Shown in pieces: positions 1 through 64,000 of a stretch of 64,000 nucleotides of DNA (positions are counted from its first letter, which is position 1; each line of letters starts with the position of its first letter). The stretch is from positions 40,166 to 104,165 of the forward strand of contig CAYVYK010000007.1 of NCBI GenBank assembly GCA_964455675.1, given 5' to 3'. The stretch is from an uncultured Methanosarcinales archaeon. Its GTDB lineage: Archaea; Nanobdellota; Nanobdellia; Woesearchaeales; CAYVYK01. The position numbers were made by a program, and so were the translations under genes. The notes beneath the pieces were generated by a model. It searched no databases and was not told the origin of the DNA. It saw only the letters and a list, made by a program, of their open reading frames with translations.

Positions 1-91
1 AATGACCTTCTTCATGGCATACACAAGTTCCTGGTCGCCATAAATATCTTTCGCCACAACACATAAAAACATCGAGTCATTCAGTTGGTGT

Positions 92-820
92 ATGCGCACT
101 GTGGCAATCATTCCTGCATATAATGAAGAACGACGGATAGAGGAAGTGATCAAGGGAGCCCGCAAACACGTTGACAAGGTTGTCGTCGTCGATGATGGAA
201 GCAGTGATGGAACTGCACGCCTCGCAGAGAAACTCTGCATGGTCATCCAACATCCACGCAATAAGGGCAAGGGCGTGGCCATACGGACAGGCATATCTTA
301 CGCATGCCGCAAGTTTGACGCGATCATACTGATCGATGCTGATGGAGAACACGATCCTTCGGATATCCCGGCACTCCTTCGCGCACTTTCGAATCATGAT
401 CTGGTTGTTGGACGACGAGGGCAGTACCGCAGCCCGGCGCGAGCACTCCTCAATAGGTTCGGAGACCTCTGGTTTGGCATCCTCCTCCCCAAACACATCG
501 ATGTCCATTCAGGATTTCGAGCTATGCGCTCTGGCCTAGCTCGAACCATGCACCTCTCAAGCAGAGGATTTGAAGTTGAGGTAGACATGCTCCTTGAAGC
601 ACGATACCATGACGCACGCATGGCCAGCGTCCCCATTAGTACCAAGCGCGCAAACAAAAGTGGAGTGAAGTTTAAGGATTATGTGAAGATCAACAATTTC
701 TTCGACCGGTGGATACTTCAAAAGGGAAAATCTTTAAATATCAACCCGGCAAAAAAAACAATGCTCATCATCGGAGCAGGTCTCGGATTGTTTTTTGGTT
801 CAATCCTTGAGAGAGTATAA
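92..820 (+). CDS. family 2 glycosyltransferase (GT-A fold), C-terminal TM helix
   Basis: ATG ORF of 242 aa. Motifs IIPAYNEE, VVVDDGSSDGT and DADGEHD are typical of GT2 enzymes. Hydrophobic C-terminus. Confidence 0.8.
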   Translation: MRTVAIIPAYNEERRIEEVIKGARKHVDKVVVVDDGSSDGTARLAEKLCMVIQHPRNKGKGVAIRTGISYACRKFDAIILIDADGEHDPSDIPALLRALSNHDLVVGRRGQYRSPARALLNRFGDLWFGILLPKHIDVHSGFRAMRSGLARTMHLSSRGFEVEVDMLLEARYHDARMASVPISTKRANKSGVKFKDYVKINNFFDRWILQKGKSLNINPAKKTMLIIGAGLGLFFGSILERV

Positions 821-1313
821 GAGAGTATACTTATGGGAATCATCACGGATCACGCACTCGCGTTCACACATCTCGCATATGTATTTCTATTAATCATACT
901 CCTCATCTTTGCGCGCAACACGTATCGCACACTAAGGCAGATCAATGAGAGGTTATAACCTTGGGCACAACAGCACTTGCCATCTATCTTACACAAATTC
1001 CGATTGGTATCGGCATATTCATCGGCGCATATTATTTGCATCGATGCAGAAAGGAACTTGTGGAGATACTGCAGAAGCTTGGGAGATTAAAATAGTCCAG
1101 AATACTACCAAGCTATTGCTCACTTAAGTTGCTCAAGAACTGCCGCTTTCGAGGGAAATTTCTTCTGACAGGAACTGCAGACATAACGCTTCTTGTATTG
1201 ATGGTCCTTAATCACAGTTCCCACTACCTTTTTCAGGAATGTCTCAGCAATCTTTTCCCGGCAGATATCGCACTTCATATAAGAATGGAGTAAGTAGGCG
1301 TTTATATCCTTTG

Positions 1314-2111
1314 CTACTTGCCTAGCATTGCAGGGTAATAGCGCTTGACGAAATCAACGCACGCAATGCCTGTGCAATTCATCCTCGTGATCATTCCCTC
1401 GAGAATCTTCCAGGCATTCTCACCAGTGTTTCTCCGAGAGAGATTATCAACAACAAAACCCGCATGATCGGGAACATTATTTCCCAAGAATTCATGAGGA
1501 TGCATGTTGAACACGGCGAGACGACCAACCTTGCCAAATGGGTACATTGGATGGAAGGCACGCATGAACGAAAGGCCGAAGGGGATCTTGAACATTGAGT
1601 AACTGGTGATCGGGATTTCCAAGAAGTAGTTACCTTGTTCCTTAAGCGACGCGACAGAGCAGAGGTATGGCCGGTTTGGAATGTCCCGGTTATTATATCT
1701 GCCAGGGAAGTATGCTCGCGCAAGGCTGGCGTCATAGACATAGCCAGCCTTCTTCAAACCTATCACATCAGCAGGATCAATCATGTTGTAGGGTGCTCGA
1801 AAACCATGCACAGGAATCCTTAGTTCCTCAATAGCCTCCTTTGATGCTACAAGCTCCTTCATGACTTCAGCTTTCGTGAGCCTTGTCATATCACGATGCG
1901 AAAAACTATGCGAGGCCACCTCGTGCTTCCTTGATATCTCAAGCAGTTCATCCTCAAAAGAGTGTACAATGCTTGCCTGAACAAAAAACGTGCAGCGAAT
2001 GTGATGATTGTCAAGGAAATCCAGAATTTTCGGGAGCACCTCTTCAAGAGCTTGCGTATCCTGGGTTTCCCAATCAGGTTCCAAATCGCAGGTAAAAATG
2101 ATCGTTCGCAT
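1314..2111 (-). CDS. polysaccharide deacetylase family protein (CE4-like)
   Basis: 265 aa ORF. Motifs TCDLEPDW and HSFSHRD resemble the NodB/polysaccharide-deacetylase metal site. A TATA-like element lies about 20 nt upstream on the minus strand. Confidence 0.7.
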   Translation of the reverse strand: MRTIIFTCDLEPDWETQDTQALEEVLPKILDFLDNHHIRCTFFVQASIVHSFEDELLEISRKHEVASHSFSHRDMTRLTKAEVMKELVASKEAIEELRIPVHGFRAPYNMIDPADVIGLKKAGYVYDASLARAYFPGRYNNRDIPNRPYLCSVASLKEQGNYFLEIPITSYSMFKIPFGLSFMRAFHPMYPFGKVGRLAVFNMHPHEFLGNNVPDHAGFVVDNLSRRNTGENAWKILEGMITRMNCTGIACVDFVKRYYPAMLGK

Positions 2112-2235
2112 GACACTGCAAAGGAGCGTGTTCTATAAATACTTACTGCTAGAATTTTTCTATCACCCGGTGGTTGCTTTTGGTTGTGATCCTGATGACA
2201 ATTTTTTTAAAGGCGAGGCAAGTCTTCATATATAT

Positions 2236-2310
2236 ACGCCCCTGTAGCATACACAGCAACACACTGCTGGTCGCTACATGTGCTCCGCTTCGCTACGCCC
2301 CTGTAGCATA
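2236..2310 (+). repeat. 16-17 nt direct repeat acgcccctgtagcata (2236-2251 and 2295-2310) flanking an imperfect hairpin (2244-2277)
   Basis: Exact repeat read in the sequence; the second copy forms the 5' end of the tRNA-like element. A TATA-like atatatata sits at 2227-2235. Confidence 0.6.
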
Positions 2311-2369
2311 GTAGCTATTGCGTCTGCCTCGTAAGCAGAAGGTCGAGGGTGCAAGTCTCTCCAGGGGCT
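2297..2369 (+). tRNA. tRNA-Thr(CGU)-like element with degenerate D and T loops (possible pseudo-tRNA or att-site tRNA)
   Basis: 7-bp acceptor GCCCCTG/CAGGGGC, TA at positions 8-9, anticodon arm TCTGC-CTCGTAA-GCAGA (anticodon CGT), variable AGGTC, T arm GAGGG-TGCAAGT-CTCTC. D loop lacks GG and T loop lacks TTC. 73 nt. Confidence 0.35.
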
Positions 2370-2617
2370 TATTTCTTTTTTATCCGCCGCAGGACATATC
2401 TACCAACAAAGAGCACAAGAATACCGAGGCATGAGATCCACAAACCAAAAATGATGGAATCAAGGTAGAGATACCGGCAAATATACGGTGCCGACTTTGC
2501 AGCAAACGGCCCACTGATACCACAGATGACCACTTTCGTACGCAGAAAGTACCATACCGAGGATGCGATCAGCAACACAAAAAAAAGAATCAGCGCAGTC
2601 AATGTGAATCGTTTCAT
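2369..2617 (-). CDS. small two-TM membrane protein, hypothetical
   Basis: 82 aa ATG ORF with two hydrophobic helices. Minus-strand TATA-like ttttatat about 25 nt upstream. Confidence 0.35.
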   Translation of the reverse strand: MKRFTLTALILFFVLLIASSVWYFLRTKVVICGISGPFAAKSAPYICRYLYLDSIIFGLWISCLGILVLFVGRYVLRRIKKK

Positions 2618-3401
2618 GCATTCAAGATTATCACTAGAGGATATAAAATTTGTGCGGTGACTGCGCCTACCTATAACCGCTAATTCACGCTAAAACCACC
2701 CCCGGCGTACACCGAAGAGGATCATAGCACAGCATCTTCCCCTTGTTCTCGCCATCGATGATCTAGCGCGGTCTGAACCGGCAAGTTCACCAAACGCATA
2801 CTCCCACCTCCCATGTAAAAAGTAAGCACACGATTATAATACCCTTATCAACATGGAATCTGTACATCAGATGCATAAGGGTTTTAACGGGTACAACGGG
2901 CAGGCGGAGTACATTACCAATGTGTTCTCTGTGCTTTACGTCGGTGATTTAAGGATAGTATCCGCGCTGATGTGTATCATTTATAAATAAATAAAGAGTT
3001 ATATCTACTAGCAAGTAGTGTATTAATACAAACAAAGGCATCACTAGTGGTGTTCATAATCACCACATTTGATTAAATCGTTTTGAAGACTATCAATACC
3101 ATACTACATAACAACCAGCCACACCACGAATCTTTACGCGTGCTCAACCATTGAGCCAAAAACCTTTGGCGGGTCATGCGCAAGGATCAACCCTTCGCCA
3201 TCATCGCACGGCATCTGTGGACTATCACATGACGATGTGCGGGATGAGAAACACTATGGAGGAGCCGGAATACGGGAACAAACGCGTATTTCGATGGTGA
3301 AACGGACACCATAAGACGTAGCGAAAGCTCTTTCTTGGAAATTTCCCTCGTTGGGAACAAATATTCTCACTATTCGGCGCGGCCGAGAAAGGTAGGATTC
3401 C

Positions 3402-4517
3402 ATGGCACGAAAAGCAGTAGCAGACAGAAGCGATGTACGTGAAGTCGTGTTCTGCTTCGACACGACTGGATCAATGTATCCTTGCATCGCACAGGTGAAG
3501 CGCAAGGTTGAGAGGATGGTTCGCCACCTGATGCAGGAAGTTCCCGGCATCCGAATCGGGTGCATGTGGCACGGCGACTACATCGACATGCCGAACATGT
3601 TCGGTAAGCTCGAGCTCACGACGGACATCGAGAAGATCTGCGCGTTCATCCGGAACGCACCCCAGACGGACGGAGGCGACACGGCCGAATGCTACGAGCG
3701 GATGCTCCATGAGGGCCTCGGTTTTCGGTGGACACCCGGCGCTCGACGAGTGTTCGTCCTGATCGGCGACGATGTCCCACACGAGCCCTCGTATCCGCAG
3801 AACAAGCAACGCCTCAACTGGCGCGATGAGCTCGATCGGTACACGGAAGCAGGCACGCAGGTGTATGGCGTGCAGTGCCTCGGACGGCATCACGCGGATC
3901 CGTTCTACATGGAAATCGCACGGCGCACGGGTGGCGTTCGCATCCAGCTCAGTCAGTTCCACCTCGTGGAAGACCTGATCTTCGCGATCTGCATGAAGCA
4001 GATTGGCGACGATCGCGTGGCGATATTCGAGCAGGACCTCATCCGCGAGGGCAGAATGAGCCGCGCCGCCGAAACGATCTTCGACGGGCTGCTCGGTCGC
4101 ACCGCACGGAAGTCGCGCTGGGGAGAGGCAGGCCTTGAAGCGGTCGACCCTGCGCGGTTCCAAGTGCTCAGTGTTGACAGCGACCAGGCCATCCGCGAAT
4201 TCGTCCAGAACAACGGTCTGCGCTTCAAGACGGGACGCGGATTCTACGAGTGGACGAAGCGGGAGACGGTGCAGGAGAAGAAGGAGGTCGTTCTCGTCGA
4301 CCGCAACACGGGAGACATGTTCACGGGCGGGCACGCGCGCGAGCTGATCGGCCTACCCTACGGCAACCGCGCGGACATCAACCCGAACGATCTTCCGGCC
4401 GAGCTGCGCAATCGGTTCAAGTTCTTCATCCAGAGCACGAGCTACAACCGCAAGCTCAAAGCTGGCACGCAGTTCCTGTACGAGGTCGAGGACTGGGATC
4501 GCGCTGACGCAGCGTAA
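3402..4517 (+). CDS. cytoplasmic von Willebrand factor A (vWA, MIDAS) domain protein with about 170-aa C-terminal domain of unknown function
   Basis: 371 aa. MIDAS-like DTTGS (VVFCFDTTGSM), later TDGGDT and GDDVPH. Very GC-rich (about 65-70%). SD gaaaggtagg upstream. No signal peptide. Confidence 0.75.
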   Translation: MARKAVADRSDVREVVFCFDTTGSMYPCIAQVKRKVERMVRHLMQEVPGIRIGCMWHGDYIDMPNMFGKLELTTDIEKICAFIRNAPQTDGGDTAECYERMLHEGLGFRWTPGARRVFVLIGDDVPHEPSYPQNKQRLNWRDELDRYTEAGTQVYGVQCLGRHHADPFYMEIARRTGGVRIQLSQFHLVEDLIFAICMKQIGDDRVAIFEQDLIREGRMSRAAETIFDGLLGRTARKSRWGEAGLEAVDPARFQVLSVDSDQAIREFVQNNGLRFKTGRGFYEWTKRETVQEKKEVVLVDRNTGDMFTGGHARELIGLPYGNRADINPNDLPAELRNRFKFFIQSTSYNRKLKAGTQFLYEVEDWDRADAA

Positions 4518-4539
4518 ATCTGCGCGGCAATCATCCTTC

Positions 4540-4573
4540 CGAGGAGGCGCAAAGCCATTGCTTTGCGCCTCCT
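4540..4573 (+). promoter_or_regulatory. perfect 14-bp stem hairpin (gaggaggcgcaaag-ccattg-ctttgcgcctcctc) between vWA gene and downstream gene
   Basis: Inverted repeat read directly. No trailing T-run. Abuts the ATG at 4575. Confidence 0.5.
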
Positions 4574-4574
4574 C

Positions 4575-5093
4575 ATGGAGGAATTCATGACAAGAATTAA
4601 GACGTACGTGTTCAACGCTGCCGTCGCAACATGGACAGGCATTCCCCTCGGCGTGCTGCTCGGCATCGCACACATGCACATGAAACTTGTTGACGACGAC
4701 GAGTGGCTGTCGCTAGCTACGTTTGCGACGATTGCGGTTGCGATTCTCTGCACCGTCGTTCTCCACGAGGCAGTGCACAGTATCGTTGCCCGGTCATACG
4801 GACTTCGCGCGAAGTACGGCGTCAAGTACATCTTCGCATACGTCACATTCACCGAGAAGATGCCACGCAATACGTTCCTTGTGATCGCACTTGCGCCACT
4901 CATCATCCTAAGCCCAGGGCTATTCCTCCTCTACTATCTCGACGTGCTCCGCGTGTTCAGCTGGTTCTGCTTCGTCACGAACACGTTCGGAGCGATCGGT
5001 GATATCTGGATGGCAGCGAACGCACTGCGGCACCCACGAAAATGCATAATACAAGACACGGGGGTTGGCTTTGAAATCTGGGAAGGAGAATAA
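4575..5093 (+). CDS. polytopic membrane protein with HExxH motif (putative zincin-like metallopeptidase, DUF3267-like)
   Basis: Longest ORF starts at TTG 4563. In-frame ATGs at 4575 and 4587, with GGAGG before 4587. Motif LHEAVHSIV lies between hydrophobic helices. About 170 aa. Confidence 0.5.
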   Translation: MEEFMTRIKTYVFNAAVATWTGIPLGVLLGIAHMHMKLVDDDEWLSLATFATIAVAILCTVVLHEAVHSIVARSYGLRAKYGVKYIFAYVTFTEKMPRNTFLVIALAPLIILSPGLFLLYYLDVLRVFSWFCFVTNTFGAIGDIWMAANALRHPRKCIIQDTGVGFEIWEGE

Positions 5094-5098
5094 CTGCC

Positions 5099-6166
5099 AT
5101 GCCCAAGATGGAGATCACATCACTCCTTGACGCGTGCATCAGGATGGACGCGTCAGACATCCACATCTCACCCGGGAAAGCACCGTGCCTTCGTCTGCAC
5201 GGCGAGATCACACCCCTCGAAACGATACCTGTCACAGAGGAGATCGCCGTCCAGCTCATGAAGGCGATTACGCCGGAGCGACATCAACAAGAGCTCATGG
5301 AAGAGGGGACAACTGAGTTCGGTTTCGACTATACTGAGGCAGCGCGCAGATTTCGCTGCTCGATTTACAAGACACGTCAGGGAACGTGCATGGTCCTGCG
5401 CCTCGTGCCAAAGGACATCCTCACATGCCAGGAACTTGGGCTTCCGCCCAAGGTTTCTGAGATCGTACTCAGCAAGGCGCGAGGCATCTTCTTTGTCACC
5501 GGACCCACGGGCTCGGGCAAGTCCACGACGCTTGCGGCGCTCATCCACCTAATCAATTCCACGCAAGCGTGCAAGATTGTGACGTTCGAGGATCCGATCG
5601 AATACGTGCACACACACCGCAGGGCGATCATCGAGCAGCGAGAAGTGGGAACACACCTAGTCGGGTACATCGACGGCATCCATAGGGTGCTGCGACAGGA
5701 TCCGAACGTCATCCTTCTCGGAGAACTGCGCAACCTCGATACGATGGAGGCTGCACTGCGCGCTGCCGAGACAGGCCACCTCGTGTTCGCGACGCTGCAT
5801 ACGAGGGGTTGTTCGAGCGCGATCAACAGAGTCATCGATGCGTTCCCAGAGATCCAGCAGAACCAAATCAAGACGCAACTCGCCATGTCGCTCCTTGGCG
5901 TGCTCAGCCAGATCCTCGTCCCCCGAAAAGGGCCAGGACGCGTCGCCGCGTTCGAATTCATGTACACGGACAACGGCATCCGAAGCATGATCATGCAGGA
6001 CAAGCCCGTGCAGATCGACAGCCACATCCGCACGCACACAGGTAAGGGCATGATGCTCATGGATGATCATCTCTTCCGGATGGTTGAGGCGAAAGTCATC
6101 ACGAGGGAAACCGCGATCGAATACGCGCGGAACACTGCCGAAATGGAGGAACGGCTCAGTCGGTAG
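5099..6166 (+). CDS. pilT: PilT/PilU-family type IV pilus retraction-type ATPase
   Basis: 355 aa. Walker A GPTGSGKST, Walker B ILLGEL, His box FATLHT, and C-terminal GIRSMIMQDKPVQIDS resembling the PilT AIRNLIRE motif. SD ggaaggaga 9 nt upstream. GC about 58%. Confidence 0.85.
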   Translation: MPKMEITSLLDACIRMDASDIHISPGKAPCLRLHGEITPLETIPVTEEIAVQLMKAITPERHQQELMEEGTTEFGFDYTEAARRFRCSIYKTRQGTCMVLRLVPKDILTCQELGLPPKVSEIVLSKARGIFFVTGPTGSGKSTTLAALIHLINSTQACKIVTFEDPIEYVHTHRRAIIEQREVGTHLVGYIDGIHRVLRQDPNVILLGELRNLDTMEAALRAAETGHLVFATLHTRGCSSAINRVIDAFPEIQQNQIKTQLAMSLLGVLSQILVPRKGPGRVAAFEFMYTDNGIRSMIMQDKPVQIDSHIRTHTGKGMMLMDDHLFRMVEAKVITRETAIEYARNTAEMEERLSR

Positions 6167-6201
6167 CGCGTGTGTGCACGTCTGGACAGCACGTTCTCCA
6201 G

Positions 6202-6232
6202 GGTACGACGACTGTTGTCGTACCCTTTTTTT
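6202..6232 (+). terminator. intrinsic-type terminator hairpin (ggtacgacgactgttgtcgtacc) followed by a T7 run
   Basis: Read directly, 36 nt after the pilT stop. Confidence 0.6.
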
Positions 6233-6344
6233 ATCTTATATCATTACCATATAGTAAATATATTTGAGAAAATACCAATGACTTAAGGTGACGCATAAAG
6301 ATAAAAAAAAATCAGAAAATCAAGAGTGAAGCAGTAGAAAAGGA

Positions 6345-6410
6345 TTACTTCTTCTTCGTGGGCTTCTTCTTCATGGAAGCACAGGAACCGCCACAGCAGC
6401 AACCAGCCAT
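6345..6410 (-). CDS. 21-aa Cys-rich, Lys-tailed micro-ORF (MAGCCCGGSCASMKKKPTKKK)
   Basis: Strong SD GGAGGTGA 5 nt upstream of the ATG. Located 68 nt downstream of the last ABC permease gene. Followed on the minus strand by a T9 run (plus-strand 6305-6313) that would end the operon. Confidence 0.35.
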   Translation of the reverse strand: MAGCCCGGSCASMKKKPTKKK

Positions 6411-6478
6411 TCAATCACCTCCATAAACTGATGACACGCTTCTCTTTTTAACCTCTTCGTTTAACAGAATCCCTAGCG

Positions 6479-7690
6479 TTATTCCCAGCGCAGTGCATCG
6501 ACGGGATTGAGCTTTGCCGCCTGCCACGCTGGCCAGGAGCCAGACGCCGCACCCATGATAAACGCGAACGCTAGTGTTCCTGCGACCAGCCACCAGGGGA
6601 AGTGAGGAACAATGATTGTGTAGCCGGCAACCGCCGCACCCTTGGACAATCCGACAGAGATTGAATACCCGAGAAGCACGCCAAGAATTCCTCCCACAAG
6701 TCCCAAGAATCCGGATTCGATCAGGAATATCCCAAAGATATCACCGTTCTTGGCGCCAATTGCTTTCATGACACCAATTTCCTTTGTGCGTTCCAGAACA
6801 GCAGTGTACATGGTGTTCAGAATTCCGATTGCACCAACAATCAAGGAGATACATGCGATCATGAAAAGTATTCCCTGCATGACGAGCAGCACAACAGTAA
6901 ACTGCTGGATAAGTTCCTCAAGTGTCTGGACAAAAAATGTCTCCTTTCCCTTCTCCTCACCTCGATGACGACGGAGCTTTTCAGCAACGACGTCCGCCAT
7001 CTCAGAGGGGTTCTGATCAGGAGCAACGCGGGCATAGAGCATATAATACGTTTTTGATTCTCCAAAAATCTCCTCATACCCCTCCTCTGAAATGTACACC
7101 TGCGCGTCGTCATTTGGATTCCCGATCTGCTTGTATATACCAACAACATCCGCGCGATTGTCATTGATAAGCACGTGGTCACCAACTTTGACGGGCCGAG
7201 TAAATATCTTATTTGGCTGACCATAATTATATCCAAGAATCACCTTCATCTTGTCGCCCTGCCGCAGCTCGCGACCCTCGATGATCTCGAGCTGGAATGA
7301 CTCTCTCACGAAGAAACGCTCTTGGCCCGTAGGCATTGCAAGCACAAAGACATACTTGAACTGATCATCCTTTTCTATCTTAACAGAATTGAAGCGAAAA
7401 CCAACTGCCTCAGAAATCCCATTGATCCGACGCACAAAGCTCACATCACTATCCGAAAGATTGAAAGGCAGCGATGTTCCAGGAGCCGCAAATCCACGCC
7501 CTTGAATCATGAGCTTATCTCCCCCCATCTTCTCGAATTGCTTGTTTAATTCCGTGCTGAGTCCTTGTCCCAGACTCACGAGCGCAACAACGGCAGCAAC
7601 TCCAATAGTTATCCCAAGGACAGTAAGCCAAGAGCGCAGCCTCCGATGTAGCAAATTTCCAATTGCGTACGTAAAATAGTCAGTGATCAT
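6479..7690 (-). CDS. ABC transporter permease, FtsX/MacB-like (4 TM plus large extracytoplasmic domain)
   Basis: 403 aa. N-terminal MITDYFTYAIGNLLHRRLRSWLTVLGITIGVAAV TM1, large extracellular domain, C-terminal FtsX TM bundle. ATGA overlap with the upstream paralog. Confidence 0.8.
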   Translation of the reverse strand: MITDYFTYAIGNLLHRRLRSWLTVLGITIGVAAVVALVSLGQGLSTELNKQFEKMGGDKLMIQGRGFAAPGTSLPFNLSDSDVSFVRRINGISEAVGFRFNSVKIEKDDQFKYVFVLAMPTGQERFFVRESFQLEIIEGRELRQGDKMKVILGYNYGQPNKIFTRPVKVGDHVLINDNRADVVGIYKQIGNPNDDAQVYISEEGYEEIFGESKTYYMLYARVAPDQNPSEMADVVAEKLRRHRGEEKGKETFFVQTLEELIQQFTVVLLVMQGILFMIACISLIVGAIGILNTMYTAVLERTKEIGVMKAIGAKNGDIFGIFLIESGFLGLVGGILGVLLGYSISVGLSKGAAVAGYTIIVPHFPWWLVAGTLAFAFIMGAASGSWPAWQAAKLNPVDALRWE

Positions 7691-8910
7691 TTGATTGCCC
7701 TCAACGCGTCAACGGGTTTTAGTTTGGACGCCTGATATGCGGGAAGAGCACCGGAAGCGAGTCCAACTAAGAAGGAGAATAGAAGAGCACCTGGAACAAG
7801 GTACCAAGCGATATTAGCGCGCACCAAATCCGAGGCAAGGTATGCAGCACCAGCGAAGGCCAAACCTTTTGCGAGTGAAACACCAATCCCAACACCGATG
7901 AGGCCTCCAAGCATGCCAAAAAAACCAGACTCGATTGCGAATAGCAGAAATATGGTTCCATTCGTTGCACCGAGAGACTTCATGATGCCAATCTCCTTCG
8001 TACGCTCAAGAACAGAGGTGTACATCGTATTCATGATACCAATGCCACCAACCATGAGCGAGATGAATGCGATGAATACAAAGAAAACTTGAACCGCGAG
8101 AAGAACAGTATTCAGCTGGCGTAGAGCGGCCTCAGGTGTCTGCACCGTAAAATCTTCCTCACCTTCCTTCACGTCCCGCTCCTTTCGCAGCACGCGCTCC
8201 ACTTCCGCTTCGACAGAGTTGAGATTGTCAACATTCGCGACTTCTACAACGATGGAATCATACCGGTCAGGAATGCCATATAGATCTCTCATGTCCTCCT
8301 CGTTCATACTGACAATATCGTCAACGATAAATGATCCTTTACGTTCCAGAATCCCAATAACCTGAAATTCTCTGTCATTAACGAGGATTCGATCGCCTGT
8401 CGATACAGCGCGTCCGTACTCATTGTCTGCCTTAGCGAAGTTCGCGCCAACAATCACCTTGCTTCTATCGCCATCACGAAGAAATCTTCCCTGCATGATC
8501 TCAAGATTATCGGAACCTTGTATCAACCTACGTTCCTCACCGTCAGGCAGGCTGGCCACATACGTGTAGGACAGTTTGTTGTTAAATTCTGTCTTTGATA
8601 AGGTAATTATCCTTCCAGCAACGCCGGAGACACCTCTCACTGATGAAATCTTATTCACATAACTTTTATCCAAAGGAACGACCGCACCTGCTCCGGGCGG
8701 ACCTTGACCGGTACCTGACGCTTGCACAGTAAGTTTATCCGCATCGAGAAGAGCAAACTGCGAGGTAATAGCATTCCTCATTCCATCCCCAAGCGCGATG
8801 AGACTTACAACAGCTGCTATACCTATGAATATCCCGATAAGAGTAAACCAGGAGCGAACCTGACGCTTCCGGATACTTGCCCAAGCATACTGGAAATAGT
8901 CCGTGATCAT
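7687..8910 (-). CDS. ABC transporter permease, FtsX/MacB-like (paralog)
   Basis: 407 aa, same architecture and about 40% identical to the downstream permease. 4-nt overlaps on both sides. Confidence 0.8.
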   Translation of the reverse strand: MITDYFQYAWASIRKRQVRSWFTLIGIFIGIAAVVSLIALGDGMRNAITSQFALLDADKLTVQASGTGQGPPGAGAVVPLDKSYVNKISSVRGVSGVAGRIITLSKTEFNNKLSYTYVASLPDGEERRLIQGSDNLEIMQGRFLRDGDRSKVIVGANFAKADNEYGRAVSTGDRILVNDREFQVIGILERKGSFIVDDIVSMNEEDMRDLYGIPDRYDSIVVEVANVDNLNSVEAEVERVLRKERDVKEGEEDFTVQTPEAALRQLNTVLLAVQVFFVFIAFISLMVGGIGIMNTMYTSVLERTKEIGIMKSLGATNGTIFLLFAIESGFFGMLGGLIGVGIGVSLAKGLAFAGAAYLASDLVRANIAWYLVPGALLFSFLVGLASGALPAYQASKLKPVDALRAIK

Positions 8911-10184
8911 CGTGACTTTTCGCTACGCTTTTTGCGAACTGCGCGGAAGATGAGGAAGCCGATCACGACAATCACCACGACAATAATGACGCCAATCCAG
9001 GGATTGGTCTTACCATTATTGTATTGCTTTGCCTTCAACGCAGAGATTATAGGGACTTTCACCGAGGAAGTCATTGTATACTGCTTGTTCGTGGAGTCAC
9101 TGTACGTCATCTGTACCGGAATCGAAAGTTCCTCAGTAGCCGAAGGATGGACAAAGATCTCCAGATCGGCAGTCTGATAGTCATCAGAGTCAATCTCACC
9201 GATATAATTTTCTGCTGGCGAGAGTATATCATATTGCACAGTATTCCCGATTGTAGTGTACAAGAATTTGACACCCGTCGGTCCCTTGTTGATGTAGCGC
9301 AAACTCAGTTTCGCTTTCTGACCGGGCGTAATCATTCCGTCAGGCTCAGCAGTAACGATGAGATCGGGAGTTCCTCCTACAATGAGCGATGTGAGTACCT
9401 CTTTTGTATAGTTGCTCTCCAGGGAATCAATATACTCTATAGAGATTGGTACACGATAAATCTTAGCGATAGCGTCACTTTCTGCTATCAGATGAAATTG
9501 TACTTGCATCGTCTGCCCAGGATCAAGGAACTGTATTGTTTTTTCGTTAATAGAATCAACTGGCGCGAAAGGAGTCGTGTCTGAGAGATCCAAGCGAACA
9601 CGTACGTCCCTCACATAGGTACCTGCTTGGTTATTCACCTCAAGCGTGAGGAAGGTCTCGCCCCCGGGTTGCACCCGAGAGGGATCGGACTTTACGCCAC
9701 TGATCTCAACATTCGCTCTGCTTACCTGAACAACAACATAGAACGGCGTCAGATCAGCCCATGTATTGCCACCATCCTTAGAATAGCGCAAATCCAAACG
9801 GTGGTTTCCCTGAGGAGCGTTCTTATCGACTTGCAAACGATAACGTATGATGTACGCATCCCGCCCTGTATTCAAATTGTCCACAGTTCCAAGGCGTACC
9901 TCTGCAGGTGTTGAGGGATCAATAGTAAAAGGATACTCAGGATCAAGAGCGACAACGAGATTGCTGATTTCACCACTCAAGACCTGCACCTTGAAACGCA
10001 CATCGACAAAGGCACCAGGACGCACAGGATCAGGATCCTGATTTACAAAGTATGTCGGCAGATCCCCAGTGTTATAATTGGAATCATGACGAATGTCAAC
10101 ATACCCTGACGCTTCGGCAAGCACAACCGGCGCTAGTATGAGCATAACACTGATTATTCCAATGGATGACAGTACATTTTTCAT
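8907..10184 (-). CDS. secreted surface protein with cleavable signal peptide and C-terminal TM anchor (ABC-transporter-associated)
   Basis: 425 aa. N-terminal signal ...VVLA/EASG. C-terminal hydrophobic helix IGVIIVVVIVVIGFLIF followed by RAVRKKRSEKSR. Embedded in the ABC operon. Confidence 0.5.
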   Translation of the reverse strand: MKNVLSSIGIISVMLILAPVVLAEASGYVDIRHDSNYNTGDLPTYFVNQDPDPVRPGAFVDVRFKVQVLSGEISNLVVALDPEYPFTIDPSTPAEVRLGTVDNLNTGRDAYIIRYRLQVDKNAPQGNHRLDLRYSKDGGNTWADLTPFYVVVQVSRANVEISGVKSDPSRVQPGGETFLTLEVNNQAGTYVRDVRVRLDLSDTTPFAPVDSINEKTIQFLDPGQTMQVQFHLIAESDAIAKIYRVPISIEYIDSLESNYTKEVLTSLIVGGTPDLIVTAEPDGMITPGQKAKLSLRYINKGPTGVKFLYTTIGNTVQYDILSPAENYIGEIDSDDYQTADLEIFVHPSATEELSIPVQMTYSDSTNKQYTMTSSVKVPIISALKAKQYNNGKTNPWIGVIIVVVIVVIGFLIFRAVRKKRSEKSR

Positions 10185-10200
10185 AGATATCCCTCCAGGT

Positions 10201-10899
10201 TCATGATTTCACCATGACTGATCTCTCAATCTGACCATCCTTCAAATATTCGATACGATGCGCAAAGTGGGCAACGTTATCATCATGCGTCACGAGAATA
10301 ATTGTTTTTCCCTCTTCCAAATGCAGTTTCTTAAGGAAATCCATCACGATCTTCCCTGTTTTTGAATCAAGATTTCCTGTTGGCTCGTCCGCGAGGATCA
10401 CTTCAGGATCGTTCGAAAGCGCCCGTGCGATCGCCACACGCTGCTGCTGACCACCTGACAACTCCGTAGGACGGTGATGCATCCGATCCTGAAGTTCCAC
10501 AAGCTTGAGAAGCGCGGTCGCCTTTTTAATCCGCTCATCCCTTGGCACACCCTGAAATGTCATGGGCAGCATCACATTCTCAAGAGCTGAAAGCGTAGGA
10601 ATGAGATTAAAACTCTGGAAGATAAAACCGATCATCCTCCCCCTAATCTGAGCAAGGTCTGACTCATGCAGCTGGGAGATGTCCTTGCCATCCAAAAAGA
10701 TCCTACCCTTTGTTGGAACATCAAGACAGCCAACCATATTCACTGCGGTGGACTTGCCACTTCCTGAAGGGCCCATGATGCTGATGAAGTCACCCCGCGT
10801 TACTTCAAGGTTCAAGCCTTGCAGGGCAGCTACCTCAACAGCGCCCATTGTATAAATCTTCCACACATTCTCAAGCTTGATGACTACATCTTTCTTCAT
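10201..10899 (-). CDS. ABC transporter ATP-binding protein (MacB/LolD-type)
   Basis: Walker A GPSGSGKST, signature LSGGQQQRVAIARAL, Walker B ILADEPTGNLD, H-loop VTHD. Likely start at MKKDVVIKLENVWKIY (ATG 10899) rather than the track start at 10935. Confidence 0.85.
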   Translation of the reverse strand: MKKDVVIKLENVWKIYTMGAVEVAALQGLNLEVTRGDFISIMGPSGSGKSTAVNMVGCLDVPTKGRIFLDGKDISQLHESDLAQIRGRMIGFIFQSFNLIPTLSALENVMLPMTFQGVPRDERIKKATALLKLVELQDRMHHRPTELSGGQQQRVAIARALSNDPEVILADEPTGNLDSKTGKIVMDFLKKLHLEEGKTIILVTHDDNVAHFAHRIEYLKDGQIERSVMVKS

Positions 10900-11062
10900 A
10901 GCAGCAACCACTCTCACGTATTCTATATGCATCACAATTCCTTACTTATAAAGATTTGGTCATAGATTCAAGATATGTATGAGAAAATACGTTCTCGGTA
11001 CAAGAAGAGTCGATTCTTCTCACGAGTTTTTCCGACGGCTCGGGGAAGCTTTGACACAAGAT

Positions 11063-11069
11063 TTATAAG
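11063..11069 (+). promoter_or_regulatory. TATA box (tttataa) 23 nt upstream of cdc48 ATG
   Basis: Read directly. Same TATA-to-start spacing recurs at 13637, 35215 and 39204. Confidence 0.45.
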
Positions 11070-11092
11070 GGAAGTTTCATCCCCCAGGAGGC

Positions 11093-13600
11093 ATGACAGA
11101 CAAGCAAATAAAGCTCAAAGTGGCAGAAGCAGTACAGGACGATGTCAATAAAGGCATTGCTAGGATAGACAACACCTATCTTCGCGAAATTGGTGTCAAG
11201 GCAGGAGAAATTGTCGAGATTGAAGGCGACCGTAAGACTGTCGTCATCGCAGACAGAGCATACCCAGGCGACATCGGGCTGAACATTATCAGAATGGATG
11301 GTATTTCCCGTAGAAACGCAAAGGCAGGAATAGGAGACCTGATCACCATACGGAAAGTTGAAGTTAAGGAAGGTAAAAAAATTGTCATTGCCCCTGTGAG
11401 AAAGGGGATCATCGTCAAAGCAAACCCACTCATATTCAAACATGGCCTCCTCGGAAGAGCCCTTGTCAAAGGAGACATCGTCGCGCTTGGGGGAACGTCA
11501 CGGCGCAGAACAGCTATGTCAGCATCACCATACTTTCCTGAACTCTTCGACATCCTTGAGGACGACACCCTCGGGATGGGATTTGGTTTTGGAGATCTCA
11601 AATTTGTCGTTATCGATGCGCAACCCGCAAAGACTCCAGTGTTTGTCAGTGAGGGCACGGAAATTGAGCTCAGCCCAGAAGCTGCGGAAGTCAAGGACGA
11701 AAAAACATTTGCAGAAGTCAGCTATGAGGACATCGGCGGTCTTTCTGAGGAGATTAAAAAAGTCCGCGAGATGGTCGAGCTACCGCTCAAGCATCCTGAG
11801 ATATTCGAACGGCTTGGCATCGACCCACCAAAAGGAGTACTACTCCACGGCCCACCAGGAACAGGAAAGACACTCCTTGCGAAAGCTGTCGCAAATGAGA
11901 CGAATTCGCATTTCATTCTCATCAATGGCCCCGAGATCATGAGCAAGTTCTACGGACAGAGCGAAGAGAACATCCGCAAGAAGTTTGAGGAAGCGGAAAA
12001 AAGCGCCCCAAGCATCATATTCATCGACGAAATCGACGCGATCAGCTCGAAGCGCGAAGAGACTCACGGTGAAGTGGAACGACGCGTCGTTGCACAACTC
12101 CTCGCACTCATGGACGGCCTTCAGAGCAGAGGCAAGGTCGTTGTAATCGCGGCAACGAACATTCCAAACTCGCTTGATCCAGCGCTTCGAAGGCCAGGAC
12201 GGTTCGACCGCGAGATTGAGATAGGCGTGCCCGACAAGATCGGCAGGCACAACATCCTCAAGATCCACACGAGAAACATGCCACTCGCTGATGATATTTC
12301 CGTACTCCGCGACAAAAAAGACGTCGACAAAGAATATCGCGACGCCCTCGCTGACCTTTTCCAATATAGCAAAGGGAAAAATCTCAAGGGAATGGAAAAG
12401 CGCATCAGTGCGTACCTAGCTGATAATCCTGGAAAATCAGAAATGTTCACAAAACTCGACGCAAAGAAACTTAAGAAAATCTATGAAGAAGTTGTCAGCG
12501 ATCCAAAATCAGTGAACATGCATGAAGTTGCCAGCATCACGCACGGATTCGTCGGAGCAGATCTCTCTGCACTGAGCAAGGAAGCCGCGATGATCGTGCT
12601 GCGTAAGGTCCTGCCGGACCTCGTGCTCAAGGAAGAGGAATCGATCCCGCAAGAACTCCTCGACAAACTCCTCATTACCATGGATGACTTTAAGGAAGCA
12701 CTCAAAGTCGTTCGGCCGAGCGCTCTTCGCGAGGTACTGATCGAGATGCCGAGCATCAAATGGGAACAAGTTGGGGGACTAGCCGAAGCAAAACGCGAAC
12801 TCAAGGAAGCAGTAGAGTGGCCCCTCCAAAATCCAGTCATGTTCACACGGCTTGGGGTACGTCCGCCAAAAGGGATTCTGCTTTATGGACCGCCGGGAAC
12901 AGGAAAGACACTCCTTGCGAAAGCTGTTGCGACAGAAAGCCAGGCAAATTTTATTTCGGTCAAGGGTCCGGAACTTCTCAGCAAATGGGTCGGAGAGAGC
13001 GAAAAAGCAGTGCGAGAAGTATTCAAGAAAGCCAGGCAGGCAAGTCCAAGCATCATATTCTTCGACGAATTTGACAGCATTGCACCACGGAGAGGAGCAC
13101 ACCAGGACTCAGCCGCGACGGAACGCGTCGTGAACCAACTGCTCACTGAGATCGATGGTATCATTGACATGGAAGATGTGGTCATTATTGCCGCCACGAA
13201 TAGACCAGATATGATCGATCCAGGATTACTGCGACCAGGACGGTTCGACAGGATCATATTTATTGGCATGCCAAACGAAGAGGCACGCAGAGCAATCTTT
13301 GATGTCCATAGCTCAAAAATGAAGCTTGGAAAAGACGTCGACCTGAAATCTCTTGCAGAACGAACAAGCGGTTATGCGGGAAGCGATATTGAAGCTGTGT
13401 GCAGAGAGGCAGCGATGATGGCATTACGCGAAAACCTCAATGCTAGCGCAGTCATGATGAAGCATTTTGAGGAAGCGATGGGAAAAGTCCCTCCATCACT
13501 CAACGAGGATATCGAGAAGCAGTACTCCGAACTCAAGGATAAACTCACATCGGCGCGAGCACGACAAATGAAGGAAGAAAAGCCTAGCTATTTTGGCTAA
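11093..13600 (+). CDS. cdc48: Cdc48/VAT-type AAA+ ATPase with two AAA domains and a lineage-specific insertion of about 70 aa in D1
   Basis: 835 aa. Two Walker A motifs [15 protein letters not shown], two DEID/DEFD Walker B motifs, N-domain double-psi barrel region. Extra segment between MPLADDISV and [17 protein letters not shown]. Confidence 0.9.
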
Positions 13601-13636
13601 CTGTTGTCACTATTTAGTGGTTATTTTCCGAAAGGT

Positions 13637-13644
13637 TTATAAAG
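13637..13644 (+). promoter_or_regulatory. TATA box (tttataaa) 23 nt upstream of ATG 13667
   Basis: Read directly. Confidence 0.45.
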
Positions 13645-13666
13645 GAGTACTACCATTTACTTTACA

Positions 13667-14671
13667 ATGGGCAAGCGTTATCGCATCGGTGTCGTTGCAG
13701 ATATCCATGAGCATCCTGAATACTTAGCTCCAATTCTCTCGAAAATGAAAGCAGCAGGAATAGACGCACTCATCGGCAACGGAGACCTAGGGCAGGGCGC
13801 AGAGATGATCACCGATACCGTTCGGCAACTCGGTGAAACCGGGAAGCAGCTAAACATTCCCGTGCGATGGCACGAGGGAAGCCACGAATCAATTCTCGAC
13901 CACCTGCGCGTTCGCGGCGCACTAGGCGAGGCTTATGAACAGATGAAACATAGTATGGAAGCCCCACTCATTTCATTCGGCGATGAATTCCAGGTTCTCA
14001 CGATACCAGGATCAGACATTCTCTCAGGAAGCGGACAGTTTAAGCTGGATAATAGACTTGCAACAGGACTCTACGAAACAACACAGGGAGAACCGCAACG
14101 CATCGCACCTGAGCAACTTCAACTCATGCTCCAGAACGGATACGGACAGTACCTCATGCAAGTCTACAACATCAACGACGTCGACCAGGTTCTTGCGGGA
14201 AGCAACATCCCGTCGCGCAACACGCTCGCAGTATGTCACGTCCCTGCAGCATTTGAAGACCTAGAACATGGAGTTGACAGGGCATATTACTCAACATTCA
14301 ACACGGCACAAGGAAGAAGCCTTCGACCTGCAGACGCGGTGGAAGCACTCGTCGTGGAACTGTGGGGAGACCTTGGAAGCCTGGACTATCGAGCATATGA
14401 GACAGGCCACAGCCTTGAACACGGAAATGTCGGAAACAAAGCGCTCCGAAGATCCCTCAAAAAGAATAGAGTGCCATCCGCAGTGAACTCCCACATCCAC
14501 GAGAGCGGATGGAACGCACACACTGCTGATGGAACACGTGCGAATGAACGCACAGCATACAAAACACTTTTCCACAATACCGGAAGCGTCGATCAAGGAA
14601 AAGCCGCGATCTATACGGCAGAGGTCACCGACAGAGGAGTCACATTCTCATACGAGAACATCCAAGTTTAG
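13667..14671 (+). CDS. metallophosphoesterase (calcineurin-like phosphoesterase) family protein
   Basis: 334 aa. Motifs GVVADIHEH and GNGDLG match the MPE signatures D-x-H and GD-x-x-D. Confidence 0.7.
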   Translation: MGKRYRIGVVADIHEHPEYLAPILSKMKAAGIDALIGNGDLGQGAEMITDTVRQLGETGKQLNIPVRWHEGSHESILDHLRVRGALGEAYEQMKHSMEAPLISFGDEFQVLTIPGSDILSGSGQFKLDNRLATGLYETTQGEPQRIAPEQLQLMLQNGYGQYLMQVYNINDVDQVLAGSNIPSRNTLAVCHVPAAFEDLEHGVDRAYYSTFNTAQGRSLRPADAVEALVVELWGDLGSLDYRAYETGHSLEHGNVGNKALRRSLKKNRVPSAVNSHIHESGWNAHTADGTRANERTAYKTLFHNTGSVDQGKAAIYTAEVTDRGVTFSYENIQV

Positions 14672-14849
14672 AAGTGACAGAATATCGTACTCGCAGGTTT
14701 TATAAAACACAGGATACTCAAACAGCGCATGAAGCGAATGCTCCAGCAGACAATCACCCTCAATGCACACTGTGCAATATCAAGTGGCACACGACAGTCA
14801 CATCAAGGTCCCTATCTTACACCTTGGACCGCTAAAAAAGAGGAGACCA

Positions 14850-15566
14850 ATGGCACGACATGAAATCTCCGTCATATTCCCAACATACAACGAAAGGGGA
14901 AACATCAAGGAGCTACTGGCGGAAACAAAAGCAGCGCTCACCAAGATTGGAACAACGTACGAAATCCTTGTCGTTGATGACAACAGCCCGGACGGAACAA
15001 GTGATGCAGTGCGAACAATTATGAAGAAGGAGAAGCATGTCCACCTACTGCATCGGAAAAACAAACGAGGACTAGCAACCGCGATCAGGGATGGCATCGA
15101 ACGAACGGATGGCAACACCATCATTATATTTGACACCGATCTCTCGCAGCACCCAAGATACATCCCATCACTCTACCGAAAGATGCAGCAGACGAACGCA
15201 GACATGGTTGTCGCATCCCGATACCTGCCTAAAGGAGACATGGAAGGGAACGCATACCGACATACCCTCAGCGCCATGCTCAATCGGGCACTCCGCATGA
15301 TCCTAGGCATCAAACTGACTGACCTTACGGGCGGCTTTTTCATCATCAAGCGCGACTCCCTCTCGGCAATCGATCTGCAAACATCGTTCGTCGGGTATGG
15401 TGACTACTTCTTTACCATGACATACAATCTCAAAAAAGCAGGCAGGGACAACTTCCAGGAGATACCGTATGTATATGAACCTAGAAAGTATGGACAAAGC
15501 AAGACAAAAGTGCTGCGTGTTGGAATAGCATATCTCACAACAGCCTTACGAATTCGGTTTACCTAA
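14850..15566 (+). CDS. GT2 dolichol-phosphate mannosyl/glucosyltransferase-like protein (Dpm1/AglJ-like)
   Basis: Longest ORF begins at 14763. The start is likely ATG 14850 (MARHEISVIFPTYNE) with aggaga SD. Motifs VVDDNSPDGT and FDTDLSQHP. Confidence 0.75.
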   Translation: MARHEISVIFPTYNERGNIKELLAETKAALTKIGTTYEILVVDDNSPDGTSDAVRTIMKKEKHVHLLHRKNKRGLATAIRDGIERTDGNTIIIFDTDLSQHPRYIPSLYRKMQQTNADMVVASRYLPKGDMEGNAYRHTLSAMLNRALRMILGIKLTDLTGGFFIIKRDSLSAIDLQTSFVGYGDYFFTMTYNLKKAGRDNFQEIPYVYEPRKYGQSKTKVLRVGIAYLTTALRIRFT

Positions 15567-16307
15567 AGACCTCGAGCTCCAGCGATCCATGAACGCAGGG
15601 ACAAGGTTGTTCAGTTGAGCAAGACGCTTGACAGAAAATAAAGGATCATTCTCCTCATCGCGCTTCTGCACGGGCGGGTGTTCATAATCGACGCTCACAG
15701 ACACGACGCGCCTCCCATCGATGATGGCGTCCAACACAGGCACATGCAGTGAGTCCCAGAGATCACCGTATTTTCCGTCGTATTCCAGAAAGTATCTTGA
15801 TGATTCACGACTCCATGTGCGCGGCCCAAACCACATGTCGAGAGGAACTCCCGTGATCTGATGCCATACTAGGTTACCGAGAAGCTCAGCATACGCTTGA
15901 GCAGTGGGATACGACTGCAGAGATACCCTCGCAGGAACGACAAGGTCTGCGCGACCCTGCACTATGGGAGAAGCAGTACTGGGCAGAAAAGGAACGTATG
16001 AGAATTTCTCTGGTTCTGCCCATGCGATAACTGACCTATGTGTATCATACGCGGCGCGAATACCCTGACGCCGGCCAGCACCCATTCCTTTGTCTTGCTC
16101 CTCAAATACCCGCGCGCCTGCCAAGGAGAAATGGTGCCTTGTATTATCATCTGATGCATCGATCACCACGCACTCAATACCTGATGCCACCGCAGACTGC
16201 ACTGTTTGAATGGCGCACTGATACCTATTCAGGTCAATACTTGCAGAAGAGTATTTTGTGGCAGTTACCAGAACGATTCTCTCTCCGATCGAATCTGCTG
16301 ATTGCAT
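15546..16307 (-). CDS. hypothetical protein, possible nucleotide-sugar transferase-like fold
   Basis: 253 aa ORF. Motif CVVIDASDDNT is weakly GT-A-like. Convergent 21-nt overlap with the Dpm1-like gene. Confidence 0.3.
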   Translation of the reverse strand: MQSADSIGERIVLVTATKYSSASIDLNRYQCAIQTVQSAVASGIECVVIDASDDNTRHHFSLAGARVFEEQDKGMGAGRRQGIRAAYDTHRSVIAWAEPEKFSYVPFLPSTASPIVQGRADLVVPARVSLQSYPTAQAYAELLGNLVWHQITGVPLDMWFGPRTWSRESSRYFLEYDGKYGDLWDSLHVPVLDAIIDGRRVVSVSVDYEHPPVQKRDEENDPLFSVKRLAQLNNLVPAFMDRWSSRSLGKPNS

Positions 16308-16472
16308 TTACCCATAGGGGGAACAAGGGAGATATAAAGTTAACCTTTTTTTCATCATCTGTTAGTAGTAATCCCCCGAACCCGTAATTTTTTAGTCCTG
16401 ATCCTATTCGTAGGATTATGCTCTATAAGGTTTTAATAGTACCATACCACAACCACAGAAAGGTGATTATGC

Positions 16473-17573
16473 TTGATACACATCCCCGTGCTTGAACCAG
16501 ACATTGGCAAAGATGAACAAGAAGAACTCATGGACGTCATACGGACACGGTGGGTCACTGAGGGGCCTAAGACCAAGCTCATGGAGCAGAAGTTTTCGGA
16601 GATGGTTGGAGTCACTCATGCCATTGCGTACGCGAACGGAACACTCGCGCTCTATGCACTCCTCAAAGCGCATGGCATCAAGGAGGGCGATGAAGTCATC
16701 GTGCCGGATCTCACATTCATCGCAACAGCAAATGCAGTCATTCTCGCAGGAGCAACACCAGTCTTTGTGGATGTTCATCCCTACACATATTGTATCATGC
16801 CAGAAGCAATCGAGCGCGCAATCACAGCACGAACGAAAGCGATCATGCCCGTGCACCTCTACATCCAAATGGCAGACATGCCACGAATCATGGACATCGC
16901 GAAGAAGCATGCGCTCATCGTCATCGAAGACGCCGCCCAGGCAATCGGCATGAAGATTGCGGGAAAACATGCTGGAAGCTTCGGGCATTCAGGAATGATC
17001 AGTTTCTATGGCAATAAAACAATAACCACAGGAGAAGGAGGAATCGTCCTCACGAACGATGACGAGATCGCACGATCATGCTATCGCCTCAAAAACCATG
17101 GAAGGGACAGAAAGGGAATTTTTGTCCATGAACATATCGGGTACAATTTTAGCTTTACCGATCTCCAGGCAGCGGTCGCACTTGGCCAGCTCAAAAAGCT
17201 ACCTCAAGAACTTGAACGAAAAAACCAGATACGAGCGTACTATGAACGTAAGCTCCATGGCATCGTCAAATTCGCATCGGTCGATCCACAATGTACACCT
17301 GTGCACTGGCTAACAAACGTACTCGTCGATGACCCAGGAGCACTCGCGCAGCACCTCGAAACCCTTGGAATCCAAACGCGAAGATTCTTCCTCCCACTTC
17401 ATCAGCAGCCATGCTACAAGCATCTGAAGATCAAAAACAAATTTCCAAACGCAGATGCGGCATACGATCACTGTCTCTCGCTCCCTTCGGGAACAAGACT
17501 AAGCCAAAAGGAACTGGACGAAGTGTGCACGGCAATACAAAAGTTCTATGCACGAACCGCCACCAAGAGATGA
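16473..17573 (+). CDS. DegT/DnrJ/EryC1/StrS-family PLP-dependent sugar aminotransferase
   Basis: 366 aa. TTG start with SD aaaggtga. Conserved PLP lysine in SFYGNKTITTGEGG. N-terminal IPVLEPDIGKDEQEEL is typical. Confidence 0.8.
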   Translation: MIHIPVLEPDIGKDEQEELMDVIRTRWVTEGPKTKLMEQKFSEMVGVTHAIAYANGTLALYALLKAHGIKEGDEVIVPDLTFIATANAVILAGATPVFVDVHPYTYCIMPEAIERAITARTKAIMPVHLYIQMADMPRIMDIAKKHALIVIEDAAQAIGMKIAGKHAGSFGHSGMISFYGNKTITTGEGGIVLTNDDEIARSCYRLKNHGRDRKGIFVHEHIGYNFSFTDLQAAVALGQLKKLPQELERKNQIRAYYERKLHGIVKFASVDPQCTPVHWLTNVLVDDPGALAQHLETLGIQTRRFFLPLHQQPCYKHLKIKNKFPNADAAYDHCLSLPSGTRLSQKELDEVCTAIQKFYARTATKR

Positions 17574-19444
17574 TCCTTGGAATATACAATCCTCCAATTG
17601 GGAGAATCTCGTACTTCACTGCGCAAATCCTCAAGGGGCCTACGTACAACGCTCTCTTGATGGGCACTCTCTATAAAACCCAAGAAACGATCATTCCGAA
17701 TAATTTTCCCAATACCATGAGAGACACTCGCGAGAAAGCGGGATCTCTCGTCACTTGACTCAAGAATTATGACGGTGTTTACGTCCTGCGCTTCAAGTAC
17801 ATCTTGATGCTGTGAAAAATTATTTCTCATTGCGAGATACAGGTTATGCAGCTCCAGCCACTTCGTATCAAGCTCAATCGTATGGCCGACACTTTCTGCG
17901 TAGAGTACGTTATGAGCTGCAATCAAGGGCACAAGCCGTCCATCAGGGTACACAAGATCATAACCACGAGAAGGAACATTGTCCCTAACCCAACGCAAGG
18001 CCTCATAGTCATTGTAGGACAAGGAAAAATATTTCTCAGAGTAAGAGAAAAGGAAGAGACTCAGGAAGACACCATACACGACAAGCAGGATGATCAAATG
18101 GAGTCTCCAATGTCGTGCCTCGAGAAACATCCGCGCAGCAAGCACGGATATTACTGGCGAGAGAAGCATGAGATAGTAACTCCCTATCAAAGGGTAGATC
18201 ACAATGTAATCGATACCCATGCCGATTGAAAGCAGAGCGGCTGCAATACATACCAGAACGACCGGCATCATAAAATCAGCGTCCTTTCGAATCCGTGGGA
18301 TACATACTAAGAGGAGAGCAGGAATCAACAATAGGCCATACCTGATAAGATTACGCTCAATCCCACCACCCTCATTCCACTGGTCAACATCGAGCGACAA
18401 AGAACCCTGGTCGTGAGAGACTATGGCCATATAGTTATCACCGTTTTTTACGAGGAATGGAACAAGAAGAATCAGAACACCAAGCAGGACAGCAGCGCCG
18501 TATTGGATAACCTTCCTACTCGCCAATGCTCTCATGCCCACTCCATTTCTCACCCACATCCCAAGATAAGCCATGATCAAGCACACCACCGCGACAGTCG
18601 CCATATAATCATGAATCGCTATCATCGCACTCACTAGTAAACCGACGAAAAACGCAGACGCCCGATCGAACGGGTCATGCATCAGATACACACACGCAAA
18701 GAAAAGCAGGATAACAACAAGGCGCATGCCGTTCGAGTAGAGAAGTATCGTCTCTGTAACACTGAGGAACGCAACAAACCCCGCGCTCCAAAGGGCCCAT
18801 GTCACATTTCGTGACCAGACCAATACCATGCAATACATCACGAGAGGCAGGAGTGCTGCGAGGCAATGTATCAGAACACCAAAAACGAGTTCTGGAGGAA
18901 GATGAAAACCAATAGCAGGGAACGCTGCAAGGTAGCTCATGCCAGGGGGTATGACCTGCGGCCTCTCAATTGAGAAGCCAAGGGATGAAGTGATGGTTCC
19001 ATCGTTGACGAGCCCTGCCATGACGAGCTGCGAAAAGCTCATGTCGCCGGACGATACTGGCGTGCGAACATAGCTTGCCGCATGAAGCAGGAAACCTCCC
19101 AGAACAAGCAGAGCAATCCATTTCAATCCTTGCGGCCTCCTCAGCGTCCTTAACTCCAAAGAGTACTTCCAGAGACAGAACAATGACAAGAGGATCAGAA
19201 TCAGGTACAGAAGCAGAATGATCGGCTGACGAAACGATGCTGCGAGATCAAGCATCAATCCAAGGAAGATGAACAAAGGCAAAGGGAGCACGGCAGCAAG
19301 GAGAAGAACTCTTTCCCAGTGCTTCTGAACGAATCGTTTCCTTACCAGGGGAAGAAGAAACGGAATGAACAGGATGTAGTGAGCAAGCAACACAACCAAT
19401 ATAAGAATACACTGAAGGACCACGCCTACTGCAAAGTTTGTCAT
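17546..19444 (-). CDS. large polytopic membrane protein (more than 12 TM), putative GT-C-type glycosyltransferase or glycan polymerase
   Basis: 632 aa, almost entirely hydrophobic helices. Located in a glycosylation cluster. No recognisable WWDYG motif. Confidence 0.4.
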   Translation of the reverse strand: MTNFAVGVVLQCILILVVLLAHYILFIPFLLPLVRKRFVQKHWERVLLLAAVLPLPLFIFLGLMLDLAASFRQPIILLLYLILILLSLFCLWKYSLELRTLRRPQGLKWIALLVLGGFLLHAASYVRTPVSSGDMSFSQLVMAGLVNDGTITSSLGFSIERPQVIPPGMSYLAAFPAIGFHLPPELVFGVLIHCLAALLPLVMYCMVLVWSRNVTWALWSAGFVAFLSVTETILLYSNGMRLVVILLFFACVYLMHDPFDRASAFFVGLLVSAMIAIHDYMATVAVVCLIMAYLGMWVRNGVGMRALASRKVIQYGAAVLLGVLILLVPFLVKNGDNYMAIVSHDQGSLSLDVDQWNEGGGIERNLIRYGLLLIPALLLVCIPRIRKDADFMMPVVLVCIAAALLSIGMGIDYIVIYPLIGSYYLMLLSPVISVLAARMFLEARHWRLHLIILLVVYGVFLSLFLFSYSEKYFSLSYNDYEALRWVRDNVPSRGYDLVYPDGRLVPLIAAHNVLYAESVGHTIELDTKWLELHNLYLAMRNNFSQHQDVLEAQDVNTVIILESSDERSRFLASVSHGIGKIIRNDRFLGFIESAHQESVVRRPLEDLRSEVRDSPNWRIVYSKDHLLVAVRA

Positions 19445-19477
19445 GCACCAAGGGTTCAGGATTCACTATAAAATCCT

Positions 19478-20662
19478 TTAGGATGAAATGCCCAGCAAAG
19501 CAGATTTTATAGTGGAAAGATCTTCTTTTGACATCTCCGGATTATTCCCGCAATAGAACCCGCAAGCATGAACCACCGAGGCATTGGGCAAAGAACTCCT
19601 ATCCTTCACGTACTTTCGATAGAATGGGTGACTTGCAATGTTTCCGGCAATCACAGGACGAATCTCGACATCCCTTGACTGGAAAGATTCCTTCAAACGC
19701 CTAAATGAAGCATCCGACTTGCATACAAAGGGGTATGCAAAGTTGGATATAATATCCATACGATCGTTCTTCAACGGAAAGATATCCCGATCAGTGCAAC
19801 ACTTCCTGATATACATGAAGTTATCGTGCCGTTTCTTCACGATCTCATCCCAATACGGGAGCTGCACATTACCAATGAAACCGTTGATTTCCGTCGGACG
19901 AGCGTTATACGCAAGATCATAGAAGGTGTACAGAGCGAAGAAGTCATCAATCTTATGTTTGCTCCGAATCCTTTGCTGCGACTCACGACTCAGGTTACGA
20001 TCCCAGCCATGAGCGCGGACGATCACGAGCATTTCGGCGAGGTCTTCATCATCTGTGCACACCATCCCTCCCTCAATCGTTGAGAGATGATGCCCCACAA
20101 AAAAGGAGAACGTTGACGCAACACCAAAATTTCCAAGCAGAGTCCCCTTATATTTCGAACCAAGAGATTCACAGTTGTCCTCGAGCAGAATAATCCCTTG
20201 GTCTTTGCAATACAAAGCAATCTTGTCAATGTCAGAACACAAGCCAAGAACATTAGTCAGGAACAAGGCCTTCAATCCCTTGCCAGCAGATTTTAATGTT
20301 GCACTACTGACATTCAAAGTATCCAATTCGCAGTCGATAAGAACAGGATCCAGGCCGAGCTGAATGACTGGCATTACATTTGTCGCCCAGGTGACACTTG
20401 ATACTCCCACGCGGTCTCCCTTCTTCAGACGACCTAAGTTAAGCAATGCCTGCAGAAGAACAAGGTTTGCCGAACTACCGCTCGATACAAAGACAGAGTA
20501 TTTACGCTGCTGCTTTTGCGCAAACGCTGCTTCAAACTTTTTACACTCGGCGCCCATGCTCAGCTGACCAGCCTTCCTGATGAAGTCACACAAGAGATTC
20601 TTTGTCTCGGATTCATGATAAAATGTAGACTTGATGAGTTTGACTACCATGGGATTCACCAC
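19478..20662 (-). CDS. DegT-family enzyme with His replacing the PLP lysine (ColD/E1-like sugar 3-dehydratase candidate)
   Basis: 394 aa. SSGSSANLVLLQAL, and FFVGHHLSTIEGGMVCTDD where the canonical K is replaced by H, as in ColD and E1. Adjacent to gmd. Confidence 0.65.
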   Translation of the reverse strand: MVNPMVVKLIKSTFYHESETKNLLCDFIRKAGQLSMGAECKKFEAAFAQKQQRKYSVFVSSGSSANLVLLQALLNLGRLKKGDRVGVSSVTWATNVMPVIQLGLDPVLIDCELDTLNVSSATLKSAGKGLKALFLTNVLGLCSDIDKIALYCKDQGIILLEDNCESLGSKYKGTLLGNFGVASTFSFFVGHHLSTIEGGMVCTDDEDLAEMLVIVRAHGWDRNLSRESQQRIRSKHKIDDFFALYTFYDLAYNARPTEINGFIGNVQLPYWDEIVKKRHDNFMYIRKCCTDRDIFPLKNDRMDIISNFAYPFVCKSDASFRRLKESFQSRDVEIRPVIAGNIASHPFYRKYVKDRSSLPNASVVHACGFYCGNNPEMSKEDLSTIKSALLGISS

Positions 20663-20815
20663 GGTTCTCTAGCTTGGATTCGATATTTAATGGTTATGCT
20701 AGAGTAAGGCTGCAGAAAAAGAGAAGGACTCTTGGCATATCAGAGCGGAATCCATAAACCTTATAAAGAGCCCTGCGCTCCTTGAGGCTATTGCTACTAC
20801 TGTAGGATAGGTAAA

Positions 20816-21868
20816 ATGAAGAAGCGTGCGTTAATCACGGGGATTACAGGGCAAGACGGTCCATACCTCGCCCAGCTGCTGCTTTCAAAAGGGTACACAG
20901 TCTATGGCACCTACCGACGCAATTCAACCCCTAATTTCTGGAGACTGCAAAGTCTCAAACTCATGGACAAGATCATCCTCATTCCAGCAGATCTTGCAGA
21001 CATGAGTTCGCTCCTAGAAGCCGTGACAATCGCAGATCCTCACGAGATCTACAATCTTGCCGCACAAAGCTTCGTTGAAGCATCTTTTGACCAACCGCTC
21101 CTAACAACAGAAATTGACGGCGCAAGCCCACTCAAATTCCTTGAGATCATCAGGCATCTCAACAAGAACATCAAGTTCTACCAGGCATCAACAAGCGAGC
21201 TGTACGGAACAACACCACAGATGCCACAAAATGAGAAGACCCCATTCAATCCTAATTCCCCATACGCTGCGGCAAAGCTTTACGCATTCCATCAAGTCAG
21301 GATCTACAGGGAATCGTATGGCATTTTCGCAACAAACGGAATCCTATTCAACCATGAGTCACCCTTGCGAGGACTTGACTTCGTCACACGAAAGATCACG
21401 AACTCAGTCGCACGGATCAAGCTCGGACTGCAAAAAGACCTGAACCTTGGAAACCTGCAGGCAAAACGAGACTGGGGGTTTGCACCTGAGTACGTTGAGG
21501 CGATGTGGAGAATCCTTCAGCATAATCGCCCGGACGATTTTGTAATTGCCACAGGAGAAACACATACAGTTCAGGAGTTTGCAGAACAGGCATTTGCTGA
21601 AGTAGGACTCAACTGGAAAGACCATGTCAAATTCGACCAGAACCTCTGCAGGCCGCTTGACGTACCAGTCCTTTGCGGGGACCCAAGCAAAGCACAACGC
21701 GTACTTGGGTGGAAACCAAAAGTTACGTTCAAAAAACTCGTGGCAGTCATGGTAAACGCAGACCTTGACCGGTGGCAACGTTATCTCAATGGTGAATCCG
21801 TAACATGGGATGCCCCAACACACCCCCATGAGATGTATATCCGCAGAAGAAGCGGAAAACGCAAGTAG
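20816..21868 (+). CDS. gmd: GDP-mannose 4,6-dehydratase
   Basis: 350 aa. N-terminal ALITGITGQDGPYLAQLLLSKGY Rossmann motif. SDR extended-family catalytic region with STSELYG. Confidence 0.85.
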   Translation: MKKRALITGITGQDGPYLAQLLLSKGYTVYGTYRRNSTPNFWRLQSLKLMDKIILIPADLADMSSLLEAVTIADPHEIYNLAAQSFVEASFDQPLLTTEIDGASPLKFLEIIRHLNKNIKFYQASTSELYGTTPQMPQNEKTPFNPNSPYAAAKLYAFHQVRIYRESYGIFATNGILFNHESPLRGLDFVTRKITNSVARIKLGLQKDLNLGNLQAKRDWGFAPEYVEAMWRILQHNRPDDFVIATGETHTVQEFAEQAFAEVGLNWKDHVKFDQNLCRPLDVPVLCGDPSKAQRVLGWKPKVTFKKLVAVMVNADLDRWQRYLNGESVTWDAPTHPHEMYIRRRSGKRK

Positions 21869-21923
21869 GAGGCCCTTTTGCCTGCCATAAGGTTTTTATA
21901 CACTCTTCCATGCATGAAGACTC

Positions 21924-22535
21924 ATGGTAAAAAAGTTCTCACTTACGGCGGAATGGATTGTACTTCTCCTCGCATCCGCAGTAATCCTTGCCGGACTCCT
22001 CTGGAGCATTGGTATCTATAACAGCCTCATCTCGCTCCAATCCAATATTGAAGGCCAATGGACCCAAGTTGAAGCGGAATACCAGCACCGGGCAGACCTC
22101 ATCCCAAATCTCGTCAGTACAATCCAAGGTTTTACGGATCAGGAGAGAGTAATCATACGTGATGCCAACACTCTCCGCGCGCAATGGGAGACGGCGAGAA
22201 CACGCGAGGAGAAAATTCGAGCGGCAGAACGAATCGATCAAGAGCTTGACGGCAGGAACGGAGAGAGCATTTTGGGCAAAATCATCTCCGTCGCCGACAA
22301 TTATCCCCAACTCAAGAACGGGGAAAACTTCCTCGCGCTGCAAGCAGAGCTATTCAACACAGTCAACAAAGTCGCAGAAGAGCGCAGGATCTATAACGAC
22401 GCAGTCATCCAATACAATACGAAGATTAGCACGTTTCCCTCAAACATTATTGCAATACTTTTTGGATTTAAGGATCAGGCAAGCTTTGCCAATGGTATTA
22501 TACCAGGAACAACACCGCAGGATATTCCCCCATAG
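21924..22535 (+). CDS. lemA: LemA family protein
   Basis: 203 aa. N-terminal TM then conserved LemA region (YNSLISLQSNIEGQWTQVEAEYQHRADLIPNLV). Confidence 0.8.
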   Translation: MVKKFSLTAEWIVLLLASAVILAGLLWSIGIYNSLISLQSNIEGQWTQVEAEYQHRADLIPNLVSTIQGFTDQERVIIRDANTLRAQWETARTREEKIRAAERIDQELDGRNGESILGKIISVADNYPQLKNGENFLALQAELFNTVNKVAEERRIYNDAVIQYNTKISTFPSNIIAILFGFKDQASFANGIIPGTTPQDIPP

Positions 22536-22538
22536 GAA

Positions 22539-23840
22539 ATGATCATGGACCTCACTACACCACGTACGGGAGACAGAGTAGCAATAACCACCTTTGATGA
22601 AAGACTTGAGGGTATGCTCATGCCACGACCAGAACTCCTCCCAACAGGGTTTACCGTTCTCAAACTCGACAACGGATACAATATCGGAATCCAGGATTCC
22701 AAGATACGGAACGTGGAGATTATCCGAAAGAGAGTAGTTGCAACTCCGCGAATCCACACATCAGAACACAACCCAAAACTGCCCACCGTCGCGATGTTTA
22801 GTACAGGAGGTACAATCGCCTCGCGCATCGATTATGCTACAGGAGGGGTCGCAGCTGACTACTCAAGTGAAGAACTCCTCGACCTCGTACCGGGCCTTCG
22901 AAAAATTGCTAACATTCAGACAACAAGCATCATGAACGCCATGAGCGAGGATATGACACCAGAGCACTGGAAACAGATTGCACAATCAATCTTACCAGCG
23001 CTCAAGAATCCCAAGATCAGCGGAATTGTGATCACACACGGAACGGATACCATGCATTACACAAGCGCCGCGCTCTCATTCTTCATCAAGAACCTTAACA
23101 AACCAGTGATAATAACAGGATCACAACGCAGCATCGACCGCGGAAGCAGCGATGCATTCCTCAACGTCTATTGCAGTGTGACAGCCGCTGCACAATGGGA
23201 CGGAGCTGAAGTCGCCATCTGCATGCATACGAACATCAACGACAACACTTGCGACCTCCACCGCGGGACCAAGGTTAGGAAAATGCATACCTCACGCAGG
23301 GACGCGTTTAAAACAGTCAATGATACCCCGCTCGCACGTATTGATGACGCTGGAGAGATAAAAGTACTCAATCAAGAGTATTCCAGAAGACGGGAACTGT
23401 CGCCAGAACTTCTTGCCGCATTCGAAGAGAAGACAGCGCTCCTCCAAGTGTATCCAGGCATGGACCCTCTCCTCATAACTACACTTGCTGACCATGGATA
23501 TCGAGGGATAGTACTCTCAGCAACAGCTTTGGGCCACATCTGCACCAGCGGAAAGACAAACCTCCTTCCCGCCATCGAGCACGCCCAGAAGAAAGGAGCG
23601 CATATCATTATTGCTTCACAAACACTGTATGGCAGAACGCATCCTTACGTTTATACTAACCTACGTAAACTGTCCATCGGGCGAGGCTGCCTATTCGCGG
23701 ATGACATGCTCCCGGAAGTCGCATACGTGAAACTTGGTTGGCTGCTTGGAAGGAAGCTTACCCGAGAAGAAGTAAGTTTGCAGCTCACCACAAATATTGC
23801 GCATGAGATCAACCACCGACATCAGCCATGCATGTTCTAA
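22539..23840 (+). CDS. gatD: Glu-tRNA(Gln) amidotransferase subunit D
   Basis: 433 aa. N-terminal GatD domain plus asparaginase-like domain (FSTGGTIAS, HGTDTM). Followed by gatE. Confidence 0.85.
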   Translation: MIMDLTTPRTGDRVAITTFDERLEGMLMPRPELLPTGFTVLKLDNGYNIGIQDSKIRNVEIIRKRVVATPRIHTSEHNPKLPTVAMFSTGGTIASRIDYATGGVAADYSSEELLDLVPGLRKIANIQTTSIMNAMSEDMTPEHWKQIAQSILPALKNPKISGIVITHGTDTMHYTSAALSFFIKNLNKPVIITGSQRSIDRGSSDAFLNVYCSVTAAAQWDGAEVAICMHTNINDNTCDLHRGTKVRKMHTSRRDAFKTVNDTPLARIDDAGEIKVLNQEYSRRRELSPELLAAFEEKTALLQVYPGMDPLLITTLADHGYRGIVLSATALGHICTSGKTNLLPAIEHAQKKGAHIIIASQTLYGRTHPYVYTNLRKLSIGRGCLFADDMLPEVAYVKLGWLLGRKLTREEVSLQLTTNIAHEINHRHQPCMF

Positions 23841-23857
23841 ATACCGAATACGAGAAA

Positions 23858-24670
23858 CTAATTCCTCACATTCTCAAAGGGAGGAGTACCAAGATATTGC
23901 CGGACTCTCTCTTCGGTGCGCTTCGCAAAGATGTTGTCCTTCCGATTAAGTCCAGTGCCCTTCAATGGAAGCTTATCCGCGTGATAGAATTCAATCCCCT
24001 TGCGGTGCAACTCAAACCGATACGTTGCCAAGTCATCAAAAGAGGAGAAATAAACTTGCGAAAAATCATCGTGATAGTGCGGATTTGACCGGATCACAAG
24101 ACTATCTTTCTCCTTTAAGAAAAAATATCGCGCACCTCTTCGGAGCTGGAGCATGAGGTTATCGGCGGGAACCCTTGTCCTTAGCTCATGATCAACAAGC
24201 TCACCGAGAACAAGAGGGCAGTTGCCAAAATTATATATCGAATGCGCAAAGCCGCCAGGCACGACCATCTTGTCCCCAGCTTTTGCGATAATCAATTGAC
24301 ACTTCTTGTCTCCTTGAATGAGCATCCCGCACAATCCATAATACACTTGGTATATCTCGGGAAAATTCTGGAAATGCCCTAAAGTCTTGTTAAACTCGGA
24401 ACCGAGAAGCCGCTTATCAAACACAAAAACATTGTGATAGATTGTAGACTCGGTATCCTTCCTTTGTACGAGATCCTGATAGCATACATACGGAACAGCT
24501 GGAGCACATACCCCTCGATCGGCAAGCACATACCGCATGTCCAAGATGTCCCTCCGCAGCTCAGCACGCCACTTCCACAATCCATTATCAAGAACAAGAG
24601 AATCCTCCTCCAGCTCCAAGGGAATACCAGAGTATTTCTGCAGAGAAACCATACTCCCAAGAGAGCCCAT
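23858..24670 (-). CDS. cupin-fold protein of unknown function
   Basis: 270 aa ORF on the opposite strand between gatD and gatE. Motif KMVVPGGFAHSIYNFG is cupin-like. Confidence 0.4.
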   Translation of the reverse strand: MGSLGSMVSLQKYSGIPLELEEDSLVLDNGLWKWRAELRRDILDMRYVLADRGVCAPAVPYVCYQDLVQRKDTESTIYHNVFVFDKRLLGSEFNKTLGHFQNFPEIYQVYYGLCGMLIQGDKKCQLIIAKAGDKMVVPGGFAHSIYNFGNCPLVLGELVDHELRTRVPADNLMLQLRRGARYFFLKEKDSLVIRSNPHYHDDFSQVYFSSFDDLATYRFELHRKGIEFYHADKLPLKGTGLNRKDNIFAKRTEERVRQYLGTPPFENVRN

Positions 24671-24725
24671 ATTTTATTTAAAGGTTGCCGAAAGCTTATT
24701 AAGCAGAGATTTCATTCTCGACTCA

Positions 24726-26147
24726 GTGGTATTTGACTATAAAGAACTGGGATTCAAGTGCGGACTTGAAATTCATCAACAGCTCGAGGGTCTAAAACTA
24801 TTCTGCAACTGCAAGACACTCAATTCGGCTGAGGGAACAGAGAACAAAGCACAACGAAGACTCCAAGCAGTAGCGGGAGAGATGGGGGACATTGATATTG
24901 CAGTAAGCCATGAGTTATCCAAAGAGCGCAAATTCTTCTACGAGAGCTCATCTGCGGACACCTGCATCATGGAATACGATGAGGAACCGCCACACTCCAT
25001 GAATAGAGAAGCGGTGAAGACATGCCTACAACTTTGCAAGCTCATGAACTGCACAATCGTGGACGAGATCCACACAATGAGAAAGGCAGTTATTGATGGG
25101 AGCAACGTGACAGGATTTCAGAGAACCGCGCTCGTCGGAAGGAACGGATGGATCGAGACAAGCCAGGGGCGCGTCGGCATCGCCACCGTACTCCTTGAAG
25201 AAGAGGCAGCACAAAAAATCAAGCAAGCAAAAAAATATACCAAGTACCGGCTTGACCGCCTCGGGATGGGCATGATCGAAATCGCAACGCAAGCAGAGAT
25301 CAAAGATCCTGATCATGCAAAAGAGACAGCAGAAAGAATTGGGCTGATGTGCAGAAGCCTTCCAAGCGTGAAGCGAGGCATCGGAACCATCCGGCAGGAT
25401 GTCAATGTCTCGATCAGCAAGGGAGCGCGCGTCGAAATCAAGGGATTCCAGGATCTACGGAGCATACCAAAGGTAATCGACAACGAAATAGCCCGACAGC
25501 TTGACCTCATCACGAAAGGCAAAGCAGTACCAAAAGAAGTACGAAAGGCAGAGTCCGATTTCTCAACAAGTTTCCTTCGCCCCATGCCAGGAGCTGCACG
25601 ACTTTATCCCGAAACTGACGTGCTCCCCTTCGTCCCCCAAAAGGAAAGCATTGAGGTGCCCGAGACCATTGAAGATGCAGGAAAGCGCATCAAAGCACGC
25701 GGCATAGATCAAGAGCTTGCCAAACAGATAGCAAAAAAAGGTCGCACTGACTTCTTCGAGAAGGTCATTACCGACCACCCAACACTCAATCCTGCCTTCG
25801 TCGCAGAAACCATCATCTCACTTCCGAAGGAAATACGCCGCAAACACAATGTGGATGTTGAGACCCTTAGCGAGGAGCAATGGATGACAATCTTTAGGCA
25901 CCTTGCCAGTGGAACACTTTCAAAAACAGTATTGTCCGATGCGCTTGTTGACCTTTGCAAGGGAACTTTTGACATAAAGAAATACCAGAGCGTGAGCGAT
26001 GAAGATATTGAACGAGAAATAAAAAAGAGTATTGCGGAAAACCCGACTATCACAGATGGCGCTCTCATGGGCAGAATCATGGGCGCATTTAAAGGAAGAG
26101 CTGATGGAAAGAGAGTAAATGAGCTCGTAAGGAAACTGAAGAGTTAG
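24726..26147 (+). CDS. gatE: Glu-tRNA(Gln) amidotransferase subunit E (short form)
   Basis: Track ORF starts at 24537 but would overlap the divergent cupin gene by 134 nt. GTG 24726 gives the typical N-terminus VVFDYKELGFKCGLEIHQQL. C-terminal YqeY/GatB-like tail. About 473 aa, versus about 620 aa for a typical GatE. Confidence 0.8.
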   Translation: MVFDYKELGFKCGLEIHQQLEGLKLFCNCKTLNSAEGTENKAQRRLQAVAGEMGDIDIAVSHELSKERKFFYESSSADTCIMEYDEEPPHSMNREAVKTCLQLCKLMNCTIVDEIHTMRKAVIDGSNVTGFQRTALVGRNGWIETSQGRVGIATVLLEEEAAQKIKQAKKYTKYRLDRLGMGMIEIATQAEIKDPDHAKETAERIGLMCRSLPSVKRGIGTIRQDVNVSISKGARVEIKGFQDLRSIPKVIDNEIARQLDLITKGKAVPKEVRKAESDFSTSFLRPMPGAARLYPETDVLPFVPQKESIEVPETIEDAGKRIKARGIDQELAKQIAKKGRTDFFEKVITDHPTLNPAFVAETIISLPKEIRRKHNVDVETLSEEQWMTIFRHLASGTLSKTVLSDALVDLCKGTFDIKKYQSVSDEDIEREIKKSIAENPTITDGALMGRIMGAFKGRADGKRVNELVRKLKS

Positions 26148-26851
26148 CGAACCGGAACATACTCTTGCTTTCTTGGCCAAAAAAAACCAGAAAATGTCTG
26201 CCAGACAAAGCGCAAGAAACCATGCTGACGCTGCCTTCTCATGGACGTACGGATAAAAGAACTTGAGATATACTTAAGCCGCCCCCTCTTCCTCAAAGCC
26301 AAGAGAAAGTATGTATCCTCCGCGATATCCTTGGATTCGTCATATGGAATGAAGAAGTTCTTCCGGCAAAAACAGAACCCGCTCGCAGCGGGAAAAAAAG
26401 CACGGCCAATGTTTCCTAAAAACCACATGAGAGAAGTCGGAAGAGAGGAGTCATCGCCACGAGTCCTCGTGTAGCCACCGACAGCCCCACGCGAAACAGC
26501 GAGCACAACTTCCCCCAGCAGATCAGGCGACAATTCACTATCAGCATCGAGAAAACAGAGTATCTCTCCTTTTGCCGCACGAGCCCCGATATTGCGAGCG
26601 CGCGAAACCCCGCGTTTTTTCGTCGAGATGGCGTGACAACCAAGCTTCCTAGAAACAAGCAAGGTATCATCCTTGCAATCGTTACAGACAACGATCACTT
26701 CAACGTTCTTCCAGGAAGATTTTTTCACAGACACAACTGCCCGTGCCACGTACTTTTCCTCATTATGCGCTGGTATGATTACTGAAATGAGAGGACAAAA
26801 ATCCCTTGATGACATCGAAAACCTCCTCCGGCTTCTTAAACACGCCCTCAT
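26144..26851 (-). CDS. family 2 glycosyltransferase
   Basis: LISVIIPAHNEEKYV, VVCNDCKDDT and FLDADS motifs. True start probably the internal ATG (MSSRDF, about 26815). Confidence 0.75.
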   Translation of the reverse strand: MRACLRSRRRFSMSSRDFCPLISVIIPAHNEEKYVARAVVSVKKSSWKNVEVIVVCNDCKDDTLLVSRKLGCHAISTKKRGVSRARNIGARAAKGEILCFLDADSELSPDLLGEVVLAVSRGAVGGYTRTRGDDSSLPTSLMWFLGNIGRAFFPAASGFCFCRKNFFIPYDESKDIAEDTYFLLALRKRGRLKYISSSFIRTSMRRQRQHGFLRFVWQTFSGFFWPRKQEYVPVR

Positions 26852-27620
26852 GATTCATCTCACCAATGCGAACAAGCTTGGATTTAGGAATCAACCTAGC
26901 CATCTCTAGCGACGCACTTGGATTCAGAACCCAGTCTCTACCTCCAGTAATGAGGAGCACTGGCATCTCCAAAGAATCAAGCATACCTGTCACGTCATAA
27001 TCAAACAACGAAATCGTGTGGTAAGCGTAGGAATCAAGCCCGGCGTTCTGAAGATCATAAAAGAACAAGAAGAGTTCAGGAGTCTTTTCATGCTTTGCAT
27101 AATCAACATACCGAGAAAGAACTCGATGGAATGGTTTTCCGACGATTGCACAGAATCCTAGCAGCGACTCTGCGATCAATCGAGGAGCTCGCGGTATCAC
27201 AAAGTGATTCAACGGCGACGTGTGGCTCGAACTTACGAGCACCATCCCGAGCGGCTTTTTTCTCGAGTGCAACGCATGACCAAGAGCGATCATACCACCT
27301 GATGAAAGTCCACAGACAATGAATTTTGAAACTCGCTCCTTTGCCAGAACCGCATCAACATCCTCATAGTAGCGCTCCATCGAAAATGAACGCTGAGCCT
27401 GAACAGTGCGGGATCTGCCATGACCCCTCGCATCAATGAGCAAAGAGCGATAACCCATGGCGGCGCAACGCTTCGCAACCGGGACCCAAGATGTCATGTT
27501 ACCACCGAGGCCATGAAGGAACACAAGCCATGGCTTACTGGAATATTTTTCAGGCAGGAGCTTCTCGTAATATATCGAAGAAAGATCCTTACTTGTCACG
27601 AATTCCTGCCTTCTCTCCAT
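26763..27620 (-). CDS. alpha/beta hydrolase fold protein
   Basis: About 285 aa. LVFLHGLGGN oxyanion region, GLSSGG nucleophile elbow (GxSxG), HxG near the C-terminus. Confidence 0.7.
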   Translation of the reverse strand: MERRQEFVTSKDLSSIYYEKLLPEKYSSKPWLVFLHGLGGNMTSWVPVAKRCAAMGYRSLLIDARGHGRSRTVQAQRSFSMERYYEDVDAVLAKERVSKFIVCGLSSGGMIALGHALHSRKKPLGMVLVSSSHTSPLNHFVIPRAPRLIAESLLGFCAIVGKPFHRVLSRYVDYAKHEKTPELFLFFYDLQNAGLDSYAYHTISLFDYDVTGMLDSLEMPVLLITGGRDWVLNPSASLEMARLIPKSKLVRIGEMNHEGVFKKPEEVFDVIKGFLSSHFSNHTSA

Positions 27621-27724
27621 GATGATCACAAAAAAAAGCGCACCTGGGGGGATTTTCGTAACTTTTCGAACCCCCGACCTACAGCTTAGGAGGCTGCCGC
27701 GCTATTTGCCCTGCCCGAAAGCAT
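27619..27724 (-). tRNA. tRNA-Arg(CCU) candidate with two putative non-canonical introns (D-loop about 19 nt, T-loop about 12 nt)
   Basis: On the minus strand: acceptor GCACCTG/CAGGTGC (7/7 pairs), TA, D stem GCGC..GCGC, anticodon arm GCAGC-CTCCTAA-GCTGT, variable AGGTC, T arm GGGGG-TTCGAA..-CCCCC, discriminator G, then a T8 run. Mature length 75 nt after removing the two insertions. Confidence 0.5.
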
Positions 27725-27814
27725 CCAGGCTGCGCTACAGGTGCACTCTTCCCATGAATTCTTGGAGCTTTTATAAAGTTTGATGTTTTACGAATGAGAT
27801 TGATGAGGGTACTC

Positions 27815-30058
27815 TCAGAATCCAGAAATGTTACCCGTCTGGCTTAAAATTGTTCCGGCAATCAGATTGAACAGTATCATGATCACCCCGGTCGTAATCA
27901 CATAAAAGACCGTACAACGGATCAAGTTTTTTCCTAGCAAATAGCGCTCGCTGATGCGGTCAGGACCGTTATCAATCCCATTCATCAGGATAGTGAGAAT
28001 GTACACGATCTGCACAACATAAATTCCGACAACAATCTGAAAGAAAAATGTGGGAATACCATCACCACCACCAATAAGAGAAGCACTCGCAAACCCCCCA
28101 AAACCTGCGGACGAACCAGAATCGCCGCCAATCTGGCTTATCATCTTTGCCTGATTTGACAAGAGCCCAAGGATGTTTGTGATCATAGACGTGATACCAA
28201 CTACAACTCCAGAGATGATTGGCGTGAGGAAATTAATTTGCGACTGCATGGAGCTCACAACATCCTCAAGAATGTCCTTTAAACGCTCATTCACAAGGTG
28301 GATCTCCTTGATGTAGCGAGAGACATTCATCACAGCCTGCGCAGCAATCGCTGGACCTTTCTTCACACCCTGGACGAGCACCTCCATGGAGCTCTCAATT
28401 AGGTTTGAAGGGAAATACGCAAGCGCACCATTCCTTGAACTGAAGATCGCCTCATGGACACTAAGACCCAGGCGGCGGATATTATTGTCCACAATCGCGA
28501 AGAATCTTCCCGATTCCGTGCCCTGCATGACATCTGATACTCGCCCAAAGGCAATCTCCGCAGGTATGCGGTCACCAAGACGGTTACCGAGCTGGAATAG
28601 GGCGGAGGCAAACTCCTGCTCAAGTTTCTTCGTTTTCTCACGAATATCGATCACGTTCTCCGAACGCATCTTGTAGTACACACCTAAACCCAAGCCAAAC
28701 GCCAGTGTCACGCATAAGCTTAAAAGAGCAGCACCGAGGCCAAACGGACCAACCTTATCGTCACGAGTGGTCTCCTCAAGACCTGCACGGTATTCCAGCA
28801 GGCAGAACTGCTGCTTGCACGCACTGATCTTCTCAAACGCCTGAGCGTTTGCCGCAGAAAATGTGATACCAAAATCAAAATCAGGAGCAACAAGATGGAT
28901 CAGCAAAGGAGAGAGACCAAGCAAGAGCAATATGACGAATACAGCCCAACCAACAGAGGCAGGTGACATCGTCCTCTTCTTCCCAAAAAAGTTGAACTTG
29001 TACTCGCGCTCTTTTACGACAGCAGAGCTCTCCGAGATATCCGTGCTGCCATACCCTGTTGGCCTTGTCGCAAGAATATTCTTTCCCATGTAGAACACAA
29101 CGAGTGGAAGCAGAACGTTATAGAGCATGGCAATATGATACCAGCGAATGCCACCCATAAAACTCACCATGAGCGGAAGCATGACAAGACCAAGGATTGG
29201 CAGTACGACTCCAAGCATGTTCAAGGTGGAAATCGGGGACTTGAGATTATGCGCAAAATGCAGCATCTTCTCGTATGTTTCCTCAAGAATTATCTCAAGA
29301 GACTTGTCAAGCAACGCAAGCCTTCGCTCCTCAGCAGACTCATAGAGCGATGAAATAATGAGATGGAATGACTCTAAAAACTCTGGATTGTCCTTGCGCC
29401 ACGTCTCAAGATAGGTATCAATCGCGTCCTTTACCGTATCATACTTTTGCGCCTCAACGTCCCAGAGAATCTTACGAAAGTCAAGACTTAAGGGCGGAGC
29501 CATGTGTTGAGAGGCAAACTCAATCGCGAGCTCAAGGTTTGAGGTGTGCCGCATATACGTGACAAGATAAAAAATGCAAACAACCATCTGATTGGAAGCC
29601 TTCATCCGCCAACCATTCGCCATATACTCAGGAAGCTTTTGCAGAGGGTAGAGTAGGATTACCGCGAAAAGAAGCGCAAACATGCTAAAGAAGAGCGTCG
29701 TCTTATCTAGGATAAGGGCCGGAATCAAGTATCCGAGAAGCCCTCCGAAGAACGCGATCATGATCGGCGCAAGATACGCAAAACTTATCGCGCCAGAGGG
29801 AGTGATGTCGAGATGACAAATATTGATATTCTCCTGCAATCGCTCCGCCTGCTTTGGATCTGGCTTAATCCCGGCGATCTTCTCGCTCCATGCGCAAAGC
29901 TTCTCATAGATGGAGAGATTCTTTGGCATGAACTCCCGCTTGAAAATCTGATACTCAGAACTGTACACCGGCCTAACCGTCTCCTTCTCACCCGAAAGGT
30001 CCTTCTTTAGCTGAGACTTATACTTTCGAGCAATCTCCTCATACGATGCGTTTGCCAT
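27815..30058 (-). CDS. FlaJ/TadC/PilC-like polytopic membrane platform protein (enlarged)
   Basis: 747 aa. Alternating cytoplasmic helical domains and TM clusters. Immediately downstream of (2-nt gap) the secretion ATPase. Confidence 0.55.
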   Translation of the reverse strand: MANASYEEIARKYKSQLKKDLSGEKETVRPVYSSEYQIFKREFMPKNLSIYEKLCAWSEKIAGIKPDPKQAERLQENINICHLDITPSGAISFAYLAPIMIAFFGGLLGYLIPALILDKTTLFFSMFALLFAVILLYPLQKLPEYMANGWRMKASNQMVVCIFYLVTYMRHTSNLELAIEFASQHMAPPLSLDFRKILWDVEAQKYDTVKDAIDTYLETWRKDNPEFLESFHLIISSLYESAEERRLALLDKSLEIILEETYEKMLHFAHNLKSPISTLNMLGVVLPILGLVMLPLMVSFMGGIRWYHIAMLYNVLLPLVVFYMGKNILATRPTGYGSTDISESSAVVKEREYKFNFFGKKRTMSPASVGWAVFVILLLLGLSPLLIHLVAPDFDFGITFSAANAQAFEKISACKQQFCLLEYRAGLEETTRDDKVGPFGLGAALLSLCVTLAFGLGLGVYYKMRSENVIDIREKTKKLEQEFASALFQLGNRLGDRIPAEIAFGRVSDVMQGTESGRFFAIVDNNIRRLGLSVHEAIFSSRNGALAYFPSNLIESSMEVLVQGVKKGPAIAAQAVMNVSRYIKEIHLVNERLKDILEDVVSSMQSQINFLTPIISGVVVGITSMITNILGLLSNQAKMISQIGGDSGSSAGFGGFASASLIGGGDGIPTFFFQIVVGIYVVQIVYILTILMNGIDNGPDRISERYLLGKNLIRCTVFYVITTGVIMILFNLIAGTILSQTGNISGF

Positions 30059-30060
30059 AT

Positions 30061-32343
30061 CTATTGTGACTCAGTCATCCGAATCTTCTTAACCTGGCGC
30101 GAAAACCAAGAGTCCCACTCTTCATAGATGCGACGGGAGTCAAGAGCGCCAACCTCCTCCCTCACTTGGTCCGAGATGCGGTGGAACTGATCATTTGCCT
30201 GCACGATAAACGCGGCCTCCATTAACTCAGGCATGTTCGTTGAATCTGCAACTTCCACTATCCGCTGCTTCATGTTCGCGCGAAGCATGATATTATCCCA
30301 CACCGCATCCCACTTCCCTGCCCATTCCCGAACGTTACCCGCGATCGACTTGAGGATGTCACTTTCGCCCTGGATGAAATCCTTCGTAGGCTCAAGCTTG
30401 TCAATCAGGGGATTGTACTTCATAAGGTCACCAAAGCCACCCTCACGAAGAGGATCATCCACCCAGAACTTTCGCACCTCGGTAACCTGCGTGACCCGAC
30501 GGAAACGATGCATGCCATCGGCACTCTTGATCGGATTTGCGACAATGATAATATCAGTCGCCTTGAAACTCGTGCGGGGAACCTTAAGATCATTCACAAC
30601 ACGATCGAATACACCATAGGGCGAATCACCGTGGATCGTACCCGCAACAACGTTCGCAAGCGCGCCAACACGCATCGCTTCATAGAGAGCAGTAGCCTCT
30701 TTGCTGCGAACCTCGCCAACGATAAGGCAAGAATCACCAAGGCGCAAGGTCGTGCGAATCCCGGTCTCGGCGTCAACCTCAGACGTTGCAGCACCGATAG
30801 CGGAACTCACCTTCATGGGCTGAATGTTATAGCCGAGCGCGCGCATCGAGCCAACAGGAAGCTCAAGCGTGTCCTCAATCGTGATGATACGATACTTGCG
30901 CATAATCTCAATCAAGAGCGCGCTCAATAAAGAGCTCTTACCCGCAGAGCGAGTACCTGCAACAAGCATCGTCCTTGAGCCGTCAATAAGGAAACTCATC
31001 AGCCCTGCGGAAAGTGGGGAGATCATTCCCTGCTTGATGAACAAAGGAAGCGTCCAAGGACGGTCACGATGACGCCTGAAAGCATACGCTAGACCTGAGG
31101 GGTTGAGCGGGGGAGAGATGACTGCGATACGCGCCTTTGATCCAGGAAGCTCAAGTTCAGTGTCAAGAATGGGATTTGCCTCATCCAAGGGGCGGCCAGA
31201 GATCAAACGCAGCTTTGTCGCCCATGAATCGGACTCGTTTGGCGTCGGATAAATGTTGGTGCGACAATCCTCAAAATCCTGATGAACGATAAATATGGGA
31301 ATCTGGCCCATGGGAGAATTAATCGTAATATCCTGAACCTTTTCGTCCTGTAGTAGTACCTCAACAAGCCCAAAACCAATCGTGTACCGTACAAGAATCT
31401 GCGTCAACTCATCCCAATCCTTTTCCTTTAGATGCACGCCCTTGAAGTCAGATAGCTCGCCAAGAAGGTCACGACCAACATTTGAGAACACCTGACGCAT
31501 ACGTTCAGGATCGATAAATTCGGCTCGCTTTGGCTTATGATCGGCAAGGATGTTTCGTGCCATATCAAGAAGCTCATACTTATCTTCACTTAAGCGAAAC
31601 TCTGGAGGCATCATGTGATAGAGGTACTGTACCGTCTCTGGAATACTGAAGATGGTCACTTCAGTCGAACCAACCTCATAGCTCTCAAGCTCCTCACCGT
31701 CAGATGGATAGTTCGCCATGAGCTTTGTGTACATGAAGTCAGGCTTAATCGTCGGCGCAAACAATTTCCGATAGATCTCGCGATCCCCGATGTGATAGTC
31801 AGAGAGATACGGCTTAGCCATAATGACAAGCTTTGTCTTGTCCAGCATGAGAAGAATGTAATTCAGCAGTTTCACCCAACGCTCCAAATGCTCCTTTCGC
31901 GATTTTTGCTCCTCGACCTCATAGTTGATCTTCACATGACGGTAGATCCGCTTGAGCTCGACGTACGCAGAAATCGGATCTCCCTTCAACCTACTGAACA
32001 CGATGTGCTGCAGCTGAGTGTATGTGGAGCTATCCTTTGATAGCCCCCGCATCTGGAATGAGAGAAGCCGCTGCCTCACAATATTTGCGTAGATACGCGC
32101 GATCTCAGCGACCATCTGCGTCTGATCATAATCATACTCAAAGTCTCGCTTCTGAGCAAACACGATTTTTGTCGCGGCACCAGCCTCCGCGAGAATCTCC
32201 ACCGTCTTTGACATACATAAGGAGTCGTCCTCAAGCGATGGAGTCTTCGTGTACGCCTCAAGGTCGATGCGAAGAATGATCTCCTGCCCTTCGCGGACCA
32301 CTTCATACTCAAAAGGCTTCTTACTTGACGTGGTCCCTGCCAT
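30061..32343 (-). CDS. type II/IV secretion-system ATPase (FlaI/TadA/VirB11/GspE family), enlarged N-terminal region
   Basis: 760 aa. Walker A LVAGTRSAGKSSLLSAL at about aa 450, Asp box, Walker B IIVGEVR, His-box-like region. Confidence 0.85.
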   Translation of the reverse strand: MAGTTSSKKPFEYEVVREGQEIILRIDLEAYTKTPSLEDDSLCMSKTVEILAEAGAATKIVFAQKRDFEYDYDQTQMVAEIARIYANIVRQRLLSFQMRGLSKDSSTYTQLQHIVFSRLKGDPISAYVELKRIYRHVKINYEVEEQKSRKEHLERWVKLLNYILLMLDKTKLVIMAKPYLSDYHIGDREIYRKLFAPTIKPDFMYTKLMANYPSDGEELESYEVGSTEVTIFSIPETVQYLYHMMPPEFRLSEDKYELLDMARNILADHKPKRAEFIDPERMRQVFSNVGRDLLGELSDFKGVHLKEKDWDELTQILVRYTIGFGLVEVLLQDEKVQDITINSPMGQIPIFIVHQDFEDCRTNIYPTPNESDSWATKLRLISGRPLDEANPILDTELELPGSKARIAVISPPLNPSGLAYAFRRHRDRPWTLPLFIKQGMISPLSAGLMSFLIDGSRTMLVAGTRSAGKSSLLSALLIEIMRKYRIITIEDTLELPVGSMRALGYNIQPMKVSSAIGAATSEVDAETGIRTTLRLGDSCLIVGEVRSKEATALYEAMRVGALANVVAGTIHGDSPYGVFDRVVNDLKVPRTSFKATDIIIVANPIKSADGMHRFRRVTQVTEVRKFWVDDPLREGGFGDLMKYNPLIDKLEPTKDFIQGESDILKSIAGNVREWAGKWDAVWDNIMLRANMKQRIVEVADSTNMPELMEAAFIVQANDQFHRISDQVREEVGALDSRRIYEEWDSWFSRQVKKIRMTESQ

Positions 32344-32497
32344 GCTTCACCTCTTTTCTTCGCTGTTCCCTGTACTGCTCAAGGGCCACTTCAATCAAGT
32401 GCGACTTATTCCGAAATTCCCGAGAATTCTTAGCGCTCTCCTCAATCCAACGGACAAGGCCTTCATCAATCGTCGCGGAAATAACCTTCTTGGGCAT
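32321..32497 (-). CDS. ribbon-helix-helix (CopG/Arc/MetJ-like) DNA-binding protein
   Basis: 58 aa (MPKKVISATIDEGLVRWIEESAKNSREFRNKSHLIEVALEQYREQRRKEVKHGRDHVK); beta-strand then two helices. Overlaps the ATPase start by 23 nt. Below the 60-aa track cut-off. Confidence 0.6.
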   Translation of the reverse strand: MPKKVISATIDEGLVRWIEESAKNSREFRNKSHLIEVALEQYREQRRKEVKHGRDHVK

Positions 32498-32520
32498 CCC
32501 GCTTCTCCACAGTGCAGTGG

Positions 32521-32530
32521 ATTTATAATA
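32521..32530 (-). promoter_or_regulatory. TATA box (minus-strand tattataaat) 24 nt upstream of the RHH gene, within a 140-bp AT-rich repeat-rich intergenic region
   Basis: Read directly. Region 32521-32637 is about 80% AT with tatat/attgta repeats. Confidence 0.4.
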
Positions 32531-32637
32531 GTTTCTATTAGTAAATATTATATACTATATTTTATATTGTATTGTATATCTTATAATAGTCTCATTTGGA
32601 TAGTGAGTTTATAGGCATACCATTGGATGGAATTATA

Positions 32638-33462
32638 TTAGATGGAACCATAATACTGCTGCATAAGCAACGCGTCCCCTTCAATACTCGGGGACTCGGA
32701 AATAACGATGCCTTTCACACGATAGGTTCTCAGAACGCGCAACAGATCCTTCCATTCCAAGTCACTTTCTTCTAGGTTCAGATGATAGCGCTCACCTTTC
32801 TCAGAGTACTCAATACCGGAAACGTGGATGTGCATATTGTCTAGCCCGCCACGACCAAGGTAGCGCTCAATCGTCTCCAGAACCACGCAAAACTCCTTTT
32901 CAGAATTATATTTCCCCTCACGCGCATGAATATGCGAAAAATCAACGCAGGGCATCACCTGCTCCACTTCAGAACTCAAACGGCACAGCTCGATAAACGA
33001 CCCAAACTGAGATGCCTTGCCCGTCGTCTCAGGCCGCACCATTATGGGAATCGAACGATCACGAAGTATGCCCACGATGGAACGCAGACGCTGCTTGACT
33101 GCATCATACACGAGCGCTGGATCACGCTTTTGGTAAAACGCAGCGTGAAAACACATACTCACTGCGCCACACTCATATGCCCGAGCGGCGGCATCAACCA
33201 CCCTTTGCATGCTCGCAGAAGTGATTTTCGGATCAAGAGAAAAAAGATTGATAAAATACTGGCCGTGACACGTGAGCATCAAGTCATGCTGGCGCGCTAG
33301 AGTACACACGAGCGGAGCTTTGCTCGCGGAAATATTGATTGACCGCACAAACTCCAATTCCATTCCGCCAAGCCCAAGTTCAGATAGGCGCGCAAACGCA
33401 TTCTCAAGCGAGCGCGGAACTGTGGATAGCGGAGCACCAGCAGTACCAAAGCGTAGCATCAT
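32638..33462 (-). CDS. nfo: endonuclease IV (AP endonuclease family 2)
   Basis: 274 aa. TIM-barrel AP-endonuclease-2 signatures (CFHAAFY, HIHAREG and DNMHIHVSGIEYSEKGE metal-binding His/Glu clusters). Confidence 0.8.
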   Translation of the reverse strand: MMLRFGTAGAPLSTVPRSLENAFARLSELGLGGMELEFVRSINISASKAPLVCTLARQHDLMLTCHGQYFINLFSLDPKITSASMQRVVDAAARAYECGAVSMCFHAAFYQKRDPALVYDAVKQRLRSIVGILRDRSIPIMVRPETTGKASQFGSFIELCRLSSEVEQVMPCVDFSHIHAREGKYNSEKEFCVVLETIERYLGRGGLDNMHIHVSGIEYSEKGERYHLNLEESDLEWKDLLRVLRTYRVKGIVISESPSIEGDALLMQQYYGSI

Positions 33463-33471
33463 GCAACGAAT

Positions 33472-35124
33472 CTAGCTGATCACAATCTCTGGAGGCAGAT
33501 TATTGCTATCCTCCGCTGTTGGCTCCACCGTAGGAGCGGGCGTCACAACCGGGGTTACCGAAGGTGCTTGACCAGCTGGGGCCTCTTCTGCCAAGAGAGT
33601 GTCCAGAATCAGCTCAAATTCTGCCTTCTCCTTGCCGAGGTCGTCCTCCTGCTCATAACCTGTGCCAACGCGCACATACCTGCAACCGAAGATGAATGTC
33701 GGGATTGATCCATCGGGATTGTATTTCTGGTACACTGCCATTTCCGCATCAGGCACAGTTCCTTCTTGACCAGTCACCAATTCTTTCCCGGTATCAACCT
33801 CCCAATGGTATGCTGTAATCAAATCACGGTCTGCGTAGTCCTTGAGAACCGCGTCAACTGTGTCCTTTATCCACTGGCAATGCGGGCACCAGCTTGTCGT
33901 AAACACACGCGCAATTGGCTTACCCTCTGCATCACGGCAGATCGGATCGCTATTCATCATGAATGTCAGATCACCGACGGGAGCCGACTCCACAACAGAG
34001 GGTGTTGGCGTCGCAACCATCGATTGCGAGAAGACAATCTTTGCTGTGGATCTCAATTCAGAGATGTAATCATCGATCGCCTGGCGCTGCCCCGCAATCG
34101 CAAGTACGCGCTCAGAAGGATCTGAGATGTCGGTCAGGAGCTTCTGCTCTGCCTCTAGGTGGCTTGAGACTTTGATGATGTGAAAACCAAATTGGGTCTG
34201 TACAACATCAGATACCTGACCTTCCTGTAGAGCAAACGCAGCATTCTCAAACTCTGGAACCATCTGACCTCGCACGAAATAGCCAAGGTCACCAGCAGTC
34301 TCTTTCGTAGCATCCATGTTATACTGAGATGCCAAAGCTTCAAAGCTTGTGCCCGATTTCAACTGCTGCAAGAGATCAGCGGCAATGGTCTCATTTCGCA
34401 CGTATATATGGCTTGCCCGGATACGTTCAGGAAGCTCAACAGGCTTTACCTTAAAGACCGTCTCATTAATCAGGATTGCAAGCCTATTCGTGTCCTGGTA
34501 AAACGTAATAAAATCTGTCCTAGATATGTTCCTGCTCGAGAGCTCCATCTCAATCTGCGAGAACGGAATCGGGGAAGCATTGAACAGACGGCTCACAAAC
34601 GCCTCAGCGTCCGCGTAACTGTAGTCAACACCCTGCTTTTCCGCCTCCTCTGACAGAAGCTTTTGCACCACAAGGTATTCCGACAAAAATTGTGATTTTG
34701 GCAGCATATCCTTCTGGGAATCCGGAATACCCGACAGGAAGAAATAAAGTTCATATTGCTTGTTCAATTCCTCCTCTGTTATCGGCTGACCATTCACTGT
34801 CGCTGCAATACCAGCTTTCAGGTCACCAACGTCTGATCCTGGTGGTTCGGCCGTTTGAGGAGTGAGCAACCTTGGAAATACAACCATGACAAGTACTGCC
34901 ACGACAATCAATACTGCAACAAGAATAGTGATAATAATCCAAGCGGGAGTCTTTTTCTCATGCTGATGGTGGGAGTGGTTCTTCTTTACCTCAGCATCCT
35001 TTGATCCGTTATGCTTGTGACCCTCATGATGCTTGAAAGACGCACTTTCCTTACGATCGTCCAGCGGCATGTCATCATTATCCTCATCCATCTCTTCAGT
35101 TTCTGTAGGATCCTTTTCATTCAT
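33472..35124 (-). CDS. membrane-anchored fusion of PpiC/parvulin PPIase domain and thioredoxin-like CxxC domain, with His-rich cytoplasmic N-terminus
   Basis: Start likely ATG 35124 (MNEKDPTE), not track 35244. N-terminal HHEGHKHNGS...NHSHHQHEKK, one TM helix, then parvulin core SHIYVRNE...GDLGYFVRGQMVPEFENAAF...GFHIIKV. C-terminal WCPHCQ thioredoxin motif. Confidence 0.7.
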   Translation of the reverse strand: MNEKDPTETEEMDEDNDDMPLDDRKESASFKHHEGHKHNGSKDAEVKKNHSHHQHEKKTPAWIIITILVAVLIVVAVLVMVVFPRLLTPQTAEPPGSDVGDLKAGIAATVNGQPITEEELNKQYELYFFLSGIPDSQKDMLPKSQFLSEYLVVQKLLSEEAEKQGVDYSYADAEAFVSRLFNASPIPFSQIEMELSSRNISRTDFITFYQDTNRLAILINETVFKVKPVELPERIRASHIYVRNETIAADLLQQLKSGTSFEALASQYNMDATKETAGDLGYFVRGQMVPEFENAAFALQEGQVSDVVQTQFGFHIIKVSSHLEAEQKLLTDISDPSERVLAIAGQRQAIDDYISELRSTAKIVFSQSMVATPTPSVVESAPVGDLTFMMNSDPICRDAEGKPIARVFTTSWCPHCQWIKDTVDAVLKDYADRDLITAYHWEVDTGKELVTGQEGTVPDAEMAVYQKYNPDGSIPTFIFGCRYVRVGTGYEQEDDLGKEKAEFELILDTLLAEEAPAGQAPSVTPVVTPAPTVEPTAEDSNNLPPEIVIS

Positions 35125-35214
35125 GAATAATCCCCCCTTGTGATACCCCCGTGGAGTCCTTCCACGATTAATAAACTTTGTGCATTTTTCCCACCGAGAG
35201 AGATTACCGATAAG

Positions 35215-35222
35215 TATAAATA
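35215..35222 (+). promoter_or_regulatory. TATA box (tataaata) 23 nt upstream of ATG 35245
   Basis: Read directly. Confidence 0.45.
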
Positions 35223-35244
35223 GAAAGCAACCGGCCTTTCTCAT

Positions 35245-36570
35245 ATGTATGAGATTGTTGTGGGGCGGAGCGATAGCGATAAAAAACAGTACGGAATGGC
35301 CGGCACGATACTTCTAGGTAAACATTATGTCAAGATGGGCCAGACAACATCACTCTCAAACGAAGTCTACATGGATGTAACGAGAAGCCATATTGTCTTT
35401 GTCTGCGGAAAACGCGGCGGGGGAAAGAGCTACACCATGGGAGTGATTGCAGAAGGCATGTCAAACCTCCCTGACAGCATCTCCCACAACATTGCCATCG
35501 TCATGCTTGACACGATGGGAATCTACTGGACAATGAAATTCCCGAACATGCGGGATGAAGAACTCCTTAAAGAGTGGGGGCTCAAACCCCAAGCCCTTGG
35601 CATCAACATATATACACCGGCAGGATACTACTCGATCTACAAAAAGAAGGGCATTCCAACCGACAAACCATTCTCGATCATACCATCAGAACTCTCGCCG
35701 ATGGAGTGGATGATGACATTCAATGTTGACATATCGACACCCCTCGGTGTTGCTATAGAGAAAGTTGTCATGAAACTCAAGGATGAGCGCGAAAAGTTCT
35801 CCATCAAGGATATCATCATGGAACTGCGCAAAGATGAGGAGATCGATGCGGCAACAAAGCTATCCGCAATCAACCGATTTAAAAGTGCGGAGCGATGGGG
35901 GCTATTCTCAGATGAAGGAACACCACTAGCCGACCTCGTGCGCGGAGGCCAGGTCACAGTACTTGATGTCAGCTGCTATGCAACAATACCTGGCACTGAA
36001 GGTATTAAGGCACTCGTCATCGGGCTCGTCGCACAAAAACTATTCATCCAGCGCATGATAGCGCGAAAGAACGAAGAATTCCAACAAATCCATCAATCCA
36101 TGAACTTCCTCTCTGAGGACGCTGACAGCACGAAAGAAATACCTCTCGTCTGGCTAATCATCGATGAGGCACACGAGTTCCTACCAAGGGAAGGCAAGAA
36201 CGCGTCAACTGACCCACTTATCACCATACTGCGGGAAGGTCGACAGCCAGGAATATCACTCATATTAGCCACACAGCAACCTGCAAAAATCCACACCGAT
36301 GTTATGACCCAGAGCGACATCGTCATCAGCCACAGGCTCACAGCAAAAGTTGACACGGACAGTCTTGGGCTTCTCATGCAAAGCTACATGCGCGAAGGCC
36401 TTGACACTCAGCTGTCAAATCTTCCAAGCTCCAGCGGATCGGCGCTCATATTTGACGACAACAATGAGCGAGTGTACCCCATGCGGATCAGACCAAGATT
36501 CACGTGGCACGGAGGATCAGCACCAACAGCGATCCCAGAGAAGAAAGAGATTTTCGAAAACCAAATCTAG
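35245..36570 (+). CDS. HerA-like (DUF87) P-loop ATPase, orphan (no NurA/Mre11/Rad50 nearby)
   Basis: 441 aa. N-terminal HAS-barrel-like region, Walker A VCGKRGGGKSYTMG, Walker B LIIDEAHEFLP (DEAH), LILATQQPAKI...SHRLTAKVD matching the HerA/FtsK C-terminal motifs. Confidence 0.7.
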   Translation: MYEIVVGRSDSDKKQYGMAGTILLGKHYVKMGQTTSLSNEVYMDVTRSHIVFVCGKRGGGKSYTMGVIAEGMSNLPDSISHNIAIVMLDTMGIYWTMKFPNMRDEELLKEWGLKPQALGINIYTPAGYYSIYKKKGIPTDKPFSIIPSELSPMEWMMTFNVDISTPLGVAIEKVVMKLKDEREKFSIKDIIMELRKDEEIDAATKLSAINRFKSAERWGLFSDEGTPLADLVRGGQVTVLDVSCYATIPGTEGIKALVIGLVAQKLFIQRMIARKNEEFQQIHQSMNFLSEDADSTKEIPLVWLIIDEAHEFLPREGKNASTDPLITILREGRQPGISLILATQQPAKIHTDVMTQSDIVISHRLTAKVDTDSLGLLMQSYMREGLDTQLSNLPSSSGSALIFDDNNERVYPMRIRPRFTWHGGSAPTAIPEKKEIFENQI

Positions 36571-36579
36571 AATGATCAT

Positions 36580-38037
36580 ATGACAAAGACATTCAGCCCC
36601 CGAACGGTCTACGCGCTCGTATTCCTGAGCCATTTTACCATGATTACGCTCGAGATCGCAGGATTTCGGCTGCTTGGCCACACGTTCGGCGTCTCACTCT
36701 ACTCGTGGGGCGCCATGATCGGGATTATCATGGTCGCGATGGGCATTGGAAGCCTCCTTGGGGGGTGGCTTGCAGACCGGAACAATGGCAGAGAATGGCT
36801 TGCAACACTTAGCCTCCTATCGGGAATTCTCCTCTCCTTTACCGTGATCGGCCATGACTATATCCTCGCTGTGGTCTCAAACCTAGCGACTATCGAGGGA
36901 GTGCTCTTATCCAGCCTCATTTTATTCTTCCCTCCAGTCGTACCGCTCGCGATGATTCCACCGCTCGTGATCAAACGACAAGCAAAGAGCGCACAACTTG
37001 GCTACAGCGCGGGCAGCGTATGGAGCCTTGCAACATGCGGCGATCTCTTTGGCATCCTCATCTCGGTATTATACCTCATCCCACACTTTGGAAGCCGCGC
37101 AGTGCTATATCTCTGCTTTGTCATCATCCTCGCATTTGGCGTTGTGGGCATGATGAAATCACACAAGGCGTACATCATCGCGCTTCTGCTCCTCCTCCTT
37201 CCACTTATCTTCACAACACCATCACTTCCGGGGATCGTCTACGAGAATGAATCGTTTTACAATTACATCTATGTGCAGAATGTCAACGGATATCTCCATC
37301 TCAAACTTAACCAAGCAGACCTCGTGCACTCAAGGCTGCCAACTCCTGCAACAGAATACATGGCAGGTGGATACACGGACCATGTACTCGTCAGCAGGTA
37401 TTACCATAACAGACCAAGCAATGTTCTGTTCCTCGGATCTGGAGCAGGCAATATGATCATCCAGTGGCAGCATTACTTCCCGGACGACCGGATCACTGGT
37501 GTGGAAATCGATCCAAAAGTCGTGCACGTTGCGCGGTCGATCTTCAACGTAACGGAGAATGAGAAAACCATCATGGTGGTTGATGATGGGAGGCCATTCC
37601 TCCATCGCTCGAATGAGGTTTACGACATTATCATCATTGACGTCTATCAAGGCAGCGCGTATGCCCCATTCTACATGATGACCAAGGAATTCTTCGCAGA
37701 TGTCTCGCGGCATCTCACGTCTGACGGCGTCCTCGTCATCAACGTCTTTGACTTGGGCGAAGGGGAACTTGCTGACGCAGTCGCAAACAGCGTTCAGCCA
37801 TCATTTGCATCAGTCCACATCGTGCAGGCAGGTAACCGGATCCTCTTTGCGACAAAACTACCCTCAGAACCACAAGACATTGGGGAATCAATACCGCCCG
37901 ATTATCCGATCGACACCAATTACGCGCAGATGTATACATTCTCGGCGAGCCCGTCCATTCCCACATTCACGGATGACGACTCCAACATTGAAGCGTTGAC
38001 GTACCGAATGCTCAAGAAGTACCGCAATGCCAGGTAG
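36580..38037 (+). CDS. spermidine synthase-like (aminopropyltransferase fold) protein fused to N-terminal 7-8 TM domain
   Basis: 485 aa. C-terminal VLFLGSGAGNM...GVEIDPKVV...IIIDVY Rossmann-type methyltransferase/PABS motifs after a polytopic N-terminus. Confidence 0.75.
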   Translation: MTKTFSPRTVYALVFLSHFTMITLEIAGFRLLGHTFGVSLYSWGAMIGIIMVAMGIGSLLGGWLADRNNGREWLATLSLLSGILLSFTVIGHDYILAVVSNLATIEGVLLSSLILFFPPVVPLAMIPPLVIKRQAKSAQLGYSAGSVWSLATCGDLFGILISVLYLIPHFGSRAVLYLCFVIILAFGVVGMMKSHKAYIIALLLLLLPLIFTTPSLPGIVYENESFYNYIYVQNVNGYLHLKLNQADLVHSRLPTPATEYMAGGYTDHVLVSRYYHNRPSNVLFLGSGAGNMIIQWQHYFPDDRITGVEIDPKVVHVARSIFNVTENEKTIMVVDDGRPFLHRSNEVYDIIIIDVYQGSAYAPFYMMTKEFFADVSRHLTSDGVLVINVFDLGEGELADAVANSVQPSFASVHIVQAGNRILFATKLPSEPQDIGESIPPDYPIDTNYAQMYTFSASPSIPTFTDDDSNIEALTYRMLKKYRNAR

Positions 38038-38049
38038 CACAGTCAGTTG

Positions 38050-38703
38050 TCAAGACTTTCTTAAAGATCTCCACGCATTAATCGTGGCATCAACCATCAC
38101 GTCCATCGTATCCATTCCTTTGAAGGAGGACTTTCGCGCAATGCATGATAATTCAGTACACGCAATAAGCACCTCGTCAACAGGATATTTACGGCTTATT
38201 TTCCGAAGCGTTGAACCCATCGATGGCGAGTATGCCCCATTGTTGTACACCAATATGATATCATCAATCTCCTGTGCATCCCTCTTTGAAAGAGCAACTT
38301 TTCTGATGTCCTCATAGTTGAATAGCAACCGTTCGGTTTTCATAGATCCAAGAACGATGAAAGATTTTACTTTCTTTTTCAACAGACGGACATGAACCTC
38401 CTTCTCAATATCGAGCAATGGAATGCTTACATACTTGCTCAATTCGTCCAAATACGCGTGAGCAGTATTACAGACAATCACAATAAAAGAGCACCCGACC
38501 TTGTCCAAGTCCCTCAACCCAGCAACATACATGGAGAGATCGGGATTATGCACGACAACTGGCTCAGCCGGGATACTATTGATGACCAGATGAGGATAAT
38601 CCTGATTAGCCCGAATCATTCCTCGAGACTGAACCTCCCGGATCATTCGGGCATAGAAATCAACAGATGACTCAGGACCAAGCCCACCAAGCACGCCTAT
38701 CTT
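38050..38703 (-). CDS. Asp/Glu/hydantoin racemase family protein (aspartate racemase-like)
   Basis: Track start 38757 is a TTG overlapping the SET gene. GTG 38703 yields the typical N-terminus VKIGVLGGLGPESSVDFY. CNTAHAY cysteine motif. Confidence 0.75.
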   Translation of the reverse strand, partial: KIGVLGGLGPESSVDFYARMIREVQSRGMIRANQDYPHLVINSIPAEPVVVHNPDLSMYVAGLRDLDKVGCSFIVIVCNTAHAYLDELSKYVSIPLLDIEKEVHVRLLKKKVKSFIVLGSMKTERLLFNYEDIRKVALSKRDAQEIDDIILVYNNGAYSPSMGSTLRKISRKYPVDEVLIACTELSCIARKSSFKGMDTMDVMVDATINAWRSLRKS

Positions 38704-38711
38704 CACGTCCT

Positions 38712-39086
38712 TTACTCGATCCTGTGAAATTTTTTCCTGCACCTTAGACTTCCGCAATTGCAGTTCACCTCCGACTCGCTCATCTCCGTACGATCATAAT
38801 CACAGGTGATCTCCTCTCCAGCAAAAATATTTCTCAGCGCGACAAGCCGAGGCTGCTCATGCGCAATGTCAAACAAAGCGTTTGGATCACAAGAGTGGTT
38901 AATCCAGTTCAAAACTTTCGGATCATTCAACCAACGCTCATTACCAATAAAAGCACATCTGCGTTTTGGAGCGGGGAGAATCGAATCCATTGGGGCTTTG
39001 TACAATACCTCACCTTTGAGAATATTACTTGCGGCAAATATACCAAACCCATGAATGGCACTATGCTTCCTAATAAGATTGGCCAT
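38712..39086 (-). CDS. SET-domain protein (lysine methyltransferase-like)
   Basis: 124 aa. GFGIFA, NHSCDPN, EEITCDY and post-SET CNCGSLRCR motifs. Confidence 0.8.
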   Translation of the reverse strand: MANLIRKHSAIHGFGIFAASNILKGEVLYKAPMDSILPAPKRRCAFIGNERWLNDPKVLNWINHSCDPNALFDIAHEQPRLVALRNIFAGEEITCDYDRTEMSESEVNCNCGSLRCRKKFHRIE

Positions 39087-39129
39087 ACGACGACACTAAA
39101 CAGATGAAGATATTAAAACTATCTACTTG

Positions 39130-39165
39130 ATATCGTCATATCGTTGATATCATCATTATATCGTT
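39130..39165 (+). repeat. three direct copies of ATATCGT in the SET/thyX divergent promoter region
   Basis: Copies at 39130-39136, 39138-39144 and 39158-39164. TATA atataaat at 39204-39211. Confidence 0.4.
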
Positions 39166-39233
39166 AAGAATCATTCCACCGAATACGAAGTCACCCATAA
39201 GGCATATAAATCGGATGCACTTCCCATTGCACC

Positions 39234-40841
39234 ATGGGGGATGAATTTTCTTTAGAGGAACAGGAACTTCTCAAACCGTTCGTGAGCAATATTGACAGTC
39301 CCATATTTGTGCTTCGAAATCTTCCTGAAGTCATCAAGGGAGCGCTTTTTTCAAGATACAGCAGAAGCACGAAAGGCCTTCGCAGACTGCTGCTTGATGA
39401 ATTCATCCAGGGAACAGAAAGCGGATTTAACGCACGAGCAACGGATACGGAAGACCTCCTTGATATCCAGAGAGCGCAAGCATTCTATGACAGAATTCTC
39501 GATGGATACGGCGACGACTCTATTGGAGAACTTGGGGGAGCACACTTGGCGCTCGAAAACGTGAGCATCCTTGCCACCAAGAACCTGGAAAATCCACGCA
39601 TCGGAGGAAGCCCCCTTGAGAAATCAACAAGATATGTCTATTTCGACCAGCAAGTCCATGGGGACTATCTGTACTACAAGGAACCAAGAATCATGGATTC
39701 AAGATTTGCTGACGACTATGTCCGCATCAACCGGCTCCTCTTTAGCACGTACAGCAGACTCATCCCTGACATGATGAAATTCCTTGAAACAACATATCCA
39801 AAAGACGCCAATATCCCGGAGAGCGCATACAGGTTCACGCTCCGCGCAAAAGCATGCGATGCACTGCGCGCGCTCCTACCGGCCTCAACGCTCACCAATA
39901 TGGGAATCTTCGGAAACGGAAGGTTCTTTGAGTCGCTGATCGTCCAGATGGAATGCAATGAGCTGACAGAGATGAGGAACATCGCAACAGACATGCGCCA
40001 AGAACTCGGAAAGGTCATACCCTCATTCATCAGAAGATCTGACCCCCAGCATATGTTTTTCGAGCCATTCCAGCGGTTCATCGGGCAAACACGAGAAGAT
40101 GTACGCGACCTTTCAAGAGAGATCACAAGCACTGAACAATCACGGCCAGCAGATGAAGTCAGACTCCTCCACTTTGATACGGATGCAGAAGAGCGCGTCC
40201 TTATGGCAATCATCTATCCACACTGCACGCTTGACCGAAGCCACTTAAAAAAGGTAATTGCACGACTGACACCAATCAAGCGGCAGGAGATCATCGACGC
40301 ATACTGCAGACAGCGCACCAACAGACGGCACAAGCCAGGACGCGCTTTCGAGAACGCAGTCTACAGTTTCGACCTTCAGGCGGATTATGGAGTGTACCGT
40401 GACCTTCACAGGCACCGGATGCTCACCCAGGAAAGACAGGAACTTGGAGTCCAGCACGGGTACATCATTCCTCCAGAAATAATCGCTGCCGGAATGGAAA
40501 AAGATTTTGTCCACTGCATGGATGAAGCTGCACACGTATACCAGAAGATCTATGAACAATTCCCTCGAGAAGCGCAATACGTCGTGCCGCTCGCATACAA
40601 GATCAGGTGGTATGTCACGCTCAACCTTCGGGAACTCTACTGGCTGTGCGAACTTCGTACTGTGCCGCAAGGACATCCCAACTACCGGAGAGTCGTGCAG
40701 AACATGTTCAAGCAGGTCCAGAGCGTTCATCCGAACCTTGTGAAAAACATGACATACGTCGATATGAATGATTATTCGCTAGGCCGGCTGAAATCTGAAA
40801 TCGAGAAAGAACAGCGCAAGATGGACCTACAACACCAGTAA
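39234..40841 (+). CDS. thyX: flavin-dependent thymidylate synthase (ThyX)-like protein, double-length (tandem-domain) form
   Basis: 535 aa. N-terminal GALFSRYSRS (ThyX R-x-x-Y-S-like). C-terminal-half YRDLHRHRMLTQERQ matches the ThyX RHR motif. Length about twice a canonical ThyX. Confidence 0.5.
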   Translation: MGDEFSLEEQELLKPFVSNIDSPIFVLRNLPEVIKGALFSRYSRSTKGLRRLLLDEFIQGTESGFNARATDTEDLLDIQRAQAFYDRILDGYGDDSIGELGGAHLALENVSILATKNLENPRIGGSPLEKSTRYVYFDQQVHGDYLYYKEPRIMDSRFADDYVRINRLLFSTYSRLIPDMMKFLETTYPKDANIPESAYRFTLRAKACDALRALLPASTLTNMGIFGNGRFFESLIVQMECNELTEMRNIATDMRQELGKVIPSFIRRSDPQHMFFEPFQRFIGQTREDVRDLSREITSTEQSRPADEVRLLHFDTDAEERVLMAIIYPHCTLDRSHLKKVIARLTPIKRQEIIDAYCRQRTNRRHKPGRAFENAVYSFDLQADYGVYRDLHRHRMLTQERQELGVQHGYIIPPEIIAAGMEKDFVHCMDEAAHVYQKIYEQFPREAQYVVPLAYKIRWYVTLNLRELYWLCELRTVPQGHPNYRRVVQNMFKQVQSVHPNLVKNMTYVDMNDYSLGRLKSEIEKEQRKMDLQHQ

Positions 40842-40884
40842 GCGACAGTAAAAATTAATAAAGAGAGAGCACAACAACAGAAGG

Positions 40885-41337
40885 ATGCAGCGCACCGGCA
40901 TTCTCGTGGCACTTCTCGGCGTCCTCTTCATAGGCCTTCTCATGATCGGACGAGGAATCACAGGGATGGTCATCTCGGGACAAGAAGTCAGCAGTGACTG
41001 CAGTAGCAGCATCGAATGCGGAAGCGGACAGGTATGCTGCAAATTCTACGGAAAAGAGTTTGGCGTCTGCCACCTGCAAAGCCAGTGCCTCAAGATCACC
41101 GAGATAACGCGAGAAGAACAGGAGAATTACGCAGACTTTCTCAACATCATAAACACGGAAGGTATAACCGTCGAGGAGCCGGCACAACTCTATGTTCACA
41201 CCATCGTTCGGGATCCAGAGGAGACACCACACCTCACACTTACTGAAGGAATGCTCGGGCTCATCATCGCGATGCTCGCATTCATCGGGCTGTACCTCTT
41301 TCTCCACTACGATCAACATCTCATGAAGACACATTGA
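40885..41337 (+). CDS. small membrane protein with extracytoplasmic Cys-rich segment (two terminal TM helices)
   Basis: 150 aa. SD agaagg. DCSSSIECGSGQVCCKFYGKEFGVCHLQSQC between N- and C-terminal helices. Confidence 0.4.
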   Translation: MQRTGILVALLGVLFIGLLMIGRGITGMVISGQEVSSDCSSSIECGSGQVCCKFYGKEFGVCHLQSQCLKITEITREEQENYADFLNIINTEGITVEEPAQLYVHTIVRDPEETPHLTLTEGMLGLIIAMLAFIGLYLFLHYDQHLMKTH

Positions 41338-41426
41338 TAATACTCATTCTAAGCGACGAAGAATGCAGAGCACTAGGAAAAAGATAATTGGAGAATACAA
41401 GATAGAAAATAAAGAGAAAAAGGAAG

Positions 41427-42245
41427 CTACTTCTTCACAACTTCCTTAGATACTCTCATCGCCTTCCAGGCAAGCTCGAAGAGCTCTTCTACTGCGCTTG
41501 CAAAGAATGGAGTATTCACCCAGATTCCAATATCATATGTCGGATGAACCTCAGTATCATCGAGCACCATGAAGATAATCTCCTTGCCATCAACAACGAT
41601 AAAGCGAGCACGGCTGTCCGAATGGCGCACTTCCGCAACATCACCCAAGTCCTTCACGGCATTGTGAGTTTCTTTTGTGAGCGGAGCTGCGATGCGGATC
41701 TTGACACCGCGTTTCTTGAGTTTCTCAAAAACGGGTTTTAAACCCTCGATCTTTCGCATCAGACCTTGGGATGTCGTCATTATGGTCACCGTCTCCTCGG
41801 CATTCCTGATGGTGAGCTCAATATGATTGTAGAGATTATGCCTCCCACGCAGGCTTCCGGAAATATCGGCTGGTTCCACGAGTTCGACACCTTGAGTGTG
41901 GAGAGAGTTCAACTCGCCAAGCACATCAGTACTCTTCAAGTCCTCGAGGCGCTTGACTTTCTCGTCAGCTTCCGACTTCATATTCTTCTTCACGCGTTCA
42001 ACAACTTCATTTGGCGGAACCGCAATGTACTTGATCGGCTTACCAAGCTTCATAATCACAAATCCTTTTTTTTCGAGGCTTTCGAGCACATCATAACTGC
42101 GTGAGCGGGGAACATTCGCAATATCGCTTAATTCACCAGCAGTAGAAACCCCACGGGACAATAACGCAGCCCATATCTTCACCTCATAAAGGTTCAACGA
42201 GAAATACCGTCTCAATTTGCTTAAAAACTCCTCCTTAACAATCAT
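41427..42245 (-). CDS. TrmB-family transcriptional regulator
   Basis: 272 aa. N-terminal wHTH LNLYEVKIWAALLSRGVSTAGELSDIANVPRSRSYDVLESLEKKGFV plus TrmB C-terminal domain. Confidence 0.8.
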   Translation of the reverse strand: MIVKEEFLSKLRRYFSLNLYEVKIWAALLSRGVSTAGELSDIANVPRSRSYDVLESLEKKGFVIMKLGKPIKYIAVPPNEVVERVKKNMKSEADEKVKRLEDLKSTDVLGELNSLHTQGVELVEPADISGSLRGRHNLYNHIELTIRNAEETVTIMTTSQGLMRKIEGLKPVFEKLKKRGVKIRIAAPLTKETHNAVKDLGDVAEVRHSDSRARFIVVDGKEIIFMVLDDTEVHPTYDIGIWVNTPFFASAVEELFELAWKAMRVSKEVVKK

Positions 42246-42278
42246 CGTTCCATCCCCCTCTTTTTTTAACCAAAATGA

Positions 42279-42297
42279 GTAGTTTCGAACGAACTAC
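42279..42297 (+). promoter_or_regulatory. inverted repeat GTAGTT-N7-AACTAC immediately upstream of trmB (candidate operator)
   Basis: Read directly, 34 nt upstream of the trmB start on the minus strand. Confidence 0.35.
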
Positions 42298-42669
42298 ATC
42301 CCCCGACCCAGGTTAATCAACATGGTACTACTATTAAAACATTACGGTTTATTACTCCACTCCAGTACTTCCAAAACTGATCCCTTGGTAAGTACTAGCA
42401 GGTGATTAACCCCACTCTCTGGTAACACCTTCACAAATGCAGACTATATAAATTTTGTCATTTGGGCGCAATAGTAACGACTTCCCTATGTGTGTTCCCA
42501 TGCCGCACATTTTCTGTTCAAGTATATGTTCTGTTGTTCACTATAATGTACAATATCATTTTCTAGTAAATAAACCCTGTTTTTTCCCCAATAATTATAA
42601 ATACGTGAAGATTGTTTGTTCAATTTTATATACAATTGTATTAATAAATAATATGCAGGCTAGAACACC

Positions 42670-43185
42670 GTGCTTGTCGAATCAAACATCTGGAGAATCC
42701 TGGAATTATTCTTTGAAAACCCCGCACGAGAGTTCTACCTGCGGGAAATATCGCGTATTACGCGCATTCCCGCAGCGAGCGTGCACGTCACGATGAAAAA
42801 ACTTGAGAAGATAAACCTCGTGACACGTGAAAAAACTCCGGCCGTTGACAAGTTCAAAGCACGAATTGATGAGCGGAGATTCATCGCACTCAAGCGGGCC
42901 CACAATCTTCACAAGATCCTTCAGAGCGAGGGTCTCGCACAGCTCATCACGTATGCAGATCCAAAAGCAGTCTGGATGACCGGGCCATATTCACAGGGAA
43001 GAAATGAGACGACCGATAACCTCACGATCTATTGCATGGATAGCAAAAAAGAAAGTTTCCAGCAAAAAAATTGGGAGAAGGAGATTGGCACCGCAATCAC
43101 CATCACGCATATCCCGAAACGAAGAATTCTCGCTTATGCGAATATCCTTATGGAGGGGGCACTAGTCTATGGACATGTCGACTAA
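42670..43185 (+). CDS. putative wHTH DNA-binding protein, hypothetical
   Basis: 171 aa. GTG start. N-terminal WRILELFFENPAREFYLREISRITRIPAASVHVTMKKLEKINLV resembles a MarR/ArsR-like winged helix. First gene of a 3-gene overlapping operon. Confidence 0.4.
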   Translation: MLVESNIWRILELFFENPAREFYLREISRITRIPAASVHVTMKKLEKINLVTREKTPAVDKFKARIDERRFIALKRAHNLHKILQSEGLAQLITYADPKAVWMTGPYSQGRNETTDNLTIYCMDSKKESFQQKNWEKEIGTAITITHIPKRRILAYANILMEGALVYGHVD

Positions 43186-43954
43186 ACGAGCAGCTATCAT
43201 CGGAATTCTAGTTGCAATCGCAAGCTCAATGCATGCATACGCCTTTGGCATAGACTCATTTCGAAACGGACTTTCAAAGATCGGAGAATCCGCGCATGCC
43301 GTCGTGAGTGATGATTATGCAGCACTTGCGATCGTCGTTATCCTTGGTATACTCCTTGAGATCGCAGCGATCAATTCTGCGATAAAAAAAGTAAAGATCT
43401 TCGAAGGGCAGGGAGGAGCTGGCGTTAGCAACGGAGGAAAAGTCATCTCGATCGTGCTTTCAGTCTTCACATGGGTTGCGATACTACGATTCACCAATGT
43501 AGGAATCATCATCGGAGCGGTGCAAAGCATCCTTGGAAAATTCGGAATCATCGTTGGCATCATCATCGGTGTAGTGAGCTACCTCGCATGGCGAAAAGCA
43601 TTCCCAAAACATCCATACTTTGGATTCATGATCATTGGACTACTGGAGACACTCCTTGGGATCTTCCTCATCGAAAGCCCAATCATCGCGCTTCTTGGCA
43701 TCGCAAGCATAATCCTTGGACTCCTCCTCATGTTCCGCGCACGCCGCAGCGGGCAAACAGGAAGAGATACCACAGAGCTAGGGCGCACTGTTGACCGAGG
43801 AAGAGATAGAGCAGCACGTGATTCTGCACGCGATGAACAAAGCAGACGGGAAGCTTCGCGAGCGCGGCAGCAGGAACAGCAAGCAGGCCTTGCCGAGGAA
43901 TCAGCCGCACAGGATGGCAACACCATTGCACGAATTCTGAGGGAGCAACGATGA
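43169..43954 (+). CDS. polytopic membrane protein with Gly-rich TM repeats and Arg/Asp/Glu-rich C-terminal tail, hypothetical
   Basis: 261 aa. About 6 TM. Tail RDTTELGRTVDRGRDRAARDSARDEQSRREASRARQQEQQ. 17-nt overlap upstream and ATGA overlap downstream. Confidence 0.45.
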   Translation: MDMSTKRAAIIGILVAIASSMHAYAFGIDSFRNGLSKIGESAHAVVSDDYAALAIVVILGILLEIAAINSAIKKVKIFEGQGGAGVSNGGKVISIVLSVFTWVAILRFTNVGIIIGAVQSILGKFGIIVGIIIGVVSYLAWRKAFPKHPYFGFMIIGLLETLLGIFLIESPIIALLGIASIILGLLLMFRARRSGQTGRDTTELGRTVDRGRDRAARDSARDEQSRREASRARQQEQQAGLAEESAAQDGNTIARILREQR

Positions 43955-44559
43955 CTAACTACAGAGCACTCCGGACGGCGCTGCAATCACAGCTCGAAAA
44001 GCTCGAATTCAGCATCCATGGCATGGATAATTCACGCATCATCGACCAACGAGTCGCGCTAAGAGAACGATCGATCGAAGGCGATGATGACCGTCAGGCA
44101 GCGCAGGAAACCGGATGGATGTACCGCGTTCGACGAGATATCAACAAGGGATGGGCTGCGGTAACATGGCAGGTCCTCCTTGATCGTATCAGTGACGCAG
44201 AACGACTGCGAAAAAAGATCCATGACGCACGCACAAACATCCAAGCCACGGAACGAGATCTTGCAAGCTTGCGAGACGAGAAGTATAAGATTCTTGAGCG
44301 CATTGCTCTCAAGACTCAGGAACAACTCAGACTCTGCGACGCAGGGGAAGAGACAAGATCCCCTGTGTATATCCAGAAGATGCTCAAGCTCGAAATGGAA
44401 AAAAGAAACCTCTTCGTGCTTTCAGCGCAACTCAACATCCAAATCAGATCAGTTGAAGAAATCATCGCACGAAGCATGCAGAGTATCAGAATTTCTGAAC
44501 AGGAGCTTTTGAACAAGCTCAGCCAAGTATCCCGCGACAAGAACAGATGGGGGCTGTAA
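43951..44559 (+). CDS. coiled-coil protein, hypothetical
   Basis: 202 aa, heptad-rich, charged. Confidence 0.4.
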   Translation: MTNYRALRTALQSQLEKLEFSIHGMDNSRIIDQRVALRERSIEGDDDRQAAQETGWMYRVRRDINKGWAAVTWQVLLDRISDAERLRKKIHDARTNIQATERDLASLRDEKYKILERIALKTQEQLRLCDAGEETRSPVYIQKMLKLEMEKRNLFVLSAQLNIQIRSVEEIIARSMQSIRISEQELLNKLSQVSRDKNRWGL

Positions 44560-44653
44560 GAACCGATTTTCTTCAGATAATCACAAGAGAATATTAACAA
44601 GAGCGTTCACAAAGCCCGCGGCAGCCATTGCGCATTACAAAAGAAGGCAACAG

Positions 44654-45706
44654 TCAGTTCATTCGAAATCTCAGAAAGGCAGCAATCCCAGAAATTCCAT
44701 CAAGACGCTTCCCACCATCGTGGTCAGAAGAAACCATATGAACCGTTCCCTTCTTTATCTCAACGCCACGAAGCAAGGACTCAAGCTTCGCATAGGAACC
44801 AAGCTCACGCTGTTCCTTGATAAAATTCGTGGAGATGAGCAAGGTCTCGACAGCGGACGCTGCATCCGCAGCCACCACATCAGAAAAACCATACGCAACA
44901 GCCTTGTTCTTCGCAATGGACGCGAGGAGTTCCTCCACAAGAAATGATTCCTGACTCACACGGCTTTGCTTCAATGCTTTTCGAACCTCGGGACGCTTCA
45001 AGAGCTCATTAAAGGAGGAAGGAGTCACATCACTCACGGAAGCAAGAATCCATCTCTTCTTTATCTCAGGATTCTGAACACGCTTGAGCAGCTCCTCTTT
45101 CCAAAAAGACGGAGAAGCCACAACAACCGCCGATGGTACCAGACGCTGCTGGTATTCATCAATTACTTGCACTATTCGCGCAAAGAAATCTTTTGTCATG
45201 GCATTGTCAAACCCCTTCTTTTGCACAAGCCCCTCCTCGTGAACGAGAACTTCATAGCCCGAGCGCTTGAGCTTTGCCACATAGAGTTCCTCGCGATCGA
45301 ATATGACGAGCAGAATAGGGCTGGTAATCTCTGATGTAGCTTCCAGAAGGCGATCCTTCTGCACCTTCAGCCATGATTCCTTATTTAGGGTGAAGGTGGA
45401 ATTGGGCTCGAGCGCGAACGTGTGGTGCGCGCCATGAGGAATATCCTCAGGACCTTGAGTGATCGTGCCGTTCACGCGAATGCTTATGGCATCAGGACTC
45501 CACTCAACTTTTTCCACGCGGATCTCAAGGAAGATGGACTTACGAACACCAGACTCACCTTCCCTTCCCGTGGTCATTTTCCGGAATGTCTTACCCTTGA
45601 TAAGGTCACCTTTGTCAATCATCTGCGACAAGTACCAGAGATCATCAAGGTTTTCAGCCTTGAGCGTAACCTCTCCCTTCTTGAAATTCTCGGAAATCAG
45701 CTGCAT
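44654..45706 (-). CDS. pelA: Pelota/Dom34 ribosome-rescue factor
   Basis: Track ORF extends to 45913. Homology begins at MQLISENFKKGEVTLKAENLDDLWYLSQMIDKGDL (ATG 45706). About 351 aa with an eRF1-like domain arrangement. Confidence 0.85.
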   Translation of the reverse strand: MQLISENFKKGEVTLKAENLDDLWYLSQMIDKGDLIKGKTFRKMTTGREGESGVRKSIFLEIRVEKVEWSPDAISIRVNGTITQGPEDIPHGAHHTFALEPNSTFTLNKESWLKVQKDRLLEATSEITSPILLVIFDREELYVAKLKRSGYEVLVHEEGLVQKKGFDNAMTKDFFARIVQVIDEYQQRLVPSAVVVASPSFWKEELLKRVQNPEIKKRWILASVSDVTPSSFNELLKRPEVRKALKQSRVSQESFLVEELLASIAKNKAVAYGFSDVVAADAASAVETLLISTNFIKEQRELGSYAKLESLLRGVEIKKGTVHMVSSDHDGGKRLDGISGIAAFLRFRMN

Positions 45707-45848
45707 AGCCAGGCTGTAATGCGAGGTCTCTAATAAATTACTCGAAAAAAACCTCACGGGCACATCAGGTACAAGAACTTTGCAACAGCAACATTTATAT
45801 ATACTAGGAGCCAAGAAATGCCCATAGATTTTTGTAACAGGTGACAAG

Positions 45849-47123
45849 GTGTTCCGAGGAAGACGAGGCCAGGAAGGAACCAGTGGAAAGACAGCCAGCC
45901 TCATCGCCATCATACTCGCGTGTATTATCCTCTACATTCTCTTCCTTCCGCCGGACGAAAGGGAGGAGCTTCTCAAGGAGAACACGACGGATAGTGATGA
46001 TGACGATGACATTAGGTACAAGAGCGAGCAGATACTCCTGCGCGAATACATTGGATCTCTAGAATACTTCAACCAGAGGGTGTGCGACTATGATGACACA
46101 AATAGGTATTGCGAGCATCCCGTTCCGAATATCAATCTGTTTGAGACCAGGTCAGCAATCGAGCTAGGAAAAATGAACGCTGTTTATGTGAAAAGCGGAA
46201 CATTCGAGAAAGAACACAAAACCATGACATTTGCCATCGAGGACCTTGAGAAGACAAGCAACGTCCAACTCAGCTTTGTTGCAGAACAGCGGGAAGGCCG
46301 ACTCGTCATCAAGCTCAACGAAGAGGTAATATTCGAGAATGAGATTGACAAAAGCAATCCAGAACCTATTGCGCTACCGGATGACTTGCTCCAGACCACG
46401 AACAAGCTCGAATTTGCAGTATCAGGAGTTGGAGGAGCCTTCTGGGACACGAACGAATACCTGCTATCCAATCTCAAGGTCATAGGAGAAGTGCAAAACA
46501 ACGACCGCCAAACAGGAACGTACTCATTCTCCATAAATCCAACTGAAAATGAAAACCTCGAGCGTGCATGGCTTGAGTTCTACCCTGTCTGCAATCCACG
46601 AAACGTTGGAGTGCTCTACGGCTATGTGAATGGCAATCGCGTGTTTAGCGCAGTACCAGAGTGCGAAGTACGCAACAAGCAGGAGATCAGGATCGGATAC
46701 CTTGACTCAGGAAGCAACGACATCAGTTTCACGACAGAAAAAGGATCATACCTCATTGAAAAGATACAAGTCCTGACGGAGATTAAGGAAGTAGACAAGG
46801 CAACGTTCTACTTCGAACTAAACTCAACGGAATATGACAATGTACTCGACGGAGAGCGACAGGTCAATATCACATTCTTTTTTGTTCATGACGATGACTA
46901 TGTTGATGATATCGAATTCAAGCTCAACGTGAACGGCCACCTCGCATACATCGACAACAGGTATCTTGAAGGCCGCAGCCGAAACGGAGAGAGGATAACA
47001 CGAGGGTATTACTCACGAATCATCGATGAATGGGTAGAAGAAGGAAACAACTACATCCAAATCGAACCCAAAAGCACACTCGAGATCAAAGAAATGCGAG
47101 TCTCTATCTATGATGTCGATTAA
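45849..47123 (+). CDS. N-terminally membrane-anchored extracellular protein, hypothetical (operon gene 1)
   Basis: 424 aa. GTG start with SD aggtga. TM helix ASLIAIILACIILYILF, then acidic DSDDDDD linker and an about 380-aa extracellular domain. TATA tttatata at 45795-45802. Confidence 0.5.
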   Translation: MFRGRRGQEGTSGKTASLIAIILACIILYILFLPPDEREELLKENTTDSDDDDDIRYKSEQILLREYIGSLEYFNQRVCDYDDTNRYCEHPVPNINLFETRSAIELGKMNAVYVKSGTFEKEHKTMTFAIEDLEKTSNVQLSFVAEQREGRLVIKLNEEVIFENEIDKSNPEPIALPDDLLQTTNKLEFAVSGVGGAFWDTNEYLLSNLKVIGEVQNNDRQTGTYSFSINPTENENLERAWLEFYPVCNPRNVGVLYGYVNGNRVFSAVPECEVRNKQEIRIGYLDSGSNDISFTTEKGSYLIEKIQVLTEIKEVDKATFYFELNSTEYDNVLDGERQVNITFFFVHDDDYVDDIEFKLNVNGHLAYIDNRYLEGRSRNGERITRGYYSRIIDEWVEEGNNYIQIEPKSTLEIKEMRVSIYDVD

Positions 47124-47125
47124 CC

Positions 47126-49108
47126 ATGGCACGGGACAGCAGCGCGATTACGCCAAGACTCAGAAAAGAAGTAGATGAAAGACTTAGCAGAGCTCTTGGC
47201 AGACCAGCCCGTGAGGAAATAAACGTTGAAGTGCAGAGCCCAAAACCAGACCCGCGCGACGATGAATTACGGCGACGAGAAGCAGAAATCGCCAGACGAG
47301 AACAACAAATTCTTGATGAACAACGGAGGGTTCGGGACGACATCCGTGAAAGGGATATCGAAGCCAAGAGAACCCTCGATACGGCAGGCGATGCCCCACC
47401 AAAGAGAGGATTTTTAAGCAGAATTGGAGGCGCAGCAAATTGGACGGGAGGAGCGGCAAAGACCACCCTTCGAACAACCGTGAATGTCGCGCAAGGAACC
47501 ACGCAGGTCCTTTCTAAAAATTACACCGCACTCTTCATCGCGGCAATGCTTATCAACTTTGTCGACGGCCTCATGAACTATGGACGGCCGTACTGGAGAT
47601 TTTCCATGTACCTCCTCCTTGCCGTGCTCAGCTGGGCGTTTGTCATCAGGCATCCAGGGGACAATTTCAAGGGCCATCTCTTCACATTTGGTGAATCGCT
47701 TGTCATGGCAGCAGCAGCGTTCTTCTGGCCCCTCTTCTGGTTCCGGGTTGCAGGGTACACACCAATCGACATAGAAGTATTCCGCATACTCGTCAATATC
47801 TTCCCGTTCTATCTCATCTATATCTTCATGTCAAATGACCCGGATTGCAGAAAAAGCACATTCATCCGGATATTCAAATGGGTCTACTTCATCACAATCA
47901 TCCTCCTTATCGTCTCATTCTTCCCAGCACTCGCGGAAGCACGAACACTCCAAAACATCCCATTCCTCCATCCAGCCGAGAATGCTGATGTGTACGGCAC
48001 ATACTCACGATACATCAGCCTCGTCTCCAACGGATGGAACTGGATCAAGGGGACAACCAAAACAACCATCTCAGATATCGACAAGTTCTGGGAGTTACAG
48101 CAAAAAGCGGCACTTGGAGACCTCTATATAGGTGATGTTGACAATGAAGCTGACAAACCGCTGGGCGTCGTACTCAGGGATGTCAAGATGAGCCAGAAGA
48201 TATACACCACATTTGATGACGTGGAGATCCAAGGCCAAATAGACTCAATCAGCCTTGACAGAGATGTCGCGGTAATCATTGGCTGCATTGCAGACAAAGG
48301 CAGCAAGACGCCGATCGAAGCAGTAAGCTACCCCGCAGGAAAGGAACTCGAACTATCAAGAAGCGAAAGCGCAAGTGTCAACTGCATATTCCCCGCAGGA
48401 ACGCTCCCCAGCGGATCGCACAGACTCGCGATGACAAGCAGATTCGGATTCACAACATCAGCGTACATGCCAGCATACTTCATCGATAAAAACCGGGCAG
48501 ACGCCCTGCGCGAGGAAGGAGACAACATCTACAAGCAGCTTCGCATCACAGAACCACTTTCCGACAACAAGATATCAAACGGAGAGCCAAAAACCGTCAC
48601 TACGAGCGGACCTGTCAATATTGGCATGGGAATACCAAACGTGCTTACTGAAGTTGATATCCAGAAAGACCAGAAAGTGTTCAACCTCAAGATCACATTC
48701 ACCAACTCCTGGGGCGGAGGAGAATTCCCTGGAAAGATCAAGAATGTCCGAGAATGGTACATCCAAGTACCAAAGGAAATGGAGATCGCGGCGGACACGA
48801 CAGGAAACACGAAATGTTCGGGCAAGAAATTCATCGCCACAAGATGTCCATCGGGTGATAAGAGATGTGACGATGTGAATTACAAGACCTATAAGCTTGA
48901 CCCAAGTGTCAAACTCACAGAAATCGACTTTCTTGATAGTATTGCATGCACGATCGTCATTCATGGCAACAGCTTCAATGATCTTCTCGGCACAGGACCC
49001 CTCGCCGCAAAGCAGTTCCGCACATGGATGACGTACGATTATGAATACGAGCGCGGCAACCTGAACATCAACATCAAAAAGGAGGAAACAAACGATGCCG
49101 TCACGTAA
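47126..49108 (+). CDS. membrane protein with charged coiled-coil cytoplasmic N-terminus, about 5 TM helices and about 380-aa extracellular domain, hypothetical (operon gene 2)
   Basis: 660 aa. ATG 2 nt after the upstream stop. RRREAEIARREQQILDEQRRVRDDIRERD, then a hydrophobic cluster at aa 170-330. Confidence 0.5.
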   Translation: MARDSSAITPRLRKEVDERLSRALGRPAREEINVEVQSPKPDPRDDELRRREAEIARREQQILDEQRRVRDDIRERDIEAKRTLDTAGDAPPKRGFLSRIGGAANWTGGAAKTTLRTTVNVAQGTTQVLSKNYTALFIAAMLINFVDGLMNYGRPYWRFSMYLLLAVLSWAFVIRHPGDNFKGHLFTFGESLVMAAAAFFWPLFWFRVAGYTPIDIEVFRILVNIFPFYLIYIFMSNDPDCRKSTFIRIFKWVYFITIILLIVSFFPALAEARTLQNIPFLHPAENADVYGTYSRYISLVSNGWNWIKGTTKTTISDIDKFWELQQKAALGDLYIGDVDNEADKPLGVVLRDVKMSQKIYTTFDDVEIQGQIDSISLDRDVAVIIGCIADKGSKTPIEAVSYPAGKELELSRSESASVNCIFPAGTLPSGSHRLAMTSRFGFTTSAYMPAYFIDKNRADALREEGDNIYKQLRITEPLSDNKISNGEPKTVTTSGPVNIGMGIPNVLTEVDIQKDQKVFNLKITFTNSWGGGEFPGKIKNVREWYIQVPKEMEIAADTTGNTKCSGKKFIATRCPSGDKRCDDVNYKTYKLDPSVKLTEIDFLDSIACTIVIHGNSFNDLLGTGPLAAKQFRTWMTYDYEYERGNLNINIKKEETNDAVT

Positions 49109-50195
49109 CACCCAGCTTATCTTCCTCGTAGTACTCACAATTCTCAGCGGGTGCGGATCAACAACCCGCACCGTCTATGACGAGAGTGTCCATACGGGAA
49201 CGAAGGGGCTCGAGATGACGTTCCTTAAGAACTATCCAGCAAACAGAATCGATGAACAAAGCGTTTTTGACATCGCATTTGAAATGGAAAATGCAGGAGC
49301 GAGCGACATCGAGGATGGCATGATTCAAATCATCGTTGACCCTCCGCTCTCATTCATCGGATGGGATTGGGGATCACTCACGACACAAGGACAGGACCCC
49401 TCAACACCGTTCTATCTTGAAGGACGATCAAAAAGCAACCTTGTCGGGGACAGGGGAATCGTCACCGCTCGCCTTCGATCAGCCGCGCTACCGCTGAATA
49501 CACAAATCATGCACCCAAAAATATTCATCAATACATGCTACGCATACGAAAGCATATTCAGCAAAGAAGTCTGCATTGACCCAAATCCCCTCCCAGGATC
49601 GATCGGAGAGGAGACATGCACGGTAAAAGATGTAACCAGTTCAGGACAGGGAGGGCCTGTAGGCGTGAGCAAGGTTGAAGTCCTCCTCTTTGATCCGAAC
49701 AACGGCGACCGGTTTTTAGGATACAGTGGTGAAAGCGACAGGTATACTGACGTCGGAACAGAGCTCGTACAGCCAGAGTTTAGGATCTACATCAAGAACT
49801 TCGATGACGGTAACGTCATCAACGCACAGCATGTAAGCCTTGCATGCGGCGAAGGAAGCGAAGGAATCGAGTTCAACAAGGTTGACGTTCAAGCATTCAT
49901 CTTTGACAATGAACTAGAATGCAGCGAGCCAACCGTCTACCTCTCGCGCGACGACAACAGCTATCTCTCATGCTGGCCGCGCGATGGCGTCAGGAGAAAA
50001 CAAAGCAGTTACTACGCCCCCCTCGTCGTCAAGATGCAGTATGGATACGTTGACTACATCTCAAAAAGCGTTGATGTACACAGAAAGTTCTACGAAGATG
50101 AAGATGATGAACCAATACGGCCAGTCGGTGAAGCAGACTACCATCCAGAGCCAACCATAAATGATCCAACATGGAATGTGGACAGCAACATTTAA
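49095..50195 (+). CDS. putative lipoprotein, paralog A (operon gene 3)
   Basis: 366 aa. SD aggagg. Signal plus lipobox-like LSGC. Shared motifs with the next two genes (GTKGLEMTFLKNYPA, CYAYESIFSKEVCIDPNPLPG, PLVVKMQYGYVDYISKSV). Confidence 0.55.
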   Translation: MPSRNTQLIFLVVLTILSGCGSTTRTVYDESVHTGTKGLEMTFLKNYPANRIDEQSVFDIAFEMENAGASDIEDGMIQIIVDPPLSFIGWDWGSLTTQGQDPSTPFYLEGRSKSNLVGDRGIVTARLRSAALPLNTQIMHPKIFINTCYAYESIFSKEVCIDPNPLPGSIGEETCTVKDVTSSGQGGPVGVSKVEVLLFDPNNGDRFLGYSGESDRYTDVGTELVQPEFRIYIKNFDDGNVINAQHVSLACGEGSEGIEFNKVDVQAFIFDNELECSEPTVYLSRDDNSYLSCWPRDGVRRKQSSYYAPLVVKMQYGYVDYISKSVDVHRKFYEDEDDEPIRPVGEADYHPEPTINDPTWNVDSNI

Positions 50196-50220
50196 TAACT
50201 TTGAAACGAAGGTGAAAACC

Positions 50221-51219
50221 ATGAAGCCAAAACTTACGGTGGTATTCATTCTTATGCTTCTTGGCATAATGGCCTGTACCTCGACAACGAGACCAACACA
50301 GGACCAGGAACGCTTTCGGATCGGAACTGAAGGACTTCATATCGAATTCCTCCAGAACACTCCTGCCGCAAAAATATATGACGACCAGGAACTGAATGTC
50401 CTCATCCAGATACAGAACAAAGGAGCATCAGATCTCGACGGGACTGCGAACAGGATATACCTCGACGGATTCAGCACTGACGTCATCACGGGAACCCCGA
50501 TCAGCGGCAAGCAGATCGGACGACTCGAAGGAAAAGACAGGTACAACCTCGATGGAGATCTCACAATCATTGATTTTCAAGGAAATATCCGCAACCTTGG
50601 CTCACGAGGAATTGACAGGCTCCCGCAAACGATTAAAGCGACTGTCTGCTATGGGTATGAGACCATCGCAAGTATCCCAGTCTGCATCGATCCTAACCCC
50701 TTCTCAACACGCAGCGAAGAAATCGTATGTACGGGAGGAAGAGGAACGTTCTCCTCAGGAACCGGCGCTGGCATCGGGAGCACGAATCTTGCCGGAGGGC
50801 AGGGAGCGCCTGTTGCAGTAACAGACGTACAGACAGAATCTCTCCCTGGACGAACAAAGTTCCGCATCACAATCAAAAATACCGGAGGACAGAACGGCAA
50901 GGGCGTTGCATTTCGCGATGGATTCGCGTACCTTGACCGATGCAATCCTTACGACCCGACCGGCCTCGATGCATTCAGAGACGCGGGATACGTATACCTT
51001 GAAGATGTTGACATCGATGGCATGTCCATTGCGGGAAGCTGCACACCTATGAAGCCAGATGGCCACATCCAGCTTTTCAGCAACCAAGCGATTATCTTCT
51101 GTGAGTACAGCAACATGCCACAATCAAACCCGTATGTCACACCACTCACGATCAAGCTTCGGTACGGATACCGAGACTCCATTGTGAAGCAAGTCACGCT
51201 CCTCTCCCTACCTGACTAG
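50221..51219 (+). CDS. putative lipoprotein, paralog B (operon gene 4)
   Basis: Start at ATG 50221 (MKPKLTVVFILMLLGIMAC) with SD aaggtga; the track start 50161 overlaps the upstream gene. Motifs GTEGLHIEFLQNTPA, CYGYETIASIPVCIDPNPFS, PLTIKLRYGYRDSIVKQV. Confidence 0.55.
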   Translation: MKPKLTVVFILMLLGIMACTSTTRPTQDQERFRIGTEGLHIEFLQNTPAAKIYDDQELNVLIQIQNKGASDLDGTANRIYLDGFSTDVITGTPISGKQIGRLEGKDRYNLDGDLTIIDFQGNIRNLGSRGIDRLPQTIKATVCYGYETIASIPVCIDPNPFSTRSEEIVCTGGRGTFSSGTGAGIGSTNLAGGQGAPVAVTDVQTESLPGRTKFRITIKNTGGQNGKGVAFRDGFAYLDRCNPYDPTGLDAFRDAGYVYLEDVDIDGMSIAGSCTPMKPDGHIQLFSNQAIIFCEYSNMPQSNPYVTPLTIKLRYGYRDSIVKQVTLLSLPD

Positions 51220-51354
51220 GAATACGGCCTAGAAGACTTGTATTCTCACCAACAAATGGCATGAAGCACGCCTCATTTCCAAAAAGTTTAAATAAGTAGC
51301 CTACTCGGGGGTGAGGTATATCAGTATATATATTCATTGCACGGAGGAATCATC

Positions 51355-52281
51355 ATGAAGAGGATTGCATTGCTCTTATTACTCGTTCTTATGGCAGCGT
51401 GCGCTGGCGAACAGCAGACACCCATCGGAGCGAACCCCTACGTTGGAGGCGATATCGGCATCGAGGCAGAGTTTGAGCCATTCGGTGTCAGAGACCAAGA
51501 CAGCAGCCTCTATGAAATTTTTGAAGGAGAGGCGTTCCCCATTGAAATCACCCTTAAGAACAAGGGAGAATTCAAGATAGAACCGGGTATGGTAACTGCC
51601 ACGCTCAAAGGAATCAATATTCAGGACTTTGCAAATATTGCGCAGGACGGCATCCTCCAGAACACCGAAAGCATTGATGAAGTCACGGAACACAACCTTG
51701 ATGGAGGAGAATCAACCCTTGATTTCACGTCAGCAGCAGAAGACGCAAAATATCTCATTCCAATCAGCGGAAGCTCAATGGACGTCAGTGTGTATGGTGA
51801 AGTGGTATTTGAATACAAGACATACGCCATCGTCCCACAAGTCTGCTACAAGCAGGATCTCAAGGATGAACGAATCTGCGACCCTGAAGAAACAAAGACC
51901 GTGTACTCCTCATCAGGACCAATCCAAGTACGTGTCGCAGAAGAAAAACTTGCAGGGCATAACAAAATTGCTATGGAATTCCAAATTGAAGATATGCATC
52001 ACAAGGATGATTACACGACTGTCGCAAAACCCACCGAGGAGTTTGATAGCCGGTTTGACCAGCTCTCATTCACCGTGGAGCCAGCCGCGGACTGGGAATG
52101 CAAGAGCAGCGGAAAAGTTAACGAAGCAAGGCTTGACGATTCCGGAAAGGCAACCATCAGATGCGTCCTCAAGAACGAACTCGAGGATGGAACACTCTTC
52201 ACACGACAGATGGACCTTATCCTGCACTACAAATACCGTGACTTGATCAAAGAAGTGGTGCGCATCAACTCAGAGGATTAG
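51355..52281 (+). CDS. putative lipoprotein, paralog C (operon gene 5)
   Basis: Start ATG 51355 (MKRIALLLLLVLMAAC) with SD ggagga. Motifs VCYKQDLKDERICDPEE and LILHYKYRDLIKEVVRIN parallel paralogs A and B. Confidence 0.5.
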   Translation: MKRIALLLLLVLMAACAGEQQTPIGANPYVGGDIGIEAEFEPFGVRDQDSSLYEIFEGEAFPIEITLKNKGEFKIEPGMVTATLKGINIQDFANIAQDGILQNTESIDEVTEHNLDGGESTLDFTSAAEDAKYLIPISGSSMDVSVYGEVVFEYKTYAIVPQVCYKQDLKDERICDPEETKTVYSSSGPIQVRVAEEKLAGHNKIAMEFQIEDMHHKDDYTTVAKPTEEFDSRFDQLSFTVEPAADWECKSSGKVNEARLDDSGKATIRCVLKNELEDGTLFTRQMDLILHYKYRDLIKEVVRINSED

Positions 52282-52304
52282 CGCTTCTAATATTTTTCTC
52301 TTTT

Positions 52305-53267
52305 TTACTTTTCGTGAGCAGCTAGAACTACGCTTGCGAGTAGGGTCTCAAGCTGAAGGTACTCGTCGCTCCCTTCCGTCATGCGAAACTCTATCTCACC
52401 GCAGCGCTCGATGAGCTGCATCTTCTTCCGGTTATCGATCTCAAGATTTAGGATCTCACGGTATAACTGCTTGATCATGTCAAGACCCGAAAGACCATTA
52501 TTCAGCATAACCTCAAGGAGCTTCTTCCTTGCGTCCACAAACTTACCCTTAACACACAACGCCAAGATATCAGCAACCTCCTTGGGCTTTGCAAAAGAGA
52601 TTGTGGAAAAGACTTCCTTCTCAGAAATCTTGCCATTCGCCGTCGAAGCAACAGACTGGAGCACGTTTTCCATGCGCCGCACGTCACCACCAGAGACTTC
52701 AAAGAGCGCGTCCCTTGCGGCTCCGTCAAGATGAAGACCCTCATCCTTCGCGATACGGTCTACGAGCACAAGCATATCATCCTTTTGCAGAGGCTTGAAA
52801 TGAAAGATGGCGCACCTTGACTGAATAGGATCAATGATCTTTGATGAATAATTGCAGCTTAGAATGAAGCGGCATGATGTAGCATAATTCTCCATTGTGC
52901 GACGCAAGGCCTGCTGGGCTTCCCTCGTCAGTGCATCGCACTCATCAAGGTAGATAATCTTGAATGGCACATCACCCATTGCCATGGTCCTTGCAAAATC
53001 CTTGACCTTCACTCGAACAACATCAATACCTCGTTCATCACTTGCGTTCAGCTCAAGAAAATTCTGCCGCCAGGATTCGCCAAACAACTGCTTTGCAACA
53101 ACAAGAGCAAGAGTAGTCTTACCAATACCAGCGGGACCTGCAAAGAGAAGGTGAGGGATATTCTTTTTTTCCACAAAAGATTTTACCCGATCAACAATGT
53201 CCTTCTGACCGGCCACATCCGAAAACGTTTTCGGACGGTATTTTTCAGTCCAGATCTCGCTCGTCAT
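52305..53267 (-). CDS. rfcS: replication factor C small subunit
   Basis: 320 aa. WTEKYRP, Walker A GPAGIGKTT, DEADAL-type Walker B (LDECDAL), SRC motif (SRCAIF). No intein. Confidence 0.9.
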   Translation of the reverse strand: MTSEIWTEKYRPKTFSDVAGQKDIVDRVKSFVEKKNIPHLLFAGPAGIGKTTLALVVAKQLFGESWRQNFLELNASDERGIDVVRVKVKDFARTMAMGDVPFKIIYLDECDALTREAQQALRRTMENYATSCRFILSCNYSSKIIDPIQSRCAIFHFKPLQKDDMLVLVDRIAKDEGLHLDGAARDALFEVSGGDVRRMENVLQSVASTANGKISEKEVFSTISFAKPKEVADILALCVKGKFVDARKKLLEVMLNNGLSGLDMIKQLYREILNLEIDNRKKMQLIERCGEIEFRMTEGSDEYLQLETLLASVVLAAHEK

Positions 53268-53334
53268 GATTCCTGTGGGGTGCTGGACAGTATAAATTAC
53301 TTACGATTCAGACGCAGAGAATACACAATCGTTC

Positions 53335-53598
53335 TCAGATGATGTCTTCTTCACTAATGACAACGAAGTCGCCAACAGCCATCACAGCGCTGAATGGCAC
53401 GAGCAAGCGGCCTTCCTTGTTCTTCTCAAGCTCAAGCTTGTCTGTGTACACGGTCGGATTATGAAGCACAATATGGATGAGCTCGCCACTGCGCGTCTCA
53501 AACACAATGTCACCAACCTCACCGAAGCGCTTGCCGCTCTTAGAAACAACTGTCTTACCGATGATCTGCTTGGAAAACTTTTTTTCATCTTCGGGCAT
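53335..53598 (-). CDS. PRC-barrel domain protein
   Basis: 87 aa. Typical archaeal stand-alone PRC barrel (GKTVVSKSGKRFGEVGDIVFE...GDFVVISEE). Confidence 0.6.
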   Translation of the reverse strand: MPEDEKKFSKQIIGKTVVSKSGKRFGEVGDIVFETRSGELIHIVLHNPTVYTDKLELEKNKEGRLLVPFSAVMAVGDFVVISEEDII

Positions 53599-53774
53599 GA
53601 TTTCCCCCCTTCGTGAGCAACTGATAAGGCTAAATTATAACTCTTCTTGAGTAAACACAGTGGATCACCAAAATGGCCATGAGTATTTAAAGTTTTCTCC
53701 CTGCGAAATTTACGAAGTAGAAGCCTGCAAAAGCTCAAAAACCTTTTATACTAGCAATTTCAAAGGAAACACAG

Positions 53775-54551
53775 GTGAACTCTATGACCTATCTCGAAAA
53801 AGCAGTCCAGCCAAAGCATGTTGCCAACCTCAAACTCATCCCCACTGGAATTCCGGGGCTTGACGAAATATTCAACGGAGGCATAAGGGAGCGAAGCAAA
53901 GTCCTTGTCACAGGAGGCCCAGGAAGCGGAAAAACGGTCCTTTGCATCCAATTCCTCTATGAGGGGGCAAAACGAGGAGAAGCTGGAGTGTACATCACGG
54001 TCGAAGAGGATCCGGACCAGCTTCGCTTGAACGCTCGAGAGCTCGGCATGGACATCGAGAAATTCGAAAAGAATGGCCTCATCACCATCATAAAACAGAA
54101 TATCACCGGAAGAAAGCTCATCGCCATTGGAGCACCAATGGGCCTTATCCGGAAAAATAATGTAAAACGAGTCGTCCTTGACAGCCTCACGCTCTTTAAG
54201 TATATGCTGTTCAATTCCGAGACTGACTTTAGGAGAGAACTCATCGGATTCCTTGACAGCCTGAAAGACATAACGGTGCTCGCAACCTCGGAACGATCCC
54301 TGCCAAGCCTTGACAACATCAACTGGATGGCAGAAGACTTCCTGTTTGAGGGAGTGGTCATCCTTACCAAGATTCGCAAAGAACAGAACTATGAACGTAC
54401 CATCGTGATCTCCAAAATGCGCGGGCAGGACCACAAGCTTGACGTATTCCCATTCACGATCGAAAATGGAGGCATCAAAGTCTTCAGCAAGGAGGTACCA
54501 TTCTCACTCATTGAACAGGACATACGAGCACAACGCCGAGGAGGATCATGA
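53775..54551 (+). CDS. KaiC-like/RecA-superfamily single-domain ATPase
   Basis: 258 aa. GTG start 23 nt after TATA ttttatac (53745-53752); alternative ATG at 53784. GIPGLDEIFNGGI, Walker A TGGPGSGKT, Walker B VVLDSLT. Confidence 0.8.
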   Translation: MNSMTYLEKAVQPKHVANLKLIPTGIPGLDEIFNGGIRERSKVLVTGGPGSGKTVLCIQFLYEGAKRGEAGVYITVEEDPDQLRLNARELGMDIEKFEKNGLITIIKQNITGRKLIAIGAPMGLIRKNNVKRVVLDSLTLFKYMLFNSETDFRRELIGFLDSLKDITVLATSERSLPSLDNINWMAEDFLFEGVVILTKIRKEQNYERTIVISKMRGQDHKLDVFPFTIENGGIKVFSKEVPFSLIEQDIRAQRRGGS

Positions 54552-55237
54552 GTCGAGTAAAGACAGGCATCAACAATCTCGACCCTCTCGTGAGCGGGGG
54601 GTTCAAGAAAAACAGCGTGAACCTCATTGTTGGGATGCCCGGCTCAGGAAAGAGTATATTCGCCGCGCAGTTCGCGTGGGAAGGTATCCAAAGCGGCGAG
54701 GGGGCTATCTTCATCTCCTTTGAGGAGAAGAAAAAGAAGTTCTACGATGACATGAACTCATTCGGCTGGGACTTTGAGGAGGCTGAGAAAAAGAAGAAGT
54801 TCACGATGCTCGAATACACTCCAGAACAGGTGAAGAAGATGCTTACAGAAGGAGGAGGCATCGTTGAATCAATCATCGAAAAAACAAAAGCGAAACGCGT
54901 AATCATCGACAGCATCACCTCGTTCACCTTACTTTATGAGGACGAACTTACGCGAAGGGAAGCGAGCCTTGCGCTCTTTGAGCTCATCGATAGCTGGGAC
55001 ACAACTGCACTACTGACTAGCCAGGGAGCGGGGGAATCATCAGATATCGTGGAGGCAGCGATGGAGTTTGAAGCAGACAGCATCATCTTCCTTCACCACG
55101 TACGAAGAAAATCAGAACGAGTGAGAGCACTCGAAATTCTCAAAATGCGCGGCACGGAAATACCGGAGAAAGTCTTTGATCTCAAGATCGACAAGCACGG
55201 GATTACGGTCGATCCCCACAAGTTCGTAGAGCTCTAA
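54548..55237 (+). CDS. KaiC-like/RecA-superfamily single-domain ATPase (second paralog)
   Basis: 229 aa. ATGA overlap with the upstream gene. INNLDPLVSGGF, Walker A GMPGSGKS, Walker B VIIDSIT. Internal EEKKKKF repeats. Confidence 0.8.
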   Translation: MSRVKTGINNLDPLVSGGFKKNSVNLIVGMPGSGKSIFAAQFAWEGIQSGEGAIFISFEEKKKKFYDDMNSFGWDFEEAEKKKKFTMLEYTPEQVKKMLTEGGGIVESIIEKTKAKRVIIDSITSFTLLYEDELTRREASLALFELIDSWDTTALLTSQGAGESSDIVEAAMEFEADSIIFLHHVRRKSERVRALEILKMRGTEIPEKVFDLKIDKHGITVDPHKFVEL

Positions 55238-55312
55238 CGTCTCCACACCTGATTCTCAGTATCAAAGCCAGGAAGTTTTAAATAGCGTTTTACCTGATTT
55301 TATCGAAAAGAG

Positions 55313-58300
55313 GTGCAGGATTTGCGACAATCACAGATCAGTATATTCTTACTTGTTGTCATCGTCGTCATGATCGGAGCAGGAATCCTGTATGTCGAAG
55401 TCATCAGGAATGCAGACCAGCCGATCACAACAATCCAGAGCAGTAAGGACGTCCTCACAAATCTCAAGGGATATGTCGAATCTTGCATCGAAGCGGAAGG
55501 TATCCCGCTCATCCACGCAATGGCTCTTGGGGGAGGGAGAGTGTCTATTCCAGCAAACACGAGCGTCCTCTATCGCGGCCAAACATACCATGTCATCTGC
55601 ACACCAACAGAATCAAAACGATGCGCCCCAACACTGTGGCTTAGACAAGATGCGGAAGATGACATCAGCAGACAGCTCGAAACAAGAATCGATTCCTGCC
55701 TCAACCTCAGCTACCTTGCCAGCATCTACGACGTAACCAAAGGAACACCACACGTGCAGACAAAGATAGGAAGGGAAGATATCGTTTTTGAGCTCACATA
55801 CCCAATCACGATCAGCGGAGAAGGAAAAACACAGCAGGCTGAGACGTATGAGAAGAGAATCGCCATCCCTGTGGGGAGAGCGTATGAAGTCGCACATGAA
55901 ATACTCGAGCACGAGACAACCCAAGGATTATTCGAACAAGATCTGTGGATGCAAACGCATGAGGGATGGATGATCACAAAACATAAACCGTTTCCTTACA
56001 TCGTCTATAATGTCACCTTTATAGAACCAGAGCGAACCATTACCTGGCTCTTTGCCCTTCAAGAACAGGACAGCGCAGGAGATATACGGTTTCACACATT
56101 ACCAGAGATGGCACACCCATGCTGCATGAATCACTATGACAAACTCGTCTATGCAAACACACCGTACGACCTCTGCATCATGAAGGGAGGCACTCCAAGC
56201 AGCTCGTGCACGATGGAGCTAGTACCAAATATTCAACAACAGTTCTGTAATGGGCTACCATGCAAACCTTGCGAACATACATATGAATACAAAACAGGAC
56301 GCTCCAGCGGAGAATCACGAATGCACGGCGAATCATGGTGCGCATACGACAGCGTCGTAAAAAGCAAAATCGGCGAAGGAGGATACAGCTACGTTGGCAG
56401 CAGGCACTACAAGCATTACTGCCTCGATGGGAAAGAATACATCGAGGAATGCGCTGACTACCGAGAGGAATTGTGCACAGAACAAGAATATCCGAGCGGG
56501 ATGACCCATGCCGTCTGCAGAGACAACCGTTGGAGGGACTGCTCCCAATGTGAAACACAGGAATGCTGCGAGAATGCAGAGTATCGCGACTGCAGCTGGA
56601 GTCCCTGGACACTTGCAGAACACAAGTGCGTCCCTCAAGTTCCACCAGGACTACGATTCTGGATGGGAGATGGCCTTGGCGTGTGCAATCTCGCGAATGA
56701 GTACCAAGAATGCGAAGGATTCAGCTGCCCGTACCGATATGTGCAAGGAACAGCGGCAAGCTGCTATCGGCACGGGGACTGTGGCAACTACCGAAATATG
56801 GACGACAAACTCACCATGGAAGGATACTTTGAAAGCGACTTCAAAGACCAAGTGAAAGAGATCACGTACCAGCAGGAAGGCCTTAACAAAAACCCGACGG
56901 AAATCGGACGCGACGGACTGCACGCCCCACTGTACGGCCTTGACACTCAGCAGCTCGCACAAGGGGAGATGCCTGACACGTTCAGCGCGTTTTACCAATA
57001 CCTCATATTACTTGGAACAAACCTCGATCGGCTATCGGGAATCTCGGTTACTGATTTCCTGCCGTGGAACAAGAGACCTGCCATCACTATGAATACGATG
57101 AGCTACTGTGGGCTCTGGCAACCCCCAACAGGAGGAGATCGATGCCACATCTGCGGCGAAGGAAGAATCTGTACAGAATACCGCTGCAAGAGCCTTGGAA
57201 CACTCTGCACGTATGAAGAACGAAACGGATACGGAATCTGCACTGCAAGCGTTCCGAAAGGAGAAGTCATCATCGATCTTGACAAAGCAGCCATAAGCCG
57301 TGGGTACACTGCGGAAAAAGCTGCGCTTGTCCTGAACGGAAAGGAATTCAAAGGATATCGCATCACTCCTGCACTCGAACCATACCGACTCTTTCGCCTT
57401 GGGATTATCAGCAATCAGGACGTACGATGCAAGATGAGCTATCTACCCGAAGGAAAGTTCAGCACACTCATCCCTATGTTCGAAGAGCGGGGGTATCAGC
57501 GCGCACACAACTACAGCATCCGAGTGCCAGAAGCACTACAAGTGCCTTCAAACATCAAAGACTCACTTGACGTTGAACACCTAGAGGAGGTTATGGACTG
57601 GGCAGAGCACCCCATCGTCAAATATGATGAGCTCAAAGCACAGCATCAGACGATAATGGCGCTGTACGACGCGTTCACCGGAAAAAATTCGCAACAGGAG
57701 TCTGACACCTTCTTCTATACAACATTTGTCCCGCTCCTTACGGGGTACAAGACAATGTACCCCTACTCGTTTGCTGCAATGCGGCACATCCTTCGAGGAC
57801 TTGAGGAACACAGGTACTACATCTTCTTCGCGTGCCAAGACAAAGCAGGAAATCAGAACAAGGACTACATGTTCGTCGAACTCTCCATCGGGCCACGCAA
57901 TGAGAGTCGAGAACCCGAGCTCCTCGGGTATGACCCATCAACAGAAGTCTCTGCACAACTCACAAGACTACCAGTCACACTCTATTTTGACCAACCAGTG
58001 CTGTGCAACTATGACCAGGAAGAGACGATGTATCAGAATATGAAGGCAAAGTTCGCATGCCAGACAAACAAATACAGCCTCACCCCAAAGTATGGAGGAA
58101 GTTACACGTGCACAGCACCCATTGACATGCCTGGACACGACATAGGATTACATGTGACATGCATCCCGTACTATAGCTCGCGAAAGGTGATAACCCTCAA
58201 CATCAATCCGGGAACGGAGACGAGCATTAGCGGAACGAGCAGCCCCTGGATCATCAACGCAACAAGAAATGGAGTGAGGCTCCATTTTGAGCGATATTTG

Positions 58301-58858
58301 AGCGAGAACATGATCCGAAATATAAGCATCGATGGAGCGTTCCTCAACCTCAGCATGGGCATGGAGCAGTATCCCCAATGCAGCATCGCGGTTGGCGGAG
58401 GTGATGAGCAAGCGATGGTCAATTGCTACAAGTCCCCAGACCTCTCATACGGAGTATACACCTGCCAGGAACTTATCGGAATCAGCGGAGAAACCGAGAT
58501 CCACATCATCTGCGGAGAGAAGCCAATAGCTTCGCAGCAGTATCATTATACCATCAATTTCAGCAAAACACGAACGCTACCTCCACACACTCTGCCAGTA
58601 CAAGAAGCGCACGCGGGAACCCCATTTAATGTCAGCATCATATTCACAGGGCGCGCTCCCGAAAGCCTCGTGTGCTCTTACAGCATCAGCCTGAATGAGG
58701 GATTCGTCGTCATGAAGCGGGAAGAGAAGGAAACAAGCACGATATTCTCTGCACAATACACGCAAGAAACACCAGGAATATTCAATGCCGCAATCCAGTG
58801 CACCGACGCGCACGGCAATTATCTTTTTGAGCGAAGCCAGGCTATCATCGAGAACTAA
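55313..58858 (+). CDS. giant extracellular protein with N-terminal signal-anchor and extremely Cys-rich region, hypothetical
   Basis: 1181 aa. GTG start. TM ISIFLLVVIVVMIGAGILYV. More than 60 Cys, concentrated in aa 250-620 (e.g. CSQCETQECCENAEYRDCSWSPW). Confidence 0.55.
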   Translation: MQDLRQSQISIFLLVVIVVMIGAGILYVEVIRNADQPITTIQSSKDVLTNLKGYVESCIEAEGIPLIHAMALGGGRVSIPANTSVLYRGQTYHVICTPTESKRCAPTLWLRQDAEDDISRQLETRIDSCLNLSYLASIYDVTKGTPHVQTKIGREDIVFELTYPITISGEGKTQQAETYEKRIAIPVGRAYEVAHEILEHETTQGLFEQDLWMQTHEGWMITKHKPFPYIVYNVTFIEPERTITWLFALQEQDSAGDIRFHTLPEMAHPCCMNHYDKLVYANTPYDLCIMKGGTPSSSCTMELVPNIQQQFCNGLPCKPCEHTYEYKTGRSSGESRMHGESWCAYDSVVKSKIGEGGYSYVGSRHYKHYCLDGKEYIEECADYREELCTEQEYPSGMTHAVCRDNRWRDCSQCETQECCENAEYRDCSWSPWTLAEHKCVPQVPPGLRFWMGDGLGVCNLANEYQECEGFSCPYRYVQGTAASCYRHGDCGNYRNMDDKLTMEGYFESDFKDQVKEITYQQEGLNKNPTEIGRDGLHAPLYGLDTQQLAQGEMPDTFSAFYQYLILLGTNLDRLSGISVTDFLPWNKRPAITMNTMSYCGLWQPPTGGDRCHICGEGRICTEYRCKSLGTLCTYEERNGYGICTASVPKGEVIIDLDKAAISRGYTAEKAALVLNGKEFKGYRITPALEPYRLFRLGIISNQDVRCKMSYLPEGKFSTLIPMFEERGYQRAHNYSIRVPEALQVPSNIKDSLDVEHLEEVMDWAEHPIVKYDELKAQHQTIMALYDAFTGKNSQQESDTFFYTTFVPLLTGYKTMYPYSFAAMRHILRGLEEHRYYIFFACQDKAGNQNKDYMFVELSIGPRNESREPELLGYDPSTEVSAQLTRLPVTLYFDQPVLCNYDQEETMYQNMKAKFACQTNKYSLTPKYGGSYTCTAPIDMPGHDIGLHVTCIPYYSSRKVITLNINPGTETSISGTSSPWIINATRNGVRLHFERYLSENMIRNISIDGAFLNLSMGMEQYPQCSIAVGGGDEQAMVNCYKSPDLSYGVYTCQELIGISGETEIHIICGEKPIASQQYHYTINFSKTRTLPPHTLPVQEAHAGTPFNVSIIFTGRAPESLVCSYSISLNEGFVVMKREEKETSTIFSAQYTQETPGIFNAAIQCTDAHGNYLFERSQAIIEN

Positions 58859-59049
58859 GCTTCAATATTCTCGTCATCAGTCTCGTTGTCTTCTTCACAA
58901 TCCTCAGAATCACAGGAATCACACTCACAGCACGCGTCACAATCCTCACAGTCACTACAGCCAGTCGTGGAAAGCAATGTCGTGGCGACCATCGTAACAA
59001 ACAAGACGAGAACAATCAGCGCAATCACTCGATGGGTCCTTTCCTGCAT
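58855..59049 (-). CDS. small membrane protein with Cys/Asp/Glu-rich C-terminal tail
   Basis: Start at the internal ATG 59049 (MQERTHRVIALIVLVLFVTMVATTLL), then STTGCSDCEDCDACCECDSCDSEDCEEDNETDDENIEA. Convergent 4-nt overlap with the giant gene. Confidence 0.35.
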   Translation of the reverse strand: MQERTHRVIALIVLVLFVTMVATTLLSTTGCSDCEDCDACCECDSCDSEDCEEDNETDDENIEA

Positions 59050-59089
59050 ACAAGTGCTAAGCAGAGATTGGTATATAAAGGTTTTGTGG

Positions 59090-59812
59090 CTACTTCTTCG
59101 CCTTCCGCCACGTATATTCAAAATATGTACGATAAGAATCGGCGATAGTCTTATTCTGGATAAGGATAGCAAACGGTGAATCAGTCCAAAGGACAATCAC
59201 CACTTTATTCCCATAGATGTTGACAGCCATGGGGTTTTGGAAATCCTCTGGTAGAAAGCGGATGTCAGCCAATGGAATCTTTCTCAAATATGGATTCTTA
59301 CGAGCAGAATCATCAAATAACATCCGGATCGGAATCCTCTTCTCGGATCTTGCACGGTCGAATCGCTCAAAATAGAATCTCACAATATCAGAAGCGTTCA
59401 CTGAAGCATTGATCACAAGGATTGGCTTAGCGTCTGCAACCTGGTCATCAAACACAGCTTTGAGCGCTTTCGCACCACGAAAATATGATACTTCCTGCTC
59501 TTCACGATGCGCTGAAAACAATGAGAGCATGCTGGGCAGAGATTGGCTCAGTGCTTCCTTCTTCTCATCTAGCAGATTTATCAAACGCTGTGGCGATGAG
59601 GGGGAGAAGACTGTCCTATTGTTCTGGCGGATTGTCGACACGAGACCCTTCTGCATGAGCCGCTCAAGCGCATCATACACAGATCTTCGATGAACACCTG
59701 AATGCCTTGTGAGAATGCCAGCGTGCGATGGGCCTAGCTGCAATAATGAGCTGTACACCTTGGCTTCCAAGGGGGTTAAACCCGCCTCCTCCAGTGTTGC
59801 GGTATTCATCAT
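59090..59812 (-). CDS. TrmB-family transcriptional regulator
   Basis: Start probably ATG 59812 (MMNTATLEEAGLTPLEAKVYSSLLQLGPSHAGILTRHSGVHRRSVYDALERLMQKGLV). wHTH plus TrmB C-terminal domain. Confidence 0.75.
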   Translation of the reverse strand: MMNTATLEEAGLTPLEAKVYSSLLQLGPSHAGILTRHSGVHRRSVYDALERLMQKGLVSTIRQNNRTVFSPSSPQRLINLLDEKKEALSQSLPSMLSLFSAHREEQEVSYFRGAKALKAVFDDQVADAKPILVINASVNASDIVRFYFERFDRARSEKRIPIRMLFDDSARKNPYLRKIPLADIRFLPEDFQNPMAVNIYGNKVVIVLWTDSPFAILIQNKTIADSYRTYFEYTWRKAKK

Positions 59813-59908
59813 ATTACTATTATGGAGGATCTTAATAAAGGTTATGGTGATTGATATCACCACAAATATTTAGGTAGTTCTTGTGATTACCACTCCATAC
59901 AACGGAGG

Positions 59909-60865
59909 ATGATACCTATGGTTACCACATTCAAAGTAGCAGTCATCGATCAGGATGAAACACTCGAAGAACTTACTGCACGAAACGCGCACGTATTTCT
60001 CACAGCGCAGCAATACACATTACCCGTGTACGACCTTGTACGAGAGGAATTCGAGGCAGCACTGAAAGCAAAAGCGCCAATCGACAGACGCAAGAAAACA
60101 CAGGAAAAAAAAATAATGAGCGGAGACGTGGAATTCACTCTCAAGACAAACCGAAGCGAACGAACTGCATACCAAGCTGCAGGACAAGCGCTGCAGGTAT
60201 TCCTTGCAGACCTTGCCACTGCATATGATGCGGGAAAACGCCCACAGGGGATACTCACAATCAATGATGCCCCTTACATCAAAGCAAGTGATGTCCAAGA
60301 AAAAATCTTACGGACCGAGAGGGAAAACACCGGCTTTACGTTCACCACAACAATAGAATATGACGAAGAGGATGCCGTAACCATCTCGGATGACCAGACA
60401 CTCGCGCTTCGACCAGGAGAGTACCATGATCTTACCACAGAAAACGCGCGCGACTATATCGCCGTAAGGTCACAGCAAAGCATCGTCAAGAAGAACGTGA
60501 TTGACGCGTTCAAGGATGCGGTAAAGACTCGCACGGGATACTCACGCGACAATGTGCCAGAAAAAACAGTTGTTGCACTCTACGAAGTCGGAGACACCAT
60601 CTGCAGCGTCGTCGTCTCACCGCGGGACGATATCAAGTACAAGAACGCATTCGAGGACTTTGCGCGCATGGTAGCAGGGAGCATACAAGCCGCAGACAAG
60701 ACAACCGTTGAAGACGTTGCCGTGCGCAACGGAGAAGCATACATATCACTGCGCGGACTCATCAAAACGTACGAACAATTGCTCGATCGATACAAAGGAA
60801 AGACGGTCCAGCAAGACGTGAGCATCATACCAACCCCACGATGGGATCACGTCGTTGCAGAGTGA
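59909..60865 (+). CDS. hypothetical cytoplasmic protein
   Basis: 318 aa ORF with no recognisable motif. Divergent from trmB. Confidence 0.4.
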   Translation: MIPMVTTFKVAVIDQDETLEELTARNAHVFLTAQQYTLPVYDLVREEFEAALKAKAPIDRRKKTQEKKIMSGDVEFTLKTNRSERTAYQAAGQALQVFLADLATAYDAGKRPQGILTINDAPYIKASDVQEKILRTERENTGFTFTTTIEYDEEDAVTISDDQTLALRPGEYHDLTTENARDYIAVRSQQSIVKKNVIDAFKDAVKTRTGYSRDNVPEKTVVALYEVGDTICSVVVSPRDDIKYKNAFEDFARMVAGSIQAADKTTVEDVAVRNGEAYISLRGLIKTYEQLLDRYKGKTVQQDVSIIPTPRWDHVVAE

Positions 60866-62142
60866 GCAGAAAGCAGACTTGTCCTTGACAGCATTACGCC
60901 CAGGTTCACAACATAGGCAATGATCGTCGCAACAACGCAGCCGGGAAGCCCCCAGAGAGGAAGCAAAACCACGTTCAGGACAACATTTGTTACTCCTGAG
61001 GCTGTAAGCGCAACGATATTGACGACCATCCCATCACGGCCTTGCGAACCCAGAAGGCGACCGAGCGCGACTGAAAGAAAGGAAAGTACGCCAACAATCG
61101 CGAAGAGCACAAGCAGCAAGAGGTCCTTTGGATACTCGGATCCATATACCGACAGGAAGACATACTGAACAATGAATAAACCTGGAATCCCAATGAGGAA
61201 TGATAGTGGAAAGAGCTTTAACACCCTTGCAAGGATAGGTAGCTTATTCTTATAGGATGATGACGTAGGAAAAAAGACTGTGCTAAAGATGCCTGCGGCA
61301 ACTAGCGTCATGGTAATCGAGCACGTTGCGTATGCCTGATATATGCCAGCATCCTTGGCAGTCAGAAAAGCATTCACCATAATCGCGTTGATATTCTTGA
61401 GGAGTATGCCTGCAATCCCCGTAAAAACGTTCAATGCAGAGAATACCAGGAATGCCTTCATGAGGGATGATGGCAATCCTGCAGGAGCGCCAAGTCTATA
61501 GAAGATGAAGATCGCGCCACAGAGAGCGAAAACCCCATATCCGATCATAAAAGGATAGACGAGGGACTGGAAGCTCCTGCTCTTTGCCACAATCACAATA
61601 AACGGAATGATGACAGCAATTGCATAAACAACCTCCAACACTGACAGGGAGGAGAACCACTGCAAACCGGAGAGTGCACCCTTCACATACAAATATACCG
61701 AAATACCTACACCAAAGATAATCGCGAAGAGGAACAGTTCGTCAGCCATCTTCAAGTACTGCGCAATAGGATGGCGAATGAGGAACAATAGCAAGGAGAA
61801 TACAGCAAGAGTGAACACGAAGAGGAGCGTACCAAGCGAGAGCAATGACAACTTATCGTTCTCCTTCGCAAGATAGTGAGCAATTGAGGCATGCACGCCA
61901 AATAGCATCGGAATCGCAATAAAGTAGGCAGTCGACTGGACGACAGCAAAGTAACCATACTGTTCTGGACCAAGCCAGCGGCCGCCAAGAACATTAAGCG
62001 CAAATAGAATCAGGCTTGATATTGCTGTTCCGATAAATGTAAAACTGAGATTACGAACAAAACGCTTCGCGTCAGCCGTGAGAGGCATTTTAAAATACCA
62101 TACATAGATACGCTCAAACATACTCTCTAGCGAGTTTCTCAT
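60847..62142 (-). CDS. Wzx/RfbX-like oligosaccharide flippase (MOP superfamily)
   Basis: 431 aa. About 12-14 TM with a polysaccharide-biosynthesis-protein-like N-terminus. Confidence 0.7.
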   Translation of the reverse strand: MRNSLESMFERIYVWYFKMPLTADAKRFVRNLSFTFIGTAISSLILFALNVLGGRWLGPEQYGYFAVVQSTAYFIAIPMLFGVHASIAHYLAKENDKLSLLSLGTLLFVFTLAVFSLLLFLIRHPIAQYLKMADELFLFAIIFGVGISVYLYVKGALSGLQWFSSLSVLEVVYAIAVIIPFIVIVAKSRSFQSLVYPFMIGYGVFALCGAIFIFYRLGAPAGLPSSLMKAFLVFSALNVFTGIAGILLKNINAIMVNAFLTAKDAGIYQAYATCSITMTLVAAGIFSTVFFPTSSSYKNKLPILARVLKLFPLSFLIGIPGLFIVQYVFLSVYGSEYPKDLLLLVLFAIVGVLSFLSVALGRLLGSQGRDGMVVNIVALTASGVTNVVLNVVLLPLWGLPGCVVATIIAYVVNLGVMLSRTSLLSAHSATT

Positions 62143-62182
62143 GTAATTATCAACGTCGATGCGTGTTTATAAAACTTGTCAA

Positions 62183-63037
62183 CTATCGCACGAGCATCGA
62201 TATCTCCTTTGCATACCGCACAATCTGCAAGAATGTATCTCGCTCGCGACCAGCCTTCGCTGTCCTTGATATGTTATCTACCATCTTGTCATACTCATGC
62301 CATAGCGGCAAGGCCTTCTCATAGCTCCCATTCAGAAAATATTCAACTGACCGTCTATAGTAATCCCTGGCGGCCTGCAAAGAGATTGTATCAACACGGT
62401 CCATTCCGCAGAGCAACTCTCCTATGCGCTGAATTTTCTCTGCGACCATACGCATATCCATCGCCAGAATGAGAGGAATTTGGTTTGCTTTTGTATACTT
62501 ACCCTCCGAAAGAAAACGACGGATCTGCATCACAACCATGTAATAGAAACGAGTCATTGTATCACGAAGCTCCTGCATTTTCTCCTTGTCTCTGATCTCA
62601 TCCATCATATTGAGCGAGAGAAAGAACATCCTTCCCACACACTCGGACATGGAGAGCTCCTCGATCCGAAAGCATTTGATAACAATTCTCTCTCTAGTTT
62701 CCTCAATAATCTGAGTGTTCATAAATCGCCTAATGAATATATAGAGACCCTTCTTTTCCGCGGGCTTCATACCGTCGATCCTCACCGTGATCTTCTCATT
62801 CTCATCAAAGTATTCACGGAAGAACCTTCGCTGGAAATGCTCATCGTAACGAATGGTTACCTCTTTTTGCTTTTTTTTCTCAACAAATTCCGGCGCGATC
62901 GAGAGGGAACCCTGCTCGCCAATCATTACTTGCACCTTCATCCCTTTTTCCACACCAAGAGATGTTGTCCACTCCTTGGGCAATGAGATCAGTAAGGATT
63001 TCCCAATCTCCTGAACCTTACGTTCTGAGATCTTCAT
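62183..63037 (-). CDS. AbrB/SpoVT-like swapped-hairpin domain fused to PhoU-like helical domain (phosphate-uptake-regulator-like)
   Basis: 284 aa. N-terminal KVQEIGKSLLISLPKEWTTSLGVEKGMKVQV matches the AbrB/MazE fold; the remainder is helical and PhoU-like. Confidence 0.5.
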   Translation of the reverse strand: MKISERKVQEIGKSLLISLPKEWTTSLGVEKGMKVQVMIGEQGSLSIAPEFVEKKKQKEVTIRYDEHFQRRFFREYFDENEKITVRIDGMKPAEKKGLYIFIRRFMNTQIIEETRERIVIKCFRIEELSMSECVGRMFFLSLNMMDEIRDKEKMQELRDTMTRFYYMVVMQIRRFLSEGKYTKANQIPLILAMDMRMVAEKIQRIGELLCGMDRVDTISLQAARDYYRRSVEYFLNGSYEKALPLWHEYDKMVDNISRTAKAGRERDTFLQIVRYAKEISMLVR

Positions 63038-63194
63038 GACAAATTGGAGAAGCTTAGCGTATATAAAATTATCCTAATTTAAATCGATTTATAGATTTAT
63101 AGTAATAGTTTATATCTCAAAAAAGCTCTATCTCTACTGATTAAAAAGGCATTTTGGTCGACGGAATGTACTCATTAGGTAAAGAGGCTAAAGA

Positions 63195-64000
63195 ATGAAA
63201 AAAATCGACATCCACTGCCACACCACGAACCGGGCGCTCACTGACATCGCACACCATAGAGCAGACATCCCCACCATCCGAGGACTGATGAGCAAACATG
63301 AAATTGAGACAACAGTCCTCCTTGCCACATATTTTCCACACCGAGGAACTGGGATCACCAACTTCCGACTCTTGCACTGGATACAAGGATTTCCCGAACT
63401 TGTGATGTTCGGAAGCCTGGACTTCGAGCATTATTTCTTCCAGGGAATGAATGAACTTACTGAACTTTCTCACAACGGATACATCAAGGGCATCAAAGTA
63501 TACACAGGATACCAGCACGTCGATCAGAAGAAACTGCAAGAGGTTGCGCAACTCGCTCAACGAGAAAACCTCCCAGTCATGTTCCATACTGGTTATTGTT
63601 ATTCGACTCTCCGCAGTGGAACTAGCAACACCAATATTGTCAGAGCTAGCGACCTTATACGTATCGCGAAGGAGTATGGAATCCACGTCATAGCGAGCCA
63701 CTTGAACAAGCCATTTCTCGACGACCTCATCAGATCCGTCAAGCAATGCCCAACTATGCAGGCAGACATGAGCGGCCTCCTTGATTCCGCATGGAATGCC
63801 ACGGAAAAAACTATGGATACCGAGGCGGTCCGCACGTATGTTGGAGAATGCGGACCTGCGCGCCTCCTCTTTGGGACAGACTTTCCGGTCCAAACACACG
63901 AAGACTCGATCGATTTCATTGAGAGAGCGATGCATGACTATTCTGAATCAGACAGGAGAATGGTATACTACGAGAACGCACAACGAATACTTACGAGGTG
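63195..64000 (+). CDS. amidohydrolase-superfamily (TIM-barrel metal-dependent hydrolase) protein, 3'-partial at window end
   Basis: ATG 63195 with SD gagg. MKKIDIHCHTT (HxH metal motif); frame open to the window end. Not in the ORF track because there is no stop. The antisense 63141-63935 track ORF is probably spurious. Confidence 0.6.
   Translation, partial: MKKIDIHCHTTNRALTDIAHHRADIPTIRGLMSKHEIETTVLLATYFPHRGTGITNFRLLHWIQGFPELVMFGSLDFEHYFFQGMNELTELSHNGYIKGIKVYTGYQHVDQKKLQEVAQLAQRENLPVMFHTGYCYSTLRSGTSNTNIVRASDLIRIAKEYGIHVIASHLNKPFLDDLIRSVKQCPTMQADMSGLLDSAWNATEKTMDTEAVRTYVGECGPARLLFGTDFPVQTHEDSIDFIERAMHDYSESDRRMVYYENAQRILTR

What the first reader, a model, noticed from the sequence alone, without database searches (positions are those of the whole stretch)
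14850..21868. Surface-glycan cluster pairing Gmd with a ColD/E1-like His-variant DegT enzyme and a canonical DegT aminotransferase
gmd (20816) sits next to a DegT-family gene whose PLP lysine is replaced by His (FFVGHHLSTIEGG). This is the hallmark of GDP-4-keto-6-deoxymannose 3-dehydratase ColD and CDP-hexulose 3-dehydrase E1, and implies 3,6-dideoxyhexose (colitose-like) synthesis. A second DegT with the normal Lys (SFYGNKTITTGEGG) could make a perosamine-like amino sugar from the same Gmd product. The cluster also holds a Dpm1-like GT2 and a 632-aa polytopic membrane protein (GT-C-like candidate); a Wzx flippase lies at 60847. Dideoxy sugars are rarely documented in archaeal glycans.
Basis: partly seen in the sequence, partly recalled or inferred. 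Interest (0 to 1): 0.5.

Follow-up and report, generated by a model that had tools for sequence, protein, structure and literature searches.

The report
Archaeal deoxy-amino-sugar gene cluster without reductase
An archaeal surface-sugar gene cluster really does pair a GDP-mannose dehydratase with a ColD-type 3-dehydratase, but it has no colitose-forming reductase in 64 kb and instead has a perosamine-synthase-like aminotransferase, so it may make a 4-amino-3,4,6-trideoxy sugar, which as I recall has been made only in the test tube.

Summary
Window 14850-21868 holds six intact genes:
- a Dpm1/ArnC-like GT2;
- a Lys-bearing DegT that is 40% identical to GDP-perosamine synthase;
- a 632-aa, roughly 13-TM orphan membrane protein;
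- a DegT whose Schiff-base Lys is His;
- Gmd.

The His aligns exactly with ColD His188. The protein lacks the E1/SpnQ Cys cluster. 119 of 120 close homologues keep the HH motif.

The colitose interpretation is only partly supported. The closest ColD-like relatives (CPR bacteria, DPANN archaea) sit in gmd-colD-colC-like triads, yet this window has no SDR other than Gmd in 64 kb.

The Lys-DegT belongs to a clade that is tightly linked to His-variant DegTs. In one subclade, 18 of 18 metagenomic loci with flanks have one 0-10 bp away. The best relative (L038) lies in a reductase-less Gmd / His-DegT / Lys-DegT operon.

My best reading, at about 0.4, is Gmd, then 3-dehydratase, then 4-aminotransferase, giving GDP-4-amino-3,4,6-trideoxyhexose. 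This parallels SpnQ/SpnR and the Cook & Holden in-vitro trideoxysugar. The sugar would then go to a lipid carrier.

The main rival, at about 0.35, is colitose made with a ColC encoded elsewhere, plus separate perosamine. The GT-C guess for the membrane protein is untestable here. Interest is moderate.

The parts
14850..15566 (+). GT2a. A 238-aa GT2 catalytic domain of the polyprenyl-phosphate sugar synthase type (Dpm1/DPMS/ArnC/GtrB-like). No transmembrane segment.
   Evidence: Pfam Glycos_transf_2 117 bits. NCBIfam best hits are ArnC at 71.5 bits and AglJ at 63 bits, both far below their cut-offs. The seven best PDB chains are all polyprenyl-P glycosyltransferases: P. furiosus DPMS 5mlz at 91.7 bits, then ArnC and GtrB. 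No hydrophobic segment was found. The gene caller's 238-aa product agrees with this start.
15546..16307 (-). p253. A 253-aa soluble GT-A-fold glycosyltransferase belonging to a small family in which every taxonomically informative member or context is archaeal.
   Evidence: Pfam gives only a sub-threshold GT2 hit (18 bits). 41 homologues were found. The AF2 model built with that alignment has pLDDT 94.9. Foldseek against the PDB finds GpgS, ArnC, mannosylglycerate synthase and GtrB, with E about 2e-9 and TM about 0.6. Homologues lie beside Gmd plus a His-variant DegT plus a PMT_2 GT-C (L118, L121), beside colD/colC (L013), beside AglB (L119, L120), or among housekeeping genes (L123, L124).
16473..17573 (+). 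DegT-K. A PLP aminotransferase with the canonical Asn-Lys dyad (Lys182, codon 17016-17018), of the GDP-perosamine-synthase type. The start is uncertain: TTG 16473, GTG 16488 (used by the gene caller) or ATG 16530.
   Evidence: Pfam DegT 390 bits. Best PDB hit is C. crescentus perosamine synthetase 3bn1 at 254.7 bits, 40% identity. NCBIfam LegC-family 300 bits and PseC 276 bits are both below their cut-offs. The clade is linked to His-variant DegTs in metagenomic loci.
17546..19444 (-). memb632. A 632-aa orphan polytopic membrane protein with about 13 hydrophobic segments and a 166-aa C-terminal soluble domain. It starts 33 bp downstream of the ColD-like gene and is probably co-transcribed with it. 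It is a positional analogue of the PMT_2-type GT-C genes in related clusters.
   Evidence: No Pfam or NCBIfam hit, even at E<=10. It found only itself in the 5.8-billion-sequence word search. In the full HMMER scan of 1.84 billion representatives it found itself plus one 147-aa fragment at E=1e-4. hhalign against PMT_2-like proteins from L118, L121 and L036 gave probability 0.2%.
19478..20662 (-). ColD-like PMP-dependent NDP-4-keto-6-deoxyhexose 3-dehydratase. The catalytic His (residue 191 of the 394-aa ORF, codon 20090-20092) replaces the Schiff-base Lys. The probable start is ATG 20650.
   Evidence: Best PDB hit is E. coli ColD 2gms at 214.9 bits (36% identity over 337 residues), against 132 bits for E1. 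The His aligns with ColD His188, and the H188K and H188N mutant chains differ at exactly that column. The residues aligned with ColD Asp159, Glu162, Ser183 and Asn248 are conserved; Ser187 is Gly. There is no Cys between residues 203 and 287, which is where E1 has CYCAPGCDNTC. HH is kept in 119 of 120 homologues. NCBIfam RfbH scores 198.6 against a 423 cut-off.
20651..20815 (.). 165-bp divergent intergenic region between the ColD-like gene and gmd. Presumed to be a shared promoter region (inferred, not tested).
   Evidence: Coordinates. No promoter analysis was attempted.
20816..21868 (+). [quoted passage not shown] It is the only SDR in the 64-kb window.
   Evidence: Pfam GDP_Man_Dehyd 410.4 bits. 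TIGR01472 403.3 bits against a 415 cut-off. The only window hit to an Fcl/ColC-like probe is this gene, at 23.7 bits. Pfam scans of all other ORFs of 90 aa or more show no Epimerase/SDR domain.

Best explanation
The six genes form a compact cassette for a GDP-mannose-derived deoxysugar and its transfer.

Shown by homology:
- Gmd converts GDP-mannose to GDP-4-keto-6-deoxy-D-mannose.
- The His-variant DegT is a ColD-type enzyme. It is PMP-dependent, has no Fe-S cluster and is recycled by glutamate. It removes the 3-OH to give GDP-4-keto-3,6-dideoxy-D-mannose.

Inferred:
- No 4-reductase/epimerase is encoded within 64 kb. A perosamine-synthase-type aminotransferase lies in the same cluster. The 4-keto group is therefore most likely aminated rather than reduced. 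The product would be GDP-4-amino-3,4,6-trideoxy-D-hexose ('3-deoxy-perosamine').
- The same aminotransferase may also make some GDP-perosamine directly from the Gmd product.
- No N-acyltransferase is present, so the amine would stay free.

More speculative:
- The Dpm1/ArnC-like GT2 loads the sugar onto dolichyl phosphate.
- The 13-TM orphan protein, co-transcribed with the dehydratase, transfers it to a surface acceptor outside the membrane. This is Arn-pathway logic: ArnB aminotransferase, then ArnC, then ArnT.
- The soluble GT-A protein p253 is a further, more general archaeal glycosyltransferase.
For: (1) Enzyme identities come.

(2) The catalytic His is confirmed and the E1 Cys cluster is absent.

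(3) There is no SDR or Fcl/ColC-like gene in the window apart from Gmd. By contrast, 23 of 30 genomic loci with ColD-like relatives have a non-Gmd SDR within 10 kb, and 16 have one within 3 kb. The closest relatives have a 311-312-aa SDR directly after the ColD-like gene.

(4) In an NJ tree of DegT-K relatives, all 18 loci of the sister subclade that have flanking sequence carry a His-variant DegT 0-10 bp away. Both gene orders occur, and stop and start often overlap.

(5) The top-scoring DegT-K relative (L038, 407 bits, tied with L040) follows, in one operon, the best Gmd relative (484 bits) and then a His-variant DegT. The 21-kb locus also has Wzx, Wzy, GT4 and PMT_2 genes and no SDR reductase.

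(6) There is biochemical precedent. The best PDB match of DegT-K is C. crescentus perosamine synthase 3bn1. [quoted passage not shown] The title was seen as reference 60 of PMC6124807. That the sugar was made from the ColD product is from my memory.

(7) The sequence 3-dehydrase then 4-aminotransferase is established for TDP-sugars, for example SpnQ and the forosamine-type pathways (PMC8987622; PMC8944477).

(8) Related clusters L118 and L121 combine a PMT_2 GT-C of about 650 aa, p253, Gmd, a His-variant DegT, an SDR and a small GT2. This supports the transfer half of the model by position.
Against: - The window's ColD-like protein is phylogenetically closest to enzymes from canonical gmd-colD-colC-like triads. 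A ColC could lie in the roughly 45 kb of the contig outside the window or elsewhere in the genome.
- Most metagenomic loci with the DegT-K / His-DegT pair also contain an Fcl-like SDR within a few kb. The pair therefore does not exclude colitose synthesis.
- Within the window's own subclade, L039, L043 and L040 pair DegT-K with Gmd and/or an Fcl-like gene and show no His-variant in the available flanks. More distant relatives sit next to Gmd alone, as plain perosamine synthases would.
- In the window the two DegT genes are 1.9 kb apart on opposite strands. They are not translationally coupled.
- DegT substrate specificity cannot be read reliably from sequence.
- No ManB/ManC for GDP-mannose supply is present in the window.
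- The lipid-carrier and GT-C half of the model rests on weak family similarity (GT2a lacks the TM anchor of DPMS, ArnC and GtrB) and on position only for memb632.
Confidence: 0.4

Rival explanations
1. Two ordinary parallel branches from the Gmd product. GDP-L-colitose would be made by the ColD-like enzyme plus a ColC-type epimerase/reductase encoded outside the window. GDP-perosamine would be made by DegT-K acting directly on GDP-4-keto-6-deoxymannose.
For: The closest ColD-like relatives (61-63% identity) lie in gmd-colD-SDR(311-312 aa) operons. Fcl-like genes are adjacent to the ColD-like gene in L001, L003, L013, L018, L021, L028 and L030. DegT-K is 40% identical to a characterised perosamine synthase. 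More distant relatives of DegT-K sit next to Gmd alone in L069, L070 and L089. Only 64 kb of a contig of at least 109.6 kb could be inspected.
Against: There is no SDR other than Gmd in 64 kb plus 1.5 kb upstream, although relatives keep the reductase adjacent. The model does not explain why the DegT-K clade is so consistently fused to His-variant 3-dehydratases (18 of 18 in one subclade), nor the reductase-less triad in L038.
Confidence: 0.35
2. A 3,6-dideoxy-D-hexose is made without ColC. The 4-keto group of the ColD-like product would be reduced by Gmd itself acting bifunctionally. Some GMDs also have GDP-4-keto-6-deoxymannose reductase (Rmd-like) activity; this is from my memory of the P. 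aeruginosa and PBCV-1 enzymes. DegT-K would serve a separate perosamine branch.
For: Gmd is the only SDR present. Several Peribacteria loci carry two tandem Gmd paralogues after the ColD-like gene and no Fcl-like gene. This hints that Gmd-family proteins can take the reductase role.
Against: The window has a single Gmd copy, and nothing in its sequence was shown to indicate reductase activity. The idea is purely conjectural.
Confidence: 0.08
3. The His-variant DegT is not a dehydratase in vivo. It could be a slow aminotransferase, a regulatory protein or a decaying paralogue. The cluster would then simply make GDP-perosamine.
For: The residue equivalent to ColD Ser187 is Gly. Identity to ColD is only 36%.
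Against: The GHH motif is conserved in 119 of 120 homologues, which share 58-63% identity across phyla. This argues for strong purifying selection on this exact active site. The PLP/PMP-contact residues are conserved. The ORF is intact and full length, and Gmd is adjacent in most relatives.
Confidence: 0.05

Closest known systems
GDP-L-colitose pathway of E. coli O55/O111 and Yersinia pseudotuberculosis (Gmd, ColD/WbdK, ColC)
   Same: Gmd sits next to a DegT-family enzyme in which His replaces the Schiff-base Lys. The enzyme has no Fe-S cluster and its PLP/PMP-contact residues are conserved. ColD 2gms is the best solved relative, at 215 bits and 36% identity.
   Different: No ColC-type epimerase/reductase in 64 kb. 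The Ser187 equivalent is Gly. The host is archaeal. The cluster also carries a Per-like aminotransferase, a Dpm1-like GT2 and an orphan 13-TM protein, rather than O-antigen Wzx/Wzy and GT genes.
In-vitro ColD + GDP-perosamine synthase route to a 'novel trideoxysugar' (Cook & Holden 2008, Biochemistry 47:2833; structure 3bn1)
   Same: The same two enzyme types, a ColD-type dehydratase and a Per-type aminotransferase, are encoded together with Gmd. 3bn1 is the best PDB match of DegT-K.
   Different: That reaction was an engineered in-vitro combination of enzymes from two organisms (from memory; only the title was verified). Here, and in about 19 metagenomic loci, the pair is naturally co-encoded.
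SpnQ/SpnR-type steps of TDP-forosamine, ossamine and tolyposamine biosynthesis (3-dehydrase followed by 4-aminotransferase)
   Same: The same chemical logic: a His-variant DegT removes the 3-OH, and a Lys-DegT then aminates C-4 (PMC8987622; PMC8944477).
   Different: Those enzymes act on TDP-2,6-dideoxy sugars, carry a [2Fe-2S] cluster and need a reductase. The window enzyme is ColD-type (no Cys cluster) and is linked to a GDP-sugar 4,6-dehydratase. L038's His-DegT, in contrast, does have an E1-like Cys-rich stretch.
GDP-perosamine pathway (Gmd + Per) of V. cholerae O1, E. coli O157 and C. crescentus
   Same: Gmd and a Per-like Asn-Lys aminotransferase are present.
   Different: A 3-dehydratase lies in the same cluster. 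There is no N-acetyl- or N-formyl-transferase.
Arn (L-Ara4N lipid A modification) pathway: ArnB, ArnC, ArnT
   Same: The cluster combines a DegT aminotransferase, a GT2 whose best NCBIfam hit is ArnC and whose best PDB hits are DPMS, ArnC and GtrB, and a large polytopic membrane protein with a C-terminal soluble domain.
   Different: The substrate would be a GDP-hexose, not a UDP-pentose. There are no ArnA or ArnD equivalents in the cluster. GT2a lacks TM helices. memb632 has no detectable similarity to ArnT or any other GT-C.

Membership tests
ColD (GDP-4-keto-6-deoxy-D-mannose 3-dehydratase) | DegT/aspartate-aminotransferase-fold enzyme with His in place of the Schiff-base Lys | tested here: met
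   Pfam DegT 210 bits. His191 aligns with ColD His188, and the H188K and H188N mutant chains mismatch exactly there. The feature is described as the hallmark in PMC8987622.
ColD (GDP-4-keto-6-deoxy-D-mannose 3-dehydratase) | No [2Fe-2S] four-Cys motif; this distinguishes ColD from E1 and SpnQ | tested here: met
   E1 has CYCAPGCDNTC about 30-40 residues after the His. The window protein has no Cys between residues 203 and 287, and there it resembles ColD's RAHGW(T/D)RNL stretch.
ColD (GDP-4-keto-6-deoxy-D-mannose 3-dehydratase) | Conserved cofactor-contact residues (ColD Asp159, Glu162, Ser183, Ser187, Asn248; the roles are from my memory of Cook et al. 2006) | tested here: inconclusive
   The Asp159, Glu162, Ser183 and Asn248 equivalents are identical in the alignment. 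The Ser187 equivalent is Gly, and this holds throughout the GHH family.
ColD (GDP-4-keto-6-deoxy-D-mannose 3-dehydratase) | Works on the Gmd product (gene linkage to gmd) | tested here: met
   gmd lies divergently, 165 bp away. Gmd is in the locus in 23 of 30 relatives and within 1.5 kb in 18.
ColD (GDP-4-keto-6-deoxy-D-mannose 3-dehydratase) | Partnered with ColC (GDP-L-colitose synthase, an Fcl-like SDR) | tested here: not met
   None in the 64-kb window or the 1.5 kb upstream of it. The rest of the genome is not available.
ColD (GDP-4-keto-6-deoxy-D-mannose 3-dehydratase) | Catalytic activity: 3-deoxygenation with glutamate-dependent PMP regeneration | not testable with these tools
   Requires an enzyme assay.
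E1 / RfbH (CDP-6-deoxy-L-threo-D-glycero-4-hexulose 3-dehydrase) | Reaches the curated RfbH model score, has the Cys cluster, and has an E3 reductase partner | tested here: not met
   NF011936 scores 198.6 bits against a 423 cut-off. PDB E1 scores 132 bits against 215 for ColD. There is no Cys cluster. No CDP-glucose dehydratase or E3-like reductase domain appears in the Pfam scans of the window.
GDP-perosamine synthase (Per) | DegT aminotransferase with an Asn-Lys dyad, closest to characterised Per enzymes, and linked to gmd | tested here: inconclusive
   The GNK dyad is present. The best PDB hit is Per 3bn1 at 254.7 bits and 40% identity. gmd is 3.2 kb away. However, NCBIfam's best hits are LegC at 300 bits and PseC at 276 bits, both below their cut-offs. 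No curated Per model was matched, and specificity cannot be read from sequence.
[quoted passage not shown] | Reaches the curated family thresholds | tested here: inconclusive
   Pfam PF16363 scores 410.4 bits against a cut-off of 27, so that threshold is met. The TIGR01472 equivalog model scores 403.3 bits against 415, narrowly missed. The GITGQDG, TSELYG, YAAAK and NHESP motifs are visible in the translation.
Polyprenyl-phosphate glycosyltransferases (DPMS/Dpm1, ArnC, GtrB; GT2) | GT2 catalytic domain most similar to this subgroup, with C-terminal membrane helices in the prokaryotic members | tested here: inconclusive
   All seven best PDB hits belong to this subgroup; DPMS 5mlz scores 91.7 bits. 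The 238-aa protein has no hydrophobic segment. All NCBIfam equivalog scores are far below their cut-offs.
GT-C glycosyltransferases (PMT_2, ArnT, STT3/AglB) | Sequence or profile similarity to a GT-C family | tested here: not met
   There is no Pfam or NCBIfam hit even at E<=10. No homologue was found among 1.84 billion representatives. hhalign against PMT_2-like proteins gave probability 0.2%.
GT-C glycosyltransferases (PMT_2, ArnT, STT3/AglB) | Architecture: about 11-13 TM helices plus a soluble extracytoplasmic domain, with the GT-C fold | tested here: inconclusive
   Hydropathy shows about 13 TM segments and a 166-aa C-terminal domain. Related clusters have a PMT_2 gene at the corresponding place.

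The most novel reading that the evidence does not exclude
GDP-4-amino-3,4,6-trideoxy-D-hexose (3-deoxy-perosamine) is a natural, fairly widespread nucleotide sugar. As I recall, it is known only as an in-vitro curiosity. It would be made by a conserved Gmd / His-variant 3-dehydratase / Per-type aminotransferase module. This archaeon would carry the module in a reductase-less form and attach the free-amine sugar to its surface through a dolichol-phosphate carrier and a completely novel 13-TM transferase with no detectable relatives.
Probability: 0.3. Interest if true: 0.6.

Novelty: new variant of a known kind. Interest (0 to 1): 0.45.

Why it matters
If the two DegT enzymes act in series, this cluster and about 19 environmental loci with the same dehydratase/aminotransferase pair would define a natural GDP-linked trideoxy-amino-sugar pathway. 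That would add a monosaccharide to the known glycan alphabet. It would also give a testable function to a large, mostly unannotated clade of DegT genes in uncultured bacteria and archaea.

For small-celled, probably host-attached archaea, a cationic deoxysugar on the surface could matter for cell-cell contact.

If instead a ColC lies elsewhere in the genome, the cluster is an ordinary colitose/perosamine cassette in an unusual host. Its value would then be mainly better annotation. JGI labels several of the closest homologues as CDP-sugar E1 enzymes. For the window protein, and by extension its GHH-motif relatives, the ColD-type features and the frequent Gmd adjacency argue against that label.

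Tried and rejected
- Looked for a ColC/Fcl-like reductase in the window. I ran Pfam on every non-overlapping ORF of 90 aa or more and phmmer with the L030 Fcl-like protein against all stop-to-stop frames. Only Gmd was found.
- Tried to extend the window by looking up its end genes. This gained 1.5 kb upstream, which holds more GT2 genes, and nothing downstream. The 109.6-kb NCBI contig could not be fetched. The genome is not among the GTDB representatives scanned.
- Tried to name the organism through cluster names, Rfam and tRNA. No names came back, and the window holds only a tRNA-Thr. An archaeal origin rests on GatD/GatE, the RFC small subunit, TrmB and KaiC and on p253 relatives in Nanoarchaeota or other archaeal contexts. 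DPANN affiliation is likely but not shown.
- Tried to classify memb632 with a word-based search, a full HMMER scan of 1.84 billion proteins, Pfam at E<=10 and hhalign against PMT_2 proteins. All were negative.
- Wasted one structure job on p253 without an alignment (pLDDT 38.7). The repeat with 40 homologues succeeded. This left no job for memb632.
- Rejected the E1/RfbH assignment that JGI gives to homologues. The score is below the cut-off and there is no Cys cluster.
- Rejected the idea that p253 is specific to this sugar. Several homologues lie among housekeeping genes or next to AglB.
- Literature searches for a natural 4-amino-3,4,6-trideoxyhexose found nothing in the held library. The Cook & Holden papers themselves are not held.

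Full report
**Observation**

The interval 14850-21868 contains six intact genes in alternating orientation:
- GT2a, 14850-15566 (+)
- p253, 15546-16307 (-)
- DegT-K, 16473-17573 (+)
- memb632, 17546-19444 (-)
- ColD-like, 19478-20662 (-); the gene caller starts it at ATG 20650, giving the 390-aa P0001
- Gmd, 20816-21868 (+)

Pfam and NCBIfam confirm a GT2, two DegT-family proteins and a GDP-mannose 4,6-dehydratase. FFVGHHLSTIEGG lies at residues 187-199 of the minus-strand DegT, with the first His encoded at 20090-20092. SFYGNKTITTGEGG lies in the plus-strand DegT, with the Lys encoded at 17016-17018.

**Is the His really at the Schiff-base position?**

Yes. phmmer against PDB sequences gives E. 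coli ColD (2gms) as the best hit, at 214.9 bits over query 31-375 and ColD 27-375. The E1 dehydrase follows at 132 bits and perosamine synthase at 87 bits.

In the printed alignments the first His of GHH pairs with the first His of ColD's SHH. The deposited H188K (2r0t) and H188N (3b8x) mutants mismatch the query at exactly that column. This pins it to His188 without relying on numbering.

The alignment is full length and the ORF is uninterrupted. The motif is not a one-off, because 119 of the 120 best database homologues have HH at this place.

**ColD-type or E1-type?**

The review PMC8987622 states that the His-for-Lys change is the signature of NDP-sugar 3-dehydratases. It also states that E1 and SpnQ additionally bind a [2Fe-2S] cluster through four cysteines and need a reductase. 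ColD has no cluster and finishes the reaction by hydrolysis and glutamate-driven PMP regeneration.

The E1 sequence shown has CYCAPGCDNTC about 30-40 residues after the His. The window protein has no cysteine between residues 203 and 287. There it reads RAHGWDRNL, like ColD's RAHGWTRNL.

The NCBIfam RfbH model scores 198.6 bits against a cut-off of 423. The residues aligned with ColD Asp159, Glu162, Ser183 and Asn248 are identical. The Ser187 equivalent is Gly throughout this family; the roles of these residues are from my memory of the Holden-lab structures. Identity to ColD is 36%.

The protein is a ColD-type 3-dehydratase by every sequence criterion I could test. It is a distant member of the family.

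**The other enzymes**

- DegT-K has the Asn-Lys dyad. It is most similar to C. crescentus GDP-perosamine synthase 3bn1, at 254.7 bits and 40% identity. The NCBIfam LegC and PseC models score below their cut-offs.
- GT2a's seven best PDB hits are all polyprenyl-phosphate glycosyltransferases: P. furiosus DPMS at 91.7 bits, then ArnC and GtrB. It has no membrane segment.
- p253 gave only a sub-threshold GT2 hit. With an alignment of 40 homologues, AlphaFold gave pLDDT 94.9. Foldseek finds GT-A enzymes (GpgS, ArnC, mannosylglycerate synthase, GtrB) at E about 1e-9 and TM about 0.6.
- memb632 has about 13 hydrophobic segments and a 166-aa C-terminal domain, but it is a true orphan. It found only itself in the 5.8-billion-sequence word search. 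In a full HMMER pass over 1.84 billion representatives it found itself plus one 147-aa fragment at E=1e-4. It has no Pfam hit even at E<=10 and no profile similarity to PMT_2 proteins.

**The missing reductase**

Colitose needs ColC, an Fcl-like SDR that epimerises C-5 and reduces C-4. Pfam scans of every ORF of 90 aa or more in the 64 kb found no SDR except Gmd. A phmmer search of all reading frames with an Fcl-like probe gave the same result. The 1.5 kb recovered upstream of the window holds only more GT2 genes.

This is unusual for the family.
- The closest relatives (61-63% identity; mostly Patescibacteria/Peribacteria and some Woesearchaeota) lie in gmd / colD-like / SDR(311-312 aa) operons.
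- An Fcl-like gene is adjacent or close to the ColD-like gene in L001, L003, L013, L018, L021, L028 and L030.
- 23 of 30 genomic loci have some non-Gmd SDR within 10 kb.

I could not inspect the rest of the genome, so a distant ColC is not excluded.

**What the aminotransferase's relatives say**

A metagenome scan with DegT-K returned 80 loci. I classified every DegT in them by the residue aligned with the Schiff-base Lys and built a neighbour-joining tree. The close relatives (330-407 bits) form one clade with two subclades.

- In the first subclade, all 18 loci that have flanking sequence carry a His-variant DegT 0-10 bp from the Lys-DegT. Both gene orders occur, and stop and start codons often overlap.
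- The window falls in the second subclade. Its top-scoring member, L038 (407 bits, tied with L040), has the operon Gmd (484 bits, the best Gmd relative), then His-variant DegT, then DegT-K, then GT4. Wzx, Wzy and PMT_2 genes are nearby, and there is no SDR reductase in 21 kb.
- L038's His-variant is E1-like and keeps a Cys-rich stretch.
- Other members of the second subclade (L039, L040, L043) instead have an Fcl-like gene directly before DegT-K.
- More distant relatives sit next to Gmd alone, as plain perosamine synthases would.

**Mechanism proposed**

Gmd makes GDP-4-keto-6-deoxymannose. The ColD-type enzyme removes the 3-OH. The 4-keto-3,6-dideoxy product is then aminated by DegT-K to a GDP-4-amino-3,4,6-trideoxyhexose.

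Two precedents support the chemistry.
- It parallels the SpnQ then 4-aminotransferase steps of the TDP-forosamine-type pathways.
[quoted passage not shown] Only the title was verified. That the sugar came from the ColD product is from my memory.

Transfer is modelled on the Arn and Dpm1 logic. GT2a would load the sugar onto a polyprenyl phosphate. The 13-TM protein, whose start lies 33 bp after the dehydratase gene's stop, would act outside the membrane.

Position supports this. Clusters L118 and L121 combine a PMT_2 GT-C of about 650 aa, a p253 homologue, Gmd, a His-variant DegT, an Fcl-like SDR and a small GT2. p253 itself is not specific to this sugar. Other homologues lie beside AglB or among ribosomal and RNase P genes in archaeal contigs.

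**Weighing**

I give about 0.85 to the claim that this is a functional Gmd plus ColD-type 3-deoxygenation cassette. For the end product I give about 0.4 to the serial route (the trideoxy-amino sugar) and about 0.35 to colitose with a remote ColC plus a separate perosamine branch. Small weights go to a bifunctional Gmd and to an inactive His-variant.

The main counter-evidence to the serial route is threefold.
- The dehydratase's own nearest relatives are in canonical triads.
- Most pair-bearing metagenomic loci also contain an Fcl-like gene.
- The two DegT genes in the window are not adjacent.

**Novelty and interest**

Each enzyme is a new member of a known family. PMC7725333 places the L-colitose pathway in its common group of sugars and discusses its absence only in the TACK archaea.

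What is new is the reductase-less arrangement. So is the recurrent natural pairing of a 3-dehydratase with a Per-type aminotransferase, for which I found no description in the held literature. This makes a specific, cheap biochemical prediction. Interest is moderate, at 0.45.

Noticed in passing
window 39234-40841 (+): A 535-aa ThyX with two Thy1-domain stretches. I recall a typical ThyX being roughly half this length, so it looks like a tandem-duplicated or fused flavin-dependent thymidylate synthase.
   Followed up: no
window 4001-6000: GC is 0.58, against 0.45-0.51 in every other 2-kb bin. The stretch holds a DUF3267 zincin-like gene and the start of a T2SSE/archaellum-type ATPase. It could be a foreign insert or a compositional oddity.
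   Followed up: no
window 45849-52281 and 55313-58858 (+): Five consecutive ORFs (424, 660, 366, 352 and 314 aa) and a 1181-aa ORF have no Pfam hit at all. This is a block of unknown proteins between TrmB/MarR-like regulators and RFC/KaiC genes.
   Followed up: no
window 23858-24670 (-) and 24537-26147 (+): A 270-aa cupin-type GPI-like ORF (PF06560, 30 bits) overlaps the first 134 nt of the GatE ORF. The GatB_N domain of GatE begins only at residue 74, so the true GatE start is probably downstream. The cupin could be a phosphoglucose or phosphomannose isomerase feeding GDP-mannose synthesis.
   Followed up: no
window 92-2111 and L033: A second glycan-related group lies at the window's left edge. 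It comprises two GT2 genes (one only in the 1.5 kb upstream, L033) and a polysaccharide deacetylase (ArnD-type family) at 1314-2111.
   Followed up: partly
L038 7534-11068: An E1-like His-variant DegT has 3bcx as its best PDB hit (191 bits). It carries a Cys-rich stretch CDCAVCRRAQGKC aligned with E1's Fe-S motif. It sits directly between a Gmd and a Per-like aminotransferase. An Fe-S-type 3-dehydrase in a GDP-sugar context would be unusual.
   Followed up: partly
L118 4017-5222, L121 7475-8701, L050 8748-9941, L083/L085: This is a third lineage of His-variant DegTs, with motif (C/A)H(I/F)LVTGVGG. It is closer to perosamine synthase (219 bits) than to ColD (158 bits). Members lie next to Gmd or to DegT-K. 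This suggests the Lys-to-His switch arose more than once.
   Followed up: partly
L004, L006, L009, L019 (Peribacteria genome loci): Two tandem Gmd paralogues (about 330 and 290 bits) follow the ColD-like gene, with no Fcl-like gene nearby. The second copy may act as an Rmd-type 4-reductase.
   Followed up: no
window 13667-14671 (+): A 334-aa calcineurin-like metallophosphoesterase lies 178 bp upstream of GT2a on the same strand, and is also present on the short Logan contig L032. Any link to the sugar cluster is unknown.
   Followed up: no

What the first reader, a model, noticed from the sequence alone, without database searches (positions are those of the whole stretch)
27619..27724. tRNA-Arg(CCU) with two candidate non-canonical introns (D-loop and T-loop)
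Minus-strand cloverleaf with a perfect 7-bp acceptor stem, GCGC D stem, anticodon loop CTCCTAA and GGGGG/CCCCC T stem. It is interrupted by an about 19-nt insert in the D loop and an about 12-nt insert after TTCGAA in the T loop, and followed by a T8 terminator. Multiple short introns at non-canonical positions are characteristic of certain archaeal lineages and point to lineage affiliation and a relaxed-specificity splicing endonuclease.
Basis: seen in the sequence. Interest (0 to 1): 0.6.

Follow-up and report, generated by a model that had tools for sequence, protein, structure and literature searches.

The report
Archaeal tRNA-Arg gene with two introns
This is a real arginine tRNA gene from a tiny DPANN (Woesearchaeota-like) archaeon, interrupted by two very short protein-spliced introns in unusual places; this kind of gene is known, but standard tRNA finders miss it.

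Summary
The cloverleaf exists, but at 27744..27639 (minus strand), 20 nt from the reported interval. ARAGORN and Rfam do not call the unspliced gene. Removing 19 nt from the D loop (27724-27706) and 12 nt from the T loop (27664-27653) gives a 75-nt tRNA-Arg(CCU). It matches an uninterrupted Woesearchaeota tRNA-Arg(CCU) at 71/75 positions; the four differences are two compensatory acceptor pairs, and that orthologue scores 68 bits on Rfam tRNA.

Both inserts sit in bulge-helix-bulge geometry that predicts exactly these junctions. The D-loop motif has the central and inner helices but a weak outer helix (HBh'-like). The T-loop motif has the T stem and central helix but no inner helix (hBH/BHL). 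The gene lies downstream of GatE, as in many DPANN MAGs. Relatives carry introns of 20-47 nt at the same two sites, with compensatory exon-intron changes. An independent assembly reproduces the promoter through exon 2, including the D-loop intron.

Close precedents are the ARMAN-2 tRNA-Cys 13-nt 59/60 intron and the Methanopyrus kandleri D-loop intron, and DPANN tRNA disruption has been reported. This is a new member of a known kind, of modest interest. Splicing itself and the endonuclease type remain untested.

The parts
27639..27744 (-). Whole pre-tRNA-Arg(CCU) coding region, 106 nt, from acceptor position 1 (27744) to discriminator G73 (27639). CCA is not encoded.
   Evidence: Sequence read. 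Span computed. The three exon blocks match the spliced query by BLAST.
27725..27744 (-). Exon 1 (pre-tRNA nt 1-20): acceptor 5' strand GCACCUG, U8 A9, D-stem 5' strand GCGC, and D-loop bases A14-G19 (AGCCUGG).
27706..27724 (-). Intron 1, 19 nt, AUGCUUUCGGGCAGGGCAA, between G19 and A20 of the D loop. In the BHB, exon GCCU pairs with intron GGGC (central helix). The bulges are GG|A and AA|A. The inner helix is UGCU/GGCA closed by a UUCG loop. The outer helix is only A14-U plus the D stem after a one-base bulge, so the motif is HBh'-like.
   Evidence: BHB scan. Same site in L018, L002, L044, L077, L083, L085 and L091. Covariation. An identical sequence occurs in an independent Logan assembly.
27665..27705 (-). 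Exon 2 (pre-tRNA nt 40-80): A20 U20a A21, D-stem 3' strand, G26, anticodon arm (anticodon CCU at 27690-27688), variable loop AGGUC, T-stem 5' strand GGGGG, and T-loop bases 54-59 (UUCGAA).
   Evidence: (100% match over 41 nt).
27653..27664 (-). Intron 2, 12 nt, AAGUUACGAAAA, between positions 59 and 60 of the T loop. In the BHB, the T stem is the outer helix. Exon UUCG (54-57) pairs with intron CGAA (central helix). The 3' bulge is AA|U. The 5' site AA|A lies in an 8-nt hairpin loop and there is no inner helix, so this is the relaxed hBH / bulge-helix-loop type.
   Evidence: The MFE fold of the T arm is exactly this structure. BHB scan. Same site in L020, L044, L053, L083 and L091. Covariation.
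27639..27652 (-). Exon 3 (pre-tRNA nt 93-106): U60, T-stem 3' strand CCCCC, acceptor 3' strand CAGGUGC, discriminator G.
27769..27777 (-). TATA-like box TTTATAAAA, starting 33 nt upstream of tRNA position 1. This is the presumed archaeal promoter.
   Evidence: Sequence. A TATA-like element starting at -31 to -35 recurs in most orthologues.
27630..27637 (-). T8 run beginning one base after the discriminator. This is the presumed archaeal oligo-T terminator.
   Evidence: Sequence. T-rich runs follow most orthologues.

Best explanation
This is a functional tRNA-Arg(CCU) gene of a DPANN (Woesearchaeota/Nanoarchaeia-like) archaeon, interrupted by two short bulge-helix-bulge introns at non-canonical positions: 19 nt between G19 and A20 in the D loop, and 12 nt between positions 59 and 60 in the T loop. 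The likely pathway is as follows. Shown here: the sequence, the fold geometry, the conservation, and the identity of the spliced product. Inferred: all the enzymatic steps. RNA polymerase starts about 30 nt downstream of the TATA box and stops at the T8 run. In the precursor, D-loop bases 15-17a pair with the 3' end of intron 1, and T-loop bases 54-57 pair with the 3' end of intron 2. Each pairing forms a 4-bp helix flanked by 3-nt bulges. The tRNA splicing endonuclease (EndA) cuts after the second base of each bulge. An RtcB-type ligase joins the three exons. RNase P and RNase Z trim the ends and CCA is added. The motifs tie up G18/G19 and U54-G57, which are the partners of the D-loop/T-loop elbow, so the L-shape cannot form until both introns are removed. 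Each motif lacks one flanking helix. By published biochemistry, this calls for an endonuclease with broadened substrate specificity.
For: (1) In-silico removal of the two inserts gives a 75-nt tRNA-Arg(cct) by ARAGORN, and 1403 of 1432 positive deletion variants give Arg(cct). (2) A BHB scan finds, for each insert, one register with a full 4-bp central helix and 3-nt bulges, and that register restores canonical loop lengths. The T-arm BHB is the MFE fold. (3) The spliced product is identical at 71/75 positions to the uninterrupted gene in L066, and the differences are two compensatory acceptor pairs. That orthologue scores 68 bits on Rfam tRNA. (4) Synteny: tRNA-Arg(CCU) lies downstream of GatE on the opposite strand in many Woesearchaeota loci. 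(5) Introns occupy the same D-loop site in 7 other genes and the same T-loop site in 5 others, with lengths of 20-47 nt. (6) Covariation: in the D-loop BHB core, 97.1% of cells are paired against 24-39% when partners are slid, 8 of 13 pairs have compensatory changes, and 0/500 shuffles reach the observed score. In the T-loop core, 97.8% are paired, and UUCG/CGAA changes to UUCA/UGAA. (7) The whole-window unbiased scan finds only this locus. (8) Chance estimates for the BHBs are 5.6% and 0.4-1.3%. (9) Conserved TATA spacing and an oligo-T tail. (10) An independent assembly is identical through intron 1. (11) Precedents: the ARMAN-2 13-nt hBH intron at 59/60 was cleaved in vitro (PMC3239211), the M. 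kandleri D-loop HBh' intron is documented, and DPANN tRNA disruption has been reported (PMC5829648).
Against: There is no expression or splicing data. In the D arm, a competing hairpin (GCCUGGA/UUCGGGC, -15.0 kcal/mol) is more stable than the BHB conformer (-10.6 kcal/mol). The full BHB cloverleaf (-41.8) lies 3.2 kcal/mol above the MFE (-45.0). The outer helix of the D-loop motif is a single, invariant A-U pair plus the D stem, so it is not supported by covariation. The BHB core segments used for covariation were cut at BHB-defined boundaries. Those boundaries coincide with the junctions given independently by alignment to intron-less genes, but the pairing counts still lean somewhat towards the model. 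The T-loop set has only 5 distinct sequences. No EndA or RtcB gene was found in the window, so the enzyme type is unknown. The independent assembly stops before intron 2.
Confidence: 0.9

Rival explanations
1. It is a decaying tRNA pseudogene that happened to acquire two insertions and is not processed into a working tRNA.
For: ARAGORN and Rfam do not call it as it stands, even at E<=10. No expression data exist.
Against: All four stems are perfect. Exons are identical at positions 4-69 to an intact orthologue whose neighbouring GatE is only about 47% identical. The promoter and terminator are intact. Both insertions sit in BHB geometry that restores exact loop lengths. The same sites are occupied in relatives, with covariation. 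No other tRNA-Arg(CCU) is present in the window.
Confidence: 0.04
2. Only the T-loop insert is a standard EndA intron. The D-loop insert folds into the more stable competing hairpin and is removed by another route, needs a prior step, or is retained.
For: The competing hairpin is 4.4 kcal/mol more stable than the D-arm BHB conformer. The outer helix of the D-loop motif is minimal.
Against: In 8 genes, the D-loop site shows the strongest covariation of all, including all four inner-helix pairs and two exon-intron pairs. The BHB register gives exactly the D loop of the intron-less orthologue. A D-loop HBh' intron in M. kandleri is cleaved by EndA in vitro (PMC5829648). tRNAscan-SE authors note that some introns need sequential removal, which still involves EndA (PMC8450103).
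Confidence: 0.05
3. The inserts are kept in the mature RNA as expanded D and T loops, giving an atypical tRNA.
For: None beyond the absence of splicing data.
Against: The inserts disrupt the G18G19 / U54-C56 elbow contacts that are universally conserved. Orthologues vary freely between 0 and 47 nt at these sites while their exons stay constant. That pattern fits excised sequence, not functional loop expansions.
Confidence: 0.01

Closest known systems
ARMAN-2 (Ca. Micrarchaeum acidiphilum) pre-tRNA-Cys(GCA), 13-nt intron at 59/60 (Fujishima et al. 2011, PMC3239211)
   Same: Also a DPANN archaeon, with the same position (59/60), the same relaxed hBH / bulge-helix-loop motif built on the T stem, and almost the same length (13 vs 12 nt). 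Cleavage by that organism's EndA was shown in vitro.
   Different: It is a different isoacceptor and a different DPANN phylum. ARMAN-2 uses an epsilon2-type EndA, whereas Woesearchaeota are reported to carry alpha4 with an L3 insert (PMC5829648). The enzyme of this genome is unknown. Here the gene also has a second intron in the D loop.
Methanopyrus kandleri pre-tRNA-Glu(UUC) with a D-loop HBh' intron plus a canonical intron (Kaneta et al. 2018, PMC5829648)
   Same: A non-canonical intron in the D loop with a relaxed (HBh') motif in a multi-intron tRNA, removed by EndA in vitro.
   Different: It is a euryarchaeon with an (alpha-beta)2 EndA lacking the specific loop. Its second intron is canonical (37/38), whereas the window gene has no canonical intron.
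Multi-intron tRNA genes of Thermoproteales / Thaumarchaeota (reviewed in PMC4033280, PMC4090602; tRNAscan-SE 2.0, PMC8450103)
   Same: Up to three BHB introns per gene at non-canonical positions, relaxed motifs, and co-occurrence with broad-specificity EndA.
   Different: Those are a different superphylum (TACK vs DPANN). The published BHB covariance models were trained on Cren-, Eury- and Thaumarchaeota, not on DPANN introns.

Membership tests
tRNA (Rfam RF00005), isoacceptor Arg(CCU) | Canonical cloverleaf with conserved D- and T-loop residues in the mature sequence | tested here: met
   After removal of the two inserts, ARAGORN calls a 75-nt tRNA-Arg(cct). The 71/75-identical uninterrupted orthologue L066 scores 68 bits against a gathering threshold of 29. 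The unspliced gene itself is not called.
tRNA (Rfam RF00005), isoacceptor Arg(CCU) | Orthology with bona fide tRNA-Arg(CCU) genes (sequence and gene neighbourhood) | tested here: met
   The gene is downstream of GatE on the opposite strand, as in many Woesearchaeota loci. The exons are identical to L066 apart from two compensatory acceptor pairs.
tRNA (Rfam RF00005), isoacceptor Arg(CCU) | Transcribed, processed and aminoacylated | not testable with these tools
   Only the promoter-like TATA box (conserved at -31 to -35) and the T8 run speak to this.
Archaeal BHB (EndA-spliced) tRNA intron | 4-bp central helix flanked by two 3-nt bulges on opposite strands, with cleavage after the second bulge base yielding the exact mature sequence | tested here: met
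   D loop: GCCU/GGGC with bulges GG|A and AA|A. T loop: UUCG/CGAA with bulges AA|A and AA|U. The junctions restore AGCCUGGAUA and UUCGAAU.
Archaeal BHB (EndA-spliced) tRNA intron | Strict hBHBh' form: both the outer (h) and inner (h') helices are present | tested here: not met
   The D-loop motif has h' of 4 bp, but h is a single A-U plus the D stem after a 1-nt bulge. The T-loop motif has h of 5 bp (the T stem) but no h'. Both therefore belong to the relaxed sub-classes (HBh'-like and hBH/BHL), which are recognised members of the family (PMC3239211, PMC5829648).
Archaeal BHB (EndA-spliced) tRNA intron | Structure conserved by compensatory change among homologous introns | tested here: met
   8 sequences, 97.1% paired, 8/13 pairs compensatory, 0/500 shuffles; 5 sequences, 97.8% paired. 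Caveat: the segments were cut at BHB-defined boundaries.
Archaeal BHB (EndA-spliced) tRNA intron | Cleaved by the splicing endonuclease and ligated by RtcB, with the genome encoding both | not testable with these tools
   No tRNA_int_endo or RtcB domain was found among 30 window ORFs of 159-485 aa. The rest of the genome is not available.
Self-splicing group I / group II intron | Catalytic RNA core of hundreds of nucleotides | tested here: not met
   The inserts are 19 and 12 nt. No Rfam intron family hit in the region, even at E<=10.

The most novel reading that the evidence does not exclude
Across a whole DPANN order, the GatE-linked tRNA-Arg(CCU) has at least three recurrent intron 'slots' (19/20, 37/38, 59/60), filled or empty in different combinations. 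The window gene would then represent whittled-down minimal introns. Its two relaxed motifs would be cut by an alpha4-type EndA carrying only the DPANN 'L3' insert, which would give direct substrates for testing whether that insert confers broad specificity. Because the two motifs sequester both halves of the D/T elbow, splicing would also gate tRNA folding.
Probability: 0.2. Interest if true: 0.45.

Novelty: new member of a known kind. Interest (0 to 1): 0.3.

Why it matters
The value is mainly practical and comparative. ARAGORN and the Rfam tRNA model miss this gene and nearly all of its interrupted orthologues. tRNA complements of DPANN genomes will therefore look incomplete, and codon-usage or auxotrophy inferences drawn from them may be wrong. 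Kaneta et al. 2018 explicitly flagged undetected disrupted tRNAs in DPANN. The orthologue series assembled here gives a clean natural experiment on intron gain, loss and shrinkage: one syntenic gene carrying 0-3 introns at fixed sites, with lengths from 12 to more than 60 nt. It also supplies defined substrates (an HBh'-like D-loop motif and a 12-nt BHL T-loop motif) for testing the substrate range of DPANN splicing endonucleases. It does not reveal a new mechanism.

Tried and rejected
Direct detection failed. ARAGORN with or without canonical-intron mode and Rfam at gathering or E<=10 do not see the unspliced gene. Other BHB registers, including those using the competing D-arm hairpin, give wrong loop lengths or no valid tRNA. 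A strict exon-plus-gaps pattern found nothing in metagenomes; the relaxed 3'-half pattern worked. Exact-protein look-ups for the hydrolase (two start codons) and the FlaI-like ATPase found nothing. GatD and the 747-aa membrane protein were found only in short Logan contigs from SRR12133403/4, and those run accessions appear in no held paper. A search for EndA/RtcB in the window was negative. I tested whether the duplicated 5' end of tRNA-Thr marks another BHB intron, and no register fits. The classical surveys of intron positions and lengths (Marck & Grosjean 2003; Sugahara 2007) are not held, so I could not verify whether 12 nt is a record low. L090 and L064 have D-region insertions whose boundaries I could not resolve, and I left them out of the covariation sets.

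Full report
OBSERVATION. On the minus strand the window reads: TATA-like box TTTATAAAA (27777-27769); then, from 27744, GCACCUG UA GCGC [29-nt loop] GCGC G GCAGC CUCCUAA GCUGU AGGUC GGGGG [19-nt loop] CCCCC CAGGUGC G; then C and T8 (27637-27630). However, the gene spans 27744..27639, and the reported 27724..27619 is the same length shifted by 20 nt. Folding the literal interval is uninformative. ARAGORN finds only a tRNA-Thr(CGU) at 2297-2369 in the window. Rfam finds the same single tRNA at gathering threshold and nothing tRNA-like around the locus even at E<=10. As it stands, the gene is therefore invisible to standard tools.

IS IT A tRNA WITH INSERTS? I deleted 14-23 nt anywhere in the D loop together with 10-14 nt anywhere in the T loop. 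This gave 2403 distinct products. ARAGORN called 1432 of them as tRNA, 1403 of those as tRNA-Arg(cct). The product with 19 and 12 nt removed is a 75-nt cloverleaf with D loop AGCCUGGAUA and T loop UUCGAAU, and its MFE fold is the cloverleaf.

BHB GEOMETRY. In the archaeal bulge-helix-bulge motif, each strand reads 5'-helix(4 nt)-bulge(3 nt)-3', with cleavage after the second bulge base. This follows from established knowledge of the canonical 37/38 intron; the motif is described in PMC5829648 and PMC3239211. A scan of the precursor for this geometry gives one register for each insert that restores normal loop lengths.
- Intron 1 is pre-tRNA nt 21-39 (window 27724-27706), AUGCUUUCGGGCAGGGCAA. 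Exon GCCU pairs with intron GGGC, the bulges are GG|A and AA|A, and the inner helix UGCU/GGCA is closed by UUCG. The outer side is only A14-U followed by a bulged A21 and the D stem.
- Intron 2 is nt 81-92 (27664-27653), AAGUUACGAAAA. Exon UUCG (positions 54-57) pairs with intron CGAA, the 3' bulge is AA|U, and the 5-bp T stem is the outer helix. The 5' site AA|A lies in an 8-nt terminal loop and there is no inner helix.
The T-arm structure is the MFE fold of that arm. The D-arm BHB is not: a competing hairpin, GCCUGGA/UUCGGGC, is 4.4 kcal/mol more stable. The full BHB cloverleaf (-41.8) lies 3.2 kcal/mol above the MFE (-45.0). Shuffling the insert sequences and allowing any loop junction produces a comparable BHB in 5.6% of cases (T loop) and 0.4-1.3% (D loop), so the joint chance is roughly 10^-3 to 10^-4. 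As an unbiased control, I enumerated all BHB-compatible inserts, singly and in pairs, on both strands of the 64-kb window (about 180,000 spliced constructs) and ran ARAGORN on them. The only new tRNA spanning a junction was this one, with exactly the predicted intron pair. The remaining hits merely contained the intact tRNA-Thr.

HOST AND CONTEXT. The neighbours are GatD (22539-23840), GatE (24537-26147), a GT2 glycosyltransferase, an alpha/beta hydrolase that starts about 10-20 nt after the T8 run, an unannotatable 747-aa membrane protein, and a FlaI-like ATPase. GatDE marks the host as archaeal. All 80 best GatE relatives among species-representative genomes are DPANN MAGs labelled Woesearchaeota, Nanoarchaeia or Nanoarchaeota, plus some obviously mislabelled 'Methanosarcinales' TPA bins. 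The best identity is only 53%, so no close relative is in that collection. GC content is about 48% throughout the window.

COMPARATIVE EVIDENCE. A tRNA-Arg(CCU) lies downstream of GatE, on the opposite strand, in many of these loci. The gene in L066 is uninterrupted and matches my spliced product at 71/75 positions. The four differences are two compensatory base pairs in the acceptor stem. That orthologue scores 68 bits on the Rfam tRNA model. This fixes the intron boundaries independently of any BHB assumption. Five syntenic genes are intron-less (L066, L007, L016, L024, L013). The others carry insertions as follows:
- The same D-loop site (junction UGG^AUA): L018 42 nt, L002 22, L044 36, L077 46.
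- The same T-loop site (UUCRAA^U): L020 38, L044 31, L053 29.
- The canonical 37/38 site, and in L048 a site in the anticodon stem.
A metagenome scan with the shared 3' half added L083 and L091, which each have three introns at the same three sites, and L085, which has a 47-nt D-loop intron, along with several genes carrying only the canonical intron. I cut out the fixed-geometry BHB cores and counted pairs.
- D-loop motif (8 genes): 97.1% of cells are paired, against 24-39% when partners are slid by 1-3 columns. Eight of 13 pairs have changes on both sides, including two exon-intron pairs of the central helix (for example GCCU/GGGC, GCUU/AAGU, GUCU/GGAU) and all four inner-helix pairs. No shuffle out of 500 reaches the observed score.
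- T-loop motif (5 distinct sequences): 97.8% of cells are paired, and UUCG/CGAA changes to UUCA/UGAA.
One caveat applies. The cores were cut at BHB-defined boundaries, although these coincide with the alignment-defined junctions. A TATA-like element starting 31-35 nt upstream of position 1 recurs in most orthologues. An independent Logan assembly from run SRR12133404 is identical to the window from the upstream gene through the promoter, exon 1, intron 1 and exon 2, up to its contig end. Intron 1 is therefore not an artefact of one assembly. Intron 2 lies beyond that contig.

MECHANISM. Shown: the gene anatomy, the BHB-compatible folds, the exactness of the predicted product, and the conservation and covariation. 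Inferred from established archaeal tRNA biology: transcription from the TATA box to the oligo-T run, EndA cleavage in both bulges, RtcB ligation, end trimming and CCA addition. The two motifs hold G18/G19 (the 5' bulge of intron 1) and U54-G57 (the central helix of intron 2). I therefore infer that the D/T elbow cannot form before both introns are removed, and that recognition must be local to each BHB. Each motif lacks one flanking helix. The D loop is HBh'-like and the T loop is hBH/BHL. Published assays show that such relaxed motifs are cut efficiently only by endonucleases with broadened specificity (PMC5829648, PMC3239211). Kaneta et al. report that several DPANN lineages, with a Woesearchaeote among the genomes they analysed, carry alpha4 EndAs with an 'L3' insert, and that these show markedly more tRNA gene disruption (PMC5829648). 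I could not test this genome. Thirty window ORFs of plausible size show no EndA or RtcB domain.

COMPARISON WITH THE KNOWN. The closest precedent for intron 2 is the ARMAN-2 pre-tRNA-Cys 13-nt hBH intron at 59/60, which was cleaved in vitro (PMC3239211). For intron 1 it is the D-loop HBh' intron of M. kandleri pre-tRNA-Glu (PMC5829648). Multi-intron tRNA genes with up to three introns are well documented in Thermoproteales and Thaumarchaeota and are handled by tRNAscan-SE 2.0, whose BHB models were trained on Cren-, Eury- and Thaumarchaeota (PMC8450103, PMC4033280). The window gene meets the core BHB definition and fails only the strict hBHBh' sub-definition, which places it in the recognised relaxed classes. 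It is therefore a new member of a known kind.

RIVALS. A pseudogene is unlikely, given perfect stems, exons conserved against a very distant orthologue, an intact promoter and terminator, and BHB-exact inserts. Retention of the inserts in the mature tRNA is unlikely, because insert length varies from 0 to 47 nt among orthologues while the exons stay fixed. A non-EndA or step-dependent fate for the D-loop insert is possible because of the competing hairpin, but that site carries the strongest covariation.

VERDICT. Novelty is low and interest modest (0.3). The interest rests on the annotation blind spot (the Rfam tRNA model also misses almost all interrupted orthologues) and on the orthologue series as material for studying intron turnover and DPANN EndA specificity.

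Noticed in passing
window 2237-2252 and 2295-2310 (+), upstream of tRNA-Thr(CGU) at 2297-2369: The first 14 nt of tRNA-Thr plus the base or two before it (CGCCCCTGTAGCATA) are repeated 58 nt upstream. The upstream copy begins about 33 nt downstream of a TATA-like run (TTTTTTTAAA, about 2204-2213), which is the same promoter spacing as in the Arg(CCU) genes. No register of the 58-nt unit gives a BHB (central helix at most 3/4 pairs, no flanking helices). It is therefore not a splicing-type intron, and its origin is unexplained (a recombination or integration scar, or a long leader).
   Followed up: partly
L044 16450-16600 (-), L083 about 2070-2260 (+), L091 about 2670-2860 (+): Three orthologous tRNA-Arg(CCU) genes each carry three introns, at the same D-loop (19/20), canonical (37/38) and T-loop (59/60) sites. 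L048 has a 17-nt insertion in the anticodon stem, with a BHB of H=4 and h'=3. The Rfam tRNA model misses all of them (the L048 gene was not scanned).
   Followed up: partly
canonical introns of L083, L087/L089, L092, L093 (tRNA-Arg(CCU), 37/38 site): These roughly 60-nt canonical introns from different metagenome contigs share a conserved block, AAGAGAGTTAGCAGAG (TTATCAGAG in L093), and GATGAAGA/CTGA-like elements near their ends. This hints at a conserved function such as a C/D-box-like guide. No model was tested.
   Followed up: no
L077 and L085 D-loop introns: The 46- and 47-nt D-loop introns are clearly homologous in sequence (ATACT..AAATTCG..GGATT..GTAGG.(T/C)AA). This argues for vertical inheritance of the intron at this site. 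The window's 19-nt intron shares only the 3' end (GGGCAA), which is consistent with internal deletion.
   Followed up: partly
window 27620-27637 (-): The alpha/beta-hydrolase ORF (ATG at 27620, or GTG at 27629) starts 1-10 nt after the T8 run of the tRNA. There is no room for its own TATA box outside the tRNA gene, which suggests read-through co-transcription or a promoter embedded in the tRNA gene.
   Followed up: no
window 27815-30058 (-) and 30061-32343 (-): A 747-aa multi-pass membrane protein with no NCBIfam hit sits next to a 760-aa FlaI/TadA-like ATPase. This is probably a divergent FlaJ/TadC-like platform of a type IV pilus or archaellum-like system. A second T2SSE-family ATPase is at 5099-6166.
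   Followed up: no
window 27412-27462 (-): A weak match to the C/D-box sRNA family sR44 (15.5 bits, E=0.26, gathering threshold 45) lies inside the hydrolase ORF. It lacks a clear C box and is most likely chance.
   Followed up: no
window 45849-47123, 49095-52281, 59909-60865 (+): Several ORFs of 314-424 aa have no Pfam match at E<=0.001. They were not examined further.
   Followed up: no

What the first reader, a model, noticed from the sequence alone, without database searches (positions are those of the whole stretch)
27815..32530. RHH regulator translationally coupled to an enlarged FlaI-like ATPase and enlarged FlaJ/TadC-like platform, with no pilin genes in the neighbourhood
A 58-aa ribbon-helix-helix ORF (missed by the 60-aa cut-off) overlaps the start of a 760-aa secretion ATPase by 23 nt; the Walker A of that ATPase sits at about aa 450, so about 180 aa are extra compared with FlaI. 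A 747-aa polytopic membrane protein follows 2 nt later. A TATA element lies 24 nt upstream of the RHH gene inside a repeat-rich AT island. No class III signal-peptide (pilin/archaellin) genes flank it; instead a tRNA and endonuclease IV do. This may be a minimal two-component filament or secretion motor under direct RHH control, possibly serving distant substrates such as the 45849-52281 operon.
Basis: partly seen in the sequence, partly recalled or inferred. Interest (0 to 1): 0.6.

Follow-up and report, generated by a model that had tools for sequence, protein, structure and literature searches.

The report
DPANN pilus-type motor with own repressor
Three tightly packed genes in this Woesearchaeota-type (DPANN) archaeal window encode a small DNA-binding repressor, an enlarged pilus-assembly-type ATPase and an enlarged, so far unannotated membrane platform; the trio is conserved in hundreds of related species and most likely builds a surface filament whose subunits are encoded elsewhere.

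Summary
On the minus strand lie a 58-aa CopG-like RHH gene (32321-32497), a 760-aa secretion-type (T2SSE) ATPase (30061-32343, 23-nt overlap) and a 747-aa polytopic membrane protein (27815-30058, 2-nt gap).

The trio is conserved at 55-77% identity in at least 581 species-level genomes of Woesearchaeota/Nanoarchaeia. The platform family also reaches Aenigmatarchaeota. Flanking genes differ between genomes. No relative turned up in viral contigs.

New here is a 16-bp palindrome plus 8-mer repeats (TATTATAA) that sit almost only upstream of the RHH gene (78 of 81 sites in 1.2 Mb). That points to autorepression. In one relative the same element precedes a pilin-like gene fused into the operon.

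No convincing pilin gene lies within about 20 kb. One candidate sits 23 kb away.

Verdict: a lineage-specific variant of a type IV pilus-like assembly motor. The filament function is inferred, not shown.

The parts
32523..32613 (-). Promoter/operator region of the operon, inside the 140-nt AT-rich spacer 32498-32637. A possible distal TATA (TATAAA) lies at 32608-32613.
   Evidence: 28% GC. Repeats and inverted repeats. The 8-mers TATTATAA/ATAATATA are 30-50x enriched upstream of RHH orthologues compared with other intergenic DNA of the same loci.
32581..32590 (-). Repeat copy 1, ACTATTATAA (predicted RHH half-site).
   Evidence: One of only two exact copies in 64 kb. One-mismatch hits elsewhere are close to the chance level (6 found, 1.6 expected). 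D2 family, 58-nt spacing.
32545..32565 (-). Central palindrome-like element ATAAAATATAGTATATAATAT. It is the window's copy of the conserved operator ATAAAATATATTTTATAATAT (2 mismatches).
   Evidence: The only site in the window at 4 or fewer mismatches. Matched with 2 mismatches. In related loci, 78 of 81 sites lie within 200 nt upstream of the RHH start.
32523..32532 (-). Repeat copy 2, ACTATTATAA.
   Evidence: Whether it acts as a TATA box or an operator half-site cannot be resolved from sequence.
32321..32497 (-). 58-aa CopG-like ribbon-helix-helix protein, the predicted autorepressor. Its C-terminal tail overlaps the ATPase start by 23 nt.
   Evidence: RHH_1 E 1.2e-3. 23 of 26 orthologues hit RHH_1. 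CopG alignment. An orthologue sits upstream of the ATPase in 49 of 82 loci by tblastn.
30061..32343 (-). 760-aa T2SSE-family ATPase. It has a family-specific N-terminal module (about 1-200: beta/alpha domain plus helical bundle), a GspE/FlaI-like N-terminal domain and RecA-like core (about 297-650), and a C-terminal helical tail (662-759).
27815..30058 (-). 747-aa polytopic platform protein of the PilC/GspF/FlaJ/TadC type. It has two cytoplasmic helical-bundle domains (about 141-281 and 463-613), 8-9 transmembrane helices, a variable extracellular insert (391-441) and a Gly-rich loop (636-668).

Best explanation
The locus is an operon encoding the cytoplasmic-membrane core of a DPANN-specific type IV pilus-like (type IV filament) machine together with its own repressor.

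Shown:
- The gene order is RHH, then ATPase, then platform, with overlapping or abutting reading frames.
- The ATPase has intact Walker A, Asp-box, Walker B and His-box motifs and a GspE/FlaI-like fold.
- The membrane protein contains PilC/GspF-type cytoplasmic bundles.
- The trio is conserved in hundreds of Woesearchaeota/Nanoarchaeia species amid changing flanks.
- A palindromic AT-rich element is almost exclusive to the region upstream of the RHH gene.

Inferred:
- The ATPase forms a hexamer that docks on the two conserved cytoplasmic domains of the platform. It uses ATP hydrolysis to drive membrane-embedded subunits with class III signal peptides into a surface filament.
- The subunit genes and the prepilin peptidase lie elsewhere in the genome, as is common in archaea.
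- The family-specific N-terminal module of the ATPase is a docking or regulatory domain, by analogy with the N-terminal domains of GspE and MshE.
- The RHH dimer binds the TATT(A/T)TA(A/T) repeats and the 16-bp palindrome between promoter and start codon and so represses its own operon.
- In host-dependent DPANN cells the likely role of the filament is attachment to other cells.
For: ATPase:
- T2SSE 50.4 bits.
- Best solved relatives are afGspE (E 9e-30), CpaF and FlaI.
- Catalytic motifs are intact.

Platform:
- AF2 model with pLDDT 76 and pTM 0.74.
- Foldseek probability 0.97-1.0 for the OutF/EpsF/PilC domains, and the PilC model 3jc8_Ca is the top hit.
- 23 of 43 distant family members hit Pfam T2SSF, best E 3.2e-10.
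- The two cytoplasmic domains are the most conserved parts, at 68-70% identity.

Conservation:
- ATPase 63-77% and platform 53-76% identical over full length.
- At least 581 GTDB species genomes carry a relative.
- The ATPase lies directly upstream of the platform gene in 75 of 82 loci, and an RHH orthologue is found in 49 of 82.
- Flanking genes differ between genomes.

Operator:
- 78 of 81 matches to ATAAAATATATTTTATAATAT (3 or fewer mismatches) in 1.2 Mb lie within 200 nt upstream of the RHH start, in 39 of 50 loci.
- The palindrome most often starts 48 nt after a TTTAAATA box.
- The 8-mers are 30-50x enriched.

Link to pilins:
- In L074 the only off-target operator sites sit directly before a gene starting MRKKG|QIQSNVIMYALFMIVAAMILLF. 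That gene, with a 667-aa secreted protein, is fused in frame order to RHH-ATPase-platform.
- In L038 another class III-like gene adjoins the extended cluster.

Literature: pilin genes scattered away from ATPase/TadC operons are normal in archaea (PMC4858521).
Against: - No class III signal-peptide gene and no GxGD-type peptidase motif were found near the locus. No GxGD motif occurs anywhere in the 64-kb window.
- Across 82 loci, class III-like genes are sporadic (16 hits) and never a conserved neighbour.
- The pilin link rests on one operon (L074) plus one adjacency (L038).
- The window protein's own T2SSF score is below threshold (13.3 against 25.2 bits).
- The internal duplication is only weakly visible (hhalign P 0.029).
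- The RHH score is just under the Pfam cut-off.
- DNA binding, repression, operon structure and filament formation are all untested.
- The N-terminal ATPase module has no recognisable relative.
- The exact 21-mer also occurs in unrelated AT-rich metagenome DNA (103 of 120 hits).
Confidence: 0.6

Rival explanations
1. The pair is the archaellum motor (FlaI/FlaJ), and the organism swims with it.
Against: The FlaI equivalog scores 122.4 bits against a 550 cut-off. By sequence the ATPase is closer to afGspE (9e-30) and CpaF (1e-22) than to FlaI (2e-17). No flaH, flaF/G or archaellin genes adjoin it in the window or in 82 loci. The closest non-DPANN relative is a haloarchaeal non-archaellum pair, 40% identical over the core.
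Confidence: 0.05
2. The ATPase-platform pair has left filament assembly. It works as a pilin-independent translocator or cell-contact device specific to DPANN symbionts, for example exporting proteins or moving DNA or lipids at the host interface.
For: Cognate pilins are not linked. PMC4858521 could not identify cognate pilins for 'nanoarchaeal' ATPases of a halobacterial clade. Conservation is unusually high, and inteins sit in the Asp box of some orthologues. The added ATPase module and the extracellular insert are lineage-specific. In many relatives, conserved neighbours of unknown function (three membrane paralogues and two coiled-coil proteins) take the place where pilins would be expected.
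Against: No T2SSE/T2SSF pair is known to me to work without pilin-like substrates. Two relatives have class III-like genes in or beside the cluster. Scattered pilin genes are the rule in archaea.
Confidence: 0.2
3. The trio belongs to a mobile element: an RHH-regulated, VirB11-like conjugation or partition module.
For: RHH plus a VirB11-family ATPase recalls plasmid transfer regions. There are weak NCBIfam hits to TrbB and VirB11. The closest haloarchaeal relative is on a megaplasmid.
Against: The trio is present with high identity in at least 581 species genomes, next to housekeeping genes such as tRNA, endonuclease IV-like, GatE-like and glycyl-tRNA synthetase-like genes. No relative occurs in 2.9 million viral contigs. 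Only two distant plasmid hits were found, both non-mobilizable. No integrase or relaxase lies nearby.
Confidence: 0.03
4. The RHH gene is an unrelated small regulator or antitoxin that merely sits upstream. It does not control the motor genes.
For: 12 of 26 orthologues also hit the ParD antitoxin RHH model. In several relatives, 100-400 nt separate the RHH gene from the ATPase gene.
Against: Orthologous RHH genes precede the ATPase across the order while other neighbours change. Frames overlap or abut in many genomes. No toxin gene follows. The operator sits upstream of the RHH gene, which is the first gene of the cluster.
Confidence: 0.07

Closest known systems
Archaeal GspE-type secretion ATPase (Archaeoglobus fulgidus afGspE, PDB 2OAP)
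   Different: Only 20% identical. The window protein has about 192 extra N-terminal and about 40 extra C-terminal residues with no detectable relatives.
Archaellum motor FlaI/FlaJ (ArlI/ArlJ)
   Different: Fails the FlaI equivalog model (122 against 550 bits). No FlaH, FlaF/G or archaellins adjacent. The platform has no FlaJ/T2SSF Pfam hit above threshold, and both proteins are about 200 aa larger.
Haloarchaeal ATPase/'secretion system protein' pair (Haloterrigena turkmenica pHTUR04, WP_012945992/WP_012945991). Possibly subclade 4F of Makarova et al. 2016; this was not tested.
   Same: Closest non-DPANN relative found. The ATPase core is 40% identical (E 6e-66) and the platform is 25% identical over residues 123-359. 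Its platform also lacks any Pfam hit, and no pilins are annotated beside it. PMC4858521 notes that this clade's ATPase occurs in nanoarchaea without identifiable pilins.
   Different: Shorter proteins (648 and 604 aa). The N-terminal regions do not align. No RHH gene upstream; DUF7311 and DUF7382 proteins sit there instead.
Bacterial PilB/PilC, GspE/GspF and Tad CpaF/TadB-TadC cores
   Different: Bacterial platforms are about 300-400 aa with three transmembrane helices per repeat (from my own knowledge of these families, not tested here). This one has 747 aa, 8-9 helices, an N-terminal cytoplasmic region and an extracellular beta-containing insert.
CopG/Arc/MetJ ribbon-helix-helix repressors
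   Same: Length, beta-alpha-alpha pattern and Pfam RHH_1 hits. Full-length alignment to CopG. Repeated and palindromic 8-mers upstream, as for RHH operators.
   Different: Scores are marginal, and no binding data exist. To my knowledge and in the searched library, no RHH dedicated to a type IV pilus-like motor has been described.

Membership tests
T2SSE / secretion ATPase superfamily (Pfam PF00437) | Score above the Pfam gathering threshold | tested here: met
   50.4 bits against 24.9. All 43 orthologues hit.
T2SSE / secretion ATPase superfamily (Pfam PF00437) | Walker A, Asp box, Walker B with catalytic Glu, and His box | tested here: met
   GTRSAGKS at 463-470, IEDT at 489, GEVR at 543, TIHG at 569. 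These positions are invariant in 43 sequences.
T2SSE / secretion ATPase superfamily (Pfam PF00437) | Two-domain fold (N-terminal domain plus RecA-like C-terminal domain) of GspE/FlaI/PilB | tested here: met
FlaI/ArlI archaellum ATPase (NCBIfam NF058587 equivalog) | Score at or above the equivalog cut-off | tested here: not met
   122.4 bits against 550.
FlaI/ArlI archaellum ATPase (NCBIfam NF058587 equivalog) | Operon with flaH, flaJ, flaF/G and archaellin genes | tested here: not met
   None of these lie next to the pair in the window or recur among the neighbours in 82 loci.
T2SSF platform proteins (PilC/GspF/TadB-C/FlaJ; Pfam PF00482) | Score above the Pfam gathering threshold | tested here: inconclusive
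   The window protein scores 13.3 bits against 25.2 (E 0.081, residues 165-295). Yet 23 of 43 distant family members hit T2SSF, best E 3.2e-10.
T2SSF platform proteins (PilC/GspF/TadB-C/FlaJ; Pfam PF00482) | Cytoplasmic helical-bundle domain of the GspF/PilC fold | tested here: met
T2SSF platform proteins (PilC/GspF/TadB-C/FlaJ; Pfam PF00482) | Internal duplication: two bundle-plus-transmembrane repeats | tested here: inconclusive
   Two K/R-rich loops at 140-281 and 461-613, each followed by transmembrane helices. hhalign of repeat 1 against repeat 2 gives P 0.029 in the expected register. A weak EpsF sequence match falls in the second repeat.
T2SSF platform proteins (PilC/GspF/TadB-C/FlaJ; Pfam PF00482) | Encoded next to its T2SSE ATPase | tested here: met
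   2-nt gap in the window. The ATPase is directly upstream in 75 of 82 loci.
CopG-type ribbon-helix-helix repressors (Pfam PF01402) | Score above the Pfam gathering threshold, and the beta-alpha-alpha pattern | tested here: inconclusive
   19.2 bits against 20.5. 23 of 26 orthologues hit at E up to 0.1, best 6e-4. CopG aligns over 1-47 with E 0.12.
CopG-type ribbon-helix-helix repressors (Pfam PF01402) | Binds repeated or palindromic operator sites at its own promoter | not testable with these tools
   A candidate operator was found. Binding needs EMSA or footprinting.
Complete type IV filament system | Class III signal-peptide subunits and a GxGD prepilin peptidase in the genome | tested here: inconclusive
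   None near the locus, and no peptidase motif in the 64 kb. One class III-like homologue lies at 55313-58858. The rest of the genome is not available.

The most novel reading that the evidence does not exclude
The RHH-ATPase-platform trio, with the coiled-coil and membrane neighbours seen in many relatives, could be a DPANN-wide and near-essential cell-contact machine that has diverged from pilus assembly. It would then be the energising core of the structure through which these reduced symbionts attach to, or exchange material with, their hosts. The newly defined operator would give a direct handle on its regulon.
Probability: 0.15. Interest if true: 0.8.

Novelty: new variant of a known kind. 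Interest (0 to 1): 0.5.

Why it matters
DPANN archaea depend on contact with other cells, yet the machinery of that contact is largely unknown.

- This work gives a fold-level identity to a 700+-aa membrane protein family that public records call 'hypothetical' and that has no precomputed Pfam domain. The family has thousands of members.
- It shows that this protein and an enlarged ATPase form one of the best-conserved gene pairs of Woesearchaeota-type genomes.
- It defines a candidate repressor-operator pair. That makes the regulon, and therefore the missing filament subunits, searchable by motif in complete genomes and testable by simple DNA-binding assays.
- It warns that KEGG- or JGI-style 'flaI' calls in these lineages should not be read as evidence of swimming motility.

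Tried and rejected
- ARAGORN (also with -i and relaxed scores) and Rfam, at gathering and at E up to 10, found no tRNA beside the locus. Only in-silico removal of two insertions recovered tRNA-Arg.
- Direct searches of the membrane protein gave nothing usable: Pfam, NCBIfam and PDB sequence searches, and a family profile against PDB sequences (only a weak EpsF hit, E 1.3).
- The afdb50 fold library was unavailable.
- Looking for further operator sites in the window as a regulon test found none beyond the RHH promoter.
- Scanning metagenomes for the exact 21-mer gave 17 of 120 hits upstream of RHH orthologues.
- A homology search with the first 250 aa of the 55313 ORF returned nothing.
- The look-up of encoding contigs could not locate the window's own ATPase, so the 109.6-kb source contig could not be extended.
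- Archaellum identity was rejected on the FlaI cut-off and on context.
- A mobile-element origin was rejected on distribution, housekeeping flanks and absence from viral contigs.
- The 45849-52281 operon showed no pilin-like evidence.
Full report
**1. What is in the sequence**

The minus strand between 27815 and 32497 carries three reading frames exactly as described:
- a 58-aa ORF at 32321-32497;
- a 760-aa ORF at 30061-32343, whose ATG lies 23 nt before the stop of the small ORF;
- a 747-aa ORF at 27815-30058, starting 2 nt after the stop of the second.

The 140-nt spacer upstream (32498-32637) is 28% GC, against about 48% for the window.

The upstream gene (32638-33462) has an AP_endonuc_2 TIM barrel (E 5e-26).

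However, 27638-27746(-) has a 7-bp acceptor stem. ARAGORN calls it tRNA-Arg(CCT) as soon as a 16-20-nt D-loop insertion and a 12-15-nt T-loop insertion are removed in silico. It is therefore a tRNA gene with two non-canonical introns.

**2. The three proteins**

The small protein
- It matches Pfam RHH_1 over its whole domain at 19.2 bits, just under the 20.5 cut-off.
- 23 of 26 orthologues match RHH_1.
- A family profile aligns end to end with the CopG repressor at a weak E of 0.12.
- The invariant ISAT strand and the RN(K/R)SHxxE helix fit an RHH DNA-binding protein.

The ATPase
- It is a T2SSE-family enzyme (50.4 bits).
- Walker A is at 463-470, the Asp box at 489, GEVR at 543 and TIHG at 569.
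- Its best solved relatives are archaeal GspE (E 9e-30), CpaF (1e-22) and FlaI (2e-17).
- The alignments start at residue 297-318 of the query but at 105-121 of the targets. About 190-197 N-terminal residues are therefore extra, plus about 40 at the C-terminus.
- The extra N-terminal part is predicted with confidence (pLDDT 85-92) as a small beta/alpha domain (12-90) plus a helical bundle (105-182).
- It is kept in all orthologues (lengths 751-777) at 42-49% identity, against 70-78% for the core.
- The protein is not FlaI in the strict sense: the NCBIfam equivalog scores 122 bits against a cut-off of 550.

The membrane protein
- It has no family hit above threshold and no solved sequence relative.
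- In Foldseek the PilC model of the pilus machine is the top hit. The OutF, EpsF and PilC domains reach probability 0.97-1.0.
- A profile search of 1.8 billion representatives found 1244 clusters. Of 43 diverse full-length members, 23 hit Pfam T2SSF, best E 3.2e-10. The window protein itself reaches only E 0.081 at 165-295.
- Hydropathy shows 8-9 transmembrane helices and two large basic loops at 140-281 and 461-613. These loops are the best-conserved parts (68-70%). An outside loop (391-441) and a Gly-rich loop (636-668) vary freely.
- The two halves align weakly in the expected register (hhalign P 0.029).

I conclude that it is a divergent, enlarged PilC/GspF/FlaJ/TadC-type platform.

**3. 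Distribution and context**

- The ATPase has thousands of full-length relatives at 63-77% identity. Those that carry a source name are mostly labelled Woesearchaeota, Nanoarchaeota or Nanoarchaeia.
- The platform has 3578 relatives. Every one that carries a source name is called 'hypothetical protein', and none has a precomputed Pfam domain.
- More distant members come from Aenigmatarchaeota and from a MAG labelled Nanohaloarchaeota.
- In 82 fetched loci the ATPase gene lies directly upstream of the platform gene in 75. The exceptions sit at contig ends. An RHH orthologue is found by tblastn upstream of the ATPase in 49.
- Flanking genes differ between genomes.
- A subset of loci shares further neighbours:
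  - a divergent coiled-coil protein of about 150 aa (34 loci);
  - a protein of about 215 aa (30 loci);
  - three tandem membrane paralogues of about 190 aa (28 loci);
  - a downstream OB-fold protein (46 loci).
- None of these neighbours is detectable anywhere in the present window, and Pfam says nothing useful about them.
- Some orthologous ATPases carry an intein of about 495 aa in the Asp box.
- The platform has no relative in 2.9 million viral contigs.
- Among 72,556 plasmids only two Haloterrigena megaplasmids match. There an ATPase of 648 aa (40% identical over the core) precedes a 604-aa 'secretion system protein' that also lacks Pfam hits.
- Makarova et al. 2016 (PMC4858521) describe a halobacterial T4P subclade (4F) with a coiled-coil accessory protein. 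[quoted passage not shown] That is probably an early sighting of this family. I could not test the subclade assignment.

**4. The regulatory element (new here)**

- The window's spacer contains two exact copies of ACTATTATAA, at 32581-32590 and 32523-32532. They are the only exact copies in 64 kb. They flank ATAAAATATAGTATATAATAT at 32545-32565.
- Upstream regions of RHH orthologues are strongly enriched (30-50x over other intergenic DNA of the same loci) in TATTATAA, ATAATATA and AAAATATA.
- They share a consensus ATAAAATATATTTTATAATAT, whose first 16 bases are a perfect palindrome.
- With up to 3 mismatches this 21-mer occurs 81 times in 1.2 Mb of related loci. Of these, 78 lie within 200 nt upstream of the RHH start, in 39 of 50 loci.
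- In typical loci a TTTAAATA box is followed after 15 nt by TATTATAA. The palindrome most often starts 48 nt after the box and usually ends 0-20 nt before the ATG.
- Operator sites downstream of the TATA box are how many archaeal repressors act. I therefore infer autorepression by the RHH protein.
A second candidate TATA (TATAAA, 32608-32613) lies upstream of all three sites. A GGAG 11 nt before the ATG hints at a leadered transcript. Sequence alone cannot decide which box is used.

**5. Where are the substrates?**

- A FlaFind-like rule finds no convincing class III signal within about 20 kb of the locus.
- No GxGD-type peptidase motif occurs in the window.
- In the 82 loci only 16 class III-like ORFs appear, and none is a conserved neighbour.

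Two cases are telling.
- In L074 the only operator sites that are not in front of an RHH gene sit directly before a gene starting MRKKG|QIQSNVIMYALFMIVAAMILLF. It is followed by a 667-aa secreted protein, then RHH (4-nt overlap), the ATPase and the platform. The promoter-operator has been kept and a pilin-like gene has been placed first in the operon.
- In L038 a gene starting MQKRG|QLTIIFIAG adjoins the extended cluster.

In the window itself, the 1181-aa ORF 55313-58858 is homologous to that L038 family and to L048 (E 1e-8 and 9e-5). Its N-terminus RQS|QISIFLLVVIVVMIG aligns with RKG|QISFFVIAGIV. It follows two KaiC-family ATPase genes. It is the best candidate substrate in the window, although its cleavage motif is degenerate.

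By eye, three of its products start with lipobox-like N-termini.

**6. Interpretation**

The most likely reading (confidence about 0.6) is a lineage-specific type IV pilus-like assembly core under its own RHH repressor, with subunits and peptidase encoded elsewhere.

The main rival (about 0.2) is that the pair has been redeployed as a pilin-independent contact or translocation device of DPANN cells. The absence of linked pilins, the extra conserved neighbours and the unusual conservation keep that reading alive.

Archaellum identity, a mobile-element origin and an incidental RHH gene are each unlikely.

**7. Novelty and score**

The core logic (T2SSE ATPase plus T2SSF platform) is well known. 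Generic 'flaI' calls in Woesearchaeota are in the literature (PMC5994134, PMC11606122).

I could not find the following described anywhere:
- the fold-level identification of the 'hypothetical' platform family;
- the conserved N-terminal ATPase module;
- the dedicated RHH gene and its operator.

I rate this a new variant of a known kind, interest 0.5.

Noticed in passing
window 27638-27746 (-): A tRNA-Arg(CCT) gene with two non-canonical insertions: about 16-20 nt in the D-loop and about 12-15 nt in the T-loop. ARAGORN (with and without -i) and Rfam both miss it. ARAGORN calls it once the two segments are removed in silico.
   Followed up: yes
window 5099-6166 (+), within the GC-rich stretch 3000-6000: A bona fide PilT/PilU-family ATPase (TIGR01420, 380.8 bits against a 319.1 cut-off) in a stretch of 53-59% GC, against about 48% elsewhere. 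Makarova et al. 2016 state that archaea lack the PilT family. This may be a bacterial acquisition or an assembly or binning artefact.
   Followed up: partly
window 53775-58858 (+): Two overlapping KaiC-family ATPase genes (53775-54551 and 54548-55237) precede a 1181-aa protein. Its N-terminus (RQS|QISIFLLVVIVVMIG) aligns with class III-like Woesearchaeal proteins (L038, L048). This is a possible pilin-like substrate cluster 23 kb from the motor.
   Followed up: partly
L074 4640-10000: The conserved operator sits in front of a class III-like gene (4689-5537, MRKKG|QIQSN...). That gene, with a 667-aa secreted protein carrying TSP3-like repeats, is fused upstream of RHH-ATPase-platform with overlapping frames.
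   Followed up: yes
P0056, P0087, P0105; loci L010 and L019: Orthologous ATPases of about 1255 aa carry a LAGLIDADG intein of about 495 aa, inserted in the Asp box (IITIED|TLELP, window residue about 491).
   Followed up: partly
L001 4857-7775; L006, L038, L074 and about 30 other loci: An extended conserved neighbourhood occurs in many relatives but is not detectable in this window. It comprises three tandem membrane paralogues of about 190 aa (motif LPFLLVFTIVFAILEKT), a protein of about 215 aa with a small N-terminal domain plus coiled coil, and a divergent coiled-coil protein of about 150 aa that shares the operator-bearing spacer. An OB-fold gene lies downstream in 46 loci.
   Followed up: partly
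L203 (Haloterrigena turkmenica pHTUR04, record 16292-20557): The closest non-DPANN relative of the pair. It is preceded by DUF7311 and DUF7382 proteins. Its platform is annotated only as 'secretion system protein' and also has no Pfam hit.
   Followed up: partly
window 45849-52281 (+): A five-gene operon with no informative Pfam or NCBIfam match. The first product has an unusual N-terminus (MFRGRRGQEGTSGKTASLIAIILACIILYILF). The products at 49095 and 50161 are paralogues (27% identity). By eye, those two and the 51337 product start with lipobox-like signals.
   Followed up: partly
window 32506-32521: A perfect 5-bp-stem palindrome (TCCACAGTGCAGTGGA) lies between the proximal repeat and the RHH start codon. 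I did not check whether it is conserved in relatives.
   Followed up: no
window 35245-38037 (+): A HerA/DUF87-type ATPase (441 aa) is followed directly by a fused MFS/spermidine synthase-like membrane protein (485 aa). The pairing is unexplained.
   Followed up: no
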